Of a DNA stretch of 24,000 bases, positions 1 through 24,000 are shown one piece after another. Positions within the stretch are counted from its first letter, which is position 1. Each line of letters opens with the position of its first letter. The notes below the pieces were generated by a model. That model had not been told where the DNA came from, did not search any database, and was given only the letters and a program-made list of their open reading frames with translations. The stretch comes from Minisyncoccota bacterium (GTDB lineage Bacteria; Patescibacteriota; Minisyncoccia; Phycocordibacterales; UBA9973), in NCBI GenBank assembly GCA_036171755.1, contig JAVHRS010000035.1, forward strand, positions 2,882 through 26,881. The letters are read 5' to 3'. The translations under genes were made by a program, and so were the position numbers.

Positions 1-618
1 AATACCAAAATAAATATCATTTTTGGCGTCCCCATTTTTATACCACCACTTCACATTGTTATTTTTTTCAAGATTATTCTCTATAAACCCAATTTCAGTT
101 TCCCATTTATCTACAACATAGACTGGGTTCATAACACACCTTTTGTACTTCTTTTCTTCTGCATTCTTAGGATAATAATCTTCTTTTGATACATTCCACT
201 TAAGATTTTCCTCATAATCCTTTTCAGTTTTTAATCTGCTCTTAGAATATTTTTCTACAGAGCTTTGTATAACTTTAGCAAAGAATGACTGATTTTCTAG
301 TATTATTTTTTGTATATCAATTTTATCTTTGTCATCTTCTTCAAATCCTAAATACTTATTAAATGTTTGATATATCGCTGTAAGTATTGGGCTTATTGAT
401 CTTGCTCTTTGAAAAGGAGAAGTGTAACTTCCTAAGAAATCTTCCACCTTTGTTTTTATTTCATCTAATTCTTTATATCCAAAAACTGTTGTAAGGAGAT
501 TGTTTATCATTAAACGAGTGGCTGATTCATCTAGTTCGGAATATTGTTTACGTAAATATTGTTTGCCGTATGTTTTTAATTTCTTAGCAAACTCTTTTAT
601 TTGATTTTGTGTAGCCAT
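1..618 (-). CDS. Hypothetical protein, first 206 codons (runs off the window); restriction-endonuclease-like signatures
   Basis: Not in the supplied track because it is truncated. I translated the reverse strand and it is open for all 206 codons from the ATG at 618-616: MATQNQIKEFAKKLKTYGKQYLRKQYSELDESATRLMINNLLTTVFGY...YVVDKWETEIGFIENNLEKNNNVKWWYKNGDAKNDIYFGI. The ELDESATR..L and D-x-E...VKWWxKN stretches recall HsdR-N / Res-type PD-(D/E)XK modules. This is from memory and unverified. Confidence 0.6.
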   Translation of the reverse strand, partial: MATQNQIKEFAKKLKTYGKQYLRKQYSELDESATRLMINNLLTTVFGYKELDEIKTKVEDFLGSYTSPFQRARSISPILTAIYQTFNKYLGFEEDDKDKIDIQKIILENQSFFAKVIQSSVEKYSKSRLKTEKDYEENLKWNVSKEDYYPKNAEEKKYKRCVMNPVYVVDKWETEIGFIENNLEKNNNVKWWYKNGDAKNDIYFGI

Positions 619-827
619 AAAATTTGTTACTTTTGCGTTTTAGTAATAAATCCTAGGGTAAGACGCAAAAAGCCCACCACATAGGTAGTGACCGAAGTCA
701 CTCATATCTGTTTCCAGATACGGCACGTAATGCGACCCCATATGATGGGTTCTTTATGCATTACGTGACTAACTTTCACCATGCCTTTATTTCTAAAGGT
801 TTAGGCTACTTAAACTTATTAGGTTGT
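619..827 (-). ncRNA. Structured ~200-nt 5' leader RNA, copy A (unclassified; candidate riboswitch/cis-regulator or ribozyme)
   Basis: About 195 nt (627-820) recur at 6202-6397. Read on the minus strand, the hairpins carry stable tetraloops: CCUUUA-GAAA-UAAAGG, AUCUG-GAAA-CAGAU and GUGAC-UUCG-GUCAC. A 10-bp helix CACGUAAUGC/GCAUUACGUG (plus 724-733/758-767) encloses CCCAU-CAU-AUGGG. Differences between the copies are compensatory. The element lies between a minus-strand promoter (TTGAAT 861-856, TGn-TATTAT 842-834) and the ATG at 618. Confidence 0.8.
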
Positions 828-947
828 AATTAAATAATAACACTTCGACCTTATTATTCAAAGCCCATTGTATCGCAAACCCTTGAAATCATAGAGGAAG
901 TTACAAACAAGTTGCCAACGATTAGGGTTTAGTAGCGTACGTAGCAG

Positions 948-975
948 TTGACAAAAAGTTTGAATATGATATACT
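948..975 (+). promoter_or_regulatory. Sigma70-like promoter of the DGR target gene
   Basis: TTGACA (948-953), a 16-nt spacer, then TG-n-TATACT (967-975, extended -10). It is followed by a leader of roughly 85 nt before the ATG at 1063. Confidence 0.55.
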
Positions 976-1062
976 AAGCACTAGTAAACGATACCCGACC
1001 TCTATCTAACACATGGAACTTGGGTGTCGGGACCCAGTTCTTTAAATCTAAAAAATAAGACA

Positions 1063-1980
1063 ATGACAACAGAAAAGTTGATCACGTCTGCTCAAACAGA
1101 CAAAGTCGCAGATCTTGGCAGAGAAGCTGTAAAGACTGCAGTTGGTAAAGTAAATCCAACAAGTACCAATGTTCAAACTGGGATCATCAGCAATGGTCGT
1201 GAGTTCAAAAACAGAGTTGAAGAAGCTGTAAAAGCTATCATTCTGGAAATGATTACACCCAACCAGTACGCCAATGAGGTGGTAAGCTCAAGCTATGCCT
1301 ACCCGAAGGAATACAAGATGAAACCGATCGAAGAACAGGTAAGATTCATTGCCGAAAAGTTCGGACTTGATCCGACACAAGCATTGGAATTTATCAAAAT
1401 GTTACCCGCATTACCTGAAGGTGCCGAAGGATGGTTCGCCATTCCAAAAGTATTATCAGTTGCAAAAAAACATTTTTCTGCGATTACCAATTCTGCCGAA
1501 CAGTATTGTGAAGCCGTGAAATTAGTTCACAGCAAACTTGCTGAAAGCCGTAGCTTCTACAATTACCGTGAAGGTCAGATTACCACCGCACAGATTCGCC
1601 AACATCCCCGTACCATCAGTTTCCTCGAACAATTGGAATCTGAACAACAGGGTGACATTCTGATTCTCGCCGTTCAATACGGAATGAGACATCGTGGCAA
1701 ATCAGTTCGCCGTGCAAGAGAAACGTTCTCAGGTAATGAATTCGGACTTGGAGCATTCGCTCTTGGCTATATGGCATTGGTTCACCCCGATCGTTATGTT
1801 CGTTGGGAAGAACTTGATACCGATTGTGCAGGTGACGAATTTGCTCCTGGTGCTGATGGCGTGTTCTCGAAGGCTCCGATCTTCTACTTCAGCGATGTCG
1901 AGCTTGAGTTCGACACGGTCGATGTGTCCCGTGCCCGCGGTAGCTATGGTTCTGCCTCGGCGTTCGTTCCGCAGAATTGA
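1063..1980 (+). CDS. DGR target (variable) protein, family not recognised
   Basis: Long ORF. The track starts it at GTG 1024; I prefer the first ATG at 1063 (MTTEKL...), though neither start has a clear RBS. The C-terminal ~46 codons are the VR. I see no signal peptide, TM segment or known VR scaffold motif. The gene is visibly more GC-rich than the flanking DNA. Confidence 0.85.
   Translation: MTTEKLITSAQTDKVADLGREAVKTAVGKVNPTSTNVQTGIISNGREFKNRVEEAVKAIILEMITPNQYANEVVSSSYAYPKEYKMKPIEEQVRFIAEKFGLDPTQALEFIKMLPALPEGAEGWFAIPKVLSVAKKHFSAITNSAEQYCEAVKLVHSKLAESRSFYNYREGQITTAQIRQHPRTISFLEQLESEQQGDILILAVQYGMRHRGKSVRRARETFSGNEFGLGAFALGYMALVHPDRYVRWEELDTDCAGDEFAPGADGVFSKAPIFYFSDVELEFDTVDVSRARGSYGSASAFVPQN
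1840..1977 (+). repeat. DGR variable region (VR)
   Basis: VR 1844-1974 aligns base for base with TR 2349-2479 (offset 505). There are 15 mismatches, and every one falls at a TR adenine: TR 2355, 2390, 2397, 2403, 2405, 2411, 2423, 2424, 2435, 2436, 2441, 2442, 2445, 2448 and 2477. TR AAAA at 2345-2348 versus VR TTTG would add four more if the repeat starts there. Confidence 0.95.
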
Positions 1981-2044
1981 TCCTTGTACTTTGAATTCTT
2001 GAATCTTTTGTTTCCTTGATTCTTGATCTCAAAAATTTTTTTGA

Positions 2045-2076
2045 ATAGGGTTATCCACATGGATGACCCTATTTTT
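2045..2076 (+). terminator. Rho-independent terminator after the target gene
   Basis: 12-bp stem AUAGGGUUAUCC / GGAUGACCCUAU (2045-2056 / 2061-2072) with an ACAU loop, followed by UUUU. It lies ~65 nt after the VR stop codon and could also correspond to the hairpin described downstream of VR in some DGRs. Confidence 0.8.
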
Positions 2077-2344
2077 GCGTTTAATTCAAAAACTGATATA
2101 GTAACTATGAGCCTAGGTTAGTGTATAGTCGTTTACGGATGACTATCACCGAACTCTTTCTCTTATGAGAAATCTCCGACCAGAATTATAGTGATTATGG
2201 TTACTATAAGAGCGTCGCTGTGATAAGGGATACTGCTTACTACTTTTTAAGGCAAGCATGTAAATGTGTTGCCAGATAAAATACAGAATTGTGATTCATG
2301 TGCAATATCATGTTTCGTGATTTGTGATTTGGATAGAAAGTAGT

Positions 2345-2482
2345 AAAACTCCTGATGCTGATGGCGTGTTCTCGAAGGCTCCGATCTTCAACTTCAACGA
2401 TGACAAGCTTAAGTTCGACACGAACGATGTGTCCAATGCCAACGATAACTATGGTTCTGCCTCGGCGTTCGTTCCGAAGTAT
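2345..2482 (+). repeat. DGR template repeat (TR)
   Basis: Invariant copy of the VR. It carries in-frame AAC/AAT codons (six Asn codons) at the positions that differ in VR. The first non-adenine mismatch is at 2480 (T versus A), marking the IMH/IMH*-type boundary. The 85-aa track ORF 2324..2581 is this repeat, not a gene. Confidence 0.95.
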
Positions 2483-2493
2483 CCAATATACAC

Positions 2494-2521
2494 AAAAGGT
2501 ATCCTGTTAGGGATACCTTTT
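2494..2521. terminator. Bidirectional terminator hairpin between TR and the avd 3' end
   Basis: AAAAGGUAUCC / GGAUACCUUUU stem (2494-2504 / 2511-2521). The GC core has U-rich tails on both strands: UUUUGCUUUUAU on plus and UUUUGUGUAUAUU on minus. It ends 5 nt before the avd stop codon (2526-2528). Confidence 0.7.
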
Positions 2522-2525
2522 GCTT

Positions 2526-2873
2526 TTATCGTTCAACCGAACGAATCCATCCACCAAGCATTCTACCGATCTCGTCGGTAATATTTTGAAGCAGAGTGTA
2601 CTTCTTTACATCAAGCGTTTTACTTTCTTTCATTAGTCGAACAAAGAAACGAAAAATGTTTAATTTTACACTGGCTTTTTCAAGTAAAAGTAATTTGCGT
2701 TCTTTTGAAGAATAACTTGCTTCTAAGACATATTCGAGAATATCAATCATTACATTTTCAGATCGTTCATAGATTGAAAATCTTTCATGTTTTGGGACTA
2801 ATGTTCTGTATTCATGAAATGTTTTATATAACTCGTGAATTTTTCTTAGAATTGGCACATCATTTTCATTCAT
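2526..2873 (-). CDS. avd: DGR accessory variability determinant (Avd), four-helix-bundle type
   Basis: 115 aa. ...LNIFRFFVRLMKESK...ITDEIGRMLGGWIRSVER closely parallels the Bordetella phage bAvd C-terminus as I recall it (LRFWLRFL...EVGRILGSWIARV). It sits immediately beside a DGR RT but on the opposite strand. Confidence 0.85.
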   Translation of the reverse strand: MNENDVPILRKIHELYKTFHEYRTLVPKHERFSIYERSENVMIDILEYVLEASYSSKERKLLLLEKASVKLNIFRFFVRLMKESKTLDVKKYTLLQNITDEIGRMLGGWIRSVER

Positions 2874-3929
2874 ATGCGTGTATTTATCAATTTATTTAAT
2901 TCATTAATTCAGCCAGAACACCTATTTTATTCATGGGAGGAATTTAAACGTGACAAAGGTTTAAAGGAAGATATTCTCTTATTTGAGAAAAATCTTGAAA
3001 GTGAAATATTTAAGCTTCACCGAGAACTAAAAGGAGAAGTGTATAAACATAGCGGATATGAAAGTTTCTTTATTTCAGATCCGAAACGAAGACATATCCA
3101 TAAAGCAACAGTTAGAGACCGTGTAGTACATCATGCAATTATGCATACATTGTATCCTCTTTACGACAAAACATTTATTGATAATTCATTTTCTTGTCGT
3201 GTTGGTAAAGGGACCCATAAAGGTGTTCTTGCCCTTAGATCTATGATTGCCAAGGCGAGTAAAAATAATACTCAAACTGTTTACATTCTCAAGTGTGATG
3301 TTGAGAAATTTTTTGATTCAGTTCATCATATTATTTTAATTGATATACTTAGAAAAAGAATTAGGGACAAAAAACTCATGGATTTACTGATAGAAGTAAT
3401 TGAGAGTTTTATAAGTGATCGTTCTACTTTATTTGATCGTGTAGGTTTACCAATTGGAAATCTTACATCTCAACTTTTTGCAAACATATACATGGATAAA
3501 TTTGACCAATATATGAAGCATGAATTGAAAGTAAAATACTATGCTCGTTACACAGATGACTTTGTTATTGTGAGTAAAAATAAAGAATACTTGTCTAACC
3601 TTAAATTAGATATTTCTAAATTCCTTAGTGAGTCACTAAGACTTACTATTCACCCAAAGAAAATTACCATTCGTAAGTATACTCATGGTATTGATTTTCT
3701 AGGACATGTTTCTTTTCCACATCATGTATTGATAAGAAAAAGAACCTTAGAAAGAGCTACAAGAAGAATTAATGAGAAGATTGTTTTGTATAAAGCAGGA
3801 TCTCTTGAGAAAGAGAAACTTGAAGCCACTTTATACTCATATCTTGGAGTCCTTTCTCATGCCAATGCTTATAGATTTTCTGAGAAACTGAAGAATGACT
3901 ATTTTCTTTCGGTTAATAATCCTAATTAA
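2874..3929 (+). CDS. DGR-type reverse transcriptase
   Basis: 351 aa. Contains IGNLTSQLFANIYM (the DGR-diagnostic [LIV]GxxxSQ motif), the catalytic box YTDDFVIV, DFLGH, and N-terminal DPKRRHIHKATVRDRVVHHA. Adjacent to a TR/VR pair and avd. Confidence 0.95.
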   Translation: MRVFINLFNSLIQPEHLFYSWEEFKRDKGLKEDILLFEKNLESEIFKLHRELKGEVYKHSGYESFFISDPKRRHIHKATVRDRVVHHAIMHTLYPLYDKTFIDNSFSCRVGKGTHKGVLALRSMIAKASKNNTQTVYILKCDVEKFFDSVHHIILIDILRKRIRDKKLMDLLIEVIESFISDRSTLFDRVGLPIGNLTSQLFANIYMDKFDQYMKHELKVKYYARYTDDFVIVSKNKEYLSNLKLDISKFLSESLRLTIHPKKITIRKYTHGIDFLGHVSFPHHVLIRKRTLERATRRINEKIVLYKAGSLEKEKLEATLYSYLGVLSHANAYRFSEKLKNDYFLSVNNPN

Positions 3930-3981
3930 AAAAATTCGACTAGGTTTTATAATCAGCTAATTTGATTAAAGCTTTACAGAA

Positions 3982-5073
3982 TTACTGGCATTGAGGGCTT
4001 AATGTACGACTAGGAAATGAAGAAAGTAACGACTCTAAAGAAGTAAAGGATTTTATATATTTTTCATTTAATGACTTCCAACCATCACATGTTTCTGGAT
4101 AATAATATTTAGAAGTTGAATATGATGATGTGTAATACTTTCCAGTTGAGTTGGTGGTGTTTGTAGAAGTAGAAGAGGATGTTGAAGTCGCAGTAACAGC
4201 AGAAGTTGTAGTATTACCATTACATGTATTAGTAGACCATAACCCTAAAAGATTTGCTTGAGCATATTTTTGTGCTGTTTTAAATTCAGATTGATATTTA
4301 TATGGCGAGTTATAAGTATACTCATGTGCATATCCCTGTTCAATCATGTATTTATTATAAAATAGACCATCTTCTCTATATACATATGCTAAAGTACGCC
4401 CGTATTTATCGAGAGTGCCTTGAGTTGAATCACTTTCAATTCTAACTTTTTTCCCTGATAATAATTCTTTTGCTTTATTGGATGCCTCTTTACCAAAACA
4501 TTGAACTGGTTTCCTTGGATCAAGTGTTTCTGGGGTGTCTAATCCGATAAGGCGAAGCGTTATTATTGCTCCGTCTTTATTTATTTTAATAGTATCCCCA
4601 TCAACAACGCTTGAAACCGCATAATATTTATATTGAGAATTAGGCGAAGTTGTAGGTGTTTGTGCAGAAGTCACCGATTTAACTTCTTGTGCATTTTTTA
4701 CTTCTTGTTTAGCGGGTATTATTTCATTATTTATCTGTTGAGCTGGATTTTTTGTTTCTACTTGAACATTTGTATTTTCTAAAACATTATTATTTTGTGG
4801 AGCAGGTATTATTTCTGTTTTCTTTGGAAGAAAAATAGAAGAAACAATTAATAAGACAATTACAGCAACAATTTTTATTGTCCTTGAAAAGGAAAAATTA
4901 AATTTCTTTTGAATAAATTTAGAAATGACAGGAATTGTAATTAGTGAAGCAAGAATCATAAATATTCCACCTAGAATACTTTTTTCTAAAGTACTAAGAC
5001 CAGCTATTAACAACAATATACCTATGATCCAAGATAGAATGTTGATTAGATTTAATTTAATATTTTTATTCAT
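3982..5073 (-). CDS. Membrane-anchored thermonuclease (SNase) family nuclease
   Basis: Two N-terminal TM helices and a low-complexity linker precede the SNase core (VVDGDTIKI...RLIGLDTPET...CFGKEAS...DKYGRTLAYVY...GYAHEY). A Ser/Thr-rich tract and a small Cys-containing C-terminal domain (KYYYPETC...SPQC) follow. Confidence 0.85.
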   Translation of the reverse strand: MNKNIKLNLINILSWIIGILLLIAGLSTLEKSILGGIFMILASLITIPVISKFIQKKFNFSFSRTIKIVAVIVLLIVSSIFLPKKTEIIPAPQNNNVLENTNVQVETKNPAQQINNEIIPAKQEVKNAQEVKSVTSAQTPTTSPNSQYKYYAVSSVVDGDTIKINKDGAIITLRLIGLDTPETLDPRKPVQCFGKEASNKAKELLSGKKVRIESDSTQGTLDKYGRTLAYVYREDGLFYNKYMIEQGYAHEYTYNSPYKYQSEFKTAQKYAQANLLGLWSTNTCNGNTTTSAVTATSTSSSTSTNTTNSTGKYYTSSYSTSKYYYPETCDGWKSLNEKYIKSFTSLESLLSSFPSRTLSPQCQ

Positions 5074-5087
5074 AATTTGTAAATTAC

Positions 5088-5456
5088 TTAAGAAATGATA
5101 TTAATTAAAATAATTAGTCCTATAAAAATGGCTATAGCAATAAGAATCATTTTTCTCTGTTTGATATTTTTTACTTCTGCCTTTTTGTCCTCTGAAACAG
5201 CTTTTTCTATTTCTTCTTTAGACATAACCTCGCTTATTATCTTTTGTGCTCTTGGGGAGTCCATAGGTATTAGACTTGGACTTTTGCACTTAGGACATAT
5301 TTTATGTCTTGATGAGGAACGCCAAATTGAATAGATTAGCCCTGGGATAATAAAACAAAGCCAAAGGATTACTTCTATACAACCATTCCCTCCAATCGCA
5401 CCCTTTGGTTCACCGACATAATTACATTGAGTACAAACTAATATTTTTGATGACAT
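5088..5456 (-). CDS. Small membrane zinc-ribbon protein (LITAF-like arrangement)
   Basis: CTQC, then a hydrophobic stretch VILWLCFIIPGLIYSIW, then HKICPKC. This split zinc ribbon around a membrane-inserted segment resembles LITAF/SIMPLE domains. There is a second TM at the C-terminus. Confidence 0.6.
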   Translation of the reverse strand: MSSKILVCTQCNYVGEPKGAIGGNGCIEVILWLCFIIPGLIYSIWRSSSRHKICPKCKSPSLIPMDSPRAQKIISEVMSKEEIEKAVSEDKKAEVKNIKQRKMILIAIAIFIGLIILINIIS

Positions 5457-5480
5457 ATTTAAAAAATTAATTAATAATAT

Positions 5481-6194
5481 TTATTCATATAAAACAGTTA
5501 AAATGCCAGTACCAGAGAAATCACCTTGGTTTGGGGTATGGATTGTTATTACAGATTTTCCATATTTGTAATCTATGTTAGGATTAACATTTATTTTTTC
5601 CTCTGGAATTCGTATCTTTGGATAAATACCGCCAAAAATAATTTGGTCTGAGTTGAAATGCTGAGTGTAAACAAGTTTATCATTCTTTGACATTGAATTA
5701 CTGCCAGCGTATAACTTCACATCAGCTGTAATTAACATTTTTTCTGTTGCGTCACTAGTTATAATATCTCCATTTTTATCTAAATAAACTACTTCAAGAA
5801 CAGGTCCATCATTCTCGACATCAGCATCCCAATTATCTTGTAGTCCTCCACTAACTCGTATGGCAGATAGTCCATCTATCTGTAAAGTTTTATTAGATGA
5901 TATTGGTGTTGTTGGGACAACTTGAGTATTTGCGACCACTGGTACAGTTTTTGGAGTGGTAACTATTTTATTTTGAACCACTGTATCTTTTTGTATTACG
6001 TTAGTTTCTGCTACCGCAACAGGACTACTTACTGTTGATTCGACAATTGGAATCTCATCTTGTATTGGAATTTGAGCAATAGGTTCTTTTTTGTTTGAGA
6101 ATTTAGAACCAACAAATAGACCAATAACAAGTATTGCAACTATAACAACGATCTTACCTGTCATAGTTTCCATAAATTGTTTTACATCTTTCAT
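5481..6194 (-). CDS. Signal-anchored secreted/surface protein, unknown function
   Basis: 237 aa with an N-terminal hydrophobic anchor IVVIVAILVIGLFVG. The rest is not recognised. It is the first gene after leader RNA copy B and is tightly packed with the two downstream genes. Confidence 0.7.
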   Translation of the reverse strand: MKDVKQFMETMTGKIVVIVAILVIGLFVGSKFSNKKEPIAQIPIQDEIPIVESTVSSPVAVAETNVIQKDTVVQNKIVTTPKTVPVVANTQVVPTTPISSNKTLQIDGLSAIRVSGGLQDNWDADVENDGPVLEVVYLDKNGDIITSDATEKMLITADVKLYAGSNSMSKNDKLVYTQHFNSDQIIFGGIYPKIRIPEEKINVNPNIDYKYGKSVITIHTPNQGDFSGTGILTVLYE

Positions 6195-6403
6195 ATTAGA
6201 TTTACTTTTGCGTTTTTAGTGATAAAACCTAGTGATAAGACACAAAAAGCCCACCACATAGGTAGAGACCGAAGTCTCTCATATCAGTTTCCCGATACGG
6301 CATATCACGCGACCCCATATGATGGGTTCTTTATGCGTGATATGACTAACTTTCACCATGCCTTTATTTCTAAAGGTTTAGGCTACTTAAACTATTAACT
6401 TGT
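6195..6403 (-). ncRNA. Structured ~200-nt 5' leader RNA, copy B
   Basis: 6202-6397 is the second copy of 627-820. Helix changes relative to copy A are compensated: CAUAUCACGC/GCGUGAUAUG, GAGAC-UUCG-GUCUC and AUCGG-GAAA-CUGAU. It starts ~7 nt downstream of a perfect minus-strand TATAAT (6415-6410) and ends at the ATG at 6194. Confidence 0.8.
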
Positions 6404-6409
6404 AAAGAA

Positions 6410-6415
6410 ATTATA
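6410..6415 (-). promoter_or_regulatory. -10 box (TATAAT) driving leader copy B and the nuclease operon
   Basis: Perfect TATAAT on the minus strand, placed just before the point where similarity between the two leader copies begins. The -35 is weak or unclear. Confidence 0.45.
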
Positions 6416-6519
6416 CCTTATTTTTTAAGGTTGCACCATATTAGCTCACATTTAAATATTTGTGTAGTCGAGTTATCAACTAGAAGAAATAAGACTATAA
6501 AAATAGTGCAGTATTTACA

Positions 6520-7110
6520 CTATTTATTTTTAATTTTATCCAAAATATCTGCATAAATATTTAATGGATTAGATAATATTTTATCACTTTTTGTTGAAAT
6601 AATTTTATAAAACTTTTCATAAAACCAGAGTTGATCTTCCTTTGAGGAATTAAATTTATCCCAAATTGAATTATTGGTGGCCATCTCATCTAAAATTGTT
6701 TTTAAATTATGTATCTTATCACAAAGAGAAACAGTAGTTGCCTCAAGTGAAGCATTTTCTAGATGCTTTAAATATTTTTCTTTTCTTATTTTCCATGTTT
6801 CTTTATCATTACTTTCCATCTCAGGATCTTTATCTTCTGATACTTCTTTTATTATTTGTAAAACTTTTTCACCAAAAGTATTTTGGATAGAATTCTCCTT
6901 CTCAGACATTAAAACTTTTACATCTTCCAAAACATCATGCAACAAACAGGCAATAAAAATATCTTCATCATCAGTAAATTGACTAGCAATATACATAACC
7001 GAAAAAGGGTGAGAAATATATGGAATCTTTTCCTCACCTTTTCGAAAATAACCATCATGGAATTTTGCAGCAATTTGAATTGCTGTATTCAACCTAGAAC
7101 TAAAATTCAT
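6520..7110 (-). CDS. HD-domain phosphohydrolase, RelA/SpoT-type (p)ppGpp-hydrolase-like (small alarmone hydrolase-like)
   Basis: AIQIAAKFHDGYFRKGEEKIPYISHPFSV...ACLLHDVLEDV matches the SpoT/Mesh1 HD hydrolase pattern (H..Q.RK...PY..HP ... LLHDvvED). The protein is 196 aa and single-domain. Confidence 0.8.
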   Translation of the reverse strand: MNFSSRLNTAIQIAAKFHDGYFRKGEEKIPYISHPFSVMYIASQFTDDEDIFIACLLHDVLEDVKVLMSEKENSIQNTFGEKVLQIIKEVSEDKDPEMESNDKETWKIRKEKYLKHLENASLEATTVSLCDKIHNLKTILDEMATNNSIWDKFNSSKEDQLWFYEKFYKIISTKSDKILSNPLNIYADILDKIKNK

Positions 7111-7115
7111 ATAAT

Positions 7116-7367
7116 TTATTGATTGAGTGTATGTCCTAAGTATTCAAAACGATCAATCATTTTTCCATCTTTCTCAACTTTCTCAAAAAACATATCTAGT
7201 GGGCGTGCTGAAACCATAGAGCCTTTTCGATCCTTTAAATCACCATTAAGAGGAATATAAACAACGAGTCTCTCTTCTGTTTCTGTATGACGAGCAATAG
7301 CAAGAACTTGTACAAGAAGCCCCTTAAAGTGTTTATAAATACCAAGTTTAACATCTAAATTATTCAT
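7116..7367 (-). CDS. DUF1653 family protein
   Basis: LGIYKHFKGLLVQVLAIARHTETEERLVVY...ARPLDMFFEKVEKDGKMIDRFEYLG matches the DUF1653 pattern as I remember it (YRHYKG.LY.V...A.HSETEE.LVVY...RPL.MF...V...G..V.RFEY.G). Confidence 0.8.
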   Translation of the reverse strand: MNNLDVKLGIYKHFKGLLVQVLAIARHTETEERLVVYIPLNGDLKDRKGSMVSARPLDMFFEKVEKDGKMIDRFEYLGHTLNQ

Positions 7368-7398
7368 AAGTTTAAATTATTTTTATCTAATAATACTA

Positions 7399-7426
7399 TT
7401 GATTATACCAAAATATATAGTATAAT
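7399..7426 (+). promoter_or_regulatory. Promoter of the Csx3-like fusion gene (near-leaderless mRNA)
   Basis: TTGATT (7399-7404), a 16-nt spacer, then TATAAT (7421-7426). The ATG at 7435 is only 8 nt past the -10 box, so the transcript would have almost no leader. Confidence 0.55.
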
Positions 7427-7434
7427 CAATATAT

Positions 7435-8667
7435 ATGAAAGAGGGTCAAGAAAGTTTTATACATAAAGATAATAAAATTGAACAAAAGAACTTTTTTGAA
7501 AAAGGTCTTAAAATTGTTGTTGGTGGACCGCCACATTCAGGTAAATCTGTATTTCTTGATGGATTATTAAAAAATCTTCCATATAATACTCACTATTTTA
7601 GTGGATGCCCTGATGGCGAAGGCCCATGGCTCCAAAGACACTATACTGAAGATGAGGTAAAAGCATTACGTCGTAAAGGTTCGTTTACGGAAGAGTTTGT
7701 AAATTTTGCACATGATGCAGTCAAAGACTTTGATGGTCAACTTATGCTTATTGATATTGGTGGTCGAATTACTCCAGAAAATATGAAAATTATTTCAGGG
7801 GCGACTCACGCAATTATTCTTTCTGGTGATACTAAAAATTTTGATGAATGGAATGATTTTTTTAAGAAGGAAGGTATAGAAATTATTGCAAAGCTTCATA
7901 GTGATTATGAGGGTAAAGAAGATACAATAACGGAAGATAATGAACAAATACAAGGTAGTGTTCATTATCTTGAAAGAGGACAACATCCAGAAGATAGAGA
8001 GAGTATAAAATTTGTTGCTGAACATATTACCGAACTTGTTAAAAAAAATGAAGAGAAAAAGAATATATCATTAGAGGATAATAATGAGCTTTTGAAAGTG
8101 GACTCATTAGTTTTTGAATATAATCTTAAGGCTAATTATGATAAAGAAACAGTTCCTGAGACATTAACTGGCTTACAAAAATATTTAAAAGATAATTATA
8201 GTGATTCTAAACAAATCAAGATCGATGGGCGTATAAATTCATATCTTGCTGGTTTTTTAGGAACTGAACTTGCAAATGGAGAACGAAAAATATCTTTCAA
8301 TAGTCCAAATGGTTTTGTTGGATTAAAGGAACTCAATCAATCCGAAAATGGAAATGTTATTGATTGGGAACAAAAAGAAAATATTACAAAACATGGAGAT
8401 TCTTTTCTTGAAATTAATTTTAAACTAGACCCATCAAAGCCTTTTAAACCAGAAGATTTAGATGAAATGAATATCCCTAAGATTAGCACGGGTAAAATTG
8501 TATCTATTGGCGGTAAGGGTCCACATTGGCTTAGAACGTCTATTGCAATAGGATATAAAAAGGATGCACAAGTTATTGCTATGTTCATTCCAGGAGAAGG
8601 ATCTATTGTTGTACATTCAAAAGATATAGAAAAATATCCCCTTGGAACATTACTTGAAAATAAATAA
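7435..8667 (+). CDS. P-loop NTPase fused to tandem Csx3-like (Crn3 ring-nuclease-like) domains
   Basis: The N-terminus has a Walker A motif, VVGGPPHSGKS. The C-terminus KIVSIGGKGPHWLRTSIAIGYKKDAQVIAMFIPGEGSIVVHS parallels A. fulgidus Csx3 as I recall it (GVVISGRGPIWLHCFLAHKY...VAVYDPRLGAVVVQS). A degenerate copy lies upstream (IKIDGRINSYLAGFLGTEL...ISFNSPNGFVGL). Not verified by search. Confidence 0.65.
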   Translation: MKEGQESFIHKDNKIEQKNFFEKGLKIVVGGPPHSGKSVFLDGLLKNLPYNTHYFSGCPDGEGPWLQRHYTEDEVKALRRKGSFTEEFVNFAHDAVKDFDGQLMLIDIGGRITPENMKIISGATHAIILSGDTKNFDEWNDFFKKEGIEIIAKLHSDYEGKEDTITEDNEQIQGSVHYLERGQHPEDRESIKFVAEHITELVKKNEEKKNISLEDNNELLKVDSLVFEYNLKANYDKETVPETLTGLQKYLKDNYSDSKQIKIDGRINSYLAGFLGTELANGERKISFNSPNGFVGLKELNQSENGNVIDWEQKENITKHGDSFLEINFKLDPSKPFKPEDLDEMNIPKISTGKIVSIGGKGPHWLRTSIAIGYKKDAQVIAMFIPGEGSIVVHSKDIEKYPLGTLLENK

Positions 8668-8691
8668 CCTCATAGATAAATCTATGAGGTT
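8666..8691. terminator. Bidirectional terminator between convergent genes
   Basis: 11-bp perfect stem AACCUCAUAGA / UCUAUGAGGUU with a UAAA loop and A/T-rich flanks. It overlaps the stop codon of 7435..8667. Confidence 0.75.
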
Positions 8692-8713
8692 ATTTATTTA
8701 GGAAACATTCAAA

Positions 8714-9616
8714 CTAATTTAGCTTTTCCTCAATCATCTTGAACTCTGGAGTATTACCAAATTCAGATCGTATTTTTTCTAAAAGATTTTTGATCATCTC
8801 TTTATCCATTTTAATCATTCCAGATTCTTCAAGATTCTTACCTTCCTGTCGAAGTGATTGAAGCCCAATTACTTCAGCTAATTCGAATTGTCTTGTTTCT
8901 GGATTAGAAGCTAAACGAATCATATTAGGCCATTGTCCACTAATACCATAGATTGCTGTTGTTTGAAGTGTTCCTAATGCCCCCAAACCAGCAGGAGCGT
9001 AAGCAACCTTACCTGATTCCCAGTCACCAACAGTCATACCGGCTTTTTGAGACGCTTCAACAAGAGCGGAAATAATTTTATTTTTCCCATCACCAGAAAT
9101 TTCTTCCGTAGTAATTTTATTGTCCCCAAAAGGTACAAATACAAGATTTTCTACTGTTGTCCCCATTTCTTCAGCAAGTGCTAAATGTTGATCAGCTGAT
9201 ATAGGGTGTCCACCTTGTAAAACAAATGTTTTACCCGATGCACTTCCTTCAATTCTCTGTCCACGAGCATCACGAGAAGCTTCATGTCGCCATTCAGACA
9301 AATTGATTTCAACGGGTTCTGATCCTGGTACAACAAGAAGAGCTTTTTTAGGTAATCCTGCTATCATTTCAGTGAGAGCAAGAAATATTCCAGATGCATG
9401 AGCCTGCCCAGGCAAAGCTATCTTGTCTGCATTTTTAATCTTACTAAGATTTGCAGAAACATATTCTTTTACTTGATCAATTAGATGCTTATCTTTTTCA
9501 AGATTAAGATTCAATACTTCTGTCTTTATATTTTCTCCAGTAATTGTAGGTACTGTTGAAAATGTGGATTCTGGTTGCTTTTCAGCAGAATTTACACGTT
9601 CAAATTTTGGTTCCAT
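8714..9616 (-). CDS. Unknown two-domain protein, paralog of 9718..10548
   Basis: 300 aa. It is collinear with the upstream gene product: EINLSEWRHEASRDAR versus ELNLHDFRHNQARPKR; TTVENLVFVPF versus GTETLVFANL; YAPAGLGALGTLQTTAIYGISGQWP versus MITAGLSPVNAILVTALHALCESWC; FELAEVIGL versus FHFTDLIQL. It has its own TGn-TATAAT -10 box on the minus strand (9653-9648). Confidence 0.75.
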   Translation of the reverse strand: MEPKFERVNSAEKQPESTFSTVPTITGENIKTEVLNLNLEKDKHLIDQVKEYVSANLSKIKNADKIALPGQAHASGIFLALTEMIAGLPKKALLVVPGSEPVEINLSEWRHEASRDARGQRIEGSASGKTFVLQGGHPISADQHLALAEEMGTTVENLVFVPFGDNKITTEEISGDGKNKIISALVEASQKAGMTVGDWESGKVAYAPAGLGALGTLQTTAIYGISGQWPNMIRLASNPETRQFELAEVIGLQSLRQEGKNLEESGMIKMDKEMIKNLLEKIRSEFGNTPEFKMIEEKLN

Positions 9617-9673
9617 ATATTTTATAAAGTTAATTACTAATAATTTGATTATAACATTTTTTTACAATAAAAA

Positions 9674-9700
9674 AGAGCGATTCCAATGTGGAACCGCTCT
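9674..9700 (-). terminator. Rho-independent terminator after 9718..10548
   Basis: On the minus strand: AGAGCGGUUCCA-CAU-UGGAAUCGCUCU followed by UUUUUUAUUG. Confidence 0.75.
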
Positions 9701-9717
9701 TTGCCAGTATGTTTAGA

Positions 9718-10548
9718 TTACCGGTTAATTTTTCTCAATTCATCCCCGAGTAACGTTCCTTCGGGATGTTCATTGAGCAATTGCTCAAAAACATCTTTAG
9801 GAACAAGAACGGGAGCACTCCCAGCGTTTGCAGTTCTGCCAAGGGCTTCCATTTTTCCCAACTGTATTAAGTCAGTGAAATGGAAAGTTCCTTCTTTGTT
9901 TTCTGCAACTGGCTGAGAACACCAGCTTTCACAAAGAGCATGTAGAGCAGTTACCAAAATTGCATTTACTGGGGAAAGTCCCGCAGTAATCATGATAACT
10001 CTGCGACTGGCAATTGAGTTACTAACTCCAGCACTTGAAAGTGCATTTGTTAACTCTTCAAGAAGCCATTCCGCTAAACCATTTTGACCTAAGTCAATCT
10101 GGCCAAGCTGAAGGTTAGCAAATACCAGTGTTTCAGTCCCAGCCAACTCAGAGAGCTCGGCTTTTTGGTGTTCAGGTACTTCACGTCCTGAAGCATTCAC
10201 AATAATCACTGCATCCTGGGACAAATTGTCCTCAGTTGCAAGGAATGTTGCACGCTTCGGCCTTGCTTGATTGTGACGGAAATCATGGAGATTTAACTCT
10301 CCCTTATTAATTCCATCAGGTCCAATCAAAGCAATCGTGGGAAATGTATTATTCTTTCCACGCAAGAATGCGCAGATTGAACTTCCAACTCCTGGTATCG
10401 GATGAAGCACTACTACCTCTTCTGTAGAGGCATTGACTCCAGAAATTTGAGCTTTAATCTGCTCTGCAATTGGAGTTCCGGGAACAATACTGAATGCGTA
10501 ATTCTTTTCACCTTGTACGCGAGGGTTTGTTGAAAATAAAGTTTTCAT
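9718..10548 (-). CDS. Unknown two-domain (Rossmann-like?) protein, paralog of 8714..9616
   Basis: 276 aa and relatively GC-rich. Strand-loop-helix elements VVVLHPIPGVGSSICAFL and RVIMITAGLSPVNAILVTALHAL suggest nucleotide- or ligand-binding folds. No family recognised with confidence. Confidence 0.75.
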   Translation of the reverse strand: MKTLFSTNPRVQGEKNYAFSIVPGTPIAEQIKAQISGVNASTEEVVVLHPIPGVGSSICAFLRGKNNTFPTIALIGPDGINKGELNLHDFRHNQARPKRATFLATEDNLSQDAVIIVNASGREVPEHQKAELSELAGTETLVFANLQLGQIDLGQNGLAEWLLEELTNALSSAGVSNSIASRRVIMITAGLSPVNAILVTALHALCESWCSQPVAENKEGTFHFTDLIQLGKMEALGRTANAGSAPVLVPKDVFEQLLNEHPEGTLLGDELRKINR

Positions 10549-10584
10549 TTTTTTATTTTTTAAATTAAAATTATTTATTATTCA

Positions 10585-10642
10585 CTCTTGAAATGAATAT
10601 TATAAGTACTTATTTAAATACCCATAATACTCATTTCAAGAG
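10585..10642 (-). promoter_or_regulatory. 19-bp hairpin in the 5' UTR of 9718..10548
   Basis: Arm 10585-10603 (ctcttgaaatgaatattat) pairs with 10624-10642 (ataatactcatttcaagag). The single imperfect position (10597/10630) is A.C on the plus strand but a G.U wobble on the minus strand. The loop is 20 nt. Confidence 0.6.
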
Positions 10643-10730
10643 AATTGAATAAAATTTCAACAAACCTAATTGAGATATTTATTAAAGAACAATTTTATAA
10701 GGCTGAATTTTCTCCTAACCCTACTTGCCT

Positions 10731-10759
10731 ATGATAGCATATTTATACTTCTTTGTCAA
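10731..10759 (-). promoter_or_regulatory. Candidate promoter for 9718..10548
   Basis: On the minus strand: TTGACA (10759-10754), a 17-nt spacer, then TATCAT (10736-10731). It lies downstream of the hammerhead and upstream of the 19-bp hairpin. Confidence 0.45.
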
Positions 10760-10801
10760 GTATTATATTGACATAAAATATAAATAATGTTAAAAAACAA
10801 T

Positions 10802-10854
10802 TCTATTTTCGTCCTTTTGGACTCATCAGTCAGGGCACACACCCTGAGAATAAA
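10802..10854 (-). ncRNA. Type III hammerhead self-cleaving ribozyme
   Basis: Minus-strand RNA: UUUAUUC^UCAGGG-UGUGUG-CCCUGA-CUGAUGA-GUCC-AAAA-GGAC-GAA-AAUAGA. The core is complete: C3-A9 CUGAUGA, the G10.1/C11.1 pair, G12A13A14, the A15.1-U16.1 pair and C17. Stems I (6 bp) and II (4 bp) are closed hairpins. Stem III is open: 6 bp, AAUAGA/UUUAUU, including one G.U. The predicted cleavage is after C17, between plus positions 10848 and 10847. Confidence 0.85.
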
Positions 10855-10899
10855 GGGTTCAGGAATATGTCCATCCCCCTTATTTTAATTAAAGAACAA

Positions 10900-11784
10900 T
10901 TACAGTCTCCTCAACACGGCCTCATCAAATACATTTATAGCATCAGAGCTTACTACGTTAGCAAGTTTAAAAACTTGTTGTACTAAATCTGTAGCTTCTG
11001 TTTTTGAGAGTTTAGGTTGTAGGTTCTGATTGATAGATTCTTGTAAATACCACTGTCTAGGTGATAATAACTTGAACCCAGCATCACTAACTTTTTCTCT
11101 CCATCCATCTTCTGGAAGAATTTCTTCATCTTCATGACCTTCATAAAAAGGTTTAGAGGATTCAGGCATCCACGAAGACATGTTTTGCGAACAGTATCGA
11201 AAACCTTTTACATCAAAATAATCATATCCGAGTTTTTTAATTTCTGTTAAAAAACTCAAGTCTGATACTCCTGAAATATAAGGATGTGCAATTGGCAAAC
11301 ACGATACACCGAACTCTTTTGCAAGAGCTAATGTATGCAAATGTTTTTGAAGAGAAACTTTTTCAATACTCCAATTTCCAGTTATACCTAGTATAAGATA
11401 AAAATTTGGATATTGTGCTAATTTTTGCATAACTTCACGACTAATTGGCCATTTTGTTACGCAAGTTGTAAGTTTTGCAACACTACTTGCTTTTTCCATC
11501 CATTCCCATAGGTATTTTTCAATTTTCGGGAAGAACGGATCAGTAATTGCAGTAAATCCTACAAAGTCACCTTTTAGAATTTTCCAAGGAAATTCTTTAA
11601 AGCGTTTTTGTTCATCCGAATCAGTATCAATCCATGGTGTGACATTCACAAAGCTACATGCTTTATTTATCCCCATTAATGGATTTTGATTCCAAATTTC
11701 TCTACGTACTTCATGCTCTGTGATGAAGCAGTATTTACAGGCAACTGGACATGCCGGCTCACCTGAAACGAATTTTTGTTTCAT
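10900..11784 (-). CDS. Radical SAM enzyme (SplB-like/'DNA repair photolyase'-type barrel)
   Basis: Contains CPVACKYCF (CxxxCxxC), followed by GFTAITDPFFPKIE and CVTKWP, which resemble the COG1533-type tDPYqP.E / TK pattern. I prefer the ATG at 11784 (MKQKFVSGEPACPVACKYC). The track start at 11859 would overlap the upstream gene by ~100 nt. Confidence 0.8.
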   Translation of the reverse strand: MKQKFVSGEPACPVACKYCFITEHEVRREIWNQNPLMGINKACSFVNVTPWIDTDSDEQKRFKEFPWKILKGDFVGFTAITDPFFPKIEKYLWEWMEKASSVAKLTTCVTKWPISREVMQKLAQYPNFYLILGITGNWSIEKVSLQKHLHTLALAKEFGVSCLPIAHPYISGVSDLSFLTEIKKLGYDYFDVKGFRYCSQNMSSWMPESSKPFYEGHEDEEILPEDGWREKVSDAGFKLLSPRQWYLQESINQNLQPKLSKTEATDLVQQVFKLANVVSSDAINVFDEAVLRRL

Positions 11785-12340
11785 TATCAATTTTTGGTTT
11801 TTGTATCTCACATATACCAATGATTTCATCGAGCACCTTATTGGGTGATTGATCTGCATTAATTACATGTAAGAGATTTTTTGAAGAATAAAATTCAAGT
11901 AGCTGTGGTATCCTACCTAGTTCAATAAGTAAGCGTTCGTTCATTTTTTCAAGTGAATCATCTTTTCTGTTTCTGTCTAAGGCACGTTTTATACATAACT
12001 CATCACTGAGTTCAAAATATATAACATGTGTAGGTTTAATAGAAAATAATTCAGCTTGATGTACATTTCGTGGAAATCCATCAACAACCCATGAATCTAA
12101 ATCCTGAAGTTTTGATTGTGCAATTTGCACAGTTAGTTCGTCAGGAAGTGGTTTCCATGTTTTTTGATTAAAGTGGTCTCGAATAGATTGATGCAAGGAG
12201 TGCTCAAGGTTAGATGCTATTTCGCGTGATACATCACCAATAGAAATATGTGGTATTTTGTATTTTTGCGAAAGCATCTCACCTTGAGTTCCTTTACCTG
12301 TACCTGGTTTACCTAACAATACGATTTTCATATCTTTCAT
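11759..12340 (-). CDS. Adenylate-kinase-like nucleoside monophosphate kinase (short, no zinc lid)
   Basis: IVLLGKPGTGKGTQGEMLSQKYKIPHISIGD and VVDGFPRN match the Adk P-loop and NMP-binding signatures (GxPGxGKGTQ, DGFPR). Its 3' end overlaps the radical SAM start, suggesting translational coupling. Confidence 0.8.
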   Translation of the reverse strand: MKDMKIVLLGKPGTGKGTQGEMLSQKYKIPHISIGDVSREIASNLEHSLHQSIRDHFNQKTWKPLPDELTVQIAQSKLQDLDSWVVDGFPRNVHQAELFSIKPTHVIYFELSDELCIKRALDRNRKDDSLEKMNERLLIELGRIPQLLEFYSSKNLLHVINADQSPNKVLDEIIGICEIQKPKIDNETKIRFR

Positions 12341-12352
12341 TGTATTTTAAGA

Positions 12353-13582
12353 TTAAGAATTCGTAAAGAGGTTATTATAGGTAAAACTTTTTTTGCAAAC
12401 TTTAGTCTTTCTATCCTCTGGAAGCTCAATCATCTCAAGTAACCTAGAAGGATTAAAACCGAAGCTTTTTTGTTCATGAATATAATATTTCTCAATACAA
12501 TATTTGCAATCGAAACATTTCTTCATTGCAGTAGCTATTGGCCACCATGAGTTCAAACAAGTGATTTCAGGAACTTTTGGGAAATTAGGAAAATTAACTT
12601 CTCCAACATCCTTCATTCCCTTATCTCTACAACCATCTTGCTGGCATATCATACCAGTAAGAAACCTCATAAAAGTGAGATCTCCTAAACGAATTTTACC
12701 TCTAACTTCTATATGAGGATTTTCGTTTAAAAAGAAACACGTCGTGCAACATGATATACATTTAAGGCGATTACTTGCCTCAACATCACATTTCTGTTGC
12801 ACTTCATTCCCAGCAACAAACTTTACGTCGTAGCCAAGTTCTTTTAAAAACTCGATACTACCTTCACGAGGTTCAGATAGTCCTTGACAAGTCGTAAGAA
12901 GTGGACAACTTACCTCACTACATTTCACTAATTTTGGTGAATTGTAATAAGGGTTATATGTCCACTTATGCCCAAGCAAGAAGTCCACAGCACAGCTTGT
13001 CCTTGTGAACAACTGCACTCCAAACTCTTTACTTGCTGCTAAAGTATCAGACCAGATTTCGGGTGTAATTTGCTTTACCCGCAGGACCCATTCGGTCACT
13101 TCTGCGGGTTGCATTTCGTTAACAAGCATCTCATCCCCACGAAATCCAGCCACTACTGCCGCTCGACAATTGACTTCACTAAGACGACGGAAGATATAAT
13201 TAATTGTCTCCCGATTAGTATTGTACGGCGGAGTCAATGGTCTTATATACCCAATAGCAGGAACCCCTACCTCATTTAAGAGGCGGATATTCTCGTATCG
13301 GTGCTCATGTCCTACATTTTCCATACTTCTAAGTTCAGAGATGGAAACGAGGACCACGATGTTCAAGCCTTTGTCCTTACGAAGACGAAGATCAGCGACC
13401 TTACCCTCGCAAAGACGACCCTTCAAAATCAAACCTACTGGACCCTCATGATGAGTCTCCAATAGATCATCCAGTTTTGTGAGCGTATCCGACCACTGAA
13501 GAGTCGGGTCCCCATAAAAGTTATTTATAGAGACAGGAATCTGTCGAAGCAAACTCTTATACATTTCTGTTTTTTCTTTCAT
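12353..13582 (-). CDS. Radical-SAM-like barrel paralog lacking the N-terminal CxxxCxxC, with a Cys-rich C-terminal extension
   Basis: The N-terminal half parallels the neighbouring radical SAM protein: VSINNFYGDPTLQW versus GFTAITDPFFPK, and VVAGFRG versus DVKGFRY. No Cys triad precedes it. The C-terminal half carries CSEVSCPLLTTC, CDVEASNRLKCISCCTTCF, CQQDGC and CFDCKYCI. Confidence 0.7.
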   Translation of the reverse strand: MKEKTEMYKSLLRQIPVSINNFYGDPTLQWSDTLTKLDDLLETHHEGPVGLILKGRLCEGKVADLRLRKDKGLNIVVLVSISELRSMENVGHEHRYENIRLLNEVGVPAIGYIRPLTPPYNTNRETINYIFRRLSEVNCRAAVVAGFRGDEMLVNEMQPAEVTEWVLRVKQITPEIWSDTLAASKEFGVQLFTRTSCAVDFLLGHKWTYNPYYNSPKLVKCSEVSCPLLTTCQGLSEPREGSIEFLKELGYDVKFVAGNEVQQKCDVEASNRLKCISCCTTCFFLNENPHIEVRGKIRLGDLTFMRFLTGMICQQDGCRDKGMKDVGEVNFPNFPKVPEITCLNSWWPIATAMKKCFDCKYCIEKYYIHEQKSFGFNPSRLLEMIELPEDRKTKVCKKSFTYNNLFTNS

Positions 13583-13673
13583 TTTTTTATTTATTTTAGT
13601 TTACAAGAGTGATGATAATATCACCACCCCAAAAACTAAAATAAATTCTGAAAGAAAAGTTCCTATCTTTCTA

Positions 13674-15020
13674 CTACAAAGCAATCTTATTTATTGCTTT
13701 AATAAACCTCTCTGCATCTTCTTCTGTGTTCTGTAATCCAAATGAAGCTCTCACAAATCCTGGTACTGCATTTTCCTTACCATTTTGTACATCCTTTATG
13801 ATTTGTGTTTCATCTTTTATTTTAAGTAATTTACGGACTACATTATAAACACAGAAGCTTCCAGCTCTAACTCCAATACCATATTCTTTATTAAGTCTCT
13901 CTGCAACTTCTTTATTAGTCATGCCTTTAATATTAAAAGGAATGACTGTGTTTAAATGTTTTTCATTTACATAAATATCTATTTTTGGATTCTTCTTCAT
14001 TTCCTCGTACACTTTCTTAGTTAATCCTTTCTCATATTCCTCTATATTTTTTATTCCAATTTCTTTAACTTTATTTAAGGCTATTGCCATAGACACAGCA
14101 CCAATAGCATTCGGAGTTCCTGGATCATGAGCAATTTGGTTATGATATCTAAGAAATTCTCCATTTTTTGTGATATAAGGTAAATTTCCACCCCCAATTT
14201 CATAAGAAATAAATTGATCAAAGAAATCTTTTGGTCCTATTAAGAATCCTCCACCGTATGGTGCATAAAATTTATGCCCTGAGGCGGCTAAGAAATCTAT
14301 ACCCATTTCTTCCATGTTTATTTCATGGTGTTGTATATACTGACATCCATCAACGATAAAGTATGCACCATTTTCATGAACAATTTTACCTATTTCTTTT
14401 ATCGGAGGACAGTATCCTGTAACATTTGATGAAGCTGTAAGAACAAAAACTTTGATTTTATTCTTAATAAATATTTTTTTAATATCTTCTAAGTCAAATT
14501 CAAATTCATCATTAACAGAATATTTTACAATTTGTTTACAACCTTCTTCTTGGATCTTTTTATTTACACTTTCCATTTCACTTATTGCCACTTGATTTAC
14601 TCCAAGTGATTTTATCCCTTCATTTTTCACCCAAGGAAGCCATGATGAGCTATGTTCTATATCAGAAACAGCTACTTTTCCATCAAGAAATGAAAAGAAG
14701 TGAGAGATAGAATTCATTGCTCCTGTTGTGTTTCCAGTGAATACTACATATGAATCATTTGGTGCTCCGACAAATTTACAGATAGTATTTCGACTATCTT
14801 CATATATGTCTGTAGATTTCTCTGACTTAGCTCCTGCTCCACGATGGACAGAACCATAAGAAATCATATAATCCATAACTCCTTTTTCTACATCTATAAA
14901 TGGTGAAGTTGTCGCGGCATTATCTAGATTCACATAAGAAACCTTTTCTAGTTTTTTTGTCTCTACTTGATACTCAAGTATTTCTTTTCGAAATAATTTT
15001 TTTGGATTAATTATATTCAT
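13674..15020 (-). CDS. Class V aminotransferase-fold PLP enzyme, cysteine-desulfurase-like
   Basis: Contains YVNLDNAATT, SVHRGAGAKSEKST and ASGHKFYAPYGGGFLIG (PLP lysine). VRAGSFCVYN is comparable to the SufS/CsdA RxGxHC active-site cysteine loop. Confidence 0.8.
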   Translation of the reverse strand: MNIINPKKLFRKEILEYQVETKKLEKVSYVNLDNAATTSPFIDVEKGVMDYMISYGSVHRGAGAKSEKSTDIYEDSRNTICKFVGAPNDSYVVFTGNTTGAMNSISHFFSFLDGKVAVSDIEHSSSWLPWVKNEGIKSLGVNQVAISEMESVNKKIQEEGCKQIVKYSVNDEFEFDLEDIKKIFIKNKIKVFVLTASSNVTGYCPPIKEIGKIVHENGAYFIVDGCQYIQHHEINMEEMGIDFLAASGHKFYAPYGGGFLIGPKDFFDQFISYEIGGGNLPYITKNGEFLRYHNQIAHDPGTPNAIGAVSMAIALNKVKEIGIKNIEEYEKGLTKKVYEEMKKNPKIDIYVNEKHLNTVIPFNIKGMTNKEVAERLNKEYGIGVRAGSFCVYNVVRKLLKIKDETQIIKDVQNGKENAVPGFVRASFGLQNTEEDAERFIKAINKIAL

Positions 15021-15159
15021 AAATATTTTTTTGTATTATGTAACCATTTTTTATTTAGTTTTCAATGAACGATGAACCATTCTAATAATATCTTTTACTA
15101 GAATGAATTAATTAAAAATTGGTTTTTAACTAATTTATTCTAACAAAAAAATAAAAAAA

Positions 15160-15228
15160 GTGGTCGGGAAGTCTCTTCTATAAGTATAACGCATAAAACA
15201 ATACTTAATAAAGAGATCTCCCAACCAC
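15160..15228. other. Long imperfect hairpin in a 500-nt non-coding gap
   Basis: GUGGUCGGGAAGUCUCU (15160-15176) pairs with AGAGAUCUCCCAACCAC (15212-15228) to give 17 bp, of which 3 are non-canonical on the plus strand (C.A at 15165/15223, A.C at 15170/15218, G.U at 15171/15217). On the minus strand two of the three become G.U wobbles and the third C.A. The loop is ~35 nt, with an A-run before and a T-run after. Function unknown. Confidence 0.4.
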
Positions 15229-15527
15229 TTTTATGTGATCAGTATCAACATATCTTGCGAAACAATAGCAGACCTCAGCTATGTTTCTTATCTATTTTAC
15301 TAGATAGAATCTGTTGGACCAATTCTTGGTCAAAGTTTTACATTTCAATTAGCTAGGTATAGTATAAATAAATAAAAATATTTGTCAAGGGGTGTGGGTA
15401 ATGTCTAAACACATTTGGCACTTTTTACTAAACTTAATAAATGAGTATTTTAATCAGTTAGTTACCAACAGTATGGACATGGGACGCTCTGGACTCCCAT
15501 GGAGGGTTGCGTCATTAATGTAGATAT

Positions 15528-16856
15528 ATGAAAATAGATAACCCAAATCAAGAGAAAGGTGTCGAGAAAATTAAGGTCGAACCAAAGAAGATTAGATACT
15601 GCCTTTATGCAAGAAAATCAACAGAATCAGAGGAAAGACAAGTCCTTTCCATAGACAGTCAAATCAGCGAGATGCTCCAATTAGCCGATCGTGAGGGGCT
15701 TGAGGTGGTCACCATGAAGCGTGAAAGCCATAGTGCTAAAGAGACTGGACAAAGACCTGTTTTTAACGAAATAATCGAAGAACTCAAACAAGAGAAGTTT
15801 AATGCCATACTCACATGGGCACCTGACCGTATTTCAAGAAATGCGGGAGATTTAGGAAAGATTGTAGATTTAATGGATGCAGGAAAATTGCATATGATAC
15901 GAACCTTCGGACAAACGTTTGGGAATAATCCAAATGAGAAATTTCTTCTAATGATTCTTGGCTCGCAAGCAAAACTAGAAAATGATAACCGAGGTATCAA
16001 CGTTAAGCGTGGATTGCGAACGAGAGTAGAGATGGGATTATGGCCTGGGATGGCACCATTGGGATATTTAAATCAAAAATTAATGGATAGGAAGTGTCAG
16101 ATAGTAATTGATCCAGATAGAGCACCGATCATAAAGAAAATGTTTGAGAAAGTAGTATATGAACATTGGAGTGGCAGAAAAGTATACAACTGGTTACGAT
16201 TTGATTTAAATTTCTATACTCGAGGAAACAAACCCCTGACACTCTCAGGGGTTTATCGTATCTTTAATATGCCAATCTATTATGGACCATTTGAATACCC
16301 TAGAAATTCTGATAACTGGTATCAAGGAAGTCATACACCAATAATTACTCAGGAATTATTTGAAAAAGCTCAAGCACAATTAAAAAGAGATAGAATTGTG
16401 AGAGAAAATAGAGAGTTCGCATTCACTAAATTATTTACATGTGGAATGTGTAGTTCAGGGATATCTGCTCAAGAGAAGTATAAAGAGCTTAAAGATGGAA
16501 CTACTGCTAAATATGTCTACTACTCCTGTTCAAAAGCAAGAGATAGAAATTGTAAAAATAAATATATCAGAGAAGAAGAATTGATAGATGAATTATTTAA
16601 AGTGATTGATAAGGTAAGTATTAATGAACTAGGAATGCGAATTAAACTTGAAGAAGAGATAAAGCGATTTAATCGACTTCAAAGATTAGCAACAAAAGGT
16701 ACACCGAAATACTCAACCAATGAGGATGATGTAAACACAAGAGAGTATGCTAAGTATGTACTTAGAGAAGGCACACCGCTCGAAAAAAGAGAATTGCTTG
16801 GACATTTAAGGAGTAGATTGGTGCTGAATGATAAGAAAATTACACTCGTAGAATAA
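15528..16856 (+). CDS. Large serine recombinase (phage-integrase/transposon type)
   Basis: The N-terminal resolvase catalytic region is RYCLYARKSTESEERQVLSIDSQ (Ser nucleophile context). A recombinase domain follows, then a Cys cluster CGMC...YYSC and a coiled-coil tail. 442 aa. Confidence 0.9.
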   Translation: MKIDNPNQEKGVEKIKVEPKKIRYCLYARKSTESEERQVLSIDSQISEMLQLADREGLEVVTMKRESHSAKETGQRPVFNEIIEELKQEKFNAILTWAPDRISRNAGDLGKIVDLMDAGKLHMIRTFGQTFGNNPNEKFLLMILGSQAKLENDNRGINVKRGLRTRVEMGLWPGMAPLGYLNQKLMDRKCQIVIDPDRAPIIKKMFEKVVYEHWSGRKVYNWLRFDLNFYTRGNKPLTLSGVYRIFNMPIYYGPFEYPRNSDNWYQGSHTPIITQELFEKAQAQLKRDRIVRENREFAFTKLFTCGMCSSGISAQEKYKELKDGTTAKYVYYSCSKARDRNCKNKYIREEELIDELFKVIDKVSINELGMRIKLEEEIKRFNRLQRLATKGTPKYSTNEDDVNTREYAKYVLREGTPLEKRELLGHLRSRLVLNDKKITLVE

Positions 16857-16891
16857 TAGAAAAAATTTATCAAAAATGGTAAAATCTTCTT

Positions 16892-17503
16892 ATGAAAAAG
16901 AAAACGCAAATATTACTAATTCATGGTGGAAATACCTTTAAAAACAGAGCAGATTATTTAAAGTATTTAAAAACTAAAAAGATTTCTATCGAAAAGAAAG
17001 TCCGTTGGTCAGAGAGTTATTTTGATAAAGAATTAGGCAAAAGATTTGAGATTATTAAACCCCGTATGCCTCTTCAAGATGATGCTAAATATGAGGATTG
17101 GAAGATTTGGTTTGAAAGATATGTTCCTTTTCTAAGAAATGGTGTGATTCTTATTGGGGGTTCTTTGGGTGGTATTTTTCTTGCTAAATATTTATCAGAA
17201 AATAAATTCTCAAAGAAAATACTAGCTACTTATATAATTTGTCCTCCATACGACAATACTTTACCAGATGAAGACTTAGTTGGCGGTTTTAAATTAAAAG
17301 ATGATCTCTCTTTAATAGAGAAAAATTGTAAAAATACCACTTTTATTTTTTCAAAAGATGATGATGTTGTCCCAGTGTCTCATGCTGAAAAATATAAGAG
17401 TAAATTAAAAAATACAAAATTTATTATTTACAAAAGTAAAAATGGTCACTTCCGTGTTCCAAAATTTCCAGAGATAGTTAAGATGATAAAGGAACTAAAA
17501 TAA
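16892..17503 (+). CDS. Alpha/beta hydrolase (YdeN/RBBP9-like serine hydrolase)
   Basis: ILLIHGGNTF at the N-terminus, a nucleophile elbow GGSLGG and a C-terminal GHF. About 200 aa. Confidence 0.7.
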   Translation: MKKKTQILLIHGGNTFKNRADYLKYLKTKKISIEKKVRWSESYFDKELGKRFEIIKPRMPLQDDAKYEDWKIWFERYVPFLRNGVILIGGSLGGIFLAKYLSENKFSKKILATYIICPPYDNTLPDEDLVGGFKLKDDLSLIEKNCKNTTFIFSKDDDVVPVSHAEKYKSKLKNTKFIIYKSKNGHFRVPKFPEIVKMIKELK

Positions 17504-17508
17504 AGTAT

Positions 17509-18297
17509 ATGCAAAATTTTGAAATAAAAAATAGAAAAGGTTTAAAAATCGTAGGAGATCTCTTAATTCCTAATAATCCTAAAGGTCTTTCTTTTACTTT
17601 GCATGGACTTGGTGGATTTAAGGATCAGTTACATATCCAAGCACTAGTTAAGGCTCTTACTGAAAATAATTACATTGTGGTAAACTTTGACGCTACTAAT
17701 TCAATTGGTGAAAGTGAGGGTAAATATGAAAATGCAACAATGCAAAATCACTACGAAGATTTAGTTGATGTAATTAATTGGGCAAACACTCAAGAATGGT
17801 ATAAAGAACCTTTTATAATAGCAGGACATAGTTTGGGCGGTTTTGCAGTAGCAAAATATGCAGAAGAATTTCCAAATGAAGTTAAAGCTGTATTTCCATA
17901 CGCCGCAGTTTATTCTGGAAAAGACAGTTTTGAGGCTTCAGAAAAATTTAAACCTGAAGAAATTAAAGACTGGGAAGAAACAGGTTGGACACACAGAACT
18001 AGTACCTCTAAGCCAGGGACAAAAATGAAGCTTCCATGGTCACATATGGAGGAAAGATTAACACATGATTTGAAACTTAAAACAAACAAATTAACAATGC
18101 CTATATTGTTTGTTGTTGGAGAGAATGATACAAGTTGTCCGCCGTATCAACAACAAGCCTTCTGTGATTTGTTGCCAAAAGAAACTAAAAAAGAAATTCA
18201 TATTATAGCAGGTGCACCACATACATTTAAAGAAACAGGTCACTTAAATCAATTAGAAAATATTTTTAGTAATTGGCTAAAGAAAATATCTTCTTAA
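17509..18297 (+). CDS. Alpha/beta hydrolase
   Basis: HGLGG oxyanion region, a GHSLGG nucleophile elbow, and late D/H residues (GENDTS..., GAPHTF). Confidence 0.75.
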   Translation: MQNFEIKNRKGLKIVGDLLIPNNPKGLSFTLHGLGGFKDQLHIQALVKALTENNYIVVNFDATNSIGESEGKYENATMQNHYEDLVDVINWANTQEWYKEPFIIAGHSLGGFAVAKYAEEFPNEVKAVFPYAAVYSGKDSFEASEKFKPEEIKDWEETGWTHRTSTSKPGTKMKLPWSHMEERLTHDLKLKTNKLTMPILFVVGENDTSCPPYQQQAFCDLLPKETKKEIHIIAGAPHTFKETGHLNQLENIFSNWLKKISS

Positions 18298-18301
18298 AAA
18301 G

Positions 18302-19537
18302 ATGAATTATCTAAATGATATCATTAATAATATAGATAAACTTACAATAACGATTACAATAGCTGTTGCTGTTATCGGATGGATCTTTGCTCTTTTTCTG
18401 CAAGGAAGAAATATTAAACATCAGCAAAAAGCCACTATTCGTTATGATATTTATAATCAATTTGTTCAGCTTCATAAAAAAATTCAGGGTACTTTGTCTA
18501 CTCTAAATGCAAAATCATCTCCACCTTTCATTTTAATGAGCTCGAGCATGATTCCATTTGAACTTAAATTAAAAAAAGAATATAAGGGTAACTGGTTAGA
18601 ATATAGCGAAATGGAATGTTTATTAGACGGAGAGAAGAAATGGAACTCTTTTGTTCAAGAACTCATACAAGCAAATATAGATTTTAATAATAAGTATATT
18701 GATTTGTTATATTTATTTGGAGATTGGACAGCTGTATTAAAACCACTCTTGATCACTAAAGATATTTTTTCAAAAGAGATAGAAATAATAAAGGCTGAGA
18801 TTTCCGAAGATTTGAGTACATTACAAATGTATACTTCCAAGCAAGATCATGATTGGAGAACTTGGGACCAAGAACAAGTTAATAATATTGCACAACGTGT
18901 AGGAAAAAATGGTTTAAAAATTAGCATGTATATAGGAGATTTTATGACACTCATTCATAATAATCTTTTATCGAAATACTTTCGACAAAAAAGACCCATA
19001 CGAAAAACCCTCGACGCAGAATATAAAGTTTTAACAAAGGAAGGAATTGTAGAAAAAGTTGATTGGAAAAAAGTAAGAAAGATGGAATCATACAAAAAGG
19101 AACTTATAGAAATTGCTCAAAAACAAATCGAAGGGTCAGAAATTGTTTCTCAAGAATATAAAGATTTTCTTAATTCAATAGTAAATGAAATATGTCCTTC
19201 ATGTAAAAATCCATTATTAGTGATTAGTGCTGAGAACAATGAAAAGAATTTTAATTTTAAATATGCATGCGGACATGGATGGAAAGGATTTACATTGGAA
19301 GACAGTCTTACTATTAGGGAATTAATAAAAATGAAAGGAGCTCGTGAGGGTTTTGGTATGATTAGAAAAACAATACAAGGATGGAAACCTAGTGGGGATC
19401 CAAAATTAAAAAATGGGGTTGAATTTTATATGGATGTAAATGTAGAGAAAAATGAATATCATCAAGTAGTAAAAGATGATAAAACAAAAAAAGTTCTCCA
19501 TGAAGAACACGAACCTCTTACTGAACATAAAAAATAG
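18302..19537 (+). CDS. Hypothetical membrane-anchored protein with C-terminal zinc-ribbon-like motif
   Basis: 411 aa. One N-terminal TM (ITITIAVAVIGWIFALFL) and CPSCKNP...YACGHGW near the C-terminus. No family recognised. Confidence 0.65.
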   Translation: MNYLNDIINNIDKLTITITIAVAVIGWIFALFLQGRNIKHQQKATIRYDIYNQFVQLHKKIQGTLSTLNAKSSPPFILMSSSMIPFELKLKKEYKGNWLEYSEMECLLDGEKKWNSFVQELIQANIDFNNKYIDLLYLFGDWTAVLKPLLITKDIFSKEIEIIKAEISEDLSTLQMYTSKQDHDWRTWDQEQVNNIAQRVGKNGLKISMYIGDFMTLIHNNLLSKYFRQKRPIRKTLDAEYKVLTKEGIVEKVDWKKVRKMESYKKELIEIAQKQIEGSEIVSQEYKDFLNSIVNEICPSCKNPLLVISAENNEKNFNFKYACGHGWKGFTLEDSLTIRELIKMKGAREGFGMIRKTIQGWKPSGDPKLKNGVEFYMDVNVEKNEYHQVVKDDKTKKVLHEEHEPLTEHKK

Positions 19538-19553
19538 TTTTTAAAGTACAAAA

Positions 19554-19573
19554 AAGAGCGATCATTATCGCTC
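19554..19573. terminator. Terminator hairpin (bidirectional context)
   Basis: AGAGCGAU-CAUU-AUCGCUCU, flanked by an A-run and UUUUUU. It lies between the 411-aa gene and tRNA-Ser. Confidence 0.75.
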
Positions 19574-19651
19574 TTTTTTGTAACTTGTAGCTTTGTGGGT
19601 CACAGCTCAACGTCGAGCATGTAGGTCCTCAAAACTAACAGGTTGTCCCTG

Positions 19652-19738
19652 CGGAAGGGGGGAGATTCGAACTCCCGAGGAGCTTTCACCCCTGACAGTT
19701 TTCAAGACTGTTCCATTAGACCACTCTGGCACCCTTCC
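19652..19738 (-). tRNA. tRNA-Ser (anticodon UGA), type II with long variable arm
   Basis: Minus-strand cloverleaf: acceptor GGAAGGG/CCCUUCC plus discriminator G; anticodon arm ACAGU-CUUGAAA-ACUGU; variable stem GGGG/CUCC; T arm GGGAG-UUCGAAU-CUCCC. No CCA is encoded. Confidence 0.9.
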
Positions 19739-19822
19739 AAATACAACACTACCTTATTTTGAGCCTTTTTTCAAGCCTTAAAAAACTTAGAAAAAAAATT
19801 AATTTTTTGCTATAATACTCAT

Positions 19823-20326
19823 ATGGTTAAATATAATGCAACAACAGAAGACAATAAATGCATATTTTGTGAGATAGTGGTAGGCCGCCTCCCCTCTTAT
19901 GTATTTTGGGAAGATAAAAATTATATGGCATTTCTTGCTATTGATCCAAATACAGAAGGAATGTCAGTTGTAATTCCAAAAAAGCATTTTGATGCAAACC
20001 CATTAGTATTACCAGATAAGGAATTAAAAAATTTAATTGTTGCGGCTAAAAAAGCAGCTCAAGTTTTAGAAAAATATTTTAAGGATGTAGGACGTGTGGG
20101 GTTCATAATAGAAGGCATGGGAATAAACCACATTCACATAAAACTACTACCTATGCATGAAACAGGTAATCTAAAGGGTGGTAAATGGAAACAGTTTCTT
20201 TCAAACCACACAGATCTCCCTTGGTATGAAAAATATGATGGGTTTATTTCATCAAAAGGTGGACCAATGGCCGACTTTGATAAACTGAAAATTTTAGCAA
20301 ATAAAATAAAAAAATCAATAAAATAA
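19823..20326 (+). CDS. HIT family nucleotide hydrolase/transferase
   Basis: CIFCEIV near the N-terminus and the histidine triad NHIHIKLLP. Confidence 0.85.
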   Translation: MVKYNATTEDNKCIFCEIVVGRLPSYVFWEDKNYMAFLAIDPNTEGMSVVIPKKHFDANPLVLPDKELKNLIVAAKKAAQVLEKYFKDVGRVGFIIEGMGINHIHIKLLPMHETGNLKGGKWKQFLSNHTDLPWYEKYDGFISSKGGPMADFDKLKILANKIKKSIK

Positions 20327-21496
20327 ATGATTAAAAATAAAAAATACGAAGAATCAATAAAGTTACACAAGAAGCATGGTGGTAAATTGGAAGTGGTAAG
20401 TAAAGTTCCACTAAAGAATAAAAATGATTTGTCCCTTGCTTATACTCCAGGAGTAGCTGGGGTTTGTGAGGCTATAGCCAAAAATCCAAAACTAGCACGG
20501 GAATTAACTATAAAGAAAAATACCGTAGCTATCGTTTCTGATGGCTCAGCAATATTAGGACTTGGAAATTTAGGCCCCTTGGCTTCCATTCCAGTCATGG
20601 AAGGCAAGGCTGCAATTTTTAAAAATTTTGGAGGAGTTGATGCCTTCCCTATTTGTGTAGATACACAAGACACAGAAGAGATTATAAAATTGGTTAAACA
20701 AATCGCTCCAGTTTTTGGAGGAATAAATTTAGAAGATATTTCTGCTCCAAGATGTTTTGAAATAGAAGAAAGACTACGTAAAGAACTTGATATTCCAGTA
20801 ATGCATGATGATCAGTGGGGTGCTGCAACAGTGGTGCTATCTGCTCTCATTAATGCTCTTAAATTAGCCAAAATTAAAAAGGAAAATGTGAAGGTGGTTG
20901 TAGCTGGTGTAGGTGCAGCAGGTGTTGCAACTGGTAGACTCTTACATAGTTATGGTATTACAAACACCATCTTTTGTGATAGTAAAGGAATTATAAATAA
21001 AAAGAGAATGGATTTAACTAAAGAAAAGAAAGAGTTACTAAAAGGTAGTATTATAAAAGAAAGGACTGGTACATTAGCAGATGCATTAATCGATATGGAT
21101 GTCTTTATTGGATTATCAAAACCAGAAACTATAACAGAAGAAATGATTAAAAGTATGGGGTCAAAACCTATATTATTTACACTTGCAAACCCTACTCCTG
21201 AGATAATGCCTGAGATTGCGCATAAGGCAGGGGCCTTCATAGTAGCTACAGGACGATCAGATTATCCAAACCAGATCAATAATTCTTTGGTCTTCCCTAA
21301 TGCTTTTAAAGCAATGCTTCATTATAAAATACCTCAATTTAAAAATGAAATATTTATAACTATTGCAGTAGCATTAGCAAATGTTATAAAAAACCCAAAT
21401 AAAGAGAATATTATCCCAAGTATGTTTGATAAAAAGGCAGGAATAGCTGTATATAAGGCTGTCGCATCTTTGGTAAAACAAAAGAAAGGAGTATAA
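20327..21496 (+). CDS. NAD(P)-dependent malic enzyme (short form)
   Basis: LSLAYTPGVAGVCEAIAKNP, SDGSAILGLGNLGP, GGINLEDISAPRCFEIE and VVAGVGAAGVA are typical of prokaryotic malic enzymes. Confidence 0.9.
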   Translation: MIKNKKYEESIKLHKKHGGKLEVVSKVPLKNKNDLSLAYTPGVAGVCEAIAKNPKLARELTIKKNTVAIVSDGSAILGLGNLGPLASIPVMEGKAAIFKNFGGVDAFPICVDTQDTEEIIKLVKQIAPVFGGINLEDISAPRCFEIEERLRKELDIPVMHDDQWGAATVVLSALINALKLAKIKKENVKVVVAGVGAAGVATGRLLHSYGITNTIFCDSKGIINKKRMDLTKEKKELLKGSIIKERTGTLADALIDMDVFIGLSKPETITEEMIKSMGSKPILFTLANPTPEIMPEIAHKAGAFIVATGRSDYPNQINNSLVFPNAFKAMLHYKIPQFKNEIFITIAVALANVIKNPNKENIIPSMFDKKAGIAVYKAVASLVKQKKGV

Positions 21497-21506
21497 TATA
21501 TAATAT

Positions 21507-21977
21507 ATGGAAGAAATTATTTTAAATAAAATAGAGTGGCAAGCACCTGAATATAAACATGAAGAAAAAAGCATAGATTTCTTTTGGACAATCGGACTAA
21601 TAACTCTTATTCTGTTTGTAATTGCCATTTGGCAACAAAATTATGTATTTGCTATTTTTATTCTTGTTTCTGGTCTATCTCTTTTTCTTTTCTCTATTCG
21701 CCACCCACAAATAATGACATTCGTCATAGAAACTTCGGGATTTTCTTTAGGAAAAGATAAATATGAATGGAAAAAAATTAAAGGCTTTCATATTAAAAAG
21801 GAGTCTGACAAAGCCCTGCTTCTAATAGAGATCGATAAATATCTACTCCCTGTTTATACTATTCCCTTACCTCTTGATATAGCTGATCAAGTTCGAGACT
21901 CTCTAACCAAGGTCACTCCTAACATAGAACTTAAAGAATCCAAATCTATGAAGTTCATGGAGAAGTTAGGATTTTAA
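21507..21977 (+). CDS. Hypothetical membrane protein
   Basis: 156 aa with two adjacent TM helices (FFWTIGLITLILFVIAIW, VFAIFILVSGLSLFLF) and a soluble tail. Followed by a terminator. Confidence 0.6.
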   Translation: MEEIILNKIEWQAPEYKHEEKSIDFFWTIGLITLILFVIAIWQQNYVFAIFILVSGLSLFLFSIRHPQIMTFVIETSGFSLGKDKYEWKKIKGFHIKKESDKALLLIEIDKYLLPVYTIPLPLDIADQVRDSLTKVTPNIELKESKSMKFMEKLGF

Positions 21978-21987
21978 AAACATCATT

Positions 21988-22015
21988 AAAAAAGCCAGAT
22001 TTATCTGGCTTTTTT
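21988..22015. terminator. Terminator hairpin
   Basis: AAAAAGCCAG-AUUUAU-CUGGCUUUUU. It abuts the 3' end of tRNA-Arg on the other strand. Confidence 0.75.
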
Positions 22016-22020
22016 AATTG

Positions 22021-22092
22021 TGATCCCGGCAGGAATCGAACCTGCATCGCAACTTCCGCAAAGTTGCGTCCTATCCATTGAACGACGGGACC
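22021..22092 (-). tRNA. tRNA-Arg (anticodon GCG)
   Basis: 72 nt. Acceptor GGUCCCG/CGGGAUC plus discriminator A; D arm GUUC/GGAC; anticodon arm CAACU-UUGCGGA-AGUUG (G34 C35 G36, G37); T arm GCAGG-UUCGAUU-CCUGC. No CCA is encoded. Confidence 0.85.
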
Positions 22093-22213
22093 CTCCTCTT
22101 ACGACTCTAATTTACACTAATAAATACTTATCCGCAAGCTAAATTGCTTAAAATAATTTTGTGCTATAATAAACTTATAGTCGGTTTATTATAAATTAAA
22201 TATTTTAAATTAC

Positions 22214-22543
22214 ATGGAAAACGAAGAAAAAAGAGGGTGCTGTGAAGGAAAGGAAAAGTGTGGCCATGATATGGGAAATTGTTGTCATAATTGGAAGAAG
22301 TGCCATATGATGAGAAGAATAATAATGATTATAGTTATAATCATTGCTTTCCATTTAGGTACACAATGGGGTGAAATGAAAGGAGAATATAGAGGAGGTG
22401 CATGTTTTGGAAGGGGTGGTATGATGAATTGGGATTATAGTAAATTCTATAATGATCAAGCTAAAGCTCCTGATAATGCATCGGGTTCTGTTACGGTACA
22501 GGTAAATAAAGCAGCACCAGTTGCTCCTACACCAGTACAATAA
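22214..22543 (+). CDS. Small Cys/His-rich membrane protein
   Basis: N-terminus RGCCEGKEKCGHDMGNCCHNWKKCHMM, then a TM (IIMIIVIIIAFHL), then a Gly/Met-rich tail. No family recognised. Confidence 0.55.
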   Translation: MENEEKRGCCEGKEKCGHDMGNCCHNWKKCHMMRRIIMIIVIIIAFHLGTQWGEMKGEYRGGACFGRGGMMNWDYSKFYNDQAKAPDNASGSVTVQVNKAAPVAPTPVQ

Positions 22544-22558
22544 ATTTATAAAATAAAA

Positions 22559-22585
22559 ATCTCCAGAAGCAAGGCTTCTGGAGAT
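22559..22585. terminator. Bidirectional terminator between convergent genes
   Basis: AUCUCCAGAAGC-AAG-GCUUCUGGAGAU, flanked by A and U runs. Confidence 0.8.
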
Positions 22586-22591
22586 TTTTAT

Positions 22592-22846
22592 TTATTTTGT
22601 GATTCGAGATAACTGAGACTTCTTACGAGATGCTGTATTTTTCTTTATAACTCCTCTCTTTGCTGCTTTATCGATAACACTATAAGCTTCTGGAAGTAAT
22701 TTCTTGGCTTCTACTTTGTTCTTTTCTTTTACTAATTTCTCAATTTTCTTAACTGATTCTTTGATATTCTTCTTGTTGCGATCATTCATCGCTTTCTTGA
22801 CAAGAGATCCCTTTAAAGCCTTTTTTGCTGATTTTGTAATTGGCAT
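22592..22846 (-). CDS. rpsT: 30S ribosomal protein S20
   Basis: An 84-aa Lys-rich protein starting MPITKSAKKALK..., with the helical pattern typical of S20. Confidence 0.9.
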   Translation of the reverse strand: MPITKSAKKALKGSLVKKAMNDRNKKNIKESVKKIEKLVKEKNKVEAKKLLPEAYSVIDKAAKRGVIKKNTASRKKSQLSRITK

Positions 22847-22943
22847 TGTTTTGTTTAATTAAATTTTATTAATGATTATTGACTGAGACATTACAACAAT
22901 ACCAGAAATAGCCGAAAAGAGCAATATTTGCTATTATTTAAGT

Positions 22944-23522
22944 ATGATCGCTTATTTAGAAGGTGAAATTATACACCTTACAGAAAAATTCATAATTATA
23001 AATACTGGGAATGTAGGTTACAGAGTATCTGTAACTCCACAAACAATATCCTTATATACTTTGGGTAAAAAGACTTCCTTGTTTATATACACAGCTGTTC
23101 GAGAAAATTCTATAGATCTTTATGGTTTTAAAGATATAAACGAACTATCTTTCTTTGAACTTTTACTAGATGTCTCAGGAATTGGACCAAAGGGAGCCCT
23201 CGGTATAATCGCCCTCGCCCCTGTCGAGACTATCAAGAGAGCAGTAGCCACAGGAGATGTAGGATATTTGAATAAAGTTTCAGGTATTGGTAAGAAGACT
23301 GCTGAAAAAATTATTATAGAACTAAGAGATAAATTAAAAGATTATAAAAATGATACCGATACTCCAGGCACACTACGCGATGAAAGCGACATATTGGAAG
23401 CACTTAAATCTCTCGGCTATTCACAGAATGAAGCTCGTGATTCTCTTCATGAAGTTCCCTCTACTGTTATTGGCACAAACGCTCGTATCAAAGAAGCTCT
23501 TAAAATTTTAGGGAAAAGATAA
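22944..23522 (+). CDS. ruvA: Holliday junction branch migration complex subunit RuvA
   Basis: MIAYLEGEI..., the two helix-hairpin-helix motifs VSGIGPKGALGI and VSGIGKKTAEKIIIELRDK, and a C-terminal domain III. Confidence 0.9.
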   Translation: MIAYLEGEIIHLTEKFIIINTGNVGYRVSVTPQTISLYTLGKKTSLFIYTAVRENSIDLYGFKDINELSFFELLLDVSGIGPKGALGIIALAPVETIKRAVATGDVGYLNKVSGIGKKTAEKIIIELRDKLKDYKNDTDTPGTLRDESDILEALKSLGYSQNEARDSLHEVPSTVIGTNARIKEALKILGKR

Positions 23523-23524
23523 TA

Positions 23525-24000
23525 TGCCTGAATTACCAGAAGTTACAACAACAGTAAATGGTTTAAAAAAAGTCTTAAAAGGTCTTTCTTTTGGGGTTGT
23601 TTGGACAGACTTGGCAAAGAATAATCCTATAAAGCAGTTTGAGGGTACTATTAAAGATAAAGTTTTCTTTGAAAAGTTTAAAAGAGATATTAAAAATCAA
23701 AAAGTTATAAGTGTAGAAAGAAGAGCAAAGAACATTCTTATAAATCTCTCAAATGGAAAAACAATATTAATACATTTAAAAATGACAGGCCACATTATCG
23801 TGGGTAAATATATTTTTAATAAAAAGGTCGCATCCTCGGTGACCCACCGAAAAGGCGGGATATGGACTCCTGCACTAAGTGAGAGAAGAGAACTCCATGA
23901 TCCATACAATAGATTCATCCATGCCGTCTTCCCTCTTTCGAACGGCTTAGCTATGGCCTTCTGTGACTCACGCAAATTTGGAAAAATTACATTGATAGAC
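23525..24000 (+). CDS. mutM: Formamidopyrimidine-DNA glycosylase (Fpg/MutM), 5' part, runs off the window
   Basis: Not in the track because it is truncated. I translated from the ATG at 23525: MPELPEVTTTVNGLKK...ILIHLKMTGH...FCDSRKFGKITLID. The frame is open to the window end. The PELPEV N-terminus and D.R.FG motif are typical of Fpg. Confidence 0.85.

Follow-up and report, generated by a model that had tools for sequence, protein, structure and literature searches.

The two structured RNAs encoded on the minus strand of the window (the whole 24,000-nt stretch of DNA analysed here), at positions 827..616 (copy A) and 6403..6192 (copy B), are essentially certain to be members of the LOOT RNA family (Rfam RF03000), and LOOT is a promoter-proximal 5′ leader co-oriented with the adjoining open reading frame (ORF). 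The balance of evidence tilts slightly towards LOOT being a cis-acting attenuator or riboswitch-like leader with two states. The window copies are new members of an already known family; what is new here lies at the family level, namely a tail helix bearing a terminator signature, placement as a leader, alternative pairings, a preference for genes of exported proteins, hosts in the candidate phyla radiation (CPR) and an association with integrases. LOOT was described in 2017 in a survey of intergenic regions and metagenomes (PMC5737381; Weinberg et al. 2017) and entered Rfam 14 as a "metagenomic-based" family (PMC7779021); elsewhere it is named only in method and database papers (PMC7657543, PMC11701678). 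The literature searched yielded no functional study of LOOT, only database and method papers; the Rfam type of RF03000 is "Gene; sRNA".

Family membership, core fold and compensatory base changes

The original prediction recognised no known class for this two-copy element. This is overturned by cmscan against Rfam 15, in which both copies match RF03000 over the full model (1-121 of 121) on the minus strand, copy A with 74.9 bits (E = 1.1e-12) and copy B with 73.6 bits (E = 2.3e-12) against a gathering score of 46.4; an Rfam match is the very outcome that had been named beforehand as refuting the claim, and since the elements belong to a known orphan family they are not a new class. The conserved internal loop CCUAAaC/GCAUGG and the GAAA loop of the fourth hairpin are present and match upper-case positions of the Rfam consensus. 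No known riboswitch, T-box, ribozyme or other family reaches its gathering score in the cmscan of the window, LOOT and two tRNAs being the only matches. The window copies share with the Rfam family helices P1-P5, the CCUAAAC...GCAUGG internal loop and the GAAA loop; the Rfam model ends at P5, however, and the 5′ motif ACAAYUKAAUA, the tail:apex helix, the U-run and the anti-tail all lie outside it. The promoter region and core consist of the following features.

834..861, minus strand, copy A: promoter-like site with a −35 element TTGAAT (861-856), a 16-nt spacer and a −10 element TATTAT (839-834) preceded by TG
817..827, minus strand, copy A: predicted transcript start and conserved 5′ motif ACAACCUAAUA (family consensus ACAAYUKAAUA)
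6403..6415, minus strand, copy B: −10 box TATAAT (6415-6410), 6-nt spacer and predicted start A6403 (ACAAGUUAAUA), read from the sequence
687..807, minus strand, copy A: LOOT core, RF03000 model positions 1-121 by cmscan, made up of P1-P5
6264..6384, minus strand, copy B: LOOT core, RF03000 model positions 1-121 by cmscan
805-799 with 784-779, minus strand, copy A: internal loop CCUAAAC/GCAUGG between P1 and P2, resembling the 11-nt receptor
799-784, minus strand, copy A: P2, with a GAAA loop at 793-790
767-758 with 733-724, minus strand, copy A: P3
722-703, minus strand, copy A: P4, with a GAAA loop at 714-711
702-687, minus strand, copy A: P5, with a UUCG loop

The −10 box is, as far as its sequence tells, sigma-70-like. 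Transcript starts at A827 (copy A) and A6403 (copy B) are placed by their spacing to this box; the offset between −10 box and start in copy B equals that of copy A and of the family consensus, which reads tg.TAtaaT, 6 nt, then ACAAyTkAATA. Of 56 aligned upstream regions, 82-93% have A/A/U/A at motif positions +7 to +10.

A repeat search of window positions 1-7500 bears out the near-identical two-copy repeat that had been described (659-816 and 6236-6393, 92% identity), which is the sole long repeat of such kind in that interval. In the minus-strand alignment the block common to both copies measures ~210 nt, from ~827 to 620 in copy A and from ~6403 to 6196 in copy B; the similarity ends upstream of the −10 box and at the start codons, and the two start codons are unrelated. 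Within the 121-nt core (807..687 and 6384..6264) the copies differ at exactly 12 positions, all within 6 base pairs; six of the six changed pairs are compensatory and the loops and junctions of the core contain no differences at all, in agreement with the proposal that the differences are confined to helices and keep the pairing. The 10-bp helix (P3) carries the four double changes ascribed to it (C-G to U-A, G-C to A-U, A-U to C-G and U-A to C-G) and the UUCG hairpin (P5) the one (U-A to A-U). For P4 the original prediction was right that pairing is kept as G.U on the minus strand, but the change is double (U-A to G.U) and not single. The minus-strand assignment, the GAAA loops, the UUCG loop and the 10-bp helix are likewise all correct, and the proposed extent of ~195 nt is meaningful in that the ~70 nt past the end of the Rfam model carry the conserved, covarying tail, the U-run and the anti-tail. 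The feature is confirmed as a strand-specific structured RNA with compensatory changes. A suggested junction-closing pairing, CAU-GGUG/UACC-U-AUG, did not hold up: it is 65.6% paired in 122 homologs, the same as the shuffled mean, with 262 of 500 shuffles equalling or exceeding the observed value, and its tail nucleotides covary with the apex of P3 instead.

Homologs were gathered by running a covariance model, built from the two window copies, over pattern-scanned loci; this search, of the kind suggested with the original prediction, recovers relatives in genomes, metagenomes and viral contigs, amounting to at least 126 distinct LOOT instances. A first pattern, CCTAAACCN{10,16}GGCATGG, applied to viral and genome contigs, proved too unspecific, most of its 240 loci being chance matches or group I introns; a stricter pattern with SGAAAS at the right distance returned 95 LOOTs in 120 metagenome loci, among the matches listed. 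The retrieval pattern demands CCTAAACC, GGCATGG and SGAAAS, and because it fixes the receptor and GAAA motifs the sample leans towards close relatives. In the 19 GTDB species-genome loci that were re-examined, each of the 20 LOOT copies passes the Rfam gathering score (65-100 bits), and LOOT also occurs on at least 10 IMG/VR viral contigs. Host records are mostly Parcubacteria, Paceibacterota, Patescibacteria, Gottesmanbacteria and Saccharibacteria, with a few unclassified or doubtful bin labels; the named LOOT hosts are Patescibacteria/CPR. The G+C content of the window is 33.5%.

Across 122 sequences the substitutions found in homologs preserve the helices, with double-sided changes in P3, P4 and P5 alike. 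The apical hairpin of P3 as drawn for the window copy was set aside, being only 60% paired in the MAFFT alignment; it may be lineage-specific or transient.

An 11-nt GAAA tetraloop receptor is found in P8 of group I introns, and LOOT likewise combines the P1/P2 loop CCUAAA...CAUGG with a GAAA loop on P4. The canonical form of this receptor is CCUAAG/UAUGG (PMC11381326). The LOOT variant differs from it in that the G.U position is changed to A.C; an identical variant lies just 5′ of the conserved P7 element in the group I introns of three loci (L047, L066 and L015). On the strength of these motifs, the GAAA loop of P4 would be expected to dock into the P1/P2 receptor. The invariance of receptor and GAAA loop in the alignment is partly forced by the search pattern, and the Rfam consensus also shows these bases conserved. 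A module in common with the large ornate RNAs (GOLLD/ROOL) was considered and discarded, as the loci concerned are group I introns and the common part is the tetraloop-receptor motif.

A multi-helix fold with a pseudoknot and a tetraloop-receptor contact is reminiscent of small ribozymes, and LOOT is multi-copy and adjoins diverse genes, so that a self-cleaving ribozyme or other catalytic RNA within the leader was considered. This is very improbable, as no ribozyme family is matched at the Rfam gathering score and there are no conserved unpaired core nucleotides beyond the structural motifs.

The tail helix, the U-run and alternative pairings

The segment between P5 and the start codon, together with the strand of the P3 apex with which it pairs, comprises the following features.

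737..756, minus strand, copy A: 5′ strand of the tail helix, composed of the A-rich UAAAGA (756-751) and the P3 apex CCCAUCAUAUGGG (749-737)
666..685, minus strand, copy A: 3′ tail CCUAUGUGGUGGG (685-673), then C, UUUUU and G (672-666); terminator-like, the tail pairing with the P3 apex
6243..6262, minus strand, copy B: tail (6262-6250) followed by C, U-run and G (6249-6243), from covariation and the terminator scan
657..662, minus strand, copy A: anti-tail CUUACC, complementary to tail GGUGGG
630..638, minus strand, copy A: pre-start segment ACGCAAAAG, which can pair with the U-run and GCGU (671-663), read from the sequence
6205..6239, minus strand, copy B: anti-tail CUUAUC (6239-6234) and pre-start segment ACGCAAAAG (6213-6205)

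In the MAFFT alignment of 122 sequences the 13-nt helix between the tail and the P3 apex is paired at 97.4%, 95.0% and 94.1% in its three segments, values that 0 of 500 shuffles reach. The helix covaries; one pair is GC in 45 sequences, AU in 34, CG in 28, UG in 7 and UA in 5, and another is AU in 56 and GC in 54. In copy A the duplex of apex strand and tail is computed at −23.5 kcal/mol. Past one mismatch the helix continues, the A-rich stretch 5′ of the apex pairing with the U-run (87% paired); unguided RNAalifold yields the tail helix together with these A-rich:U-run pairs. The U-run itself, taken as five or more U among the 9 nt that follow the tail, is present in 114 of the 122 sequences.

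Both window copies are picked up by a consensus scan for terminator-like sites (691..674 with an adjoining T-run downstream in copy A; 6266..6250 followed by CTTTTTGTGT in copy B), where 0.1-0.4 would be expected by chance. The form of an intrinsic terminator is matched by the G+C-rich helix, the U-run directly after it and the upstream A-tract; the helix is, however, long-range and not a simple hairpin. Given the potential of the U-run to pair with the A-rich segment just 5′ of the apex, tail and U-run look like the 3′ half of an intrinsic terminator, and from this consensus signature transcription would probably terminate at the U-run. It counts against an attenuator that the helix ahead of the U-run encloses P4, P5 and one strand of P3, and we know of no precedent for a terminator with such a long-range stem. 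A local hairpin within the tail was rejected as the terminator stem, being 77.6% paired against 72.6% in shuffles and far poorer than the tail:apex helix.

The tail also has a second potential partner downstream. Within 40 nt after the U-run lies an anti-tail whose duplex with the tail has a median energy of −11.9 kcal/mol, compared with −7.6 kcal/mol for the next 40 nt; the pairing is cognate, as the median for a tail with its own anti-tail is −11.9 and for non-cognate combinations −8.9 kcal/mol (Wilcoxon p = 2e-13). The pairing of the pre-start segment with the U-run is kept in copy B through G.U, and three other leaders (L260, L370 and L383) have the same pre-start arrangement as the window copies. 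Of 103 leaders, 14 repeat at least 8 nt of their own P3 5′ strand exactly in the interval from U-run to ATG, against a non-cognate rate of 0.28%, and in the clearest cases the repeat is situated 3-20 nt before the ATG; no copies of the P3 3′ strand were found in the same interval. With a 5′-strand copy near the ATG, the 3′ strand of P3 can pair with the start region. A P3-strand copy next to the ATG was also sought in the window copies, where it is not convincingly present. Variable platforms behind a conserved fold are typical of cis-regulatory RNAs. The CI RNA of P4 and the c4 RNA of P1/P7 are 5′ structured leader RNAs of mobile elements in which repeats of their own sequence near the ribosome-binding region pair specifically, and these repeats resemble the cognate P3-strand copies beside the ATG of LOOT leaders; LOOT differs in having no homology to these RNAs, and in that copies occur in ~14% of its leaders, the window copies being without them.

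Energies computed with a nested model are nearly the same whether P3 is formed or is replaced by the tail helix: −51.5 and −52.6 kcal/mol, respectively, in copy A, and −51.4 and −51.0 kcal/mol in copy B, equal within about 1 kcal/mol in both. The 24-nt loop that P3 closes holds the full 20-bp tail helix, leaving linkers of only 1 and 3 nt; judged by A-form helix geometry, P3 and the full tail helix would be mutually exclusive. A tail helix of 8-13 bp could coexist with P3 as an H-type pseudoknot, in which case the fold may be constitutive and not a switch.

Leader position, downstream genes and integrases

The two genes led by LOOT in the window are listed below.

1..618, minus strand: gene led by copy A, with its ATG at 618; the ORF leaves the window, with 206 aa visible
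5481..6194, minus strand: gene led by copy B, encoding 237 aa with an N-terminal membrane anchor (IVVIVAILVIGLFVG)

An ATG-initiated ORF on the same strand follows within 200 nt in 118 of the 126 instances; of the 8 instances lacking one, 6 lie at contig ends. When the count is confined to ORFs of at least 60 aa, 102 of 112 cases (91%) have a same-strand start within 100 nt, compared with 36 of 117 (31%) in a mirrored control and 24% at random positions. With a median of 35 nt between U-run and ATG, there is scant space for a separate promoter.

These results bear on the proposal that LOOT is an autonomous trans-acting sRNA of ~165 nt with its own promoter and terminator, for which the downstream gene would be incidental or reached by leaky read-through. 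A promoter-like −10 box directly upstream, the terminator-like tail with its U-run (114 of 122 sequences), a tertiary fold that is compact and complete in itself, and the Rfam type "Gene; sRNA" all speak for it, and the helices that differ between paralogs could be specificity determinants. An sRNA is nonetheless considered unlikely: the position of LOOT is tied to the neighbouring ORF (91% against 31% in the mirrored control), the short interval to the ATG hardly accommodates a second promoter, and the cognate-specific pairings tie LOOT to the segment just upstream of the ATG.

The protein led by copy A matches no Pfam, PHROG or PADLOC family, and that led by copy B has no family match either. 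A hydrophobic N-terminus is found in 80% of LOOT-led proteins of at least 120 aa and in 19% of the remaining ORFs of these loci (odds ratio 17, p = 4e-26). The Pfam content of LOOT-led proteins is heterogeneous (Trypsin_2 six times, PG_binding_1 three times, Mrr_cat twice, and most without a match), and the proteins include trypsin-like peptidases, peptidoglycan-binding domains, zinc ribbons and Mrr-type nucleases. This Pfam survey reveals no functional coherence among the downstream genes; there is no common pathway, and only export or membrane anchoring is common.

The window encodes a phage-type large serine integrase at 15528-16856 (phrog_95, E = 5.5e-64). Integrase homologs occur in 44 of 123 LOOT loci and in 6 of 262 non-LOOT loci, a comparison that is rough because the controls differ in taxonomy. 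Of the 44 loci, 29 have integrase and LOOT in divergent orientation (p = 1e-8), and in ten the two are spaced 126-169 nt apart; in four loci LOOT starts 45-62 nt past the integrase stop codon. The window belongs to the divergent class, with integrase and LOOT 9.1 kb apart. Its integrase protein is 99% identical to that of a Candidatus Paceibacterota MAG (L219), and a promoter-plus-LOOT block of ~290 nt is 94% identical between the two; in L219 this block is fused to a different gene, the homology with the window ending ~10 nt before the ATG. Owing to this swap of the gene behind a conserved block, LOOT-led genes look like exchangeable cargo of integrative elements, which is offered as a lead. 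Membership of LOOT in a neighbouring diversity-generating retroelement (DGR) was rejected, target-protein or reverse-transcriptase homologs being present in only 2 of 123 LOOT loci.

The enrichment of integrases, their divergent orientation, the fixed spacing in ten loci and the swapped gene could also be taken to mean that LOOT acts as DNA, forming a folded single-strand recombination or attachment site for the neighbouring large serine integrase, comparable to attC of integrons. Such a role is barely credible. G.U pairs are frequent, and on a single strand only (in 86 of 122 sequences one pair of the tail helix is U.G); the GNRA and UUCG tetraloops and the 11-nt-type receptor belong to the tertiary motifs of RNA, and LOOT has a promoter upstream and a U-run downstream; furthermore, large serine recombinases to our knowledge act on double-stranded att sites.

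A candidate two-state leader

A cis-acting attenuator or riboswitch-like leader with two states is proposed on the basis of the near-equal fold energies and the expected steric exclusion of P3 and the full tail helix, and is held to be a little more probable than its negation. The leader would be ordered as a −10 box, a start at ACAAYUKAAUA, the compact P1-P5 fold, the tail and U-run, the anti-tail, and the start codon ~35 nt after the U-run. In the first state P3 would be formed and the tail would be free or held by the anti-tail, allowing read-through with an open start region; in the second, the A-rich strand and the apex would pair with the tail and U-run in place of P3, leading either to termination at the U-run or to masking of the start region by the freed strands. 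The balance between the two states would presumably be set by a signal, whether a ligand, an ion or a protein.

A leader without any sensing function must be weighed against this. LOOT could be a constitutive structural leader whose very stable fold shields or insulates the messages of strongly expressed accessory genes, forming a portable promoter-plus-leader cassette; the conserved nucleotides are all structural (receptor, GAAA loop and tail helix), the downstream genes are extremely heterogeneous, and the same block stands before unrelated genes in the window and in L219. A conserved U-run right after a G+C-rich helix would, however, be costly for mere protection, while the anti-tail and the P3-strand copies beside the ATG imply selected alternative pairings, and the two folds are nearly isoenergetic. 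A purely constitutive leader is therefore regarded as quite unlikely.

The two-state leader has parallels among known riboswitches. In the ZTP/pfl, fluoride/crcB and preQ1 riboswitches the 3′ pseudoknot strand is shared with the expression platform, and a separate terminator hairpin competes. LOOT is similar to these in the pairing of a 3′ tail with an upstream loop, in the coupling of this strand's fate to the U-run or start region, and in a platform that varies by lineage; it differs in that the long-range helix itself precedes the U-run, and in that no ligand, conserved pocket or coherent metabolic regulon is seen. Receptor, GAAA loop, tail helix and U-run between them account for every conserved nucleotide, with no obvious ligand pocket left; this apparent lack of a conserved pocket and the lack of a common pathway among the regulated genes argue against a classical metabolite riboswitch.

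A parallel in gene content is given by GEMM-I (c-di-GMP-I) and ydaO (c-di-AMP), which precede unusually diverse genes, many of them envelope or secreted, as expected for a global signal; GEMM-I additionally uses a tetraloop-receptor contact. LOOT resembles both in its diverse downstream genes, including envelope and secreted ones, and GEMM-I also in the tetraloop-receptor contact; neither family scores in the cmscan of the window, and there is no sequence or model similarity to LOOT. That LOOT might respond to a second messenger is speculation by analogy. It is possible, if doubtful, that LOOT is the sensor of a new riboswitch-like class in CPR/Patescibacteria, through which a global cellular signal, for example an envelope-related second messenger or ion, switches on the secreted or membrane cargo of serine-integrase elements; in such a sensor the P3 state, braced by the tetraloop-receptor contact, would compete with the state formed by the apex:tail helix and the U-run terminator.

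LOOT has been an orphan since 2017, known from metagenomes alone and filed as an sRNA, and now has a testable hypothesis of attenuation or switching. CPR bacteria are uncultivated, their genomes are reduced, and their surfaces are presumed to mediate a dependence on host cells. If the hypothesis is true, LOOT would represent RNA control of surface and secreted accessory genes in CPR bacteria, possibly mobile ones, and would provide a rare view of CPR regulation.

Sequence differences among close LOOT copies

Three close copies of the LOOT structured RNA (Rfam RF03000) were compared: copy A (window 807-687), copy B (window 6384-6264) and the copy at 467-347 of L219, a Candidatus Paceibacterota MAG. 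The differences among them cluster in helices P3-P5 as compensatory pairs, six between A and B and five between B and L219; in contrast to these helices, the 95-nt segment ahead of P1 shows just one difference between B and L219. The concentration of changes in the helices, next to a nearly unchanged upstream segment, suggests either that selection favours distinct helix sequences or that paralogs undergo patchy gene conversion. Window 6206-6480 and L219 290-563 share 94% identity over a block of ~290 nt comprising promoter, LOOT and expression platform, while the genes that it leads and both flanks show no relationship. This pattern fits a portable cassette or, alternatively, gene exchange right at the ATG.

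Leader, receptor and led proteins

In about 14% of LOOT leaders, the region from the U-run to the start codon contains a perfect copy, 8-12 nt long, of the leader's own P3 5' strand, lying 3-20 nt ahead of the start codon in the clearest cases. Leaders with such a copy just 5' of the ATG include those of L385, L263, L309, L297, L257, L250, L323, L208 and L356; neither LOOT copy in the window has a convincing one.

Contigs L015 and L066 (IMG/VR, giant-virus MAG-type) and L047 contain group I introns, up to four per 6-7 kb. The P8 of these introns has a CCUAAAC/GCAUGG tetraloop-receptor variant identical to that of LOOT, and the contigs were therefore picked up by the loose pattern of the first retrieval scan.

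In the LOOT-led proteins of L323, L329, L294, L275, L267 and L356 the motif (A/S)(S/A/V)WWNP..W recurs immediately after the signal peptide and may serve for sorting or anchoring specifically in CPR bacteria.

Genes around the window copies

Features of the window other than LOOT copies A and B
1024-1980 (+): target ORF of a diversity-generating retroelement (DGR), with a 134-nt repeat at its 3' end
1844-1977 (+): DGR variable repeat (VR)
2349-2482 (+): DGR template repeat (TR)
2874-3929 (+): DGR reverse transcriptase (RT), 351 aa
3982-5073 (-), 6520-7110 (-), 7435-8667 (+), 8714-9616 (-): defence-like cluster (SNase-domain nuclease, PADLOC C3a212; HD phosphohydrolase; AAA-Csx3 fusion; Csx15-like protein)
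10900-15020 (-): core-gene block (class-V aminotransferase and adenylate kinase, the latter following a 409-aa membrane protein)
15528-16856 (+): large serine integrase (Resolvase, Recombinase and Zn_ribbon_recom; phrog_95)
19651-19738 (-): tRNA

The DGR, complete within 1024-3929 (+), lies between copies A and B and is divergent relative to copy A. The second copy of its repeat, the TR, is upstream of the RT, and at 15 of the 16 VR/TR mismatches the template copy has an A; homologs of the target protein or RT were found at just two further LOOT loci. The defence-like cluster surrounds copy B, and no CRISPR array was seen within the window.

The tRNA matches the Rfam selenocysteine tRNA model at 48.6 bits, barely over the threshold of 47. 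ARAGORN assigns it as tRNA-Ser with a UGA anticodon, and an ordinary tRNA-Ser with a long arm is its most likely identity.

Association with a large serine integrase

The core-gene block, whose 409-aa membrane protein may be SecY, separates the LOOT/defence island from the integrase, so the 9 kb from copy B to the integrase is not wholly accessory DNA. Large serine integrases are strongly associated with LOOT, occurring at 44 LOOT loci (e.g., L250, L263, L368, L281, L186, L366 and L385). The two are usually divergent, with a spacing of 126-169 nt in ten loci; in four the integrase ends 45-62 nt ahead of LOOT, and the remainder have inserts of 0.3-9 kb in between. Together with tRNA genes past the integrase 3' end in L186, L138, L147 and L196, this spacing and orientation suggest either integrative elements or, next to LOOT, a hot spot of integration.

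Follow-up and report, generated by a model that had tools for sequence, protein, structure and literature searches.

The mechanism of reverse transcription in diversity-generating retroelements (DGRs) is known from a single phage element, BPP-1, in which the controlling RNA lies 3' of the template repeat (TR). The BPP-1 DGR RNA comprises a primer strand (Sp47-56), a GC linker, a stop strand (Sp59-70), a stem-loop and adenosines; the template:primer duplex forms at the TR 3' end, the stop duplex involves a segment just upstream of the TR, and an Avd-binding stem-loop stands immediately 3' of the TR (Handa et al., 10.1101/2023.10.23.563531). Compensatory mutations in the stop duplex failed to restore function (Handa et al.), and therefore pairing alone may not define function. 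The DGRs of CPR bacteria typically show Architecture B3, that is, a TR-(avd)-RT core whose avd reads from the reverse strand (Wu et al. 2018, PMC5758913). DGR clade 2 is restricted to Patescibacteria and encoded by the cells, and targets without recognisable domains are already known from it (Roux et al. 2021, PMC8144416). BPP-1-like elements downstream of the TR have been reported for some CPR DGRs, in a scan that covered 40 nt upstream and 100 nt downstream (Handa et al.).

The window analysed here, by which we mean the whole 24-kb stretch of DNA, contains a target gene ending in a variable repeat (VR), then the TR (+), avd (-, read from 2873 to 2526) and the reverse transcriptase (RT) gene (+); the features are collected in Table 1. 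Gene order and orientation are identical to those of CPR Architecture B3 DGRs (PMC5758913), with no difference in layout, and as in the B3 and clade 2 elements this one is chromosomal and encodes a target in which neither a recognisable domain nor a transmembrane segment is present. Because the B3 layout and domainless targets have both been published, the locus is a further member of the known CPR/Patescibacteria B3 DGR group. The TR(+) avd(-) RT(+) order is kept in relatives down to about 42% RT identity, including cassettes that are inverted upstream of the target. The source labels of these relatives are mostly Patescibacteria, Paceibacteria and Nomurabacteria, with some evidently mislabelled MAGs. 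The antisense avd, the published status of the layout and the conserved structured RNA in the non-coding DNA between VR and TR were absent from the first-pass annotation of this DNA.

Table 1. Features of the retroelement, in positions of the window
Feature	Position	Strand	Basis or remark
Promoter-like site upstream of target gene (TTGACA-16-TATACT, with TG)	948..975	+	11/12 consensus matches, best in region
Target gene, 305 aa, family without annotation	1063..1980	+	ORF; VR = residues ~261-304
Variable repeat (VR)	1844..1974	+	15/15 mismatches at TR adenines; inter-strain variation at TR-A sites only
CTTGA-like array in target 3' UTR	1977..2030	+	Motif counts and spacing
Intrinsic-terminator-like hairpin closing target transcript	2043..2074	+	14-pair stem, then T run
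Extended -10 promoter-like box (TGATATAGT) for TR RNA	2094..2102	+	TGnTATAAT-like conservation
Conserved structured leader of DGR RNA (~240 nt)	2108..2348	+	Helices with covariation
Leader helix H1	2125-2132/2139-2146	+	
Leader small hairpin	2157-2162/2167-2172	+	
Leader helix H2a	2177-2180/2214-2217	+	
Leader helix H2b	2186-2194/2201-2209	+	
Pa helix (5' strand in leader; 3' strand in last TR bases and 3' flank)	2222-2236/2476-2490	+	Covariation
Leader helix H3	2237-2249/2334-2346	+	Ends 2 nt before TR 5' end
Leader stem-loop H4	2252-2255/2269-2272	+	
Leader invariant single strand AU.AAAU.CA	2276-2285	+	
Template repeat (TR)	2349..2479	+	Same sequence in window, L001 and L014
Hairpin directly 3' of TR, A run and T run on flanks	2493..2522	+	Fold prediction, position
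avd (accessory variability determinant)	2526..2873	-	Antisense to TR and RT, between them; profile matches
DGR reverse transcriptase, 351 aa, motif GLPIGNLTSQLFANIY	2874..3929	+	ORF; phrog_1423 E=1.3e-110

VR and TR form an ungapped direct repeat with an offset of 505, and the VR is the sole one within the window. As the first-pass annotation had stated, the TR has A at all 15 positions at which the two copies differ; given 30 A in 131 nt of TR, such a pattern would arise by chance with a probability of about (30/131)^15, or 2.5e-10, by arithmetic on the repeat counts. The TR adenines occupy codon positions 1 (12) and 2 (18), and never position 3. The variable positions had also been placed in AAC/AAT codons, which is true of 8 of the 15, the other seven lying in GAT, GAC and AAG. 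It had further been claimed that 19 of 19 mismatches fall on adenines if the repeat starts at 2345. The count is right, but it is no evidence of mutagenesis, because the four extra positions (TR AAAA, VR TTTG) encode the family-conserved F-A of DEFAP on the VR side and belong to the conserved linker after helix H3 on the TR side; the extension was rejected on these grounds. At the other end, the last mismatch (VR 1972, TR A2477) is the edge of homology: the copies have a GC-rich 3' end in common (GGTTCTGCCTCGGCGTTCGTTCCG), diverge beyond it, and cease to match at 2476-2480, where the Pa helix starts. Position 1972 may be selected or may mark a boundary, because related VRs mostly have C there, one distinct locus (L061) having A and another (L070) T. 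Adenine-specific TR/VR pairs also occur in more than 25 related loci, where they were found by adenine-tolerant scoring, since a seed-based finder missed most of these heavily diversified VRs; 507 of 542 VR/TR mismatches in relatives are at A, in a count that includes some misregistered rows.

To follow the repeats among strains, consensus assemblies of related strains were used in place of mapped reads. The window and two near-identical strains (L001 and L014) have identical TRs, and their VRs differ pairwise at 16, 18 and 20 positions, all 54 of which are TR-adenine sites. At least one of the three strains is altered at 26 of the 30 TR-A sites, and none at any of the 101 non-A sites. Polymorphism only in the VR and at TR-A sites is what the first-pass annotation had expected, and the same differences support its view that the C-terminus of the target protein is very probably hypervariegated. 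The diversification is recent, and the locus is almost certainly an active DGR.

The proteins encoded beside the repeats are of the kinds expected for such an element. The best solved relative of the RT is bRT of Bordetella phage BPP-1 (8ub7, E=2.9e-39, full length, residues 8-333). A closer relation to group II intron or retron RTs had been named beforehand as a finding that would speak against a DGR; by similarity scores the RT does not group in this way, because the group II intron RT (GsI-IIC) scores 8.6e-23 and the retron Ec83 RT 1.4e-4. The IGNLTSQ motif that had been called DGR-specific is indeed present and is of the DGR type IGxxxSQ, a form of the [I/L/V]GxxxSQ motif found in the palm of DGR RTs. 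An Avd homolog, likewise claimed before, is recognised by bAvd PF22296 (3.8e-16, above cut-off), by PHROG 3206 'Avd protein of DGR' (9.4e-20) and by NCBIfam DivGenRetAVD NF033474 (4.9e-22, 78.2 bits against a cut-off of 80), and is encoded on the minus strand; a PDB sequence search gave no match for it at E<=0.01.

Two other accounts of the locus as a whole can be weighed on this evidence. One, which we regard as exceedingly improbable, takes the RT for that of a group II intron, retron or defence system and the repeat for a partial gene duplication. The best NCBIfam match of the RT is indeed a group II intron RT/maturase model (TIGR04416), though its 146.5 bits are far under the cut-off of 300, and a priming-like strand 5' of the template recalls the order of retron msr-msd RNA. 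Against this stand the clear lead of bRT among solved relatives, the DGR-type motif, the specific Avd and the lack of any group II intron or retron RNA family in the window according to Rfam; moreover, a duplication would not put 15 of 15 and 54 of 54 differences on the adenines of one copy. The other account, that an intact-looking DGR has ceased to diversify and that its VR/TR differences are frozen from past activity, is very unlikely. Every strain comparison rests on consensus assemblies, which suits such a fossil; yet the window shares 96.5% identity with L001 across 5.5 kb, and 99.3% in the 300 nt preceding the VR, while their VRs differ 16 times at TR-A sites over an unchanged TR. Every ORF is intact as well, and orphan targets in related genomes have the same A-specific pattern. 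Overall, an active CPR-type DGR with B3 architecture, working by the mechanism proposed below, is the best explanation, and we hold it with high confidence.

The target has 1877-1882 relatives, in a family that forms some 1,900 clusters at the 50% identity level; the relatives with a named source are hypothetical proteins of Patescibacteria. The homologues begin MTT..., which supports the ATG at 1063 as the start. Neither Pfam, NCBIfam and PHROGs nor a PDB sequence profile search gave a match to the target, and no signal peptide or transmembrane segment was found in it. An AlphaFold model based on a 99-sequence alignment of 50%-identity representatives reached a pLDDT of 96.8, compared with 65 for an earlier model from 32 sequences. 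Foldseek returned no significant match to this model, whose fold is confidently predicted and looks novel. DGRs display the VR on a C-type lectin or Ig fold; for the VR domain of this target, the Foldseek comparison gave no match from which a fold could be assigned. The site at 948..975 is a putative promoter of the gene, judged from its consensus match, and the hairpin at 2043-2074, which has a counterpart at the equivalent position in related loci, would act as the terminator. Since the target ends in TGA, a code in which UGA is a sense codon, as in some CPR lineages, was considered; it was rejected because under table 11 the window is filled with long ORFs free of interruptions and the homologues share this end point.

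Among the marks of DGRs are IMH/IMH* at the 3' ends of the repeats and, beyond the VR, a GC-rich inverted repeat, which Wu et al. (2018, PMC5758913) encountered in only 34% of the elements. In this locus, no GC-rich inverted repeat or hairpin abuts the VR 3' end. The nearest hairpin is the terminator, and between the two lies an array of CTTGA-like units, with YTTGR at 1983, 1990, 1998, 2007, 2015 and 2022 and TTGA at 1977; in this order of array and terminator the locus differs from BPP-1. Across 68 family loci the density of such units is 3.6 per 90 nt; shuffles give 0.6, control windows 0.65 and the sequence following the TR 0.5. Of about 300 intervals between units, 239 measure 7-9 nt. The array stands 3' of the stop codon in VR-bearing genes and is absent after the TR. 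Tandem Repeats Finder did not detect it, and a search by eye for complementarity to the DGR RNA gave nothing consistent. This distribution suggests that the array is a candidate mark of the recipient site, and hence a candidate signal for the recognition of remote target genes, the least understood step of retrohoming.

Upstream of the TR lies a conserved RNA. A TGnTATAAT-like box is kept 6-8 nt upstream of its first conserved block in the aligned loci, inverted cassettes included, and its match to the consensus suggests that it may serve as the promoter of the TR RNA. Over 26 loci, 95.6% of the cells in six leader helices are paired, compared with 36-51% when the partners are slid, and 30 of the 45 pairs show changes on both sides; in none of 500 shuffles did the share of paired cells, the number of double changes or the covariation score rise to the value observed. 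The full Pa helix, which links the leader to the 3' end of the TR, is 86.7% paired (38-54% when slid) with both-side changes in 7 pairs, and again 0 of 500 shuffles reached its covariation score. The four innermost Pa pairs carry no covariation signal because they never vary. The outer part of Pa requires an alignment anchored without gaps, and some subgroups form it imperfectly; Pa was scored on such an alignment because MAFFT columns misalign this part between subgroups. Two non-pairs, G2235.A2477 and U2231.(A/C)2481, are kept. In the RNAalifold prediction, H3 and the TR are enclosed by the Pa core, and the single-sequence MFE structure reproduces this arrangement together with the leader helices (z = -3.8).

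The leader co-varies with the RT clade and not with the target, and its plan is retained in two loci (L004 and L006) despite a different TR and target. No Rfam family reached its gathering score in the window, and at E<=10 the region 1980-2560 gave only chance-level snoRNA/snRNA matches and none to the RT-10 / BPP-1 spacer motif. The idea that LOOT RNA goes with DGRs in general was considered and rejected, as a LOOT copy is present in one of nine related loci (L001 only). Only about 45 nt separate the TR from the convergent avd, and the hairpin that they contain is probably a bidirectional terminator for the TR RNA and avd; by analogy with BPP-1, it is possibly an Avd-binding stem-loop. We found no description of the leader RNA, the pairing scheme, the CTTGA array or the target fold in the DGR literature searched, which included PMC5758913 and PMC8144416.

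From these elements a working mechanism can be proposed. A non-coding RNA of ~420 nt (about 2108-2525) would be transcribed from its own extended -10 promoter and end at the hairpin terminator, and in it the structured leader of ~240 nt would be followed by the TR of 131 nt and a short tail at the 3' end. Pa and H3 are adjacent and draw on a single continuous strand of the leader, and thus the TR would be looped out with both of its ends clamped together. If the analogy with BPP-1 holds, Pa would act as the template:primer duplex and bring the TR 3' end into the RT-Avd active site, cis-primed cDNA synthesis would start near 2476-2477, and H3, stem-loop H4 and the invariant A-rich strand would make up a stop element that ends the cDNA at the TR 5' end. 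With adenines miscopied, the cDNA would then replace the VR, recoding up to about 20 C-terminal codons of the target.

The comparison with BPP-1 (gene order mtd-avd-TR-brt; Handa et al. 2018) shows both likenesses and differences. The BPP-1 RT is the closest solved relative of the RT here, and the two elements have in common an Avd and adenine-specific TR/VR divergence, with the adenines at codon positions 1-2. In both RNAs the TR is bracketed by two adjacent duplexes of one strand, primer-like and then stop-like, with a stem-loop and conserved adenosines after the duplex strands and a hairpin right after the TR. In contrast, avd here lies between TR and RT and reads in the opposite direction; the duplex strand lies in a 240-nt leader 5' of the TR and not, as in BPP-1, in a 140-nt spacer 3' of it; nothing here matches the RT-10 / Sp motif; and the target is not Mtd-like. 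If the two RNAs are equivalent, as we infer, this one would be a circular permutation with an extra 5' domain (H1 and H2).

We somewhat favour the view that the leader does the work of the BPP-1 spacer from a site 5' of the TR, in a mapping that is topological and comes without sequence or Rfam similarity. An appreciably less probable reading accepts the DGR and takes the leader for a 5' UTR, for an element that regulates or stabilises, or for an additional domain that binds protein, with priming and stopping in the 3' tail and hairpin or in trans. It would suit the hairpin after the TR, which fits the published position of the Avd-binding stem-loop, the missing likeness to the Sp / RT-10 motif and the invariant, hence uninformative, inner Pa pairs. 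The CPR downstream elements of Handa et al. could likewise lead to another assignment of the 3' hairpin and of the upstream and downstream duplexes. Against this reading, two covarying helices physically join the leader to both TR ends; the primer-like then stop-like order with conserved GC between mirrors Sp47-56/G57 C58/Sp59-70; after H3 come a stem-loop and invariant adenosines, as in the BPP-1 stop element; the ~45 nt between TR and avd are too short for a spacer-like RNA; and the leader tracks the RT clade.

Retron msr-msd RNA has its structured priming region on the 5' side of the template, and the a2/a1 duplex, which this region forms with sequence immediately 3' of the template, sets the template 3' end beside the priming nucleotide. 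The present RNA resembles it in topology only, with a structured, putatively priming region 5' of the template and a duplex with sequence 3' of the template. It differs in its DGR-type RT (Ec83 1.4e-4 against bRT 2.9e-39) and its Avd, in a template that is a near-copy of a protein-coding VR, and in matching no retron RNA family.

The value of this locus lies in the comparison of about 30 related loci and not in one more CPR B3 member. Published conservation surveys covered only 40 nt upstream of the TR, whereas the covarying RNA described here lies 5' of it. If the spacer-equivalent model of the leader holds, it accounts for how B3 elements function with avd antisense between TR and RT, predicts a priming site around U2234-C2236, opposite A2477/G2476, and offers a compact, self-contained template RNA gene for engineering. 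More tentatively, and with rather less than even confidence, we suggest that the plan of the BPP-1 RNA is circularly permuted in DGRs of the B3 type, to which most CPR elements belong, with priming and stop strands, stem-loop, adenosines and protein-binding hairpins 5' of the TR in an independently transcribed RNA of ~420 nt and in a retron-like order of primer before template, and that recipients, including remote ones, are marked by a CTTGA array of 7-9-nt period that replaces the IMH-adjacent hairpin. If this is true, the priming site and the target-recognition signal would be directly testable, and the RNP architecture solved for one phage element would prove to be rearranged in the largest natural reservoir of DGRs. 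The target family, for its part, is a large unexplored class of proteins under programmed hypervariation, possibly intracellular.

The variable repeat (VR) occupies the last ~44 codons of the target gene, and its ungapped direct copy, the template repeat (TR), lies downstream (coordinates are collected in the table). Over 1844-1974, the first-pass annotation had counted 15 mismatches in a gap-free alignment, all on TR adenines, and this count is reproduced: 15 of the 30 adenines in TR have a different base in VR, compared with 0 of the remaining 101 bases. The chance of 15 adenine-only mismatches out of 15 is ~(30/131)^15, or ~2.5e-10 (arithmetic on the window counts). Read in the VR frame, all TR adenines are first or second codon bases, and no further copy of the repeat was found in the 24 kb of the window. 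The claim that the variable positions sit in AAC/AAT codons holds for 8 of the 15; the others are in GAT, GAC, and AAG codons. The proposed extension to 19 of 19 cannot be counted as evidence of mutagenesis, because the four extra positions (AAAA in TR, TTTG in VR) belong to a DEFAP motif on the VR side and to the linker after helix H3 of the leader RNA on the TR side, both of which are conserved.

The accessory gene avd and the reverse transcriptase (RT) complete the diversity-generating retroelement (DGR). The Avd homolog is borne out by matches to Pfam bAvd (3.8e-16), NCBIfam DivGenRetAVD (4.9e-22; 78.2 bits, cut-off 80), and PHROG 'Avd protein of DGR'. The RT carries the DGR-type motif GLPIGNLTSQLFANIY, and its best solved relative is the Bordetella phage (BPP-1) enzyme bRT (8ub7, E=2.9e-39, residues 8-333 aligned). 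Since bRT outscores the group II intron RT (8.6e-23) and the retron Ec83 RT (1.4e-4), the grouping with either class that the first-pass annotation had named as contrary evidence is not seen. Both its observation and its interpretation as a DGR are correct. The start codons of avd and RT abut at 2873/2874 with zero intergenic bases, as they also do in the related loci L001, L007, and L018, so each gene's promoter must be inside the coding sequence of the other.

Features of the window (window coordinates)
Feature	Position	Strand	Remarks
Target gene	1063-1980	+	VR at 3' end
VR / TR	1844-1977 / 2349-2482		ungapped direct repeat of 131-134 nt, offset 505
CTTGA-like units	1977-2030		target 3' UTR, directly past stop codon
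Terminator-like hairpin	2043-2074		of target gene
Extended -10-like box	2094-2102		TGATATAGT, conserved; after terminator-like hairpin
H1	2125-2132/2139-2146		leader helix
H2a	2177-2180/2214-2217		leader helix
H2b	2186-2194/2201-2209		leader helix
H3	2237-2249/2334-2346		leader helix
H4	2252-2255/2269-2272		leader helix
Pa	2222-2236/2476-2490		leader with TR 3' end and flank
avd	2526-2873	-	Pfam, NCBIfam, PHROG matches
RT	2874-3929	+	RVT_1 reverse transcriptase
Staphylococcal-nuclease-like gene	3982-5073	-	membrane-anchored; SNase 6.3e-25
LOOT RNA genes (RF03000)	687-807, 6264-6384	-, -	74.9, 73.6 bits
Direct repeat containing LOOT genes	666-816 / 6243-6393		151 nt, 12 mismatches
Csx3-domain protein	7435-8667	+	410 aa; C-terminal CRISPR-associated domain (3.5e-09)
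Segment absent from L001	6480-15460		~9 kb
Large serine recombinase	15528-16856		Resolvase, Recombinase, zinc ribbon domains
tRNA	19651-19738	-	tRNA-Sec by Rfam (48.6 bits, cut-off 47); tRNA-Ser (anticodon TGA) by ARAGORN

The layout was surveyed in 80 metagenomic loci retrieved with the target, together with the RT-derived loci. Wherever the flank is long enough, TR is followed by opposite-strand avd and then RT, and this order persists to RT identities as low as ~42%; the entire cassette is inverted and upstream of the target in L054, L063, and L070. This TR-(avd)-RT order, Architecture B3, accounts for 90% of DGRs in candidate-phyla (CPR) bacteria and nearly none elsewhere (Wu et al. 2018, PMC5758913), and a Patescibacteria-restricted DGR clade has targets that are typically without recognisable domains (Roux et al. 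2021, PMC8144416). Layout and target type make the locus an ordinary representative of this known group. What we could not find described in the literature searched are its leader RNA, with a putative permuted two-duplex clamp, and its CTTGA array.

One database gave 1877 relatives of the target at E<=1e-3, and a second gave 1882 clusters at 50% identity; the entries with a named source are called hypothetical proteins of Patescibacteria. No Pfam family is common to the 99 members aligned, which give scattered single-member matches only (best E=0.0094), and no signal peptide or transmembrane segment was seen in the target sequence by eye. The AlphaFold model built with this 99-sequence alignment (pLDDT 96.8, pTM 0.90) has a helical N-terminal region, an alpha/beta middle, and a beta-rich C-terminus bearing VR. 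Foldseek returned zero matches in PDB and BFVD at E<=0.001; the weak best PDB matches, namely the Treponema DGR variable protein TvpA (E=1.4), formylglycine-generating enzyme, and C-type lectins, hint at a divergent C-type-lectin-like end in the modelled protein. Outside VR, the target gene is 10-30 GC points above its own RT and avd in every one of 27 loci (0.44 vs 0.31 in the window, over 1063-1843; 0.63 vs 0.32 in L047), and C-ending codons are two to five times commoner in the window target than in other genes.

Recent activity was assessed from consensus assemblies, in place of reads. A near-identical strain, L001, was obtained by scanning a genome collection with the RT (99% identical) and is homologous to the window over 941-6480 only, at 96.5% identity. 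Between the two, TR has 0 differences in 134 nt and VR has 16, all at TR-adenine positions; identity over the 300 nt preceding VR is 99.3%. TR is also unchanged in a third strain, L014, and all 54 pairwise VR differences among the three are at TR adenines; 26 of the 30 adenine sites, and 0 of the 101 other sites, are changed in at least one strain. The polymorphism predicted earlier, confined to VR at TR-adenine positions, is thus what these assemblies display and, judged from them, the DGR has been active since the three strains diverged. Substitutions at TR adenines are strongly biased in the VRs of ~28 loci (A->G 330, A->T 111, A->C 66), which could reflect either selection or misincorporation bias of the RT. 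The 5' half of the target gene (941-1500) differs by ~10% between the window and L001, compared with ~3% over 1500-1840 and ~1-2% in RT and avd, which suggests a recombination mosaic within the gene.

The LOOT copies flank the sole block homologous to L001, which has the downstream copy only, and they may bracket a variable or mobile segment carrying the DGR; no general link of LOOT to related DGR loci was seen. The staphylococcal-nuclease-like gene directly downstream of RT is kept with the DGR block in L001. The segment absent from L001 adjoins the serine recombinase (90.8% identical to L001 11114-12564), and may represent an integrated element. Neither a CRISPR array nor cas genes were noticed near the Csx3-domain protein. 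The tRNA, on which Rfam and ARAGORN differ, is probably a long-arm tRNA-Ser.

The 370-nt stretch from VR to TR is no neutral spacer. In all 26 non-redundant aligned loci, conserved sequence begins 6-8 nt past the -10-like box and includes the invariant blocks UAGG, GGAU, CCGAA, CCAGA, GAGAUACUGCUU, AU.AAAU.CA, and GUG...GAU.G. Helices were found by a covariation scan of all column pairs together with RNAalifold, and their boundaries were set by extension. Standard pairs fill 95.6% of 1160 cells, a value that falls to 36-51% with slid partners; double changes occur in 30 of the 45 pairs, and the covariation score is 0.546 against 0.09-0.16. Not one of 500 shuffles attained the observed pairing percentage, double-change counts, or covariation score. 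The full Pa is 86.7% paired vs 38-54% in an ungapped anchored alignment, with 7 double-changed pairs and 0 of 500 shuffles matching its covariation score. A single-sequence fold of 2108-2525 recovers the helices without an alignment (z = -3.8). Rfam returned nothing for the leader, even at E<=10; it is therefore not the RT-10 motif, which has been found in the BPP-1 spacer (Weinberg et al.). By inspection, L004 and L006, whose RTs are ~55% identical and whose TR is unrelated, have the same plan, including a 12-bp helix ending at TR, so the leader follows the RT rather than the target. This plan lies at L004 5210-5540 and L006 3275-3605, where TR is asparagine-rich and lectin-type; the Gammaproteobacteria label of these two MAGs is probably a binning or labelling error.

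In BPP-1, a 140-nt spacer (Sp) lies 3' of TR. Sp47-56 pairs with TR117-129, priming occurs from the A56 2'-OH opposite template G117, and, beyond G57 and C58, Sp59-70 is base-paired to the part of avd directly upstream of TR, forming the cPRT Stop duplex. A short stem-loop, the A-minor adenosines A80/A81, a single-stranded Thumb Ring, and a bRT-binding hairpin follow, and an Avd-binding stem-loop is directly after TR (Handa et al., bioRxiv 10.1101/2023.10.23.563531). As in BPP-1, two neighbouring duplexes are built here from a single contiguous strand, and their 5'-to-3' order is the same as there: 2222-2234 is paired with the 3' end of TR and its flank, and 2237-2249 with 13 nt stopping 2 nt short of TR. 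Between them are the conserved G2235 and C2236, G2235 being opposite A2477 in 25 of 26 loci. Stem-loop H4, an invariant A-rich single strand (2276-2285), and a variable hairpin follow, and a further hairpin (2493-2522) is directly after the Pa 3' strand. Unlike in BPP-1, the two-duplex strand is 5' of TR; the gap from TR to the convergent avd is only ~45 nt, which leaves no room downstream for a spacer-like RNA. With the module order a-TR-b-c-d-e in BPP-1 and x-c-d-e-a-TR-b here, we infer that the window RNA would be a circular permutation of the BPP-1 plan with an added 5' domain (H1, H2). VR/TR homology stops at 2476-2480, exactly where Pa starts, which fits cDNA initiation near A2477/G2476. 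On topology and covariation, we lean slightly towards a functional correspondence between the leader and the BPP-1 RNA. The published conservation survey (Handa et al.) reached 40 nt to the 5' side of TR and 100 nt to its 3' side and could not have detected such a leader.

The recipient side has a feature of its own. Across 68 family loci, the CTTGA array has a YTTGR density of 3.6 per 90 nt; the figure is 0.6 for shuffles, 0.65 for control windows from those loci (a ~6-fold excess over controls), and 0.5 past TR. The distance from one TTG to the next is 7-9 nt in 239 of ~300 intervals. The array is also found behind 'orphans', family members without TR, avd, or RT within 4 kb. For example, comparison of the orphans L045 and L059 gives 1 difference in the 200 nt preceding VR and 10 within VR, and each of the 10 falls on an adenine of the related L063 TR. 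Mutual VR differences among the orphans L045, L050, L059, and L060 are almost only at such positions. As orphan VRs vary at TR adenines, DGRs of this clade diversify remote targets. Because the array follows both local and orphan targets and is absent after TR, it marks recipients and not the donor, the property expected of a target-recognition element, for which it is a candidate.

Follow-up and report, generated by a model that had tools for sequence, protein, structure and literature searches.

To our knowledge, CPR bacteria hold a very large share of the known DGRs, but it is only for the Bordetella phage element that the mechanism is understood in detail; there, the RNA responsible for priming and controlling reverse transcription sits downstream of the template. 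The DGR RNA of Bordetella phage BPP-1 is composed of the 3' end of avd, the template repeat (TR) and a 140-nt spacer (RF03022, Phage_DGR; Handa et al. 2018; preprint 10.1101/2023.10.23.563531), and its cis-priming site at the 3' end of the template has been seen by cryo-EM (preprint 10.1101/2023.10.23.563531). According to Wu et al. (2018; PMC5758913), an architecture, designated B3 and ordered TR-(avd)-RT, makes up 90% of the CPR DGR set.

Gene content and layout of the locus

The window, that is, the whole stretch of 24,000 nucleotides analysed here, carries a DGR, which is recognised by an adenine-specific pair of TR and variable repeat (VR), a reverse transcriptase (RT) gene beside the TR, a target gene ending in the VR, and avd (accessory variability determinant) (Table 1). 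TR and VR align over 134 nt, and all 15 internal mismatches (15/15) fall at TR adenines; one more difference lies at the extreme end of the homology. The VR ends 3 nt before the stop codon of the target ORF, which matches no Pfam or NCBIfam family. TR/VR pairs are present at all relatives of the window RT, and the VR substitutions at TR adenines differ from one related locus to another. The element directly downstream of the VR may be an extended target-recognition region.

The avd product is recognised by Pfam bAvd (60 bits, cut-off 40) and scores just below the cut-off of NCBIfam DivGenRetAVD (78.2 bits, cut-off 80). The IGNLTSQ of the RT fits the pattern (I/L)GxxxSQ, which we take to be typical of DGR reverse transcriptases.

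The core order is TR (plus strand), avd (minus strand) and RT (plus strand), with no other accessory gene. The initial annotation held this layout to be atypical unless the same arrangement proved common among described DGR classes, and proposed a comparison with catalogued architectures. Such a comparison finds the layout already described as B3 (PMC5758913), and it is the rule among about 65 relatives of the locus. The window is a standard CPR-type DGR: the order and orientation of target gene with VR, TR, inverted avd and RT, and the CPR host, are those of the B3 DGRs of Wu et al., with no difference in gene layout. One related locus (L001), 99% identical to the window, lies in a Ca. Saccharibacteria MAG, and the other relatives lie in Nomurabacteria, Paceibacterota and Patescibacteria MAGs.

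All the sequence features named in the initial annotation exist, within 2 nt of where it had placed them. Among them is the inverted avd with its start codon head to head with that of RT, the CAT at 2871-2873 adjoining the ATG at 2874-2876. Both N-termini are kept from residue 1 in the relatives, and among 38 distinct relatives, 35 have the divergent starts at a spacing of -2 to +5 nt. Taken over all its output, the promoter scan lists 11 sites against 12.7 expected, which is chance level, and the promoters of RT and avd are not placeable from it.

Table 1. Features of the DGR locus (positions in the window)
Feature	Position	Strand	Basis or remark
DGR target gene	1063..1980	+	ORF start GTG 1024 or ATG 1063
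Variable repeat (VR)	1844..1977	+	3' end of target gene; alignment to TR
Conserved element downstream of VR	1981..2042	+	(C/T)TTGA(A/T) repeats and invariant TCTTTTG; alignment of 12 diverged loci
Terminator-like hairpin after target gene	2043..2074	+	5' arm with TTATCCACA (2051-2059)
Extended -10-like box TGATATAGT	2094..2102	+	Kept in relatives as TTTTGATATACT; then 7-9 variable nt before the conserved RNA
Leader 5' domain	2109..2217	+	Hairpins Ha and Hc, stem Hb
Hairpin Ha	2116-2133/2138-2150	+	Leader 5' domain
Stem Hb	2157-2172	+	Weakly supported; tip length variable in relatives
Hairpin Hc	2177-2195/2200-2217	+	Leader 5' domain
Leader strand pairing with post-TR tail	2218..2234	+	Ends in invariant ACU
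GC linker between the two duplex strands	2235..2236	+	C invariant, G nearly so
Closing helix Hd, 5' strand	2237..2249	+	Pairs with 2334-2346
Hairpin He	2252..2272	+	Directly 3' of Hd 5' strand; 6/7 pairs compensatory
Single-stranded A-rich motif	2273..2288	+	Consensus AU(U/A)AAAU(A/U)CAGGA, with invariant columns; CAGAUAAAAUACAGAA in the window
Variable hairpin, then conserved (C)GGUG-N3-(C)GGAUGG	2289..2333	+	Small helix 2321-2322/2331-2332; structure partly resolved
Closing helix Hd, 3' strand	2334..2346	+	Ends 2 nt before TR
Template repeat (TR)	2349..2482	+	Alignment to VR
Tail at and just past TR 3' end	2478..2492	+	Pairs with leader 2218-2234
Post-TR hairpin	2493..2522	both	13-bp stem, GUUA loop, 5' A-tract, 3' U-tract
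avd	2526..2873	-	115 aa; convergent with TR, divergent from RT
DGR reverse transcriptase (RT)	2874..3929	+	RVT_1 domain (7e-25); contains IGNLTSQ

The structured leader and its pairing with the TR flanks

Between the target-gene terminator and the TR lies a conserved leader of about 240 nt (about 2109-2348), whose structure is supported by covariation and which matches no Rfam family at the gathering threshold or at E ≤ 10. In 24 sequences its 47 pairs are formed in 96.8% of the cells, against 35-57% when the partners are slid, and 35 of the 47 pairs have compensatory changes; the observed values are reached in 0 of 500 shuffles, the controls being such that phylogenetic relatedness is not fully removed and the pairs are counted on the same alignments that gave the structure. 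Helices 1-4 of the 5' domain are paired in 95-99% of the cells, with compensatory changes in most pairs, and the 13 bp of the closing helix Hd in 95-97%, with compensatory changes in nine (9/13). R1, a model of the leader core, matches about 65 loci, many of them outside the seed, and every match is on the TR strand directly 5' of the TR; across 55 distinct matches, 94.4% of the cells are paired. Neither in the sections of PMC5758913 covered here nor in the literature searched was a description of the structured leader, the abutting start codons or the TR-RNA boundaries found, and the same search returned no earlier description of a CPR TR leader, which is not proof of absence.

A second long-range duplex joins the leader to the tail at the 3' end of the TR, with AGUAUCC (2478-2484) and GGAUACU (2228-2234) as its core, and it is found in the same register in 36 distinct loci. 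The mean energy is -12.8 kcal/mol for cognate leader and tail, -9.8 kcal/mol for non-cognate combinations and -7.3 kcal/mol for shuffled tails, and none of 10,000 permutations gives a value as low as the observed cognate energy. Counted in the fixed register, 76% of the cells are paired vs 39-59% when slid, and 11 of the 14 pairs are compensatory. Across diverged loci neither the ACU end of the leader strand nor the linker C varies, and the linker G hardly does, which suggests that this stretch is more than a structural clamp. Since the leader pairs with both TR flanks, the TR forms a loop that is closed by two neighbouring helices.

These pairings bear on the extent of the TR-RNA. The initial annotation proposed a short autonomous TR-RNA (about 2280-2530) within an unusual DGR layout, the hairpin after the TR being its only 3' accessory element and essentially its whole 3' spacer. 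Hairpins do bound the TR region, and the post-TR hairpin is kept in position. Conservation and covariation, however, reach 240 nt upstream of the TR, to about 2109; the strands that pair with the TR flanks lie at 2218-2249, outside the proposed RNA; and the layout is the catalogued B3. Such a short RNA is hardly credible. What finds support in the proposal is the autonomy of the unit; its shortness does not, as the leader pairs with both TR flanks, and the equation of the spacer with the hairpin had missed the conserved leader and the partners of the TR flanks within it. Since the leader strands sit at 2218-2249, the RNA 2280-2530 that had been proposed for cDNA synthesis in vitro lacks the predicted primer strand and one of the two strands of the closing helix.

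Several other pairings were considered and discarded. Pairing of leader CUUCGG with TR CCGAAG is inconsistent in the relatives, that of the (C)GGAUGG motif with either antisense-avd CCATCC or the TR tail has a central mismatch and no covariation, and that of GUAUCC at the TR end with the 3' arm of the hairpin after the TR is confined to the lineage of the window. The LOOT RNA, considered as a part of the DGR, is absent from the related loci. RNAalifold also gives a long-range pair of leader CGAACU with TR AGUUCG; both strands are invariant, so that it provides no evidence either way.

The predicted TR transcription unit and its proposed priming

The hairpin after the target gene has a folding energy of -20.5 kcal/mol (z = -6.5), and the post-TR hairpin one of -19.0 kcal/mol (z = -6.6) on the plus strand and -18.6 kcal/mol on the minus strand. 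Both are among the eight sites of the terminator scan (1.9 expected), in which the latter is listed on the plus strand. The post-TR hairpin begins 10 nt past the last aligned TR base, rather than the 12 nt initially given, and ends 3 nt before the avd stop codon. In the relatives its position and its A-tract and U-tract flanks are kept, with compensatory variation in the stem. It has, on both strands, the G+C-containing stem and the U-run of an intrinsic terminator, and it probably acts in both directions, terminating the TR-RNA as well as avd.

The extended -10-like box, which the promoter scan does not list, is the predicted promoter of the TR-RNA; TATAAT stands in its place in one relative (L038). 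In L038 and in a second relative (L040), the leader-TR unit lies on the strand opposite to RT, with a TATAAT of its own. Because the -10-like box is kept, these two units stand on the opposite strand, and the antisense strand of avd carries no extra conservation, the sequence comparison supports the TR as a separate plus-strand transcription unit between two terminator-like hairpins, as the initial annotation had it.

A Bordetella-like arrangement may also be envisaged, in which the RNA reads through the post-TR hairpin, the antisense avd stretch (2523-2873) acts as a spacer that holds the RT-binding elements and the site of priming, and a single TR-RT transcript also serves for the translation of RT. 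TR and RT do share a strand and are not separated by another plus-strand gene, the hairpin stands in the position of the Avd-binding stem-loop, which is followed in Bordetella by the rest of the spacer, and no RT promoter is possible outside avd because the two start codons abut. Against this arrangement, RNAalifold (from 130 nt before the TR to 150 nt past the avd stop) detects no conserved structure over the 150 nt that follow the hairpin, and the synonymous sites of the last 36 avd codons are as free as those elsewhere (codon diversity 0.82 vs 0.86), so that nothing in the antisense stretch appears to be conserved beyond coding constraint. Two candidates seen there by eye, the pairing of GAACGAA (2539-2545) with TTCGTTC of the TR (2468-2474) and a local hairpin at 2529-2544, occur in the window lineage only, the former being missing in close relatives. 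Moreover, the partners of both TR flanks are located in the leader, TR and RT stand on opposite strands in L038 and L040, and the flanks of the hairpin are typical of a bidirectional terminator. Read-through of this kind is therefore regarded as improbable.

The preferred reading, to which a probability of roughly 0.6 may be given, is that the TR-RNA measures about 420 nt, has a promoter of its own, ends at a bidirectional terminator and is cis-primed from its 5' leader. Transcription would start near 2109, from the extended -10 promoter just past the target-gene terminator, and would end at the hairpin at 2493-2522, which would also terminate the convergent avd. The RNA elements needed by RT-Avd would be found in the folded 240-nt leader and not in a 3' spacer. 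In this RNA, 2218-2234 pairs with 2478-2492 and, after the GC at 2235-2236, 2237-2249 with 2334-2346. By analogy with Bordetella, a nucleotide where the leader:tail duplex ends, at about U2234/G2235, would prime cDNA in cis, and synthesis would proceed 3' to 5' through the TR and stop at Hd.

It is also conceivable that the leader is real and holds the TR in a loop, for folding, stability or recruitment of RT-Avd, while priming makes use of the 3' end of the TR-RNA or its hairpin, of a separate primer or of nicked target DNA. The structure is observed, as are both long-range pairings, whereas priming from them is predicted by analogy. A2477, the TR adenine adjoining the leader:tail duplex, is C in every VR inspected and looks like a fixed TR/VR difference rather than a product of mutagenesis, so that the exact start site of the cDNA is uncertain. 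The predicted priming residue would be U or G, in contrast to the A of Bordetella, and for Bordetella itself priming by nicked template RNA was reportedly proposed in an earlier paper (PMC5703328). On the other hand, the arrangement of duplex, GC and duplex beside the template 3' end matches the cryo-EM cis-priming site element for element, and the conservation of the ACU and of the linker suggests a role beyond clamping. Priming from elsewhere than the leader is considered rather unlikely.

Comparison with the Bordetella and retron RNAs

The elements of BPP-1 were numbered directly from its sequence and are described in the preprint (10.1101/2023.10.23.563531). At the window, as in Bordetella, a duplex at the template 3' end (2218-2234:2478-2492) lies beside a pre-TR duplex (2237-2249:2334-2346) with GC between them; the leader strands of both are 5' of the TR. 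Primer strand Sp47-56 has its analogue in the leader strand of the first duplex, Sp G57 C58 corresponds by position to the GC linker, and the 5' strand of Hd takes the part of the Sp59-70 strand in the 'cPRT Stop' duplex. The post-TR hairpin stands where Bordetella has its Avd-binding stem-loop, and Avd might be expected to bind it. In both systems a stem-loop directly follows the template-side strand, and the primer duplex has a U.C mismatch near the priming end, at position 3 in BPP-1 and at position 4 in most relatives of the window; the window itself has a U-A pair there.

The order of the elements in BPP-1 is primer strand, G57 C58, stop-duplex strand, stem-loop, unpaired As, long single strand and RT-binding stem-loop. 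In the window it is primer strand, GC, stop duplex, stem-loop, A-rich single strand, TR and stem-loop, which is a circular permutation of the order in Bordetella. The two differ in that the window elements, save the post-TR stem-loop, lie 5' of the TR instead of 3', that the 5' domain of the leader (110 nt) has no Bordetella counterpart, and that avd is inverted, with the post-TR hairpin in common as its presumed terminator. A Bordetella-type spacer between TR and RT is absent, the interval consisting of a 10-nt linker, one hairpin and the inverted avd. RF03022 has no match in the window (E ≤ 10 over 1980-2900) or in 12 related loci, while it gives 104.7 bits with BPP-1 as the positive control, and R1 has no match to BPP-1. 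Since neither covariance model recognises the other RNA, the correspondence rests on the order and geometry of the elements and not on detectable homology.

For the CPR B3 DGRs as a class, the most abundant one, the odds appear about even that the DGR RNA is a circularly permuted form of the Bordetella paradigm: a self-contained RNA gene with its own promoter and a terminator common to avd, with the primer strand, the stop-duplex strand and probable RT-binding elements in the 5' leader, and cis-primed from upstream in a retron-like manner. If true, the permuted RNA would explain how avd can be inverted and why the TR-RT spacer is missing, and the puzzling B3 gene order would have a simple explanation. 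If the geometry is kept in CPR bacteria but placed upstream, the mechanism seen by cryo-EM would generalise while the connectivity of the RNA is flexible, and reconstituting or engineering a CPR DGR would require the 240-nt leader and not the region after the TR. With R1, a defined RNA motif is available by which TR units can be searched for and annotated in metagenomes.

The predicted topology also resembles that of retrons. The msr-msd of a retron is a separate ncRNA beside the RT gene, in which the priming nucleotide lies 5' of the template, at the end of a strand that is base-paired to the 3' end of the template RNA. The window has no msr/msd motif and no match to an Rfam retron family. 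The likeness concerns topology, the predicted priming nucleotide of the window being likewise 5' of its template; the window RT, in contrast, belongs to another clade, requires Avd, and would make a product for adenine-mutagenic retrohoming into the VR.

Cassette layout and its conservation

The features of the diversity-generating retroelement (DGR) named in the initial annotation are all present: template repeat (TR) and variable repeat (VR), inverted avd (accessory variability determinant), reverse transcriptase (RT), abutting starts and two hairpins. The 15 internal mismatches between TR and VR all fall at TR adenines, and the VR closes an ORF ending at 1980. The Avd ORF scores 60 bits with Pfam bAvd (cut-off 40) and 78.2 bits with NCBIfam DivGenRetAVD (cut-off 80), and its CAT (2871-2873) directly touches the RT ATG (2874-2876). 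Both hairpins are strong (folding z-scores near -6.5) and are included among the 8 sites of a terminator scan (1.9 expected).

The layout had been regarded as atypical, but the gene order is that of architecture B3 as catalogued by Wu et al. 2018 (PMC5758913), TR-(avd)-RT with a reverse-strand avd, and the layout is ordinary among CPR DGRs. A 99% identical locus is carried by a Candidatus Saccharibacteria MAG, and the next closest relatives are other CPR/Patescibacteria MAGs. The relatives compared comprise 80 metagenomic loci and 13 from GTDB species genomes. Nearly all with RT identity of at least 42% share one arrangement: an inverted avd immediately upstream of RT, the TR just past the avd stop and on the same strand as RT, and VR farther upstream; L038 and L040 are the exceptions. 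In more distant relatives (33-38% RT identity) avd is oriented the same way as RT. One distant RT match (L013, 29% identity) was rejected as a DGR and is a group II intron, the match being flanked by two Intron_gpII domains, at 2640-2716 (-) and 5616-5713 (+) of that locus.

The divergent start codons are separated by -2 to +5 nt in 35 of 38 distinct loci and by 14-17 nt in three, and both starts are backed by N-terminal conservation. Head-to-head abutment is conserved across the lineage and is not specific to the window.

Several neighbouring features were also recorded. The product of the gene adjoining RT is 363 aa long, has a hydrophobic N-terminal region and includes a staphylococcal-nuclease (SNase) domain. 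The LOOT RNA motif (Rfam RF03000) occurs twice, in copies that are 93% identical and show compensatory changes in three stems. The copies flank the DGR and three neighbouring genes, and each closely precedes a minus-strand ORF of unassigned function; LOOT RNA is absent from 12 related DGR loci. A further RNA gene is read by ARAGORN as tRNA-Ser(UGA), while its Rfam tRNA-Sec score of 48.6 bits only just clears the threshold of 47, so the gene probably encodes a long-arm tRNA-Ser, not a selenocysteine tRNA.

Features of the DGR and its surroundings (window positions)
Feature	Position	Strand	Remark
ORF downstream of LOOT	618..1	-	
LOOT RNA	687-807	-	74.9 bits
VR	1844-1977		
Repeat-unit element	1981-2042		
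Target-gene hairpin	2043-2074		
DnaA-box-like 9-mer	2051-2059		
-10-like box	2094-2102		
Ha	2116-2133/2138-2150	+	RNAalifold helix
Possible leader:TR pairing	2151-2156/2426-2431		
Hc	2177-2195/2200-2217	+	RNAalifold helix
Primer-type strand	2218-2234		17 nt
GC	2235-2236		
Hd	2237-2249/2334-2346	+	RNAalifold helix; 13-bp closing helix, ends 2 nt before TR
He	2252-2258/2265-2272	+	RNAalifold helix
A-rich conserved single strand	2273-2288		
TR	2349-2482		
Tail	2478-2492	+	
Post-TR hairpin	2493-2522		
avd	2873..2526	-	
RT	2874..3929	+	
SNase-domain gene	3982-5073	-	
ORF downstream of LOOT	6194..5481	-	
LOOT RNA	6264-6384	-	73.6 bits
tRNA	19651-19738	-	

A structured leader and its pairing with the TR 3' flank

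The interval between the target-gene terminator and the TR is conserved throughout, between elements with only ~45-57% RT identity. The terminator is followed by an extended -10-like box, conserved as TTTTGATATACT in relatives and reading TGATATAGT in the window, then by 7-9 variable bases and, from ~2109, the conserved sequence of the leader. RNAalifold assigns 47 pairs to an alignment of 24 leaders; 96.8% of the alignment cells in the helices are paired, and sliding the partners 1-3 columns lowers this to 35-57%. Compensatory changes occur in 35 of the 47 pairs, and the observed values were reached by none of 500 shuffles. A covariance model of the leader 3' half, R1, finds ~65 loci (with rough E-values), many outside the seed and always on the TR strand directly 5' of the TR, and its stored structure is 94.4% paired across 55 distinct matches. 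The shuffle controls leave phylogenetic relatedness in, which the slid controls and the non-seed matches partly address. Rfam 15 families gave no match for the leader in the window or 12 related loci, and no earlier description of such a leader was found in Rfam or in the literature searched. When the full TR-RNA is aligned, RNAalifold also proposes a pairing of leader CGAACU with TR AGUUCG; both sides are invariant and so offer no covariation for or against it.

The primer-type strand of the leader, which ends in an invariant ACU, pairs with a tail at the 3' flank of the TR, which begins at the AGU of a conserved CCGAAGU. The register is identical in 36 distinct loci, and the sequences co-vary between lineages: GGGAUACU:AGUAUCC in the window, AAAGAG:CUCUUU in L055, UAGAAACU:AGUUUCUA in L034, UUUAGGCA:UGCCUAAA in L048, and AGUGAGGAG:CUCCUCACU in L074. 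The mean duplex energy rises from -12.8 kcal/mol for cognate pairs to -9.8 when the pairs are non-cognate and -7.3 when the tails are shuffled, the cognate value being matched by none of 10,000 permutations. When the register is held fixed and ungapped, with the GAAGU motif as anchor, 76% of the cells pair (39-59% when slid), and 11 of the 14 pairs display compensatory changes. The TR adenine beside this duplex, A2477, corresponds to C in all VRs inspected, which leaves the first templated base uncertain; the priming nucleotide of the window RNA is a prediction.

Transcription of the TR and the region 3' of the target gene

A short autonomous TR-RNA, its 3' spacer consisting of little more than the post-TR hairpin, had been proposed. 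The separate unit appears largely right, but the RNA would be ~420 nt long, with the leader and not the hairpin as the accessory part. Five lines of evidence support a TR unit of its own: (i) the conserved -10-like box; (ii) terminator-like hairpins on either side; (iii) no conserved structure found in the 150 nt past the post-TR hairpin; (iv) synonymous codon diversity of 0.82 in the last 36 avd codons and 0.86 in the rest of the gene, taken as equal; and (v) the arrangement in L038 and L040, in which leader, TR and hairpin form a unit that is convergent with avd, as elsewhere, yet occupies the opposite strand from RT. In this variant cassette (190-950 in L038, L040 alike) RT lies between VR and leader, and the leader TATAAT box directly abuts the RT start codon; co-transcription of TR and RT is impossible there.

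The post-TR hairpin is found throughout the relatives, in the interval that separates the TR from the avd stop, usually with an A-run 5' and a U-run 3', its stems differing in sequence while staying complementary. It probably terminates both TR-RNA and avd. If termination is efficient, RT would have to be transcribed from a promoter within the avd 5' end, and avd from one within RT, unless the mRNAs are leaderless; this applies to the whole lineage. A promoter scan of the window gave a chance-level number of sites and does not discriminate between these options.

Whereas the stem of the post-TR hairpin varies freely, that of the target-gene hairpin is conserved in sequence. The latter carries a perfect DnaA-box-like 9-mer, TTATCCACA, which in ~20 related loci lies 73-125 nt (mostly 73-83 nt) past the VR end, with only ~3 occurrences expected over all loci combined. 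This conservation is suggestive of a sequence-specific function in addition to termination. The VR stop codon is separated from this hairpin by 60 nt with repeated (C/T)TTGA(A/T) units and an invariant TCTTTTG, both conserved in elements with only ~55% RT identity; this stretch may constitute an extended IMH-like site for target recognition.

Comparison with the Bordetella RNA

The elements of the Bordetella phage BPP-1 RNA, ordered according to the cryo-EM preprint of Handa et al. (10.1101/2023.10.23.563531) and confirmed in position in the BPP-1 sequence itself, are as follows: an Avd-binding stem-loop (spacer positions Sp3-33) right after the TR; the template:primer duplex (TR118-127 with Sp47-56), ending at the priming A56; a connector (G57 and C58); the 'cPRT Stop' duplex (Sp59-70 with avd369-379, just upstream of the TR); and then a short stem-loop, unpaired As, the long single-stranded 'Thumb Ring' and an RT-binding stem-loop. 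The order in the window is primer-type strand, GC, Hd 5' strand, hairpin He, A-rich single strand, a further hairpin region, Hd 3' strand, TR, tail and stem-loop. Compared with Bordetella it is a circular permutation: it begins at the primer strand rather than the upstream stop strand, and it has an additional 5' domain. From its equal position, we infer that the post-TR hairpin may also act as the Avd-binding stem-loop. Near the priming end of the primer duplex, BPP-1 and most relatives have a U.C mismatch, whereas the window has a U-A pair.

Rfam Phage_DGR scores 104.7 bits on BPP-1 (positive control) and finds nothing in the window, and R1 finds nothing in BPP-1. With no covariance-model similarity either way, the correspondence is one of geometry and not demonstrated homology. 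Its conserved leader makes the RNA of the window element a permuted form of the DGR RNA already known.

Follow-up and report, generated by a model that had tools for sequence, protein, structure and literature searches.

The window, that is, the whole stretch of 24,000 nucleotides analysed here, contains two copies of a known structured RNA: both are members of the Rfam family LOOT (RF03000). In the Rfam scan of the window each copy matches the full 121-nt model (positions 1–121) above the gathering score of 46.4, with E-values of 1e-12 and 2e-12. Each copy lies at the centre of a complete module that runs from a promoter through a start codon. LOOT is one of many catalogued "orphan" structured RNAs, typed in Rfam as "Gene; sRNA" with no function assigned there, and gene regulation in the CPR (Candidate Phyla Radiation, or Patescibacteria), whose members are ultra-small bacteria, is almost uncharacterised. 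The analysis suggests that the family should be re-read: LOOT would be a cis-acting leader with a covarying antisense tail, which lies beside large serine recombinases and precedes membrane, secreted or defence-type cargo. The outcome is a concrete, testable switch model for this RNA.

As far as the accessible part of the discovery paper goes, LOOT is named there in the supplement only (Weinberg et al. 2017, PMC5737381). A structure-prediction paper gives it six helices, with about 43 base pairs in total (PMC7657543). Searches of the accessible literature returned no work on the function of LOOT, and nothing on a role as cis-leader, on the antisense tail, on RBS mimics or on an association with recombinases; the supplement of the discovery paper may mention them. 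All of P1 to P4, the loop CCUAAAC/GCAUGG and the GAAA and GNRA loops of the Rfam model recur in the window copies. However, the model ends at P4 and is typed as an sRNA, whereas the unit described here adds a promoter, a conserved 5′ ACAAYUNAAU motif, a covarying antisense tail with a U-tract, and the spacer that leads to the start codon.

The two copies occupy blocks of the minus strand at about 619–827 (copy A) and 6195–6403 (copy B), which are about 92% identical. The repeat search of the window gives a direct repeat of 158 nt with 92% identity (659–816 and 6236–6393), and in the MAFFT alignment of the two regions the minus-strand similarity spans about 6403/827 to about 6205/630. It stops 8–11 nt short of the ATGs at 618 (A) and 6194 (B). 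The preliminary description had reported a sequence shared by both copies from a −10 box to about 10 nt before the start codon; the repeat search and the MAFFT alignment bear this out, and both −10 boxes, TATAAT and TGnTATTAT, are in place (Table 1). The blocks start at A827 and A6403, both exactly 7 nt past the −10 hexamer. In the family survey, an extended −10 box is found upstream of most LOOT copies, followed after about 6–9 nt by the conserved motif ACAAYTNAAT. Because of this recurrent arrangement, transcription likely starts at the motif, at A6403 and A827 in the window.

Table 1. Features of the two LOOT modules, in positions of the window
Feature	Positions	Strand	Basis or remark
Copy A, extended −10 box TGnTATTAT	834..842	−	sequence
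Copy A, conserved 5′ motif ACAACCTAAT, predicted transcription start A827	818..827	−	sequence
Copy A, LOOT core	687..807	−	74.9 bits, RF03000 model 1–121
Copy A, segment X, same sequence as in copy B	735..757	−	sequence
Copy A, tail Y, U-tract 667–671	665..686	−	sequence
Copy A, segment Z CUUACCCUAGG	652..662	−	own-partner energy
Copy A, ACGCAAAAG, 11 nt before ATG	630..638	−	sequence
Copy A, ORF extending beyond the window; codons 1–56 HSDR_N_2-like, rest unrelated to HSDR_N_2, no family	1..618	−	
Copy B, −10 box TATAAT	6410..6415	−	sequence; extended −10 then ACAAYT recurs family-wide
Copy B, conserved 5′ motif ACAAGTTAAT, predicted transcription start A6403	6394..6403	−	predicted from sequence
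Copy B, LOOT core (P1–P4)	6264..6384	−	73.6 bits, RF03000 model 1–121
Copy B, P1 with internal loop CCUAAAC/GCAUGG	6356..6382	−	upper-case in Rfam consensus; receptor-like by sequence only
Copy B, segment X AUAAAGAACCCAUCAUAUGGGGU, P2 internal-loop 5′ strand and apical hairpin	6312..6334	−	complementary to Y, 20 pairs
Copy B, P3 loop GAAA	6288..6291	−	three of four positions invariant, the fourth nearly, in alignment A6
Copy B, tail Y, antisense to X, U-tract 6244–6248	6242..6263	−	outside Rfam model
Copy B, segment Z CUUAUCACUAGG, X-like, may form a hairpin with Y	6228..6239	−	own-partner energy
Copy B, ACGCAAAAG, 10 nt before ATG, complementary to CUUUUUGUGU of the tail	6205..6213	−	sequence
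Copy B, operon of three tightly spaced genes	3982..6194	−	ORF and Pfam
Copy B, gene 1, 237-aa membrane-anchored protein	5481–6194	−	
Copy B, gene 2, 122-aa Pmp3-like protein	5088–5456	−	
Copy B, gene 3, 363-aa membrane-anchored SNase	3982–5073	−	PF00565, E = 6e-25

Over the 149 nt of core and tail the copies differ at 13 positions, and 12 of these differences form six compensatory double changes (four in basal P2, one in P3 and one in P4). Because nearly all differences are paired in this way, both copies are, on comparative grounds, under selection for RNA structure. Chance similarity is excluded by the full-model Rfam matches and by the compensatory changes. A DNA-level repeat or MITE was rejected as well, in view of the helix-compensatory differences, the strand-specific G–U pairs and the extent of the block, which reaches from the −10 box almost to the start codon. 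No other Rfam family matches the leader at E ≤ 5, except noise.

Two elements of the core resemble a known tertiary contact. The signature of the 11-nt receptor of the GAAA tetraloop is CCUAAG/UAUGG (PMC2615604), from which the P1 loop of LOOT, CCUAAAC/GCAUGG, deviates mainly by A–C for G–U, a likeness that is one of sequence only. Essentially all sequences have GAAA as their P3 loop, which lay outside the search pattern.

The family survey covers 360 loci, gathered by degenerate-pattern scans of genome, metagenome and IMG/VR contigs, over which a covariance model built from the core and tail of the window copies was run. It yields 91 distinct LOOT copies in 89 loci, and all 17 copies that were tested against Rfam exceed the gathering score (68.9–100 bits). 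The first pattern used on genome contigs, CCTAAACN{8,24}GCATGGN{1,4}AAA, was loose (about 17 of its 120 matches are true LOOT). The pattern used to fetch homologs demanded CCTAAAC...GCATGG, the P1 loop, and divergent LOOTs are under-sampled. ORFs were called by simple scans, the energies are nearest-neighbour predictions, and the evidence as a whole is comparative. The named genome records with LOOT are Patescibacteria MAGs (Gottesman-, Levy-, Uhr- and Saccharibacteria, and "Patescibacteria group"); a few further MAGs are unclassified or probably mis-binned. The nearest relatives of the window leaders are four metagenome loci (L362, L140, L148 and L222) and one locus from a Saccharibacteria MAG (L111).

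A co-oriented ORF lies within 300 nt downstream of 84 of the 85 LOOT copies, out of 91, that could be assessed, and the ORF start is found at a median of 29 nt past the end of the model (IQR 20–38.5; 85 copies). Upstream, the closest ORF shares the orientation of LOOT in 24 cases and diverges from it in 19. At this upstream background rate, the probability of obtaining 84 co-oriented neighbours out of 85 is about 2e-20 (binomial). Judged by its place relative to genes, LOOT is a 5′ leader, because the downstream ORF is almost always co-oriented while the upstream neighbours point either way. It is located in the 5′ UTR as riboswitches are, and it lacks the free neighbour relation of a trans-acting sRNA. 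The preliminary description had read the element as a 5′ UTR rather than a free-standing sRNA or a mobile repeat, a reading upheld by these counts and by the recurrent extended −10 box with ACAAYTNAAT. It had also considered that homologs without a consistent position relative to genes would speak against this; the homologs are not distributed in that way. One clear orphan exists (L002:3618–3768), in which LOOT is followed by a strong hairpin terminator, without a downstream ORF.

Directly after P4, the RNA continues with the tail Y (ACCUAUGUGGUGGGCUUUUUGY), which can pair with segment X. A MAFFT alignment of 46 sequences (A6), made blind to structure, served to measure the helix X5′:Y3′: 93% of the cells are paired, with double changes in 10 of the 13 pairs, compared to 39–54% paired cells in slid controls. 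On this alignment the accepted helix P3 reaches 96.7%, with double changes at all of its 8 pairs. Similarly, without any alignment, the duplex of X with its own Y has a mean energy of −26.3 kcal/mol vs −15.6 ± 4.9 kcal/mol with other partners, and for 89% of the X segments the own Y is in the best tenth of partners. Both X5′:Y3′ and X3′:Y5′ are partner-specific, and cross controls are null. X5′, X3′ and Y also show three-way covariation, from CCC/GGG/GGG to CCU/AGG/AGG in L361 and L111. Between the window copies, none of the 20 X:Y pairs is changed vs 6 of the 24 pairs in P2, P3 and P4 (Fisher p = 0.02), which fits a segment under several simultaneous pairing constraints.

The U-run of the tail pairs with an A-rich strand, and the two covary (ACUG/CAGU in L128, UACUGAA/UUUAGUG in L139). 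The Us are also kept where the partner is unpaired: pair 18–116 is open in 20 of the 46 sequences. Such conservation beyond pairing is what the U-tract of a terminator would require. The comparison with an intrinsic terminator is two-sided: the GC-rich end of X5′:Y3′ abuts CUUUUUG, but the stem is long-range, around P3 and P4, and a few members (for example, L128) have no U-tract. Two local candidates for a terminator were rejected. The hairpin of the P4 3′ strand with the tail (691–674 and 6266–6250; consensus scan) is not conserved in other members. The Y:Z pairing, whose energy is −13.6 kcal/mol with the own partner vs −10.3 kcal/mol with others, was discarded as a classical terminator, a U-rich stretch after Z being found in the window subfamily only.

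The apical hairpin that Rfam draws on P2 is paired in 58% and 51% of the cells in two registers of the MAFFT alignment, neither of which is above shuffles. In the alignment-free comparison, the specificity of X5′:X3′ is weak yet above the null. X5′:X3′ and X:Y would be mutually exclusive pairings, of which X5′:X3′ draws its covariation from close relatives, without column-wise support. As in riboswitches, mutually exclusive structures can be drawn, the X:Y helix and the Rfam fold, whose function is inferred only.

The spacer before the start codon may also pair with the leader. The own P2 3′ arm is, of all arms, the best complement of the spacer in 11 of 42 leaders, compared to 1.1 on average and at most 6 over 2000 permutation trials. 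The strongest spacer sites are copies of the P2 5′ arm which end 0–6 nt before an ATG; in three Saccharibacteria leaders that ATG opens a short ORF. Of the window copies, B has a weak RBS mimic (6 nt) and A has none. In the window subfamily, ACGCAAAAG before the ATG is complementary to CUUUUUGYGU, with a compensating change in L111 (C–G to A–U).

On balance, LOOT may be a cis-acting switch, combining terminator and RBS masking, which controls the expression of the cargo gene behind the leader; the comparative evidence earns this reading slightly more belief than doubt. In the proposed fold A, the Rfam structure would form, Y would pair with Z, which mimics X, and the start region would stay free, allowing read-through and expression of the gene. 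The P3 GAAA loop would probably dock into the receptor-like P1 loop and so stabilise this fold. In fold B, Y would invade X to give a helix of about 20 bp, whose GC-rich end at the conserved U-tract is terminator-like. The P2 3′ arm would be freed, since the X:Y helix should exclude basal P2: according to pseudoknot geometry, the two cannot realistically coexist because the duplex crosses P2 with 0–2 linker nucleotides. In about a quarter of the members, the freed P2 3′ arm would then pair with the copy of the P2 5′ arm before the ATG, mask the RBS and turn the gene off; in the window subfamily, the U-tract segment would instead pair with ACGCAAAAG. In constrained folding of 46 full leaders the two folds come out close in energy, with a difference of −4 ± 7.8 kcal/mol (fold A minus fold B), and fold B is favoured by about 4 kcal/mol in the window copies. 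The bias between the folds could come from a small ligand, a protein, Mg2+, temperature, or the LOOT RNA of another copy. A metabolite is disfavoured as the trigger, and a global signal, a protein or RNA–RNA control is favoured, because the cargo is heterogeneous. Should a ligand bind the switch, or should it work in trans, this would make it a type of regulation both new and peculiar to the mobile elements of the CPR.

In riboswitch-type leaders such as the pbuE adenine ON-switch, the aptamer excludes a helix that terminates transcription or sequesters the RBS. Like such leaders, the LOOT domain lies just after the promoter, has a part that doubles as one strand of a terminator-like helix, and has alternative RBS-masking pairings, with an expression platform that varies between subfamilies. 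Unlike in those leaders, the competing helix uses an internal hairpin, the P2 apex, where they use the closing helix's 3′ strand, and P3 and P4 would lie inside it. With the P2 3′ arm, about 55–75 nt would be enclosed, which is atypical for intrinsic terminators. LOOT has few conserved unpaired nucleotides able to make a ligand pocket. Moreover, the downstream genes have no shared or coherent pathway, unlike those of classical metabolite riboswitches.

The genes behind LOOT were scanned with Pfam in 40 operons (40 first genes and 58 later genes, about 98 proteins). No common function appears among these proteins, most of which have no Pfam family, and their heterogeneity does not point to one shared metabolite or signal of the kind that a riboswitch serves. 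The first genes include three trypsin-like peptidases, C5 and N6/N4 DNA methylases, DUF4177, DUF4352, tRNA_anti-like, CHAP and G5 proteins; the later genes include ResIII (twice), NERD, RadC, peptidases and one SNase, which is the window's own. A more general trait is an N-terminal hydrophobic segment: among first genes 26 of 40 encode one, compared to 24 of 58 among later genes and 6 of 43 among upstream neighbours (first genes vs the rest, Fisher p = 2e-4). In the full LOOT set, 55 of 80 first genes (69%) encode proteins that are N-terminally membrane-anchored or secreted.

The preliminary description had proposed that the two leaders define a nuclease regulon. The operon behind copy B does end in a membrane-anchored SNase, as it stated (Table 1). 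For the gene behind copy A, which it had called restriction-endonuclease-like, only the beginning fits: residues 1–56 are 82–93% identical to HSDR_N_2 (PF13588) proteins of 230–260 aa, and the PD-(D/E)xK nuclease core is absent. Indeed, a homology search with this protein matched its first 27% only, and no Pfam or NCBIfam family was found for the ORF at 1–618. The DNA homology to L362 and L361 ends at about position 450, that is, at codon 56, and this break precedes the nuclease core of the relatives. By this comparison the gene is chimeric and lacks the core of its HSDR_N_2 relatives. In L362 an intact HSDR_N_2 gene stands behind an almost identical LOOT (189 bits).

The survey of gene neighbourhoods that had been suggested, run here on the covariance-model matches, shows that LOOT is not confined to nuclease genes. 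No enrichment in nucleases was found downstream of LOOT: the roughly 98 proteins hold one SNase, one NERD, two ResIII and a few DNA methylases. The regulon is therefore unsupported, because the downstream genes are diverse and the copy A gene lacks the core. The idea of nucleotide scavenging fares no better, the genes being diverse and encoding mostly small membrane or secreted proteins; the link to serine recombinases is stronger.

Large serine recombinases, as well as accessory or defence-type genes, show a strong association with LOOT loci in Patescibacteria. The recombinases were searched by tblastn with three such proteins, including the product of the window gene at 15528–16856, and the controls were taken from the same scans. 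A homolog is present in 33 of 89 LOOT loci (37%) vs 6 of 274 LOOT-negative loci (2%), which gives an odds ratio of 26 (p = 4e-17). The six recombinase-bearing controls include one with a divergent LOOT and one with a LOOT cut by the contig end. Upstream and divergent placement of the recombinase is seen in 27 of 34 cases, with a distance of just 135–225 nt in 12. Further upstream neighbours are XRE-type HTH proteins (five) and OLD-like, AbiEii-like and ParE proteins. The reverse transcriptase and the accessory gene Avd of a diversity-generating retroelement (DGR) lie close to LOOT at five loci, one of which is in the window. In L362, the DGR block is 96.9% identical to that of the window and the leader about 91%, and the cargo behind the leader is different. 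Taken by gene content, LOOT leaders head the cargo operons of recombinase-bearing elements or islands in Patescibacteria.

This context gives its weight to a rival of the cis-acting switch, in which LOOT would be the leader-encoded antisense control RNA of serine-recombinase integrative elements, similar to the CI RNA of phage P4. The X loop would pair with Y on its own transcript and on those of other copies or incoming elements, causing premature termination and defining element-specific "immunity types". There is a precedent: the P4 CI RNA pairs with seqA and seqC of the same transcript to terminate transcription, and IsrK of Gifsy-1 is a dual sRNA/mRNA (PMC4825925). LOOT resembles them as a leader of mobile elements in which an internal sequence pairs with the same transcript in a way that would control termination, and a dual life as sRNA and mRNA is possible. 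The recombinase counts and geometry given above agree with this, as do X:Y pairs that are element-specific and covary, X and Y segments that stay identical in the window copies and L362 while the other helices drift, and the two copies of L002, which bear different X:Y pairs. However, LOOT is unrelated to these RNAs by sequence or in Rfam (no C4-type match at E ≤ 5 in 6150–6450), and its hosts are Patescibacteria with large serine recombinase elements. Its cargo consists of membrane and defence genes, not replication or antirepressor genes; about 60% of the LOOT loci have no recombinase, though many of those contigs are short; and processing and trans action are proposed by analogy. Control of this type seems unlikely, if still deserving of attention. 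A broader version deserves equally little credence: LOOT would be the control RNA of a widespread, undescribed family of large-serine-recombinase elements, with an X/Y lock gating the cargo operon in cis, P4-CI-like immunity in trans with covarying types, and a leader that supplies homology for the exchange of cargo cassettes. A different use of the same context, in which LOOT is no RNA but a DNA site used by the neighbouring serine recombinase, either to bound cassettes or to recombine them as in integrons, is scarcely credible. LOOT does adjoin recombinases, the window and L362 differ in cargo and conserve leader and DGR block, and both the window and L002 have two leaders per locus. Yet 5 of the 20 X:Y pairs are strand-specific G–U pairs, the GNRA loops and the receptor-like motif are RNA features, the promoter is at a fixed upstream distance, and serine recombinases act on short double-stranded sites.

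The remaining rivals accept a transcribed RNA. That LOOT acts in trans as a free-standing sRNA, transcribed from a promoter of its own and with X5′:Y3′ and the U-tract as its terminator, the ORF being a mere neighbour or reached by read-through, is a little harder to accept than P4-CI-like control. The Rfam type, the GC-rich helix followed by a conserved U-tract, and the orphan copy of L002 would agree with it, whereas the nearly constant co-oriented ORF against a random upstream orientation would not; nor would a spacer too short for a separate promoter, P2 5′-arm copies that adjoin the RBS, or a conservation between the window copies which reaches up to the ATG. A similarly low probability is given to a constitutive leader, in which basal P2 and X5′:Y3′ form a static pseudoknot that serves mRNA stability or ribosome loading of horizontally acquired genes. 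Both helices are strongly conserved, the tetraloop–receptor-like pair suggests a compact fold, and the diverse cargo has no common signal. But X3′:Y5′ is also specific, which implies a duplex of about 20 bp that is hard to reconcile with a closed P2, X5′ covaries with both X3′ and Y, the RBS mimics copy the P2 5′ arm, and the 15–25 nt of unstructured 5′ end before P1 would be poor for 5′-end protection. A ligand-responsive leader defining a nuclease regulon, for scavenging or defence, is very improbable, and the survey of gene neighbourhoods goes far towards refuting it. The window does have the operon ending in an SNase and a HSDR_N_2-like gene start, and relatives have LOOT before an intact HSDR_N_2 gene (L362) and before restriction-modification genes, but membrane or secreted proteins dominate the first genes in both the 40 operons and the full set, and the copy A gene has no nuclease core.

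Besides the switch model, the analysis provides a sequence marker for the cargo operons of mobile elements, in genomes whose genes mostly lack annotation. It also corrects existing annotation: gene callers have placed ORFs antisense to LOOT, and these ORFs are spurious.

The window carries a complete diversity-generating retroelement (DGR, 1024-3929), whose parts are listed in the table with the other features. The template and variable repeats differ at 16 positions, and 15 of these correspond to adenines of the template. The DGR block is 96.9% identical to that of L362, a public locus which is closely related to the window in its LOOT leaders (structured RNAs of Rfam family RF03000).

The ORF which follows the first LOOT leader (copy A) is chimeric: its first part, codons 1-56, resembles HSDR_N_2 proteins, with 82-93% identity, and the next 150 codons, which are free of stops, have no match among 5.8 billion proteins. 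This ORF may be the product of a recombination event at the boundary of a cargo cassette, cargo being the varied genes found behind LOOT leaders in mobile elements.

Coordinates of the features in the window and in the related public loci (L-numbers)
Feature	Sequence	Position	Strand	Remark
ORF behind copy A	window	1-618	-	breakpoint near 450
DGR target gene	window	1024-1980
DGR variable repeat (VR)	window	1844-1977		inside target gene
DGR template repeat (TR)	window	2349-2482
bAvd	window	2526-2873	-
DGR reverse transcriptase	window	2874-3929	+
HD_4-domain protein	window	6520-7110	-
Csx3/Crn3-domain protein	window	7435-8667
Csx15-like protein	window	8714-9616
Csx15-like protein	window	9718-10548
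Large serine recombinase	window	15528-16856	+	Resolvase + Recombinase + Zn_ribbon_recom
tRNA gene	window	19651-19738	-	Rfam tRNA-Sec 48.6 bits, cut-off 47
Short ORF antisense to LOOT	window	6177-6398	+
Short ORF antisense to LOOT	L362	1775-1972	-
Short ORF antisense to LOOT	L361	6773-6928	-
Short ORF following leader	L074	1374-1466
Short ORF following leader	L094	1601-1690
Short ORF following leader	L195	338-409
tRNA genes near LOOT	L172	1-320		others in further loci
tRNA genes near LOOT	L108	1341-1510
tRNA genes near LOOT	L042	7330-7863

Two kinds of short ORFs are found at the leaders. Those antisense to LOOT almost certainly arise as artefacts from the structured RNA; the ORFs of L361 and L362 are annotated as genes in public assemblies. 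The second kind is the first ORF after the leader in three loci, from two Saccharibacteria MAGs and one unclassified metagenome contig. It has 24-31 codons, is alike in all three (M-K-(K)-R-x-H-x-A-V-x-A-V-F-I-L...), and its ATG is immediately preceded by a mimic of the 5' arm of the LOOT helix P2. Its product may act as a leader peptide or else be a small protein of the membrane.

In the relatives, a homologue of the serine recombinase directly adjoins LOOT, while in the window the two are 9 kb apart. The recombinase gene is preceded by an inverted repeat (15156-15232) with 32 nt arms that are 81% complementary. Another inverted repeat (10574-10653), which is intergenic, has arms of 39 nt, 77% complementary and spaced by 2 nt.

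Several LOOT loci have tRNA genes nearby, at distances from some hundreds of nt up to a few thousand, a pattern that would be compatible with the integration of islands close to such genes. ARAGORN assigns the tRNA of the window to serine (tRNA-Ser, anticodon UGA). Most probably this gene encodes a tRNA-Ser of the long-arm type and should not be taken as evidence of selenocysteine use.

Neither a CRISPR array nor cas core genes were seen within the window beside the Csx3/Crn3-domain and Csx15-like proteins. The HD_4-domain gene ends 105 nt upstream of the promoter of the second leader (copy B); this domain is of the kind present in small alarmone hydrolases.

Follow-up and report, generated by a model that had tools for sequence, protein, structure and literature searches.

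We analysed a window of 24,000 nucleotides (24 kb) from the Nomurabacteria-like genome of an ultra-small (CPR) bacterium. The open reading frame to which an initial annotation of this DNA had drawn attention is present on the forward strand and encodes a protein of 410 aa, for which an AF2 model was obtained with a pLDDT of 84.8 and a pTM of 0.82. From its N terminus, the protein comprises a P-loop domain, a middle domain that is probably a degenerate Csx3-like repeat, and a canonical Csx3 domain (Table 1). The gene had been described as a lone 'orphan', a description that does not fit its surroundings: two Csx15-family genes and a gene for a SpoT-type HD hydrolase flank it, and pairings with Csx15-like and HD genes recur at other loci.

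Table 1. Coordinates of the AAA-Csx3 gene, its domains and motifs, and other features of the 24 kb window.
Feature	Position	Strand	Description	Source
Stand-alone SpoT/RelA-type HD hydrolase (HD_4)	6520..7110	-	196 aa	Pfam, TIGR00691
DUF1653 protein	7116..7367	-	83 aa; flanked by the HD gene and the divergent promoter region	Pfam PF07866, E = 4e-21
Divergent intergenic region	7368..7434	.	67 bp; overlapping promoter-like sites on both strands	
AAA-Csx3 (C3a67-family) gene	7435..8667	+	410 aa; P-loop, Csx3-like middle, C-terminal Csx3 domain	ORF list, PADLOC, AF2
P-loop NTPase domain	7498..8028	+	aa 22-198	PADLOC PDLC01045/PDLC01515
Walker A, GGPPHSGKS	7522-7548	+	aa G30-S38	
Walker-B/DxGG motif, DIGG	7753-7764	+	aa D107-G110, after LMLI	
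Middle domain, probably a degenerate Csx3-like repeat	8077..8394	+	aa about 215-320	hhalign, hmmsearch
Canonical Csx3 (CARF7-like) domain	8404..8643	+	aa 324-403	Pfam, PDB, Foldseek, residue mapping
Csx15-family protein	8714..9616	-	300 aa; convergent with the AAA-Csx3 gene	NF040560, PDB 9teu
Second, more divergent Csx15-like paralogue	9718..10548	-	276 aa	NF040560, 21 bits, below cutoff
Large serine recombinase, inside the island	15528..16856	+		Pfam Resolvase, Recombinase, Zn_ribbon_recom
tRNA-Ser(tga), right-hand island boundary	19651..19738	-		ARAGORN

The N-terminal Walker-A NTPase that had been read from the sequence is intact. Its Walker A and DxGG motifs, which correspond to the GxxxxGK[ST] motif and the acidic Walker B residue after a hydrophobic strand found in P-loop NTPases generally, are invariant across a 28-sequence family alignment, and PDGEGxW, RRKG and HxLERG are further conserved motifs of the domain. 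Two PADLOC models matched it (E = 7.6e-54 for PDLC01045 and E = 1.3e-47 for PDLC01515). Membership in the AAA+ ATPases was rejected: the 410-aa protein matched none of the AAA-type families of Pfam at E<=0.1, and the nearest structures, all at weak E-values, belong to SIMIBI GTPases and P-loop kinases (SRP54/FtsY, adenylate kinase, MinD and HypB in the PDB, E about 4e-3 by Foldseek; APS kinase and polynucleotide kinase in BFVD). The DxGG motif resembles those of GTPases and kinases; 'AAA' survives in the family name for historical reasons.

The C-terminal ~70 aa had been recognised as a Csx3 core, and this identification was borne out at significant scores by Pfam (PF09620, E = 3.5e-9, 36.8 bits against a gathering score of 21), by the AfCsx3 chains in the PDB (E = 3e-8), and by Foldseek comparison of the AF2 model with AfCsx3 (E about 1e-5, target-normalised TM 0.72-0.85). 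The HMM search that had been suggested as a check came out divided, with the Pfam model positive and the NCBIfam equivalog TIGR02579 below its cutoff (38.1 bits vs. 55.4). The domain has the same fold as Crn3/Csx3 of A. fulgidus (AF1864; PDB 3WZI and 6YUD), and both the glycine-rich ligand loop (G359-G-K-G-P-H-W-L) and the positions of W50, Y59 and P70 are retained. Crn3 is a homodimer of ~100-aa chains that cleaves cA4 between stacked dimers by means of H57, H60, D69, R71 and H80 with Mn2+, and the ring-nuclease activity of AfCsx3 requires these five residues (PMC7371418). Unlike Crn3, the window protein carries I372, K375, I385, G387 and K396, respectively, at these positions in the residue mapping, probably holds a duplicated domain in one chain, and is fused to a P-loop domain. 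The five catalytic and metal-site residues are conserved in no clade of the family. Among 27 CPR, 18 Clostridia and 20 Chloroflexota members, D69 is replaced by Q and R71 by G or Q, while S44, G45, R/K46, P48, W50, Y59 and P70 stay conserved. Because the five ring-nuclease residues are replaced and the ligand-binding loop is kept, the Csx3 part, judged from its sequence, fits a sensor role better than a role in cA4 degradation. The suggestion that the protein is a cA4-degrading off-switch is accordingly unlikely, given that the replacements are found here and family-wide, and the Csx3 part of the whole family is better treated as a sensor than as a Crn3 enzyme. R71, which contacts cA4 in AfCsx3, is a glycine in the window protein, and cA4 binding itself is therefore uncertain.

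A degenerate second Csx3 copy had been proposed to precede the C-terminal domain, and on this point the two kinds of comparison differed: sequence profiles support the copy, whereas structure comparison did not confirm it. Alignment of the middle and C-terminal profiles with hhalign gave a local E of 5e-5 over 22 columns, pairing 'V-IDG..P.WL..AL' with 'V-ISGRGPNWL.ASLA', and a profile built from the middle domain only had AfCsx3 as its sole hit family when run against the PDB with hmmsearch (E = 0.05). The order of secondary structure elements in the AF2 model is parallel between the two domains. When modelled in isolation (pLDDT 75), the middle domain had no significant Foldseek match (E>=0.5, with many CARF proteins among the matches). 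A tandem Csx3 module of this kind would form a single-chain pseudo-dimer. In concept, it would resemble the SAVED domains of CBASS effectors such as Cap4, in which one chain combines an effector with two sensor repeats that together make up a single ligand site; unlike in SAVED, the repeats of the window protein would be of the Csx3 type rather than canonical CARF. The Foldseek match to Cap4 (7yib) was weak (E = 4.6e-4) and does not indicate real structural equivalence, because the TM-score was only about 0.25 and the rmsd 18 Å.

The architecture that had seemed an oddity is already catalogued. The protein matched PADLOC profile PDLC01059 (C3a67 AAA-Csx3) from aa 27 to aa 407 (382-position profile, E = 5.5e-47), and it has the N-terminal P-loop, the Csx3 domain and the similarity along the full length by which C3a67 proteins are recognised. 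The gene is thus a CRISPR-detached member of the already known AAA-Csx3 (C3a67) family. That family was described as a type III CRISPR accessory, defined by its adjacency to type III loci and predicted to be a cOA-regulated ATPase (Shah et al. 2018, PMC6546367), and its cluster 67 (e.g. Caur_2269) shares both the domain order and the sequence family of the 410-aa protein (PMC6546367). In Csx3-AAA proteins (cluster 35, e.g. CYB_0599 and Synechocystis Slr7080), whose model matched the P-loop domain at E = 7.6e-54, the domain order is reversed. Both AAA-Csx3 and Csx3-AAA have been on lists of type III accessories since 2018. Deletion of the Synechocystis gene slr7080 left plasmid interference unaffected (PMC9676260), and the fused domain was listed as 'of unknown function' in a 2025 survey. 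Our literature search found no paper characterising AAA-Csx3, and none of the papers listed contained Csx3 or Cas10 together with a CPR term. We identified 439 relatives in 185,579 genomes, with 26-42% identity to the 410-aa protein over aa ~25-408; a large branch of the family lies in CPR bacteria and Clostridia, and fusions to Fic-like, HTH or NTP_transf_2 domains occur in further members.

Of the two Csx15-like neighbours, the one adjoining the AAA-Csx3 gene scored 50.5 bits with NCBIfam NF040560 (cutoff 35) and matched PDB Csx15 entry 9teu at E = 3.5e-8 over aa 135-260, which form its Csx15 domain (CbCash, E = 0.02); the N-terminal ~125 aa have no assignment. This domain is shared with PfCsx15 and CliCsx15 (PMC13148439) and with the Csx15-Schlafen protein 'Cash' (PMC13462974), and a GHP motif was read as equivalent to H11 of PfCsx15. 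In Csx15, cA4 is held between stacked dimers, and the protein works either as a sponge or as a slow ring nuclease; roughly 25% of csx15 genes are orphans (PMC13148439). Unlike PfCsx15 and CliCsx15, the window proteins, at 276-300 aa, have double the length and occur as two paralogues (25% identity, E = 2e-6). The idea that they contain tandem Csx15 domains was dropped after hhalign comparison of their N- and C-terminal halves, based on a 5-sequence profile (E = 0.78). In the nearest relatives, too, AAA-Csx3 is accompanied by a convergent Csx15-like gene; the convergent pair is conserved in loci L087-L089, at 64-65% / 61% identity, and a Csx15-like partner is present in these loci and in L031.

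On the other side of the AAA-Csx3 gene, the product of the HD gene matched Pfam HD_4 (E = 2.6e-15, 56.9 bits against a gathering score of 27.2) and TIGR00691 spoT_relA (E = 1.8e-16, aligned over aa 10-139). The motifs HDxxED (LLHDVLED) and DKIHN (CDKIHN) were read by eye from its translation, and on this basis the protein has the domain composition of a small alarmone hydrolase (HD with HDxxED). An HD_4 homologue lies directly downstream of AAA-Csx3, abutting or overlapping it, in 9-10 Saccharibacteria loci, and HD_4 is also nearby in four CPR loci (L026, L038, L055 and L079), two of which have the P-loop domain only. Many Saccharibacteria loci share a gene order around AAA-Csx3 that includes HD_4, MYG1_exonuc and further neighbours. 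Joint inheritance within related Saccharibacteria, instead of function, could explain the linkage, and the HD gene in the window is on the opposite strand. Small alarmone hydrolases serve as type IV antitoxins against toxSAS enzymes (PMC7229694), and the window resembles such toxSAS and SAH (HD_4) pairs in placing a stand-alone SpoT-type HD hydrolase next to an enzyme that uses nucleotides. In those pairs the hydrolase reverses the product of the toxin, whereas the partner here is a P-loop protein and not a RelA/SpoT synthetase, and we treat the analogy as a hypothesis only.

Scans with Pfam and PADLOC of ORFs of at least 90 aa, together with the partial ORF at the left edge, identified no core cas gene and no nucleotide cyclase in the window, and no CRISPR-like array was found in its 24 kb. 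The earlier observations that the window lacks CRISPR repeats and a Cas10-like cyclase were thereby reproduced; the accompanying statement that it has no cas genes holds for core cas genes but had missed the adjoining Csx15-family genes (50.5 bits vs. 35 for the first, 21 bits for the second), and the gene for the HD hydrolase had likewise been overlooked. The partial left-edge ORF (1..618, reverse strand) matched PADLOC Cmr4 at 15.8 bits (E = 0.003), which we treated as chance because neither Pfam nor the PDB supports it. The absence of CRISPR covers these 24 kb only; the longest other contig of this organism, 13 kb, lies inside the window.

The comparative loci extend this observation. No CRISPR array was found within 10 kb of an AAA-Csx3 relative in the 34 CPR loci, nor did Cas10 or a core cas model figure in the family listings of 68 representatives, which stand for all ORFs of 380 aa or longer in the same 10 kb. 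Described C3a67 and Csx3-AAA members adjoin type III cas genes, and Chloroflexota loci have Cas10, Csx10, a CARF-HTH protein and a CARF-nuclease within 5 kb of the relatives, whereas the window protein and the CPR clade have no cas genes or arrays nearby; the type III adjacency that defines the family was not found in the 24 kb. Unlike those described C3a67 members, the CPR clade has the SpoT-type HD hydrolase and a TrmB-type regulator as recurring partners, joined in a few loci by Csx15-like or Fic-like proteins, and these partners lead to concrete, testable hypotheses about the output of the module. L032, a locus from Bacillota that was grouped with Clostridia, has an array, and the Clostridia neighbourhoods were surveyed less fully than those of CPR bacteria.

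These frequencies bear on the possibility that the protein is an ordinary type III accessory, so that it and the Csx15-like proteins would answer, in trans, cA4 made by a Cas10 encoded elsewhere in the genome. CPR bacteria are reportedly largely devoid of CRISPR-Cas, none of the 34 CPR loci has Cas10 or an array within 10 kb, and the CPR clade has conserved partners of its own in HD_4 and TrmB, all of which makes this explanation improbable, in spite of the type III adjacency by which the family is defined, the Cas10 genes next to the Chloroflexota relatives, and a visible genome of 24 kb. It also draws on precedent, as ring nucleases are sometimes found in effector-less loci and may act in trans (PMC12409355).

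The AAA-Csx3 gene is part of a strain-specific island, which extends over at least 19.6 kb and has its right-hand boundary at tRNA-Ser. Alignment to relatives L097, L099 and L100 starts at window position 19650, and leftward of this point the window has no match in their +/-10 kb; the gene is missing from the syntenic region of close relatives (malic enzyme 88-91% identical). Recombinase copies 53% and 47% identical to the one in the island adjoin family members in L071 and L007, respectively, and a related five-gene island lies between fusA and tuf in L088, L089 and one further contig. No repeat of the tRNA-Ser 3' end that could mark an attachment site was found inside the window.

An island of this kind, at a tRNA gene and with a serine recombinase, could carry anti-defence cargo, in which case the tandem Csx3 domains and the two Csx15-like proteins would act as an off-switch that soaks up or slowly degrades the cA4 of a host type III system and thereby shields the element. 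Orphan PfCsx15 is a cA4 sponge, ring nucleases of viruses and plasmids are anti-CRISPRs, and sponging does not need the catalytic residues; it likewise has no use for a strictly conserved and, by its motifs, apparently active P-loop domain. Relatives were found in only 3 of 2.9 million viral contigs, against the 439 in 185,579 genomes, and BFVD yielded no Csx3-like viral structure, so that we rejected an enrichment of the family in phages. The constant Saccharibacteria gene order (HD_4, MYG1_exonuc and others) across many loci also argues against such cargo, and its target, type III systems in CPR hosts, is said to be rare. We therefore regard an anti-defence function as doubtful.

The same mobility weighs on a housekeeping function, in which a kinase-like P-loop domain guided by Csx3 would act in RNA or oligonucleotide end-processing or in nucleotide salvage, with the HD phosphohydrolase and, in Saccharibacteria, a MYG1/DHH-type exonuclease. 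CPR bacteria rely on scavenged nucleotides, and MYG1_exonuc and HD_4 come after the gene in Saccharibacteria. Kinases make up the weak structural matches to the P-loop domain (adenylate, APS and shikimate kinases and polynucleotide 5'-kinase/3'-phosphatase), some relatives have weak AAA_18 or KTI12 matches, the White lab labelled the cyanobacterial P-loop domain 'kinase/transferase', and AfCsx3, originally reported to be a deadenylase, binds RNA. Against this, the gene is missing from the syntenic region of close relatives, moves among unrelated genomic sites and keeps the company usual for conflict systems (regulators, recombinases, and Fic-like or nucleotidyltransferase fusions), and other family members are embedded within type III CRISPR loci; a role of this sort seems rather unlikely.

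Taken together, the observed features and the steps proposed below make a conflict or stress switch, assembled from type III CRISPR accessory parts and standing apart from any neighbouring CRISPR locus, the best explanation of the module, one that we hold to be somewhat better than an even prospect. Under this explanation, the N-terminal domain is a P-loop NTPase of the kinase/GTPase class, joined to one degenerate and one canonical Csx3-type domain. The tandem Csx3 module would bind a small oligonucleotide signal without destroying it, the signal being cA4-like by analogy with Csx3 and Csx15, and binding would turn on the P-loop domain for NTP hydrolysis or phosphotransfer, possibly via head-to-tail stacking as in Csx3 and Csx15. 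The Csx15-like neighbours may buffer or slowly remove the same ligand, and the HD hydrolase may reverse a nucleotide product or otherwise reset the response, as SAH does against toxSAS. In a more specific and, in our view, unlikely form of this proposal, CPR bacteria would keep a Cas10-independent nucleotide-signalling module with a Csx3-gated P-loop domain, a Csx15-like buffer and reversal by HD, which would serve as a mobile, toxin-antitoxin-like defence or stress system. If the CRISPR-independent reading is true, cOA-type sensing has been reused outside CRISPR immunity, in organisms that are thought to be defence-poor and in which the family members have no CRISPR-Cas that we found nearby.

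Some further features of the window were noted. Three ORFs (10900..11859, 12353..13582 and 18302..19537) were considered as hidden cyclases and rejected, as none had a sequence match to a cyclase in Pfam, NCBIfam, PADLOC or the PDB; the first of these has a CxxxCxxC radical-SAM-like motif. The DUF1653 gene was not found adjoining AAA-Csx3 relatives. In the divergent intergenic region, TTGATT-16-TATAAT (10/12 matches) occurs on the forward strand at 7399-7426 and on the reverse strand at 7429-7402, both as consensus matches only. Separately, contigs carrying the RT gene terminate at the DGR repeat.

The AAA-Csx3 gene is real, and the 410-aa protein it encodes joins an N-terminal P-loop NTPase domain to a canonical C-terminal Csx3 domain, as the initial annotation had proposed. 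In an alignment of 28 family members, all key residues of the P-loop domain are invariant; beyond its Walker motifs, the domain carries the motifs PDGEGxW, RRKG and HxLERG. The Csx3 domain scored over the gathering score of its Pfam family (E = 3.5e-9) and matched PDB chains of AfCsx3, the Archaeoglobus fulgidus Csx3 ring nuclease Crn3 (E = 3e-8). The AF2 model built from the family alignment is confident (pLDDT 84.8, pTM 0.82), with a C-terminal domain that overlays AfCsx3 (Foldseek E about 1e-5, target-normalised TM 0.72-0.85). No Pfam AAA family matched the P-loop domain, which shows weak structural similarity to SRP-type GTPases, MinD/HypB and P-loop kinases; 'AAA' in the family name is a historical label.

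The degenerate second Csx3 copy that had been proposed upstream of this domain received mixed support. Comparison of the middle-domain and C-terminal profiles gave a local hhalign match (E = 5e-5) at the core motif, pairing 'V-IDG..P.WL..AL' with 'V-ISGRGPNWL.ASLA', and in both domains strands and helices follow one another in a parallel order. When 177,635 PDB sequences were searched with the profile of the middle domain alone, AfCsx3 was the sole family hit (E = 0.05, 70 columns). Modelled separately (pLDDT 75), however, the middle domain had no significant Foldseek match, CARF-type proteins being frequent among the matches at E~1. Duplication of Csx3 within the chain is probable, not proven.

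The active site of AfCsx3 comprises H57, H60 and H80 on one face and D69 and R71 on the other; alanine substitution of H60 or D69 abolishes activity, and that of R71 or H80 strongly impairs it (PMC7371418). In the window protein, H57, H60, D69, R71 and H80 align with I372, K375, I385, G387 and K396. In a tally of members from 27 CPR, 18 Clostridia and 20 Chloroflexota loci, the five nuclease positions are conserved in no clade (D69 is replaced by Q, and R71 by G or Q) and the ligand-loop and core positions S44, G45, R/K46, P48, W50, Y59 and P70 are kept, a pattern that is the same even in the CRISPR-linked Chloroflexota members. From this combination of lost and kept residues, we infer that the Csx3 module appears to serve for binding or sensing across the entire family and that the window protein, judged by its residues, is unlikely to be a Crn3-type ring nuclease.

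The family to which the protein belongs is known, though functionally unexplored. The PADLOC model 'C3a67 AAA-Csx3' covers aa 27-407 (E = 5.5e-47), and the 'Csx3-AAA' model matches the P-loop domain (E = 7.6e-54); both models stem from Shah et al. 2018, where Csx3 precedes AAA in cluster 35 (mainly cyanobacteria) and follows it in cluster 67 (e.g., Caur_2269), and where a cOA-binding Csx3 domain was predicted to control the ATPase allosterically (PMC6546367). Deletion of the Synechocystis homologue slr7080 did not affect plasmid interference (PMC9676260), and our literature search found no paper characterising the AAA-Csx3 family. When all of 1.84 billion representative proteins were scanned, 1,208 relatives reached E <= 1e-3, of which 370 reached E <= 1e-30; among them are P-loop-only, tandem-Csx3-only, reversed-order and longer fused forms. 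In 2.9 million viral contigs there were only 3 relatives.

Among 185,579 genomes (one per species), we identified 439 relatives, the best matches being from Saccharibacteria at no more than 42% identity. Genes within 5 kb were clustered in 75 loci and representatives annotated, giving three contexts. Chloroflexota show classical type III loci, in which Cas10, Csx10, a CARF-nuclease and a divergent CARF-HTH gene are the neighbours; that the window gene is likewise an accessory, acting in trans for an unseen type III locus, seems quite unlikely to us. In gut Clostridia (L037-L063), the neighbours are a conserved unknown protein of 160 aa, a LysR regulator and a further protein, of 247 aa, that itself contains a Csx3 domain; a non-exhaustive scan noticed no cas genes near them, and a Bacillota locus grouped with them (L032) has a 17-repeat CRISPR-like array. 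In the CPR loci, there are no arrays; all ORFs of 380 aa or more within 10 kb were covered by 68 representatives, whose listed families include no Cas10 or core cas model. In 9-10 Saccharibacteria loci, an HD_4 gene, encoding a SpoT/RelA-type HD hydrolase, abuts the 3' end of the AAA-Csx3 gene and is followed by a MYG1_exonuc-family gene; neighbours in other Patescibacteria are a TrmB-type regulator, a DEAD/HA2 helicase and again HD_4, which also lies near two P-loop-domain-only loci (L038 and L079). The first of these, in a Paceibacterota MAG, is a split form of the module, whose Csx3-like ORF scores just below the Pfam gathering score (20.8 bits).

The closest relatives (L087-L089) are 61% identical to the window protein and keep the convergent Csx15-like partner at 64-65%. 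In L088 and L089, fusA is directly followed by a set of five genes (TrmB, a 222-aa protein, a 142-aa protein, the Csx15-like gene and AAA-Csx3), and on a further contig the same five genes directly precede tuf, so this island appears to have entered between fusA and tuf, within an rpsL-rpsG-fusA-tuf region that is standard in other respects. That Csx3 and Csx15 form a Cas10-independent signalling module in CPR bacteria is a tentative and rather doubtful proposal. In longer AAA-Csx3 members of 660-760 aa (P0004, P0007, P0010, P0244 and one in L026), the C-terminus is a Fic-like domain marked by the motif HHFFADGCGKTAK; this domain repeatedly matched Pfam Fic below threshold (E = 0.002-0.014) and is a separate 246-aa gene in L087, the closest relative of the window gene. 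Another member has an N-terminal HTH and a C-terminal NTP_transf_2 domain.

Features of the window and of related loci (window positions unless a locus or aa is named)
Feature	Position	Strand	Remark
LOOT RNA motif (Rfam RF03000)	687-807	-	full-length; 74.9 bits (gathering 46.4)
DGR (diversity-generating retroelement)	1024-3929		variable region locally high in GC, 0.45
DGR target ORF	1024..1980		variable region at 3' end
DGR variable region	1844-1977
DGR template repeat	2349-2482		134 nt; 88% identical to variable region
bAvd (DGR)	2526..2873	-
Reverse transcriptase (DGR)	2874..3929	+
Staphylococcal-nuclease-domain protein	3982-5073	-	363 aa; PADLOC 'C3a212 SNc+LTD', E=5.7e-44
LOOT RNA motif (Rfam RF03000)	6264-6384	-	full-length; 73.6 bits (gathering 46.4)
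HD_4 gene	6520..7110	-
AAA-Csx3 gene	7435..8667	+
P-loop NTPase domain	aa 22-198		Walker A GGPPHSGKS; DIGG Walker-B/G3-like motif
Middle domain	aa ~215-320		probable second Csx3 copy
Canonical Csx3 domain	aa 324-403		Pfam PF09620, PDB, Foldseek
First Csx15-like gene	8714..9616	-	300 aa
Second Csx15-like gene	9718..10548	-	more divergent paralogue
Class-V aminotransferase/cysteine desulfurase	in 10900-15020	-	DndA/SspA-like in PADLOC
Cys-rich protein	in 10900-15020	-	409 aa
Adenylate-kinase-like protein	in 10900-15020	-	weak PADLOC 'pVip-kinase' match, E=2.8e-6
319-aa ORF	in 10900-15020	-	radical-SAM-like motif CPVACKYC
Large serine recombinase	15528..16856
tRNA-Ser	19651-19738	-	ARAGORN anticodon TGA; Rfam tRNA-Sec, 48.6 bits vs 47
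Clostridia loci, examples	L042:5137-5880, L063:11513-12406
Split module	L038:6638-12472		TrmB-like regulator, 101-aa Csx3-like ORF, 187-aa P-loop-only ORF, HD protein
Five-gene island	L088:7159-12149, L089:4535-9525
Fic-like-domain member	L026:9704-11977
Separate Fic-like gene	L087:929-1669

Pfam, NCBIfam and PADLOC scans of the window found no core cas gene or cyclase, and the window has no CRISPR array. To this extent the gene is the orphan it had been called, but Csx15-family genes and HD_4 flank it; the earlier observation was largely correct, and its interpretation is partly supported. The first Csx15-like gene is convergent with the AAA-Csx3 gene at a distance of 46 bp, and its product carries a bona fide Csx15 domain (NF040560, 50.5 bits vs. 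35; PDB 9teu, E = 3.5e-8). Csx15 holds cA4 between stacked dimers and either sponges it up or cleaves it slowly as a ring nuclease; roughly one csx15 gene in four is an orphan (PMC13148439). On the other side, a DUF1653 gene and the stand-alone HD_4 gene are divergent from the AAA-Csx3 gene, with promoter-like sites overlapping on both strands of the 67-bp region between the divergent genes. We lean slightly towards a reading in which the tandem Csx3 module would bind a small oligonucleotide signal (cA4 as the default guess) without destroying it, binding would activate the P-loop domain, possibly via Csx3/Csx15-style stacking, the Csx15-like proteins would buffer the ligand, and the HD hydrolase would reset the response; SAH hydrolases that serve as type IV antitoxins to toxSAS are a precedent for the last step (PMC7229694). 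A rival reading, which we regard as improbable, is a housekeeping set of kinase and phosphoesterase that acts on RNA ends or in nucleotide salvage.

The nearest homologues of the window malic enzyme share 85-91% identity with it, and those bearing organism names are from Candidatus Nomurabacteria or Paceibacterota. Alignment to three relatives (malic enzyme 88-91% identical) starts exactly at position 19650, the 3' end of tRNA-Ser(tga), and runs on through HIT, malic enzyme, S20 and RuvA. Since nothing to the left of this point has a match within the three relatives' +/-10 kb, at least 19.6 kb behaves as an island that is specific to the strain and adjoins a tRNA gene. This stretch carries the AAA-Csx3 gene, both Csx15-like genes, the HD gene, the DGR, the secreted-type nuclease, the radical-SAM/kinase/cysteine-desulfurase cluster and the serine recombinase, copies of which (53% and 47% identical) lie beside family members in one Peregrinibacteria and one Saccharibacteria locus. 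Positions 1-19650 probably represent an integrated element or a genomic island that extends leftwards beyond the window; a search for att-like tRNA fragments inside it was negative. Such a location would also suit a mobile element carrying an anti-CRISPR or a sponge, a reading to which we assign a slim chance. The window case is a CRISPR-detached, island-borne variant of the family with distinctive partners.

Several further features of the window were noted. The Rfam tRNA-Sec label is probably explained by the long variable arm. The same-strand cluster upstream of the Csx15-like genes may be a putative nucleotide-modifying defence module. C3a212 is another family in the type III accessory catalogue; the protein matching it is more likely a secreted scavenging nuclease than a type III accessory. 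The second LOOT copy shares the strand of the HD_4 gene and is about 136 nt downstream of it, and the DGR repeat is a break point of public contigs.

Follow-up and report, generated by a model that had tools for sequence, protein, structure and literature searches.

Intergenic hammerhead ribozymes of types I and III were reported from bacteria in 2010-2011 (PMC6155905), and while thousands of bacterial and phage hammerheads are now known, their biological role has been called undetermined (PMC6765202, PMC6155905). Those closest to the one treated here form clusters that flank genes in bacterial and prophage operons, as in Clostridium scindens, Agrobacterium tumefaciens (ardA) and Azorhizobium caulinodans (Perreault et al. 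2011, PMC3088659). On native fragments of ~2 kb the hammerheads cleave during in vitro transcription, and a part in the processing of polycistronic RNA has been proposed for them (PMC3088659; review PMC6765202).

How does the present locus compare? The window, by which is meant the whole 24-kb stretch of DNA that was analysed, holds an element which, like the clusters just mentioned, is intergenic, co-oriented with the genes, canonical in its core and near a recombinase gene. The likeness extends to the related loci, where there are 2-6 copies flanking single genes and where the U10.1-U11.1 variant recurs (in the locus that we number L109), and processing of polycistronic RNA is the role proposed for those hammerheads and for this one alike. 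Unlike the clusters, with their several copies, the window has a single copy; its host lineage is apparently Patescibacteria/CPR; and the element is tied to a particular conserved gene cluster, one of SufS-like, Cys-rich and radical-SAM-like genes together with Csx3/Csx15 ring-nuclease-like genes.

With the Rfam family RF00008, and with the classical type III hammerheads, those of plant viroid-like satellite RNAs, the element shares topology, core and the pairs G10.1-C11.1 and A15.1-U16.1. It lies, unlike those of satellite RNAs, between protein genes of a DNA genome, and being a single copy with neither an opposite-polarity nor a tandem partner, it has no rolling-circle role. Another instructive comparison is the glmS ribozyme, which is likewise a cis-cleaving ribozyme in bacterial mRNA and whose 2′,3′-cyclic phosphate and 5′-OH products decide the stability of the downstream RNA. 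However, glmS lies in the 5′ UTR, needs GlcN6P as cofactor and has an unrelated fold, whereas the window element is without a ligand domain. Synthetic insulators of the RiboJ type combine a hammerhead with an adjacent hairpin and make transcript ends independent of context. In RiboJ the hairpin comes after the ribozyme and serves the downstream 5′ end; in the window it comes before the ribozyme and would cap the upstream 3′ end. A limited literature search found no published report of hammerheads in CPR/Patescibacteria, and no description of an abutting upstream hairpin combined with placement after a stop codon. The element is of a kind known since 2010-2011, and what is added, modestly, is the link to a CPR gene cluster and the module of hairpin plus ribozyme.

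A complete type III hammerhead

Read directly, the minus strand from 10854 to 10802 is UUUAUUC^UCAGGG-UGUGUG-CCCUGA-CUGAUGA-GUCC-AAAA-GGAC-GAAA-AUAGA, the parts of which are set out in Table 1. Every core position is canonical, both in the strand from C3 to A9 and in G12 A13 A14. The A15.1-U16.1 pair (A10807/U10849) is present, and H17, just 5′ of the scissile bond, is not G (C17, 10848). Pairing reaches the core, G10.1-C11.1 included, and stem III has 6 bp, one of them G-U. Stems I and II are capped by loops (hairpins 10847-10830 and 10822-10811) and stem III is open, with the RNA ends entering there, which is the type III topology. Judged by its sequence, the element is a complete and genuine type III hammerhead that has each structural feature of the class and falls short in the Rfam score alone, and it is very probably active as a self-cleaving RNA. 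In hammerhead cleavage the C17 side keeps a 2′,3′-cyclic phosphate and the U1.1 side acquires a 5′-OH. The predicted cut is 52 nt past the stop codon (10902-10900) of the upstream ORF, and no ORF of at least 40 aa extends across the ribozyme site, those there being of 39 aa or fewer. The first-pass annotation had put forward type III identity with all invariant core nucleotides, cleavage at 10848/10847 and a distance of ~52 nt from stop codon to cut; sequence reading and the covariance models bear out the first, the second agrees with hammerhead numbering, and the distance is as stated.

Table 1. Features of the ribozyme and its surroundings, numbered by position in the window
Feature	Position	Strand	Basis or place
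Type III hammerhead ribozyme, 16.6 to 15.6	10802..10854	minus	sequence; Rfam RF00008 30.3, R1 75.8, R2 73.0 bits
Stem III 5′ strand	10854-10849	minus	hammerhead numbering on sequence
C17	10848	minus	sequence
Predicted scissile bond (C17 / U1.1)	10848/10847	minus	hammerhead numbering on sequence
Stem I UCAGGG/CCCUGA, 6 bp	10847-10842 with 10835-10830	minus	sequence
Loop 1 UGUGUG	10841-10836	minus	sequence
Core strand C3 U4 G5 A6 U7 G8 A9 (CUGAUGA)	10829-10823	minus	sequence; Rfam match
Stem II GUCC/GGAC, 4 bp	10822-10819 with 10814-10811	minus	sequence; Rfam match
Loop 2 AAAA	10818-10815	minus	sequence
Core G12 A13 A14 (GAA)	10810-10808	minus	sequence
Stem III 3′ strand, A15.1 to 15.6 (A15.1 AUAGA)	10807-10802	minus	sequence
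Upstream hairpin AAUAAGGGG...CCCUUUAUU	10849..10884	minus	ViennaRNA folds
Sigma-70-like promoter TTGACA-17-TGnTATCAT	10731..10759	minus	promoter scan, 11/12 matches plus TG extension
17-nt direct repeat (AUAAAAUUGUUCUUUAA-like), three copies	10905-10889, 10806-10790, 10698-10682	minus	
Radical-SAM-like gene, 294 aa from MKQKF	10900..11784	minus	last gene of upstream operon; CxxxCxxC, Pfam
Adenylate-kinase-like gene	11759-12340	minus	upstream operon
Cys-rich protein gene, 409 aa	12353-13582	minus	upstream operon
SufS-like cysteine desulfurase gene	13674-15020	minus	upstream operon
Serine recombinase gene	15528-16856		~500 bp from operon start
Csx15-like gene, 276 aa	9718..10548	minus	NCBIfam CAS_Csx15, PADLOC Csx15
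Second Csx15-family gene	8714-9616		downstream of 9718..10548; NCBIfam CAS_Csx15, PADLOC Csx15
Csx3-AAA gene	downstream side	opposite	PADLOC Csx3

Detection by covariance models

An Rfam scan at curated gathering thresholds does not report the element. At a relaxed threshold a search with Rfam Hammerhead_3 (RF00008), which had been suggested as a check, does match at the site, from 10849 to 10807, but its score of 30.3 bits is below the gathering score, which is 48.5 (E = 0.0071 for the whole window, 1e-4 for 351 nt). The match is a local one to model positions 7-48, and stem III is outside it. What the low score amounts to is a failure of threshold only, as no defining structural feature is absent. 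A covariance model of 36 viral-contig hammerheads (R2), from which the window and the related-locus sequences were left out, scores the element at 73.0 bits (E = 2.7e-19 in a 0.5 Mb search), and another, R1, at 75.8 bits. Is there a second one? Neither R1 nor R2 nor Rfam at E <= 1 finds a further hammerhead in the 24-kb window, and Rfam at E <= 1 finds no other family of self-cleaving ribozyme there. The claim of a single hammerhead holds and with it the argument against a circular or retrozyme-like unit, which would have two ribozymes where this stretch has one.

Genes, promoter and repeats around the ribozyme

The protein encoded just upstream had been labelled radical SAM. The CxxxCxxC motif is invariant and 12/23 homologues match Pfam PF04055, but its own match is sub-threshold (E = 0.0037, 17.9 vs 29.5 bits), so ‘radical-SAM-like’ is used here. 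PDB sequence and profile searches with it and with the Cys-rich protein gave nothing useful. Its homologues are mostly from metagenome-assembled genomes of Patescibacteria/CPR (Saccharibacteria, Moranbacteria, Uhrbacteria), and the window has a G+C content of ~33%. On the other side of the ribozyme the two Csx15-family genes match NCBIfam CAS_Csx15 with E = 2.8e-4 and 2.2e-13; published work describes Csx15 and Csx3 as ring nucleases. PADLOC gives matches to DndA/SspA-like, pVip-kinase-like, Csx15 and Csx3 proteins and assigns no named system in the window.

The Csx15-like gene begins 254 nt from the ribozyme and the promoter lies in between. This candidate promoter, proposed earlier, is real as a motif, with 11/12 matches, and it is conserved in two relatives, L095 and L001. 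On the minus strand from 10899 to 10549 no intrinsic terminator is predicted. The ribozyme together with the U-run that follows it (UUGUUUUUU) was considered as a terminator and dropped: L095 shows that the U-run is not conserved, and stem III is too weak. As for the genes on either side of the ribozyme, two co-directional transcription units are more likely than a single operon.

The 17-nt direct repeats bracket a unit of hairpin plus ribozyme and a unit containing the promoter, and the middle copy overlaps the 3′ strand of stem III. A related motif, GTTCTTTA, follows hammerheads in L104, L006 and L109; between the genes of the related loci it is common, and oriented.

A ribozyme family in viral contigs

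When viral contigs were scanned with the ribozyme's 3′ half (CTGATGAGTCCNAAAGGACGAAA), 78 loci came up, nearly all of them type III hammerheads of the same design: a 6-bp stem I closed by UGUGUR or UGAGUG, a stem II of GUCC/GGAC closed by NAAA, and a cleavage site of GUC or similar. The layout of stems and loops in the window is the consensus of this family, which is found in >70 viral contigs. The first two letters of loop 1, UG, vary little or not at all, UGUGUR/UGAGUG being the commonest form, and the window's UGUGUG and AAAA agree with the consensus. The architecture of the phage-contig copies is nearly identical to that of the window element, and one of them (L026) has the identical stem I. 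Three IMG/VR contigs of 322-377 nt (L037, L046, L091) have the same design, with GUCC-GAAA-GGAC for stem II and loop 2 and UGUGUA for loop 1. Lengths of 322-377 nt are typical of circular viroid-like satellite RNAs.

In an alignment of 40 family members standard pairs occupy 93.9% of pair cells; in shuffles the figure is 68%, and when partners are shifted it is 34-42%. Pairing in stem I is 100% for these 40 and for the 18 related-locus copies described below, and all six of its pairs covary; in stem III five of six pairs covary across the family, and the U-A in the A15.1-U16.1 column is invariant (40/40 and 18/18). Over the 40 members and the 18 copies two-sided changes occur at 12-14 of 16 pairs, with shifted-partner controls at 34-49%.

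It had been thought that stems I and II, with loops of 6 and 4 nt, were minimal, that stem III was weak and AU-rich, and that activity might depend on context or Mg2+ concentration. As regards the loops the first of these does not survive comparison, UGUGUG and AAAA being the conserved consensus of a natural family. Stem III is indeed AU-rich, its duplex energy being about -0.1 kcal/mol; a weak stem III is frequent among natural hammerheads (PMC3088659). The suggested dependence on Mg2+ probably does not apply: type III hammerheads of natural origin cleave fast at low Mg2+ when they have kept both loops (review PMC6155905), and the tertiary contact of loop 1 with loop 2 is important for fast cleavage at physiological Mg2+ (PMC6155905).

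Where do the phage copies lie? In the phage contigs 43/52 are co-oriented with the coding strand and 46/52 are intergenic. The ribozyme starts at a median of 32 nt (IQR 28-51) past the end of a same-strand ORF, the next ORF being a median of 222 nt away, and because the copies are so near the stop and so far from the following ORF, the hammerhead unit is to be assigned to the upstream gene's 3′ end.

Copies in related gene clusters

Loci encoding relatives of the radical-SAM-like protein were collected, 16 from genomes and 46 from metagenomes, and in the ~0.5 Mb of these related loci the covariance models found 18 distinct hammerheads, 18/18 on the gene strand. A pattern scan with a fixed CUGANGA...GAA misses the syntenic copies with variant cores; it was reading L001, and the covariance models, that brought them to light. 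In L095 and in L001/L096, whose proteins are 73-74% identical, the ribozyme is 27-28 nt past the stop codon of the homologous gene, and in L095 and L001 the layout is hairpin, ribozyme and then the same conserved promoter. In L109 and L125 too the homologous gene is followed by a copy, there at a distance of about 140-150 nt. Among these copies stem I varies in a compensatory manner (UCAGGG/CCCUGA, GGCAGG/CCUGCC, UCGGAG/CUCCGA, CGUGAG/CUCACG), as does stem II (GUCC/GGAC, GCCC/GGGC, GCUC/GGGC, GUCG/CGAC); stem III varies too, and the loops are constant as UGUGUR and RAAA. Over the 18 copies pairing holds in 92.6% of cells, and two-sided changes are seen at 14/16 pairs, in an alignment that was fitted to the model and somewhat favours the structure.

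Elsewhere in the clusters copies follow a small Csx3-like gene and flank a P-loop gene on either side (L006/L110, L104), or lie just upstream of the SufS-like gene (L013 and L099). There are two copies in L104, three in L006/L110 and six in L109. The core variant U4C is present in L001/L096 and L125, A13C in one, the third, of the L006/L110 copies, and the U10.1-U11.1 variant in three of the L109 copies. The last is a known active variant of natural hammerheads (PMC3088659). As some relatives carry the core changes U4C and A13C, selection on catalysis is not uniform. The spread is patchy, the ribozyme being present in 10/40 distinct clusters that have enough flank; it is in 6/7 distinct clusters with the Csx3/P-loop/DUF1653 module vs 4/33 of the others (Fisher p = 3e-4, uncorrected for kinship). 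Homologous clusters that are without a ribozyme often have a strong hairpin or canonical terminator at the same place, e.g., L012, L113 and L126.

Could hairpin and hammerhead be a passenger, a mobile or phage-derived cassette that spreads as a small repeat, possibly with the AAUUGUUCUUUAA motif, that may self-cleave and that is kept by drift or selfish spread and not because the operon gains from it? Its likeness to the phage-contig hammerheads, the identical stem I of L026 included, would fit, as would the six copies of L109, which occur within 10 kb in a ~130-nt repeat unit and form two subfamilies, the degenerate cores, the patchiness among homologous clusters, the serine recombinase gene ~500 bp from the start of the operon and the 17-nt direct repeats that bracket the unit in the window. 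Yet the position after the gene has been kept across relatives along with compensatory changes in the stems, orientation is strictly that of the gene strand and placement just past stop codons is stereotyped. We consider it unlikely that the element is a passenger, and in any case mobility and function can coexist.

The copies in L013 and L104 that are only 12-16 nt upstream of start codons, of the SufS-like gene and an HD gene respectively, raise a different issue. They are what would be expected if the ribozyme served maturation of the 5′ end, giving the Csx15-like mRNA a defined 5′-OH end with the folded body of the ribozyme as a 5′ stabiliser, and there is a precedent in a halovirus, in which a 5′ end that has been mapped coincides with a hammerhead lying 13 nt ahead of a start codon (PMC3088659). 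In the window, however, a conserved near-consensus promoter stands between the ribozyme and a gene start that is 254 nt away, and the ribozymes of the phage set are tied to the upstream stop codon and not to the next start. For this locus 5′-end maturation is accordingly a most improbable function.

The upstream hairpin and a competing fold

The hairpin that precedes the ribozyme takes the 5′ strand of stem III into its 3′ arm, and for UUUAUU there are two near-equivalent partners, AAUAAG upstream (10884-10879) and the AAUAGA of the ribozyme itself (10807-10802). The 5′ product predicted for cleavage in the window would end, by its fold, in the hairpin with a tail of 1 nt, where tails in the family are of 0-9 nt. 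L095 has a homologous hairpin and L001 has one at the corresponding place, and in 13/18 of the related-locus copies a hairpin adjoins the ribozyme, within a few nt of the 5′ strand of stem III. In the phage contigs the mean MFE is -13.5 kcal/mol over the 45 nt upstream and -3.1 kcal/mol over the 45 nt that come after the ribozyme (Wilcoxon p = 1e-9, n=55). The length of the tail, i.e., the unpaired 3′ nt of the cleavage product, separates poorly from the control, and it is on the comparison of folding energies, not on the tail statistic, that the claim of a hairpin rests.

By a model without tertiary energy, of core or of loop with loop, the hammerhead fold of a 58-mer has -13.6 vs an MFE of -17.1 kcal/mol. 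In context, with tertiary energy again outside the model, the figures are -25.2 for the enforced hammerhead vs -33.7 kcal/mol for the MFE. It is because the upstream hairpin ties up one strand of stem III that the hammerhead fold lies above the minimum. Folding models have the hairpin (10884-10849) competing with stem III before cleavage; after it, the same hairpin would cap the 5′ product. Might the competition be a switch, with AAUAAG and AAUAGA contending for UUUAUU and with Mg2+, temperature, speed of transcription or a factor tuning read-through to the ring-nuclease-like genes? The alternative helices share nearly the same set of pairs, the hairpin conformer is preferred in context by ~8.5 kcal/mol, and in L095, L104 and L125 too the hairpin reaches into the stem III strand. 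But in L001, L006, L014, L099 and L109 the hairpin does not reach stem III and there are tails of 5-9 nt, and so the competition is not conserved; moreover there is no ligand-binding domain in the element, and the downstream genes have a promoter of their own. A conditional switch is, on this evidence, improbable.

An unfavoured fold, an AU-rich stem III with next to no duplex energy and a score under the Rfam gathering threshold are also what a chance resemblance, or a dead relic that does not cleave, would present. Chance resemblance is excluded because the independent model R2 gives 73.0 bits with E = 2.7e-19; further, all core positions are canonical, the loops are those of the family consensus, and the syntenic copies covary. 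That nothing but a resemblance or a relic is involved is scarcely credible.

Proposed role in forming the mRNA 3′ end

The reading that we favour, and that is probably though by no means securely correct, is that an active, constitutive hammerhead in the 3′ UTR of the SufS-like/Cys-rich/adenylate-kinase-like/radical-SAM-like operon serves formation of the mRNA 3′ end and insulation. RNA polymerase, with no intrinsic terminator predicted, would run beyond the stop codon at 10900; stems I and II would fold, their conserved loops UGUGUG and AAAA would dock, and stem III would form as its 3′ strand AAUAGA pairs with UUUAUU. The RNA would then cut itself after C10848, leaving the operon mRNA with a 2′,3′-cyclic phosphate, and the hairpin from 10884 to 10849 would recapture the short, weak strand of stem III. 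By that recapture release of the product would become irreversible, and the 3′ end, capped by a hairpin, would resist 3′ exonucleases. Read-through RNA on its way to the Csx15-like genes would be severed and start with a 5′-OH; for their expression those genes would have the conserved promoter at 10759-10731. In sum, the operon would gain a defined 3′ end, and its level and stability would be uncoupled from the downstream ring-nuclease-like module. Cleavage in vivo, protection of the end by cyclic phosphate plus hairpin, and insulation are steps that we infer.

Insulation and 3′-end formation are favoured because of the placement after the stop codon, the gene-strand orientation, the abutting hairpin and the lack of a predicted terminator. 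A role in trimming the 3′ end or severing read-through RNA, as had been proposed in the first-pass annotation, is the one best supported by comparison: the post-stop position is the same in L001/L096 and L095 (27-28 nt), copies follow the homologous gene in L109 and L125, and in phages the median is 32 nt after the end of the ORF. Against it count the hammerhead fold not being the MFE in context, the core changes in relatives, the patchy distribution over 10/40 clusters, and the L013 and L104 copies, which mean that for the family a 5′-end role is possible.

Significance

The locus leaves the definition of a hammerhead unchanged, and its existence will not surprise a specialist. It does extend the class to genomes of the Patescibacteria/CPR type, and as a natural test case it is a clean one, in which a stop codon 52 nt ahead of the cut, an abutting hairpin, a single canonical ribozyme and a conserved promoter downstream stand in fixed order and for which the syntenic relatives supply natural ‘mutants’ (U4C, A13C). 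The hairpin abutting on the 5′ side and the placement ~30 nt after the stop codon point together to formation of a 3′ end.

How general might this be? A bolder proposal, which we put forward tentatively and do not ourselves regard as the likelier outcome, is that hairpin plus hammerhead is a module, widespread among phages and CPR bacteria, by which mRNA 3′ ends are formed, and that in these bacteria it has been recruited preferentially to clusters of SufS/radical-SAM-like and Csx3/Csx15 genes. If true, the module would be a ribozyme counterpart of the intrinsic terminator, positioned ~30 nt past the stop codon, whose hairpin captures the released tail to give a capped end with a 2′,3′-cyclic phosphate. 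It would set the ratio in which the SufS/radical-SAM-like operon and the Csx3/Csx15 ring-nuclease-like genes are expressed, and bacterial hammerheads would gain a concrete, testable function.

A hairpin and hammerhead between direct repeats

What surrounds the hammerhead in the window? A 17-nt direct repeat, present three times at spacings of 108 and 99 nt, partitions the intergenic region in the order repeat, hairpin plus hammerhead, repeat, promoter, repeat, long hairpin, with the middle copy overlapping the 3′ strand of ribozyme stem III. The core of the repeat, GTTCTTTA, is a common and oriented intergenic motif in related CPR loci (25 of its 48 matches are intergenic), and in L104, L006 and L109, three loci encoding relatives of the radical-SAM-like protein, it stands immediately 3′ of hammerheads. 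The repeat may act as a promoter element or as an operator, or it may mark where cassettes join. Further along, between promoter and start codon, the leader of the Csx15-like gene contains an inverted repeat whose arms, 2 nt apart, are 77% complementary, and which may be a regulatory hairpin.

Many of the phage-contig hammerheads have in common, besides the ribozyme, a nearly identical upstream hairpin (GGUGUCUUCAAAGACACU-like). In others a GC-rich hairpin of unrelated sequence occupies that position, so conservation is of structure and placement rather than of sequence.

Positions of the features discussed
Feature	Locus	Position	Strand
17-nt direct repeat AUAAAAUUGUUCUUUAA, three copies	Window	10682-10698, 10790-10806, 10889-10905	minus
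Inverted repeat, 39-nt arms	Window	10574-10653	
Conserved gene cluster	Window	8714-15020	minus
Conserved gene cluster	Window	7435-8667	plus
Conserved gene cluster	L001-L016, L095-L140		
Reverse-transcriptase gene (RVT_1)	Window	2874-3929	plus
Staphylococcal-nuclease-domain gene	Window	3982-5073	minus
Large serine recombinase gene	Window	15528-16856	plus
Hammerhead core variant	L001 (sequence identical in L096)	6906-6963 (L096, 7906-7963)	
Hammerhead core variant	L125	8013-8070	
Hammerhead core variant	L006 (identical in L110)	4266-4323 (L110, 1903-1960)	
Viral loci listed for upstream-hairpin comparison	L019, L021, L023, L026, L033, L043, L048, L050, others		

Multiple copies and core variants

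The L109 locus has six hammerheads within 10 kb (1952-12082), every one of them belonging to a repeat unit that spans about 130 nt and has a long hairpin upstream. There are two subfamilies, in one of which U10.1-U11.1 is found. Two plus-strand copies (10923 and 12025) flank a Fic/DOC gene on the opposite strand, and RNA between them would therefore be antisense to that gene. Natural core variants also occur among the kin of the window hammerhead: U4C (CCGAUGA) in two separate lineages, L001/L096 and L125, and A13C (GCAA instead of GAAA) in a third copy, in L006/L110, that is inside a possible ORF. The U4C and A13C copies are likely to be attenuated or dead.

Gene cluster and possible mobile-element setting

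The conserved cluster comprises a SufS-like cysteine desulfurase, a Cys-rich protein of about 400 aa, an optional adenylate-kinase-like protein and the radical-SAM-like protein; adenylate-kinase/radical-SAM-like fusions (proteins P0021 and P0022) are also found. It is present in about 50 loci, mainly Patescibacteria MAGs, and as a whole is matched by no Pfam family and no PADLOC system. A subset has extra genes, Csx3, Csx3-AAA, Csx15, DUF1653 and HD, for ring-nuclease-like proteins, and no CRISPR-Cas genes are visible alongside such genes in the window. The mechanical radical-SAM-like ORF (10900-11859, minus strand, 319 aa) shares about 100 nt with the adenylate-kinase-like gene; homologues, of about 294 aa, indicate that its true start is the ATG at 11784 (MKQKF...).

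Two full-length copies of LOOT RNA (Rfam RF03000) are also in the window, at 687-807 and 6264-6384 on the minus strand (74.9 and 73.6 bits). At 19651-19738, also minus, the Rfam tRNA-Sec model barely exceeds its threshold (48.6 versus 47 bits) and is outscored by the general tRNA model (54.7 bits), and ARAGORN calls tRNA-Ser(UGA); an ordinary long-arm tRNA-Ser is the most likely identity. The occurrence of reverse-transcriptase, staphylococcal-nuclease-domain and serine recombinase genes in one 24 kb suggests a mobile-element or defence-island setting.

Follow-up and report, generated by a model that had tools for sequence, protein, structure and literature searches.

The two proteins of radical SAM type encoded in this stretch of DNA, which I will call B and D, belong to a mobile cassette whose core consists of B, D, and either a cysteine desulfurase-like enzyme or a small cupin. 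B and D are adjacent in all 30 of the dereplicated loci on which the linkage counts given here are based, a linkage far beyond chance. My reading of the cassette, offered tentatively and with rather less than even confidence, is that it specifies a two-arm pathway: a kinase (C) would feed a nucleotide to D, and a desulfurase (A) would serve the Fe-S clusters of B, giving a modified, possibly thio-, nucleotide for use in conflict.

The window (the whole stretch analyzed, 24,000 nucleotides) comes from a candidate-phyla-radiation bacterium. The cassette occupies positions 10900-15020, where four tightly packed genes lie on the minus strand:

13674..15020, minus strand: gene A, a SufS-like class V PLP enzyme of the cysteine desulfurase type (448 aa)
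12353..13582, minus strand: gene B, a radical-SAM-fold barrel without an N-terminal CxxxCxxC and, C-terminal to it, a Cys-rich domain (409 aa)
11759..12340, minus strand: gene C, a short-LID NMP kinase of the adenylate / UMP-CMP kinase family (193 aa)
10900..11784, minus strand: gene D, a radical SAM enzyme with CPVACKYC (294 aa; the open reading frame reaches 11859)

The spacing is that described in an earlier reading made from the sequence alone: 91 nt separate A from B, 12 nt separate B from C, and the last 26 nt of C (11759-11784) are also the first of D. The true start of D is almost certainly the ATG at 11784, not the end of the open reading frame, since the called protein P0001 is 294 aa long and 100% identical, and homologues are 290-300 aa in length. 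The surrounding island likewise contains what had been claimed for it (a DGR reverse transcriptase with bAvd, an SNase protein, an HD protein, an AAA-Csx3 protein, and a serine recombinase) and also holds two Csx15-like genes.

The canonical CxxxCxxC of radical SAM enzymes attributed to D is indeed there, its cysteines (C12, C16, C19) invariant in 40 homologues; the match of D to Pfam Radical_SAM is below threshold (17.6 bits vs 29.5). The family is small, with only 71 cluster representatives among 1.84 billion proteins. B had been described as a Cys-rich paralogue, and it is a distant paralogue of D, the two aligning by hhalign across the barrel (probability 96%, E 5e-9). Twelve cysteines are invariant in B. 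A central motif, CxSCCT[TSNA]C (with T in 31/41), and a C-terminal motif, C[FYL]xCxYC, are found in all 41 B homologues, 16 of which match Radical_SAM weakly. The CxxCxYC motif of B stands N-terminal in the B-D fusion P0282, and there are B-like relatives with a canonical CxxxCxxC at the N-terminus.

The best PDB folds for the AF2 model of D (pLDDT 96) are NifB, SuiB, spore photoproduct lyase (SPL), and PFL-AE, each with a TM-score of at most 0.46, and the model of B (pLDDT 87) finds only generic TIM-barrel and radical SAM folds. Going by these models, then, B and D resemble no characterized radical SAM enzyme closely. Neither has a Pfam, NCBIfam, or PADLOC family or a close solved structure, and a literature search found no paper on B, D, or the cassette, so that the gene set was fairly called uncharacterized.

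The fold matches invite two other explanations. One is the maturation of a metallocluster or cofactor in the manner of NifB or HydE/HydG, where two radical SAM enzymes and a dedicated desulfurase would build a complex Fe-S species; NifB structures are the best matches to D, and B has its 12 invariant cysteines. I consider this highly improbable, given the low TM-scores and the lack of a conserved candidate recipient enzyme nearby in the 30 loci, and it would leave the kinase fusions, phage carriage, and cupin substitution described below unexplained. The second, that B and D are a pair of peptide (RiPP) maturases acting on a small precursor peptide, draws on SuiB, SkfB, and TigE among the fold matches of D and B and on a Nif11-like peptide maturase among the viral matches. 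It is scarcely credible. When ORFs of 70 aa or longer from the first 36 loci were clustered all against all, no conserved small ORF accompanied the cassette, and none appeared among the protein families that a census of 93 loci modelled, the shortest ORFs considered anywhere being 50 aa. Matches to SPASM, RRE, or peptide-binding families were likewise absent, and coupling to a kinase would be atypical.

The sequence-only reading took the four genes as a unit, and here it must be amended, as the full set of A, B, kinase, and D occurs in just 5 of the 30 loci. Constant besides B and D is the presence of either a desulfurase (21 loci) or a small cupin (9 loci), never the two together. In the cupin versions that cyanobacteria and cyanophages carry, the cupin occupies the operon position of the desulfurase. 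A kinase is found in 12 loci, 11 of the 12 being of the ADK family; AAA_33 kinases sit in the kinase slots of loci L001 and L030, and a weak Nudix match in that of L009. Absence of conserved linkage in other genomes had been named as grounds for abandoning the proposal; the adjacency of B and D throughout means that the proposal survives on this point.

To judge from sequence identities, the operon in the window arose by recombination between an A-B block and a kinase-D block, each inherited as a unit. Pairwise identities correlate best between A and B (Spearman 0.62; 0.36 for B-D and 0.25 for A-D). A and B of the window come from a desulfurase-type lineage and D from a cupin-type lineage, and the nearest relatives of D (74% identical) and of the kinase (47-48% identical) both lie in loci L016 and L044.

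A matches Pfam Aminotran_5 (1e-75) and the SufS subfamily model TIGR01979 (2e-74, yet at 250 bits vs a cut-off of 475). It retains, as aligned, the complete set of desulfurase catalytic residues, in keeping with the SufS-like active-site Cys loop first ascribed to it: K250 (the PLP lysine), H123, D224, Q227, R385, and C390 (the loop cysteine) are at least 95% conserved in 18 cluster-linked copies. Proteins 62-65% identical to A adjoin ordinary SAM methyltransferases, with no B or D there. These relatives, along with the substitution by a cupin, imply that the role of A may not be to donate sulfur to B, and so dedicated Fe-S supply, which had been suggested beside sulfur insertion, becomes only one option.

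C, described earlier as an NMP kinase overlapping the next start, matches Pfam ADK (8e-23) and TIGR01351 (1e-30), and its closest solved relatives are adenylate kinases (PDB, 5e-21). Two protein clusters fuse the kinase to D (the ADK-D fusion proteins P0021 and P0022). The overlap and the fusions bear out the coupling and support a functional tie between kinase and D. Against the further suggestion of a nucleotide substrate or product, a kinase is missing from 18 of the 30 loci, so that the core does not require a nucleotide substrate.

Phage thymidine hypermodification reportedly draws on a kinase together with PLP and radical SAM enzymes, and the cassette might by analogy be a system for hypermodifying DNA bases, D acting on DNA as SPL does. 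Phages carry the cassette, many B and D homologues are labelled "DNA repair photolyase" (COG1533) by JGI, and D shares with SPL, one of its fold matches, the radical SAM fold. The analogy is very unlikely to hold, however. The kinase is an ADK-family NMP kinase, not a DNA 5-hmdU kinase; A is SufS-like and not of the decarboxylase or aminotransferase type; the 30 loci share no partner of transferase, glycosylase, DNA-binding, or cognate restriction type; and D has a TM-score to SPL of only 0.36-0.45 and no match to an SPL family model.

The cassette was matched in only 20 of 185,579 species genomes. Its carriers are Patescibacteria, a few proteobacterial MAGs, and a cyanobacterium, a rare and patchy distribution, and it is also inserted, between gp011 and the portal gene, in cyanophages close to vB_AphaS-CL131. 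The cassette is horizontally mobile. Many copies in Patescibacteria nonetheless lie amid housekeeping genes with no defence genes nearby, several of them among core genes (S15, GyrA, TyrRS, RRF, ComEC, Topo I, RuvC, YebC). This is what one would expect if the cassette were a housekeeping pathway of some Patescibacteria for sulfur insertion into or modification of tRNA, rRNA, or a cofactor, B and D constituting a split sulfur-inserting enzyme like MiaB, LipA, or BioB and A mobilizing the sulfur. The frequency of the desulfurase and the resemblance of the Cys-rich domain of B to an auxiliary-cluster domain speak for the same idea. I think it unlikely all the same, in view of the sporadic spread and scarcity of the family, carriage by cyanophages and integrase-bearing islands, and the shuffling of blocks between lineages. 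Moreover, neither Pfam nor NCBIfam shows an RNA-binding domain in B or D, and the kinase fusions would have no explanation.

Several putative regulatory elements flank or separate the genes:

15361..15388, minus strand: promoter-like site upstream of A (TTGACA, 16 nt, TATACT; 11/12 consensus positions)
15021..15358, minus strand: structured 5' leader or small RNA upstream of A (fold -91.9 kcal/mol, z = -7.2)
13583..13673, minus strand: nested hairpin between A and B (-30 kcal/mol, z = -7.2 vs shuffles)
10800..10885, minus strand: hairpin and type III hammerhead-like ribozyme, immediately beyond the D stop codon (Rfam RF00008, 30.3 bits with a gathering score of 48.5, E 0.0015)
10731..10759, minus strand: promoter-like site for the neighbouring gene E (TTGACA, 17 nt, TATCAT, with TG; 11/12 positions)

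The site upstream of A is, as a consensus match only, the best promoter-like site on the minus strand in the region. The leader contains a long hairpin (about 15152-15233) with a U-run after it, an arrangement resembling a terminator or attenuator. It has no significant Rfam match, its resemblance to mir-3688 being a chance one (24.4 bits vs a gathering score of 84). The nested hairpin reported in the A-B gap is confirmed, and none of 200 shuffles matched its folding energy; lacking a U-run after its inner stem, it does not qualify as a classical terminator. The promoter-like site for E suggests that E may be a separate transcription unit.

The hammerhead has a perfect core (CUGAUGAG...CGAAA). 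Related loci have 14 distinct covarying copies, with 20 matches on the sense strand and none on the antisense. A covarying hammerhead ribozyme family thus punctuates operons of the cassette.

Across loci, the neighbours of the cassette include AbiEii, type I R-M, Fic, integrase, an AcrVA2-like gene, Csx3, AAA-Csx3, Csx15, and SNc+LTD. Those in the window are part of its linked context, with no implication that they belong to the cassette:

9718..10548, minus strand: neighbour E, a protein with a weak Csx15-like C-terminal half (NF040560, 2.8e-4)
9672-9702: terminator-like hairpin after E
8714..9616, minus strand: neighbour F, a protein with a Csx15-like (cA4-binding CARF-type) C-terminal domain (NF040560, 2e-13, above cut-off)
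7435..8667, plus strand: neighbour G, an AAA-Csx3 fusion of a family that recurs beside the cassette (PADLOC Csx3-AAA, 8e-54, and C3a67)

E is a paralogue of F (2e-6). F also matches PADLOC Csx15 (1e-10), which has a cA4-binding CARF-type function (PMC13148439), and G matches Pfam Cas_csx3 (3.5e-9). Csx3-like genes (Csx3 or AAA-Csx3) adjoin the cassette in 7 of the 30 loci and in 3 shorter ones, spanning CPR, the cyanobacterium, and cyanophages.

Such neighbours raise the prospect that the cassette interferes with or assists cyclic-oligoadenylate signalling (type III CRISPR), making or destroying an adenine-nucleotide species in concert with Csx3, AAA-Csx3, and Csx15 and serving phages as an anti-CRISPR. 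The window holds AAA-Csx3, two Csx15-like genes, and SNc+LTD, the AcrVA2-like gene lies in locus L007, the kinase is of the adenylate-kinase type, and the hammerheads place Csx3/AAA genes in a shared transcript context with B-D-A. I judge this quite unlikely even so: in about two-thirds of the loci neither Csx3 nor Csx15 is a neighbour, and the window, the precomputed contig Pfam annotations, and the families modelled in the flanks yielded no type III cas gene, cas10 included. A Cas1 about 9 kb away in locus L003 was the sole cas gene encountered, and adjacency within variable islands may be coincidence. A role in conflict or defence, earlier thought conceivable, is plausible in this setting of cyanophage genomes and Csx3, AAA-Csx3, and Csx15 neighbours, but no PADLOC defence model matches B or D, and, with phages among the carriers, counter-defence or takeover of the host is just as likely as defence.

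Nucleotide tailoring, the reading I prefer, could proceed as follows. In one arm, C would phosphorylate a nucleoside monophosphate, or activate a hydroxyl by phosphorylation, and pass the product to D, whose CxxxCxxC [4Fe-4S] cluster and SAM would begin the radical chemistry. In the other, A would form a persulfide from cysteine and hand it to B, whose invariant cysteines might accommodate as many as three Fe-S clusters. B would then complete the reaction by giving sulfur (from a sacrificial or rebuilt cluster) or electrons, and the modified, possibly thio-, nucleotide would be put to use in virus-host conflict. The arrangement and coupling of the genes, their domain identities and conserved catalytic residues, the linkage, the fusions, the inheritance by blocks, and the carriage by phages are observations; the substrate class, the sulfur transfer, the product, and the biological role I infer.

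How does the cassette compare with known systems? A matches the PADLOC models of the DNA phosphorothioation desulfurases DndA and SspA at about 1e-31, but these are generic class V matches, well outscored by SufS models, and at the window Pfam, NCBIfam, and PADLOC revealed no DndC/D/E or SspB/C/D to partner it. E, F, and G belong with the ancillary genes of type III CRISPR (Csx3/Crn3, AAA-Csx3 or C3a67, Csx15), whereas A-D appear in no CRISPR-ancillary catalogue searched (PADLOC). Viperin with CMPK2-type kinases, like the prokaryotic viperins (pVips) with their associated nucleotide kinases, is a precedent for a radical SAM enzyme coupled genetically, at times by fusion, to an NMP kinase in a conflict-related setting. 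C weakly matches the PADLOC pVip-kinase fusion model (3e-6), but D, as had been said, is not a viperin, since no pVip model matches it and its TM-score to viperin is only 0.43. The cassette also adds a second, Cys-rich protein of radical SAM fold and either a desulfurase or a cupin, components that viperin loci can do without.

The sulfur-inserting radical SAM enzymes BioB, LipA, and MiaB/RimO, which have sacrificial auxiliary clusters and are served by cysteine desulfurases, follow the same logic, combining a radical SAM cluster with additional Fe-S clusters and a desulfurase; A and B of the cassette co-vary. In the cassette, however, the auxiliary Cys-rich part is a separate paralogous protein, and none of their family models (Pfam, NCBIfam) matches. 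Finally, clusters with a radical SAM enzyme and a nucleoside kinase make 4'-thionucleosides, an Fe-S cluster being the sulfur donor (PMC12691670 and references in it). Those for albomycin (AbmM/AbmG) and in Photorhabdus (thmABC) lack a SufS-like gene and a Cys-rich paralogue. AbmG and ThmB are deoxynucleoside-kinase-like, whereas C is ADK-like. As in the cassette, the radical SAM enzyme adjoins a nucleoside or nucleotide kinase, and a nucleotide phosphohydrolase may accompany them; sulfur from an Fe-S cluster there enters a nucleotide sugar, which resembles the sulfur transfer I propose here.

The cassette, a core of gene B (a Cys-rich protein of radical SAM fold) and gene D (a radical SAM enzyme) accompanied by a desulfurase or a cupin and in some loci by a kinase, is real, conserved and uncharacterised; its chemistry I infer. 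The unit itself, its modularity, its carriage by phage and its link to Csx3 are new here. In the window it takes the form of four genes:

13674-15020, minus strand: gene A, SufS-like desulfurase, ORF of 448 aa
12353-13582, minus strand: gene B, ORF of 409 aa
11759-12340, minus strand: gene C, adenylate-kinase-family (ADK) kinase, ORF of 193 aa
10900-11859, minus strand: gene D, ORF; the start at ATG 11784 gives 294 aa

This layout, first described from the sequence alone, is borne out in every detail: the ORFs, the gaps of 91 nt between A and B and of 12 nt between B and C, the overlap of 26 nt between C and D, and the nested hairpin that the 91-nt gap forms (RNA folding, z = -7.2). The true start of D is almost certainly the ATG at 11784, since the called protein P0001, of 294 aa, is 100% identical and homologues are 290-300 aa long.

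To place the operon among its relatives, 93 loci were pooled from contig look-ups and from scans of genomes, viral sequences and metagenomes and were scored with purpose-built HMMs; the metagenome scan used the alignment of D, that of B having no conserved stretch. The loci were dereplicated at 90% D identity, and the counts refer to the 30 groups that had sufficient flanking sequence. In every one of these 30, B lies next to D. Each locus has either a desulfurase (21/30) or a cupin of roughly 155-175 aa (9/30), always one and never both, and an NMP kinase is present in 12 (7/9 of those with a cupin, 5/21 of those with a desulfurase). The sequence-only reading had taken the four genes as a unit. 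The core linkage is indeed conserved, but by these counts the exact set is a minority form, found in 5 of the 30.

Other genes recur nearby: a TrmB-like regulator in 7/30 loci, Csx3-like genes in 7/30 (counted with an improved model) and in 3 further, shorter loci, and in 6/30 a family of about 310-334 aa with DHH-like motifs by eye. Recurrent neighbours with such motifs, about 280-334 aa long, lie at:

6399-7403 in L003
11115-12071 in L016
4401-5321 in L005
9069-10004 in L024
4858-5694 in L001

The motifs of this family (D[PH][QH]H, DxDxxG[SA], D[AT]H and WGG..GSP) resemble, by eye, those of DHH/DHHA1 phosphoesterases, so that the assignment is tentative; there was no database match, and searches of PDB by sequence and by profile gave chance matches only. 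In some loci other small enzymes occupy the position between B and the kinase. One, at 5962-6438 of L007, is a protein of 158 aa with an ExExK-like start (IERKFKV), CYTH-like by eye and with no Pfam match; another, at 6744-7271 of L009, has a weak match to Nudix (E 0.0096).

Comparison of the proteins between loci divides the operon into two blocks. The window D shares 74% identity with that of L016, which is a cupin-type locus, and the window kinase is 47-48% identical to the kinases of L016 and L044, but the window B is only 34% identical to that of L016. Instead, B (64% to L014) and A (66-71%) belong with the desulfurase-type lineage, where D reaches only 47-62% identity to that of the window. 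Pairwise identities correlate at 0.62 for A and B, 0.36 for B and D, and 0.25 for A and D. By these identities an A-B block and a kinase-D block have recombined to form the window operon. The block structure suggests that the desulfurase works with B and the kinase with D, as two pairs, and argues against one obligate four-protein complex. The recombination also provides an experimental handle on which parts cooperate.

The families of B and D are rare. The D profile found 71 cluster representatives among 1.84 billion proteins, and word-indexed searches yielded 137 matches for D and 143 for B. The gene set had been called uncharacterised at first reading, and it stays so: in the profile searches and PADLOC run that had been proposed then, neither B nor D had a match above threshold, no model in Pfam, NCBIfam or PADLOC covers either, and no description of the cassette, B or D was found in the literature, where a reappraisal of Dnd and a paper on NTP-dependent conflict systems proved to have no bearing on it.

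D carries the canonical CxxxCxxC of radical SAM enzymes, as had been noticed, in the form CPVACKYC near its N-terminus, with C12, C16 and C19 invariant in 40 homologues. Its match to PF04055 is below threshold (17.6 bits vs 29.5), though a few homologues have a precomputed match to that family. The AF2 model (pLDDT 96) shows a partial TIM-barrel radical SAM fold. Foldseek gave probability 1.0 to NifB, SuiB, PFL-AE, SPL and viperin with TM <=0.46 throughout, a generic radical SAM similarity, and no solved structure in PDB is close to D; sequence and profile searches of PDB gave only chance matches. RiPP maturation I consider scarcely credible here.

The barrels of B and D are homologous (hhalign probability 96%, E 5e-9), and 16 of 41 B homologues have weak matches to PF04055. 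This homology and 12 invariant cysteines agree with the earlier description of B as a Cys-rich, radical-SAM-like paralogue. The B barrel lacks the N-terminal CxxxCxxC (its N-terminus, PVSINNFYGDP, has no Cys); the invariant cysteines fall partly in two motifs found in all 41 homologues, CxSCCT[TSNA]C in the centre (T in 31/41) and, in place of an N-terminal one, C[FYL]xCxYC at the C-terminus. P0282, a natural B-D fusion of 820 aa, lacks the C-terminal cluster motif and has CFGCAYC placed N-terminal to the barrel, and more distant B-like proteins have the canonical N-terminal CxxxCxxC. From this I take B to be a putative radical SAM enzyme with a relocated SAM-cluster loop and two further cluster sites. 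Searches of PDB with B by sequence and profile gave chance matches only, and Foldseek searches of PDB and BFVD turned up no more than a generic likeness to radical SAM and TIM-barrel folds.

Gene C belongs to the adenylate / UMP-CMP kinase family with a short LID (Pfam ADK, 8e-23; PF00406, 81.7 bits vs a gathering score of 26.8), has a P-loop and an NMP-binding region (GKPGTGKG and DGFPR..Q in its sequence), and finds adenylate kinases as its nearest PDB entries (5e-21). It falls below every NCBIfam equivalog cut-off (e.g. 106.6 vs 262) and does not qualify as a housekeeping Adk. The adenylate-kinase-like kinase whose 3' end lies over the start of D was thus rightly recognised, and in P0021 and P0022 (about 487 aa) ADK and D are naturally fused. 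The coupling of the kinase, the ADK-D fusions, sporadic AAA_33 kinases and the weak Nudix match point to a nucleotide as the probable substrate, or to a phosphorylated intermediate.

Gene A encodes a class V PLP enzyme nearest to SufS (Aminotran_5, 1e-75; TIGR01979, 2e-74), below the curated SufS cut-off (TIGR01979, 250.6 bits vs 475.1); judged by its sequence, it is a divergent subfamily of SufS-type (group II) cysteine desulfurases. The SufS-like active-site Cys loop attributed to it is intact: A keeps K250 (PLP lysine) and C390 (loop cysteine), and these, with H123, D224, Q227 and R385, are >=95% conserved in 18 cluster-linked copies. The co-variation of A and B, the persulfide-forming site of A and the cysteine load of B point to traffic of sulfur or clusters from A to B. 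A lineage-restricted pathway of sulfur insertion into RNA or a cofactor I consider unlikely, and metallocluster maturation very unlikely. No SufE/SufU or SufBCD was found near A, either among the ORFs of the window or in the recurrent neighbour families. DNA hypermodification is improbable. Phosphorothioation of the Dnd/Ssp type was rejected: A alone matches (DndA and SspA, ~1e-31), and there are no DndC/D/E or SspB/C/D partners.

The desulfurase also occurs outside the cassette. With 554 matches at E 1e-60 or better, its subfamily outnumbers the families of B and D, and relatives 62-65% identical to A adjoin class I SAM methyltransferases in place of B and D. An A-like gene is followed by one or two methyltransferases at 8001-11006 of L094 (Brenneria uluponensis CP135917), along with a LysE exporter, and at 7101-10065 of L095 (a Magasanikbacteria MAG), along with a divergent TrmB regulator and near a DGR RT and bAvd pair. 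This is a second uncharacterised context of the subfamily, and for one instance the species is named and its genome complete. The desulfurases found downstream of D (L019, L021, L028, L046 and L053) are of a different subfamily, ~32% identical.

A promoter-like site and structured RNAs flank the operon:

15361-15388, minus strand: strong promoter-like site before gene A, preceding the structured leader
15021-15358, minus strand: structured leader or small RNA, about 340 nt, z = -7.2
10800-10885, minus strand: hairpin, then minimal type III hammerhead-like ribozyme, directly after D

The leader contains a long terminator-like hairpin and U-run at ~15152-15233, matches no Rfam family, and may act as an attenuator or resemble a riboswitch. 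After D, the hammerhead core CUGAUGAG...CGAAA is exact; the match to RF00008 is below gathering (30.3 bits vs 48.5), and no copy in 9 loci reaches the gathering score. In 1.01 Mb of related loci the sense strand has 20 occurrences of the motif and the antisense strand none, where by my estimate chance would yield ~0.4 on each. Distinct copies number 14; a hairpin precedes each, their stems I, II and III covary (judged by eye), and the stem-I loop, UGUGUR, is conserved. Every copy lies in a spacer between genes, downstream of D, upstream of A, or in the intervals separating Csx3, AAA and B. Positions of copies elsewhere:

8113 in L014
5097 and 5894 in L021
5484 in L028
11469 in L033
1731 in L044
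346 in L048
2016 and 2853 in L053
7692, 8833 and 12052 in L058

The family offers a natural example of ribozyme-insulated operons. Elsewhere in the window, the LOOT RNA motif (RF03000) occurs at 687-807 and 6264-6384, both on the minus strand (74.9 and 73.6 bits), one copy flanking the DGR region and the other between an HD gene and a 237-aa ORF. The element at 19651-19738 (minus strand) matches Rfam tRNA-Sec (48.6 bits vs 47) but is most likely an ordinary long-arm tRNA-Ser; ARAGORN calls tRNA-Ser(UGA), and a link to selenium was rejected.

Only 20 loci were found in 185,579 species genomes. The carriers are Saccharibacteria, Moraniibacteriota, Uhrbacteria, other Patescibacteria and a few MAGs of Alpha- and Gammaproteobacteria; the cassette is also on a Leptolyngbyaceae contig (L007) and on eight IMG/VR contigs. 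In four loci (L038, L040-L042) the cassette, ordered cupin-B-ADK-D, stands directly upstream of the gene for a portal / minor-head protein (phrog_220, E = 0), and this protein shares 93.6% identity with gp012 of Aphanizomenon phage vB_AphaS-CL131. CL131 itself has no cassette, gp011 abutting gp012 (L093; CL131 7442-12981), and the D of the phage locus had no tblastn match among 50,697 GenBank phage records; CL131-like cyanophages therefore carry the cassette as an insert, sited between the homologues of gp011 and the portal gp012 (L041 5554-12806; L038). A Csx3-like gene stands just upstream of the phage-borne cassette. Neighbours at other loci include AbiEii, a type I R-M system, Fic, integrases and an AcrVA2-like gene, and other copies sit among ordinary core genes. 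The accessory-island context described for the window is present, with a serine recombinase and the following:

1024-3929, both strands: DGR, with putative target at 1024-1980 (plus), bAvd at 2526-2873 (minus) and reverse transcriptase at 2874-3929 (plus)
3982-5073, minus strand: SNc+LTD protein (C3a212), 6e-44
7435-8667, plus strand: AAA-Csx3 (C3a67), PADLOC 8e-54
8714-9616, minus strand: Csx15-like F, uncharacterised N-terminal domain
9718-10548, minus strand: Csx15-like E, uncharacterised N-terminal domain

The last four entries form an 'orphan' cluster of type III CRISPR ancillary type; the window itself has no cas gene. Csx15 binds cA4 and acts as a ring nuclease or a sponge (PMC13148439). 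E and F were rejected as conserved parts of the cassette, the Csx15-like genes being confined to the window's own lineage. That the cassette is a module linked to cOA signalling is quite unlikely. A more specific proposal, for which I see only a slim chance, is that it makes an adenine-nucleotide analogue (e.g. sugar-modified or thio-ATP) subverting cyclic-oligoadenylate signalling; the analogue would chain-terminate or poison Cas10 synthesis, or yield a decoy ligand. This would explain the pairing with Csx3, AAA-Csx3 and Csx15, the adenylate-kinase-type kinase and the insert in CL131-like cyanophages, and would be an unprecedented radical-SAM-based anti-CRISPR or CRISPR-ancillary chemistry.

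The reading that I tentatively favour, because of the coupling and fusions of the kinase and the signs of sulfur traffic from A to B, is a pathway of nucleotide tailoring in which a kinase/D arm and an A/B arm would work together, the product possibly being used in conflict between virus and host. The sequence-only reading described the operon accurately and interpreted it correctly in part. If two-arm tailoring is true, enzymes would be making modified nucleotides by a new route, which draws on two radical SAM families without a description in any database, one with its cluster motif shifted to the opposite end of the protein. The route would have interchangeable sulfur (desulfurase) and cupin arms and be traded among ultra-small CPR bacteria, cyanobacteria and their phages. 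New nucleoside analogues could come of it, and it would extend the nucleotide-analogue warfare of viperins and thionucleosides to CPR bacteria and phage-borne cassettes.

In viperin loci a radical SAM enzyme stands beside a nucleoside kinase. The cassette is like pVip loci in that its kinase is tied to D (by overlap, by fusion in P0021 and P0022, and by presence in 12/30 loci), and differs in that D matches no pVip or viperin sequence model; D had been placed outside the viperins from the first, and there was no pVip match in PADLOC at E 0.1 and none in NCBIfam. The clusters for 4'-thionucleosides (AbmM/AbmG, ThmABC) also have a radical SAM enzyme beside a nucleoside kinase, with an Fe-S cluster as the sulfur donor, and are likened to the cassette by architecture only (PMC12691670).
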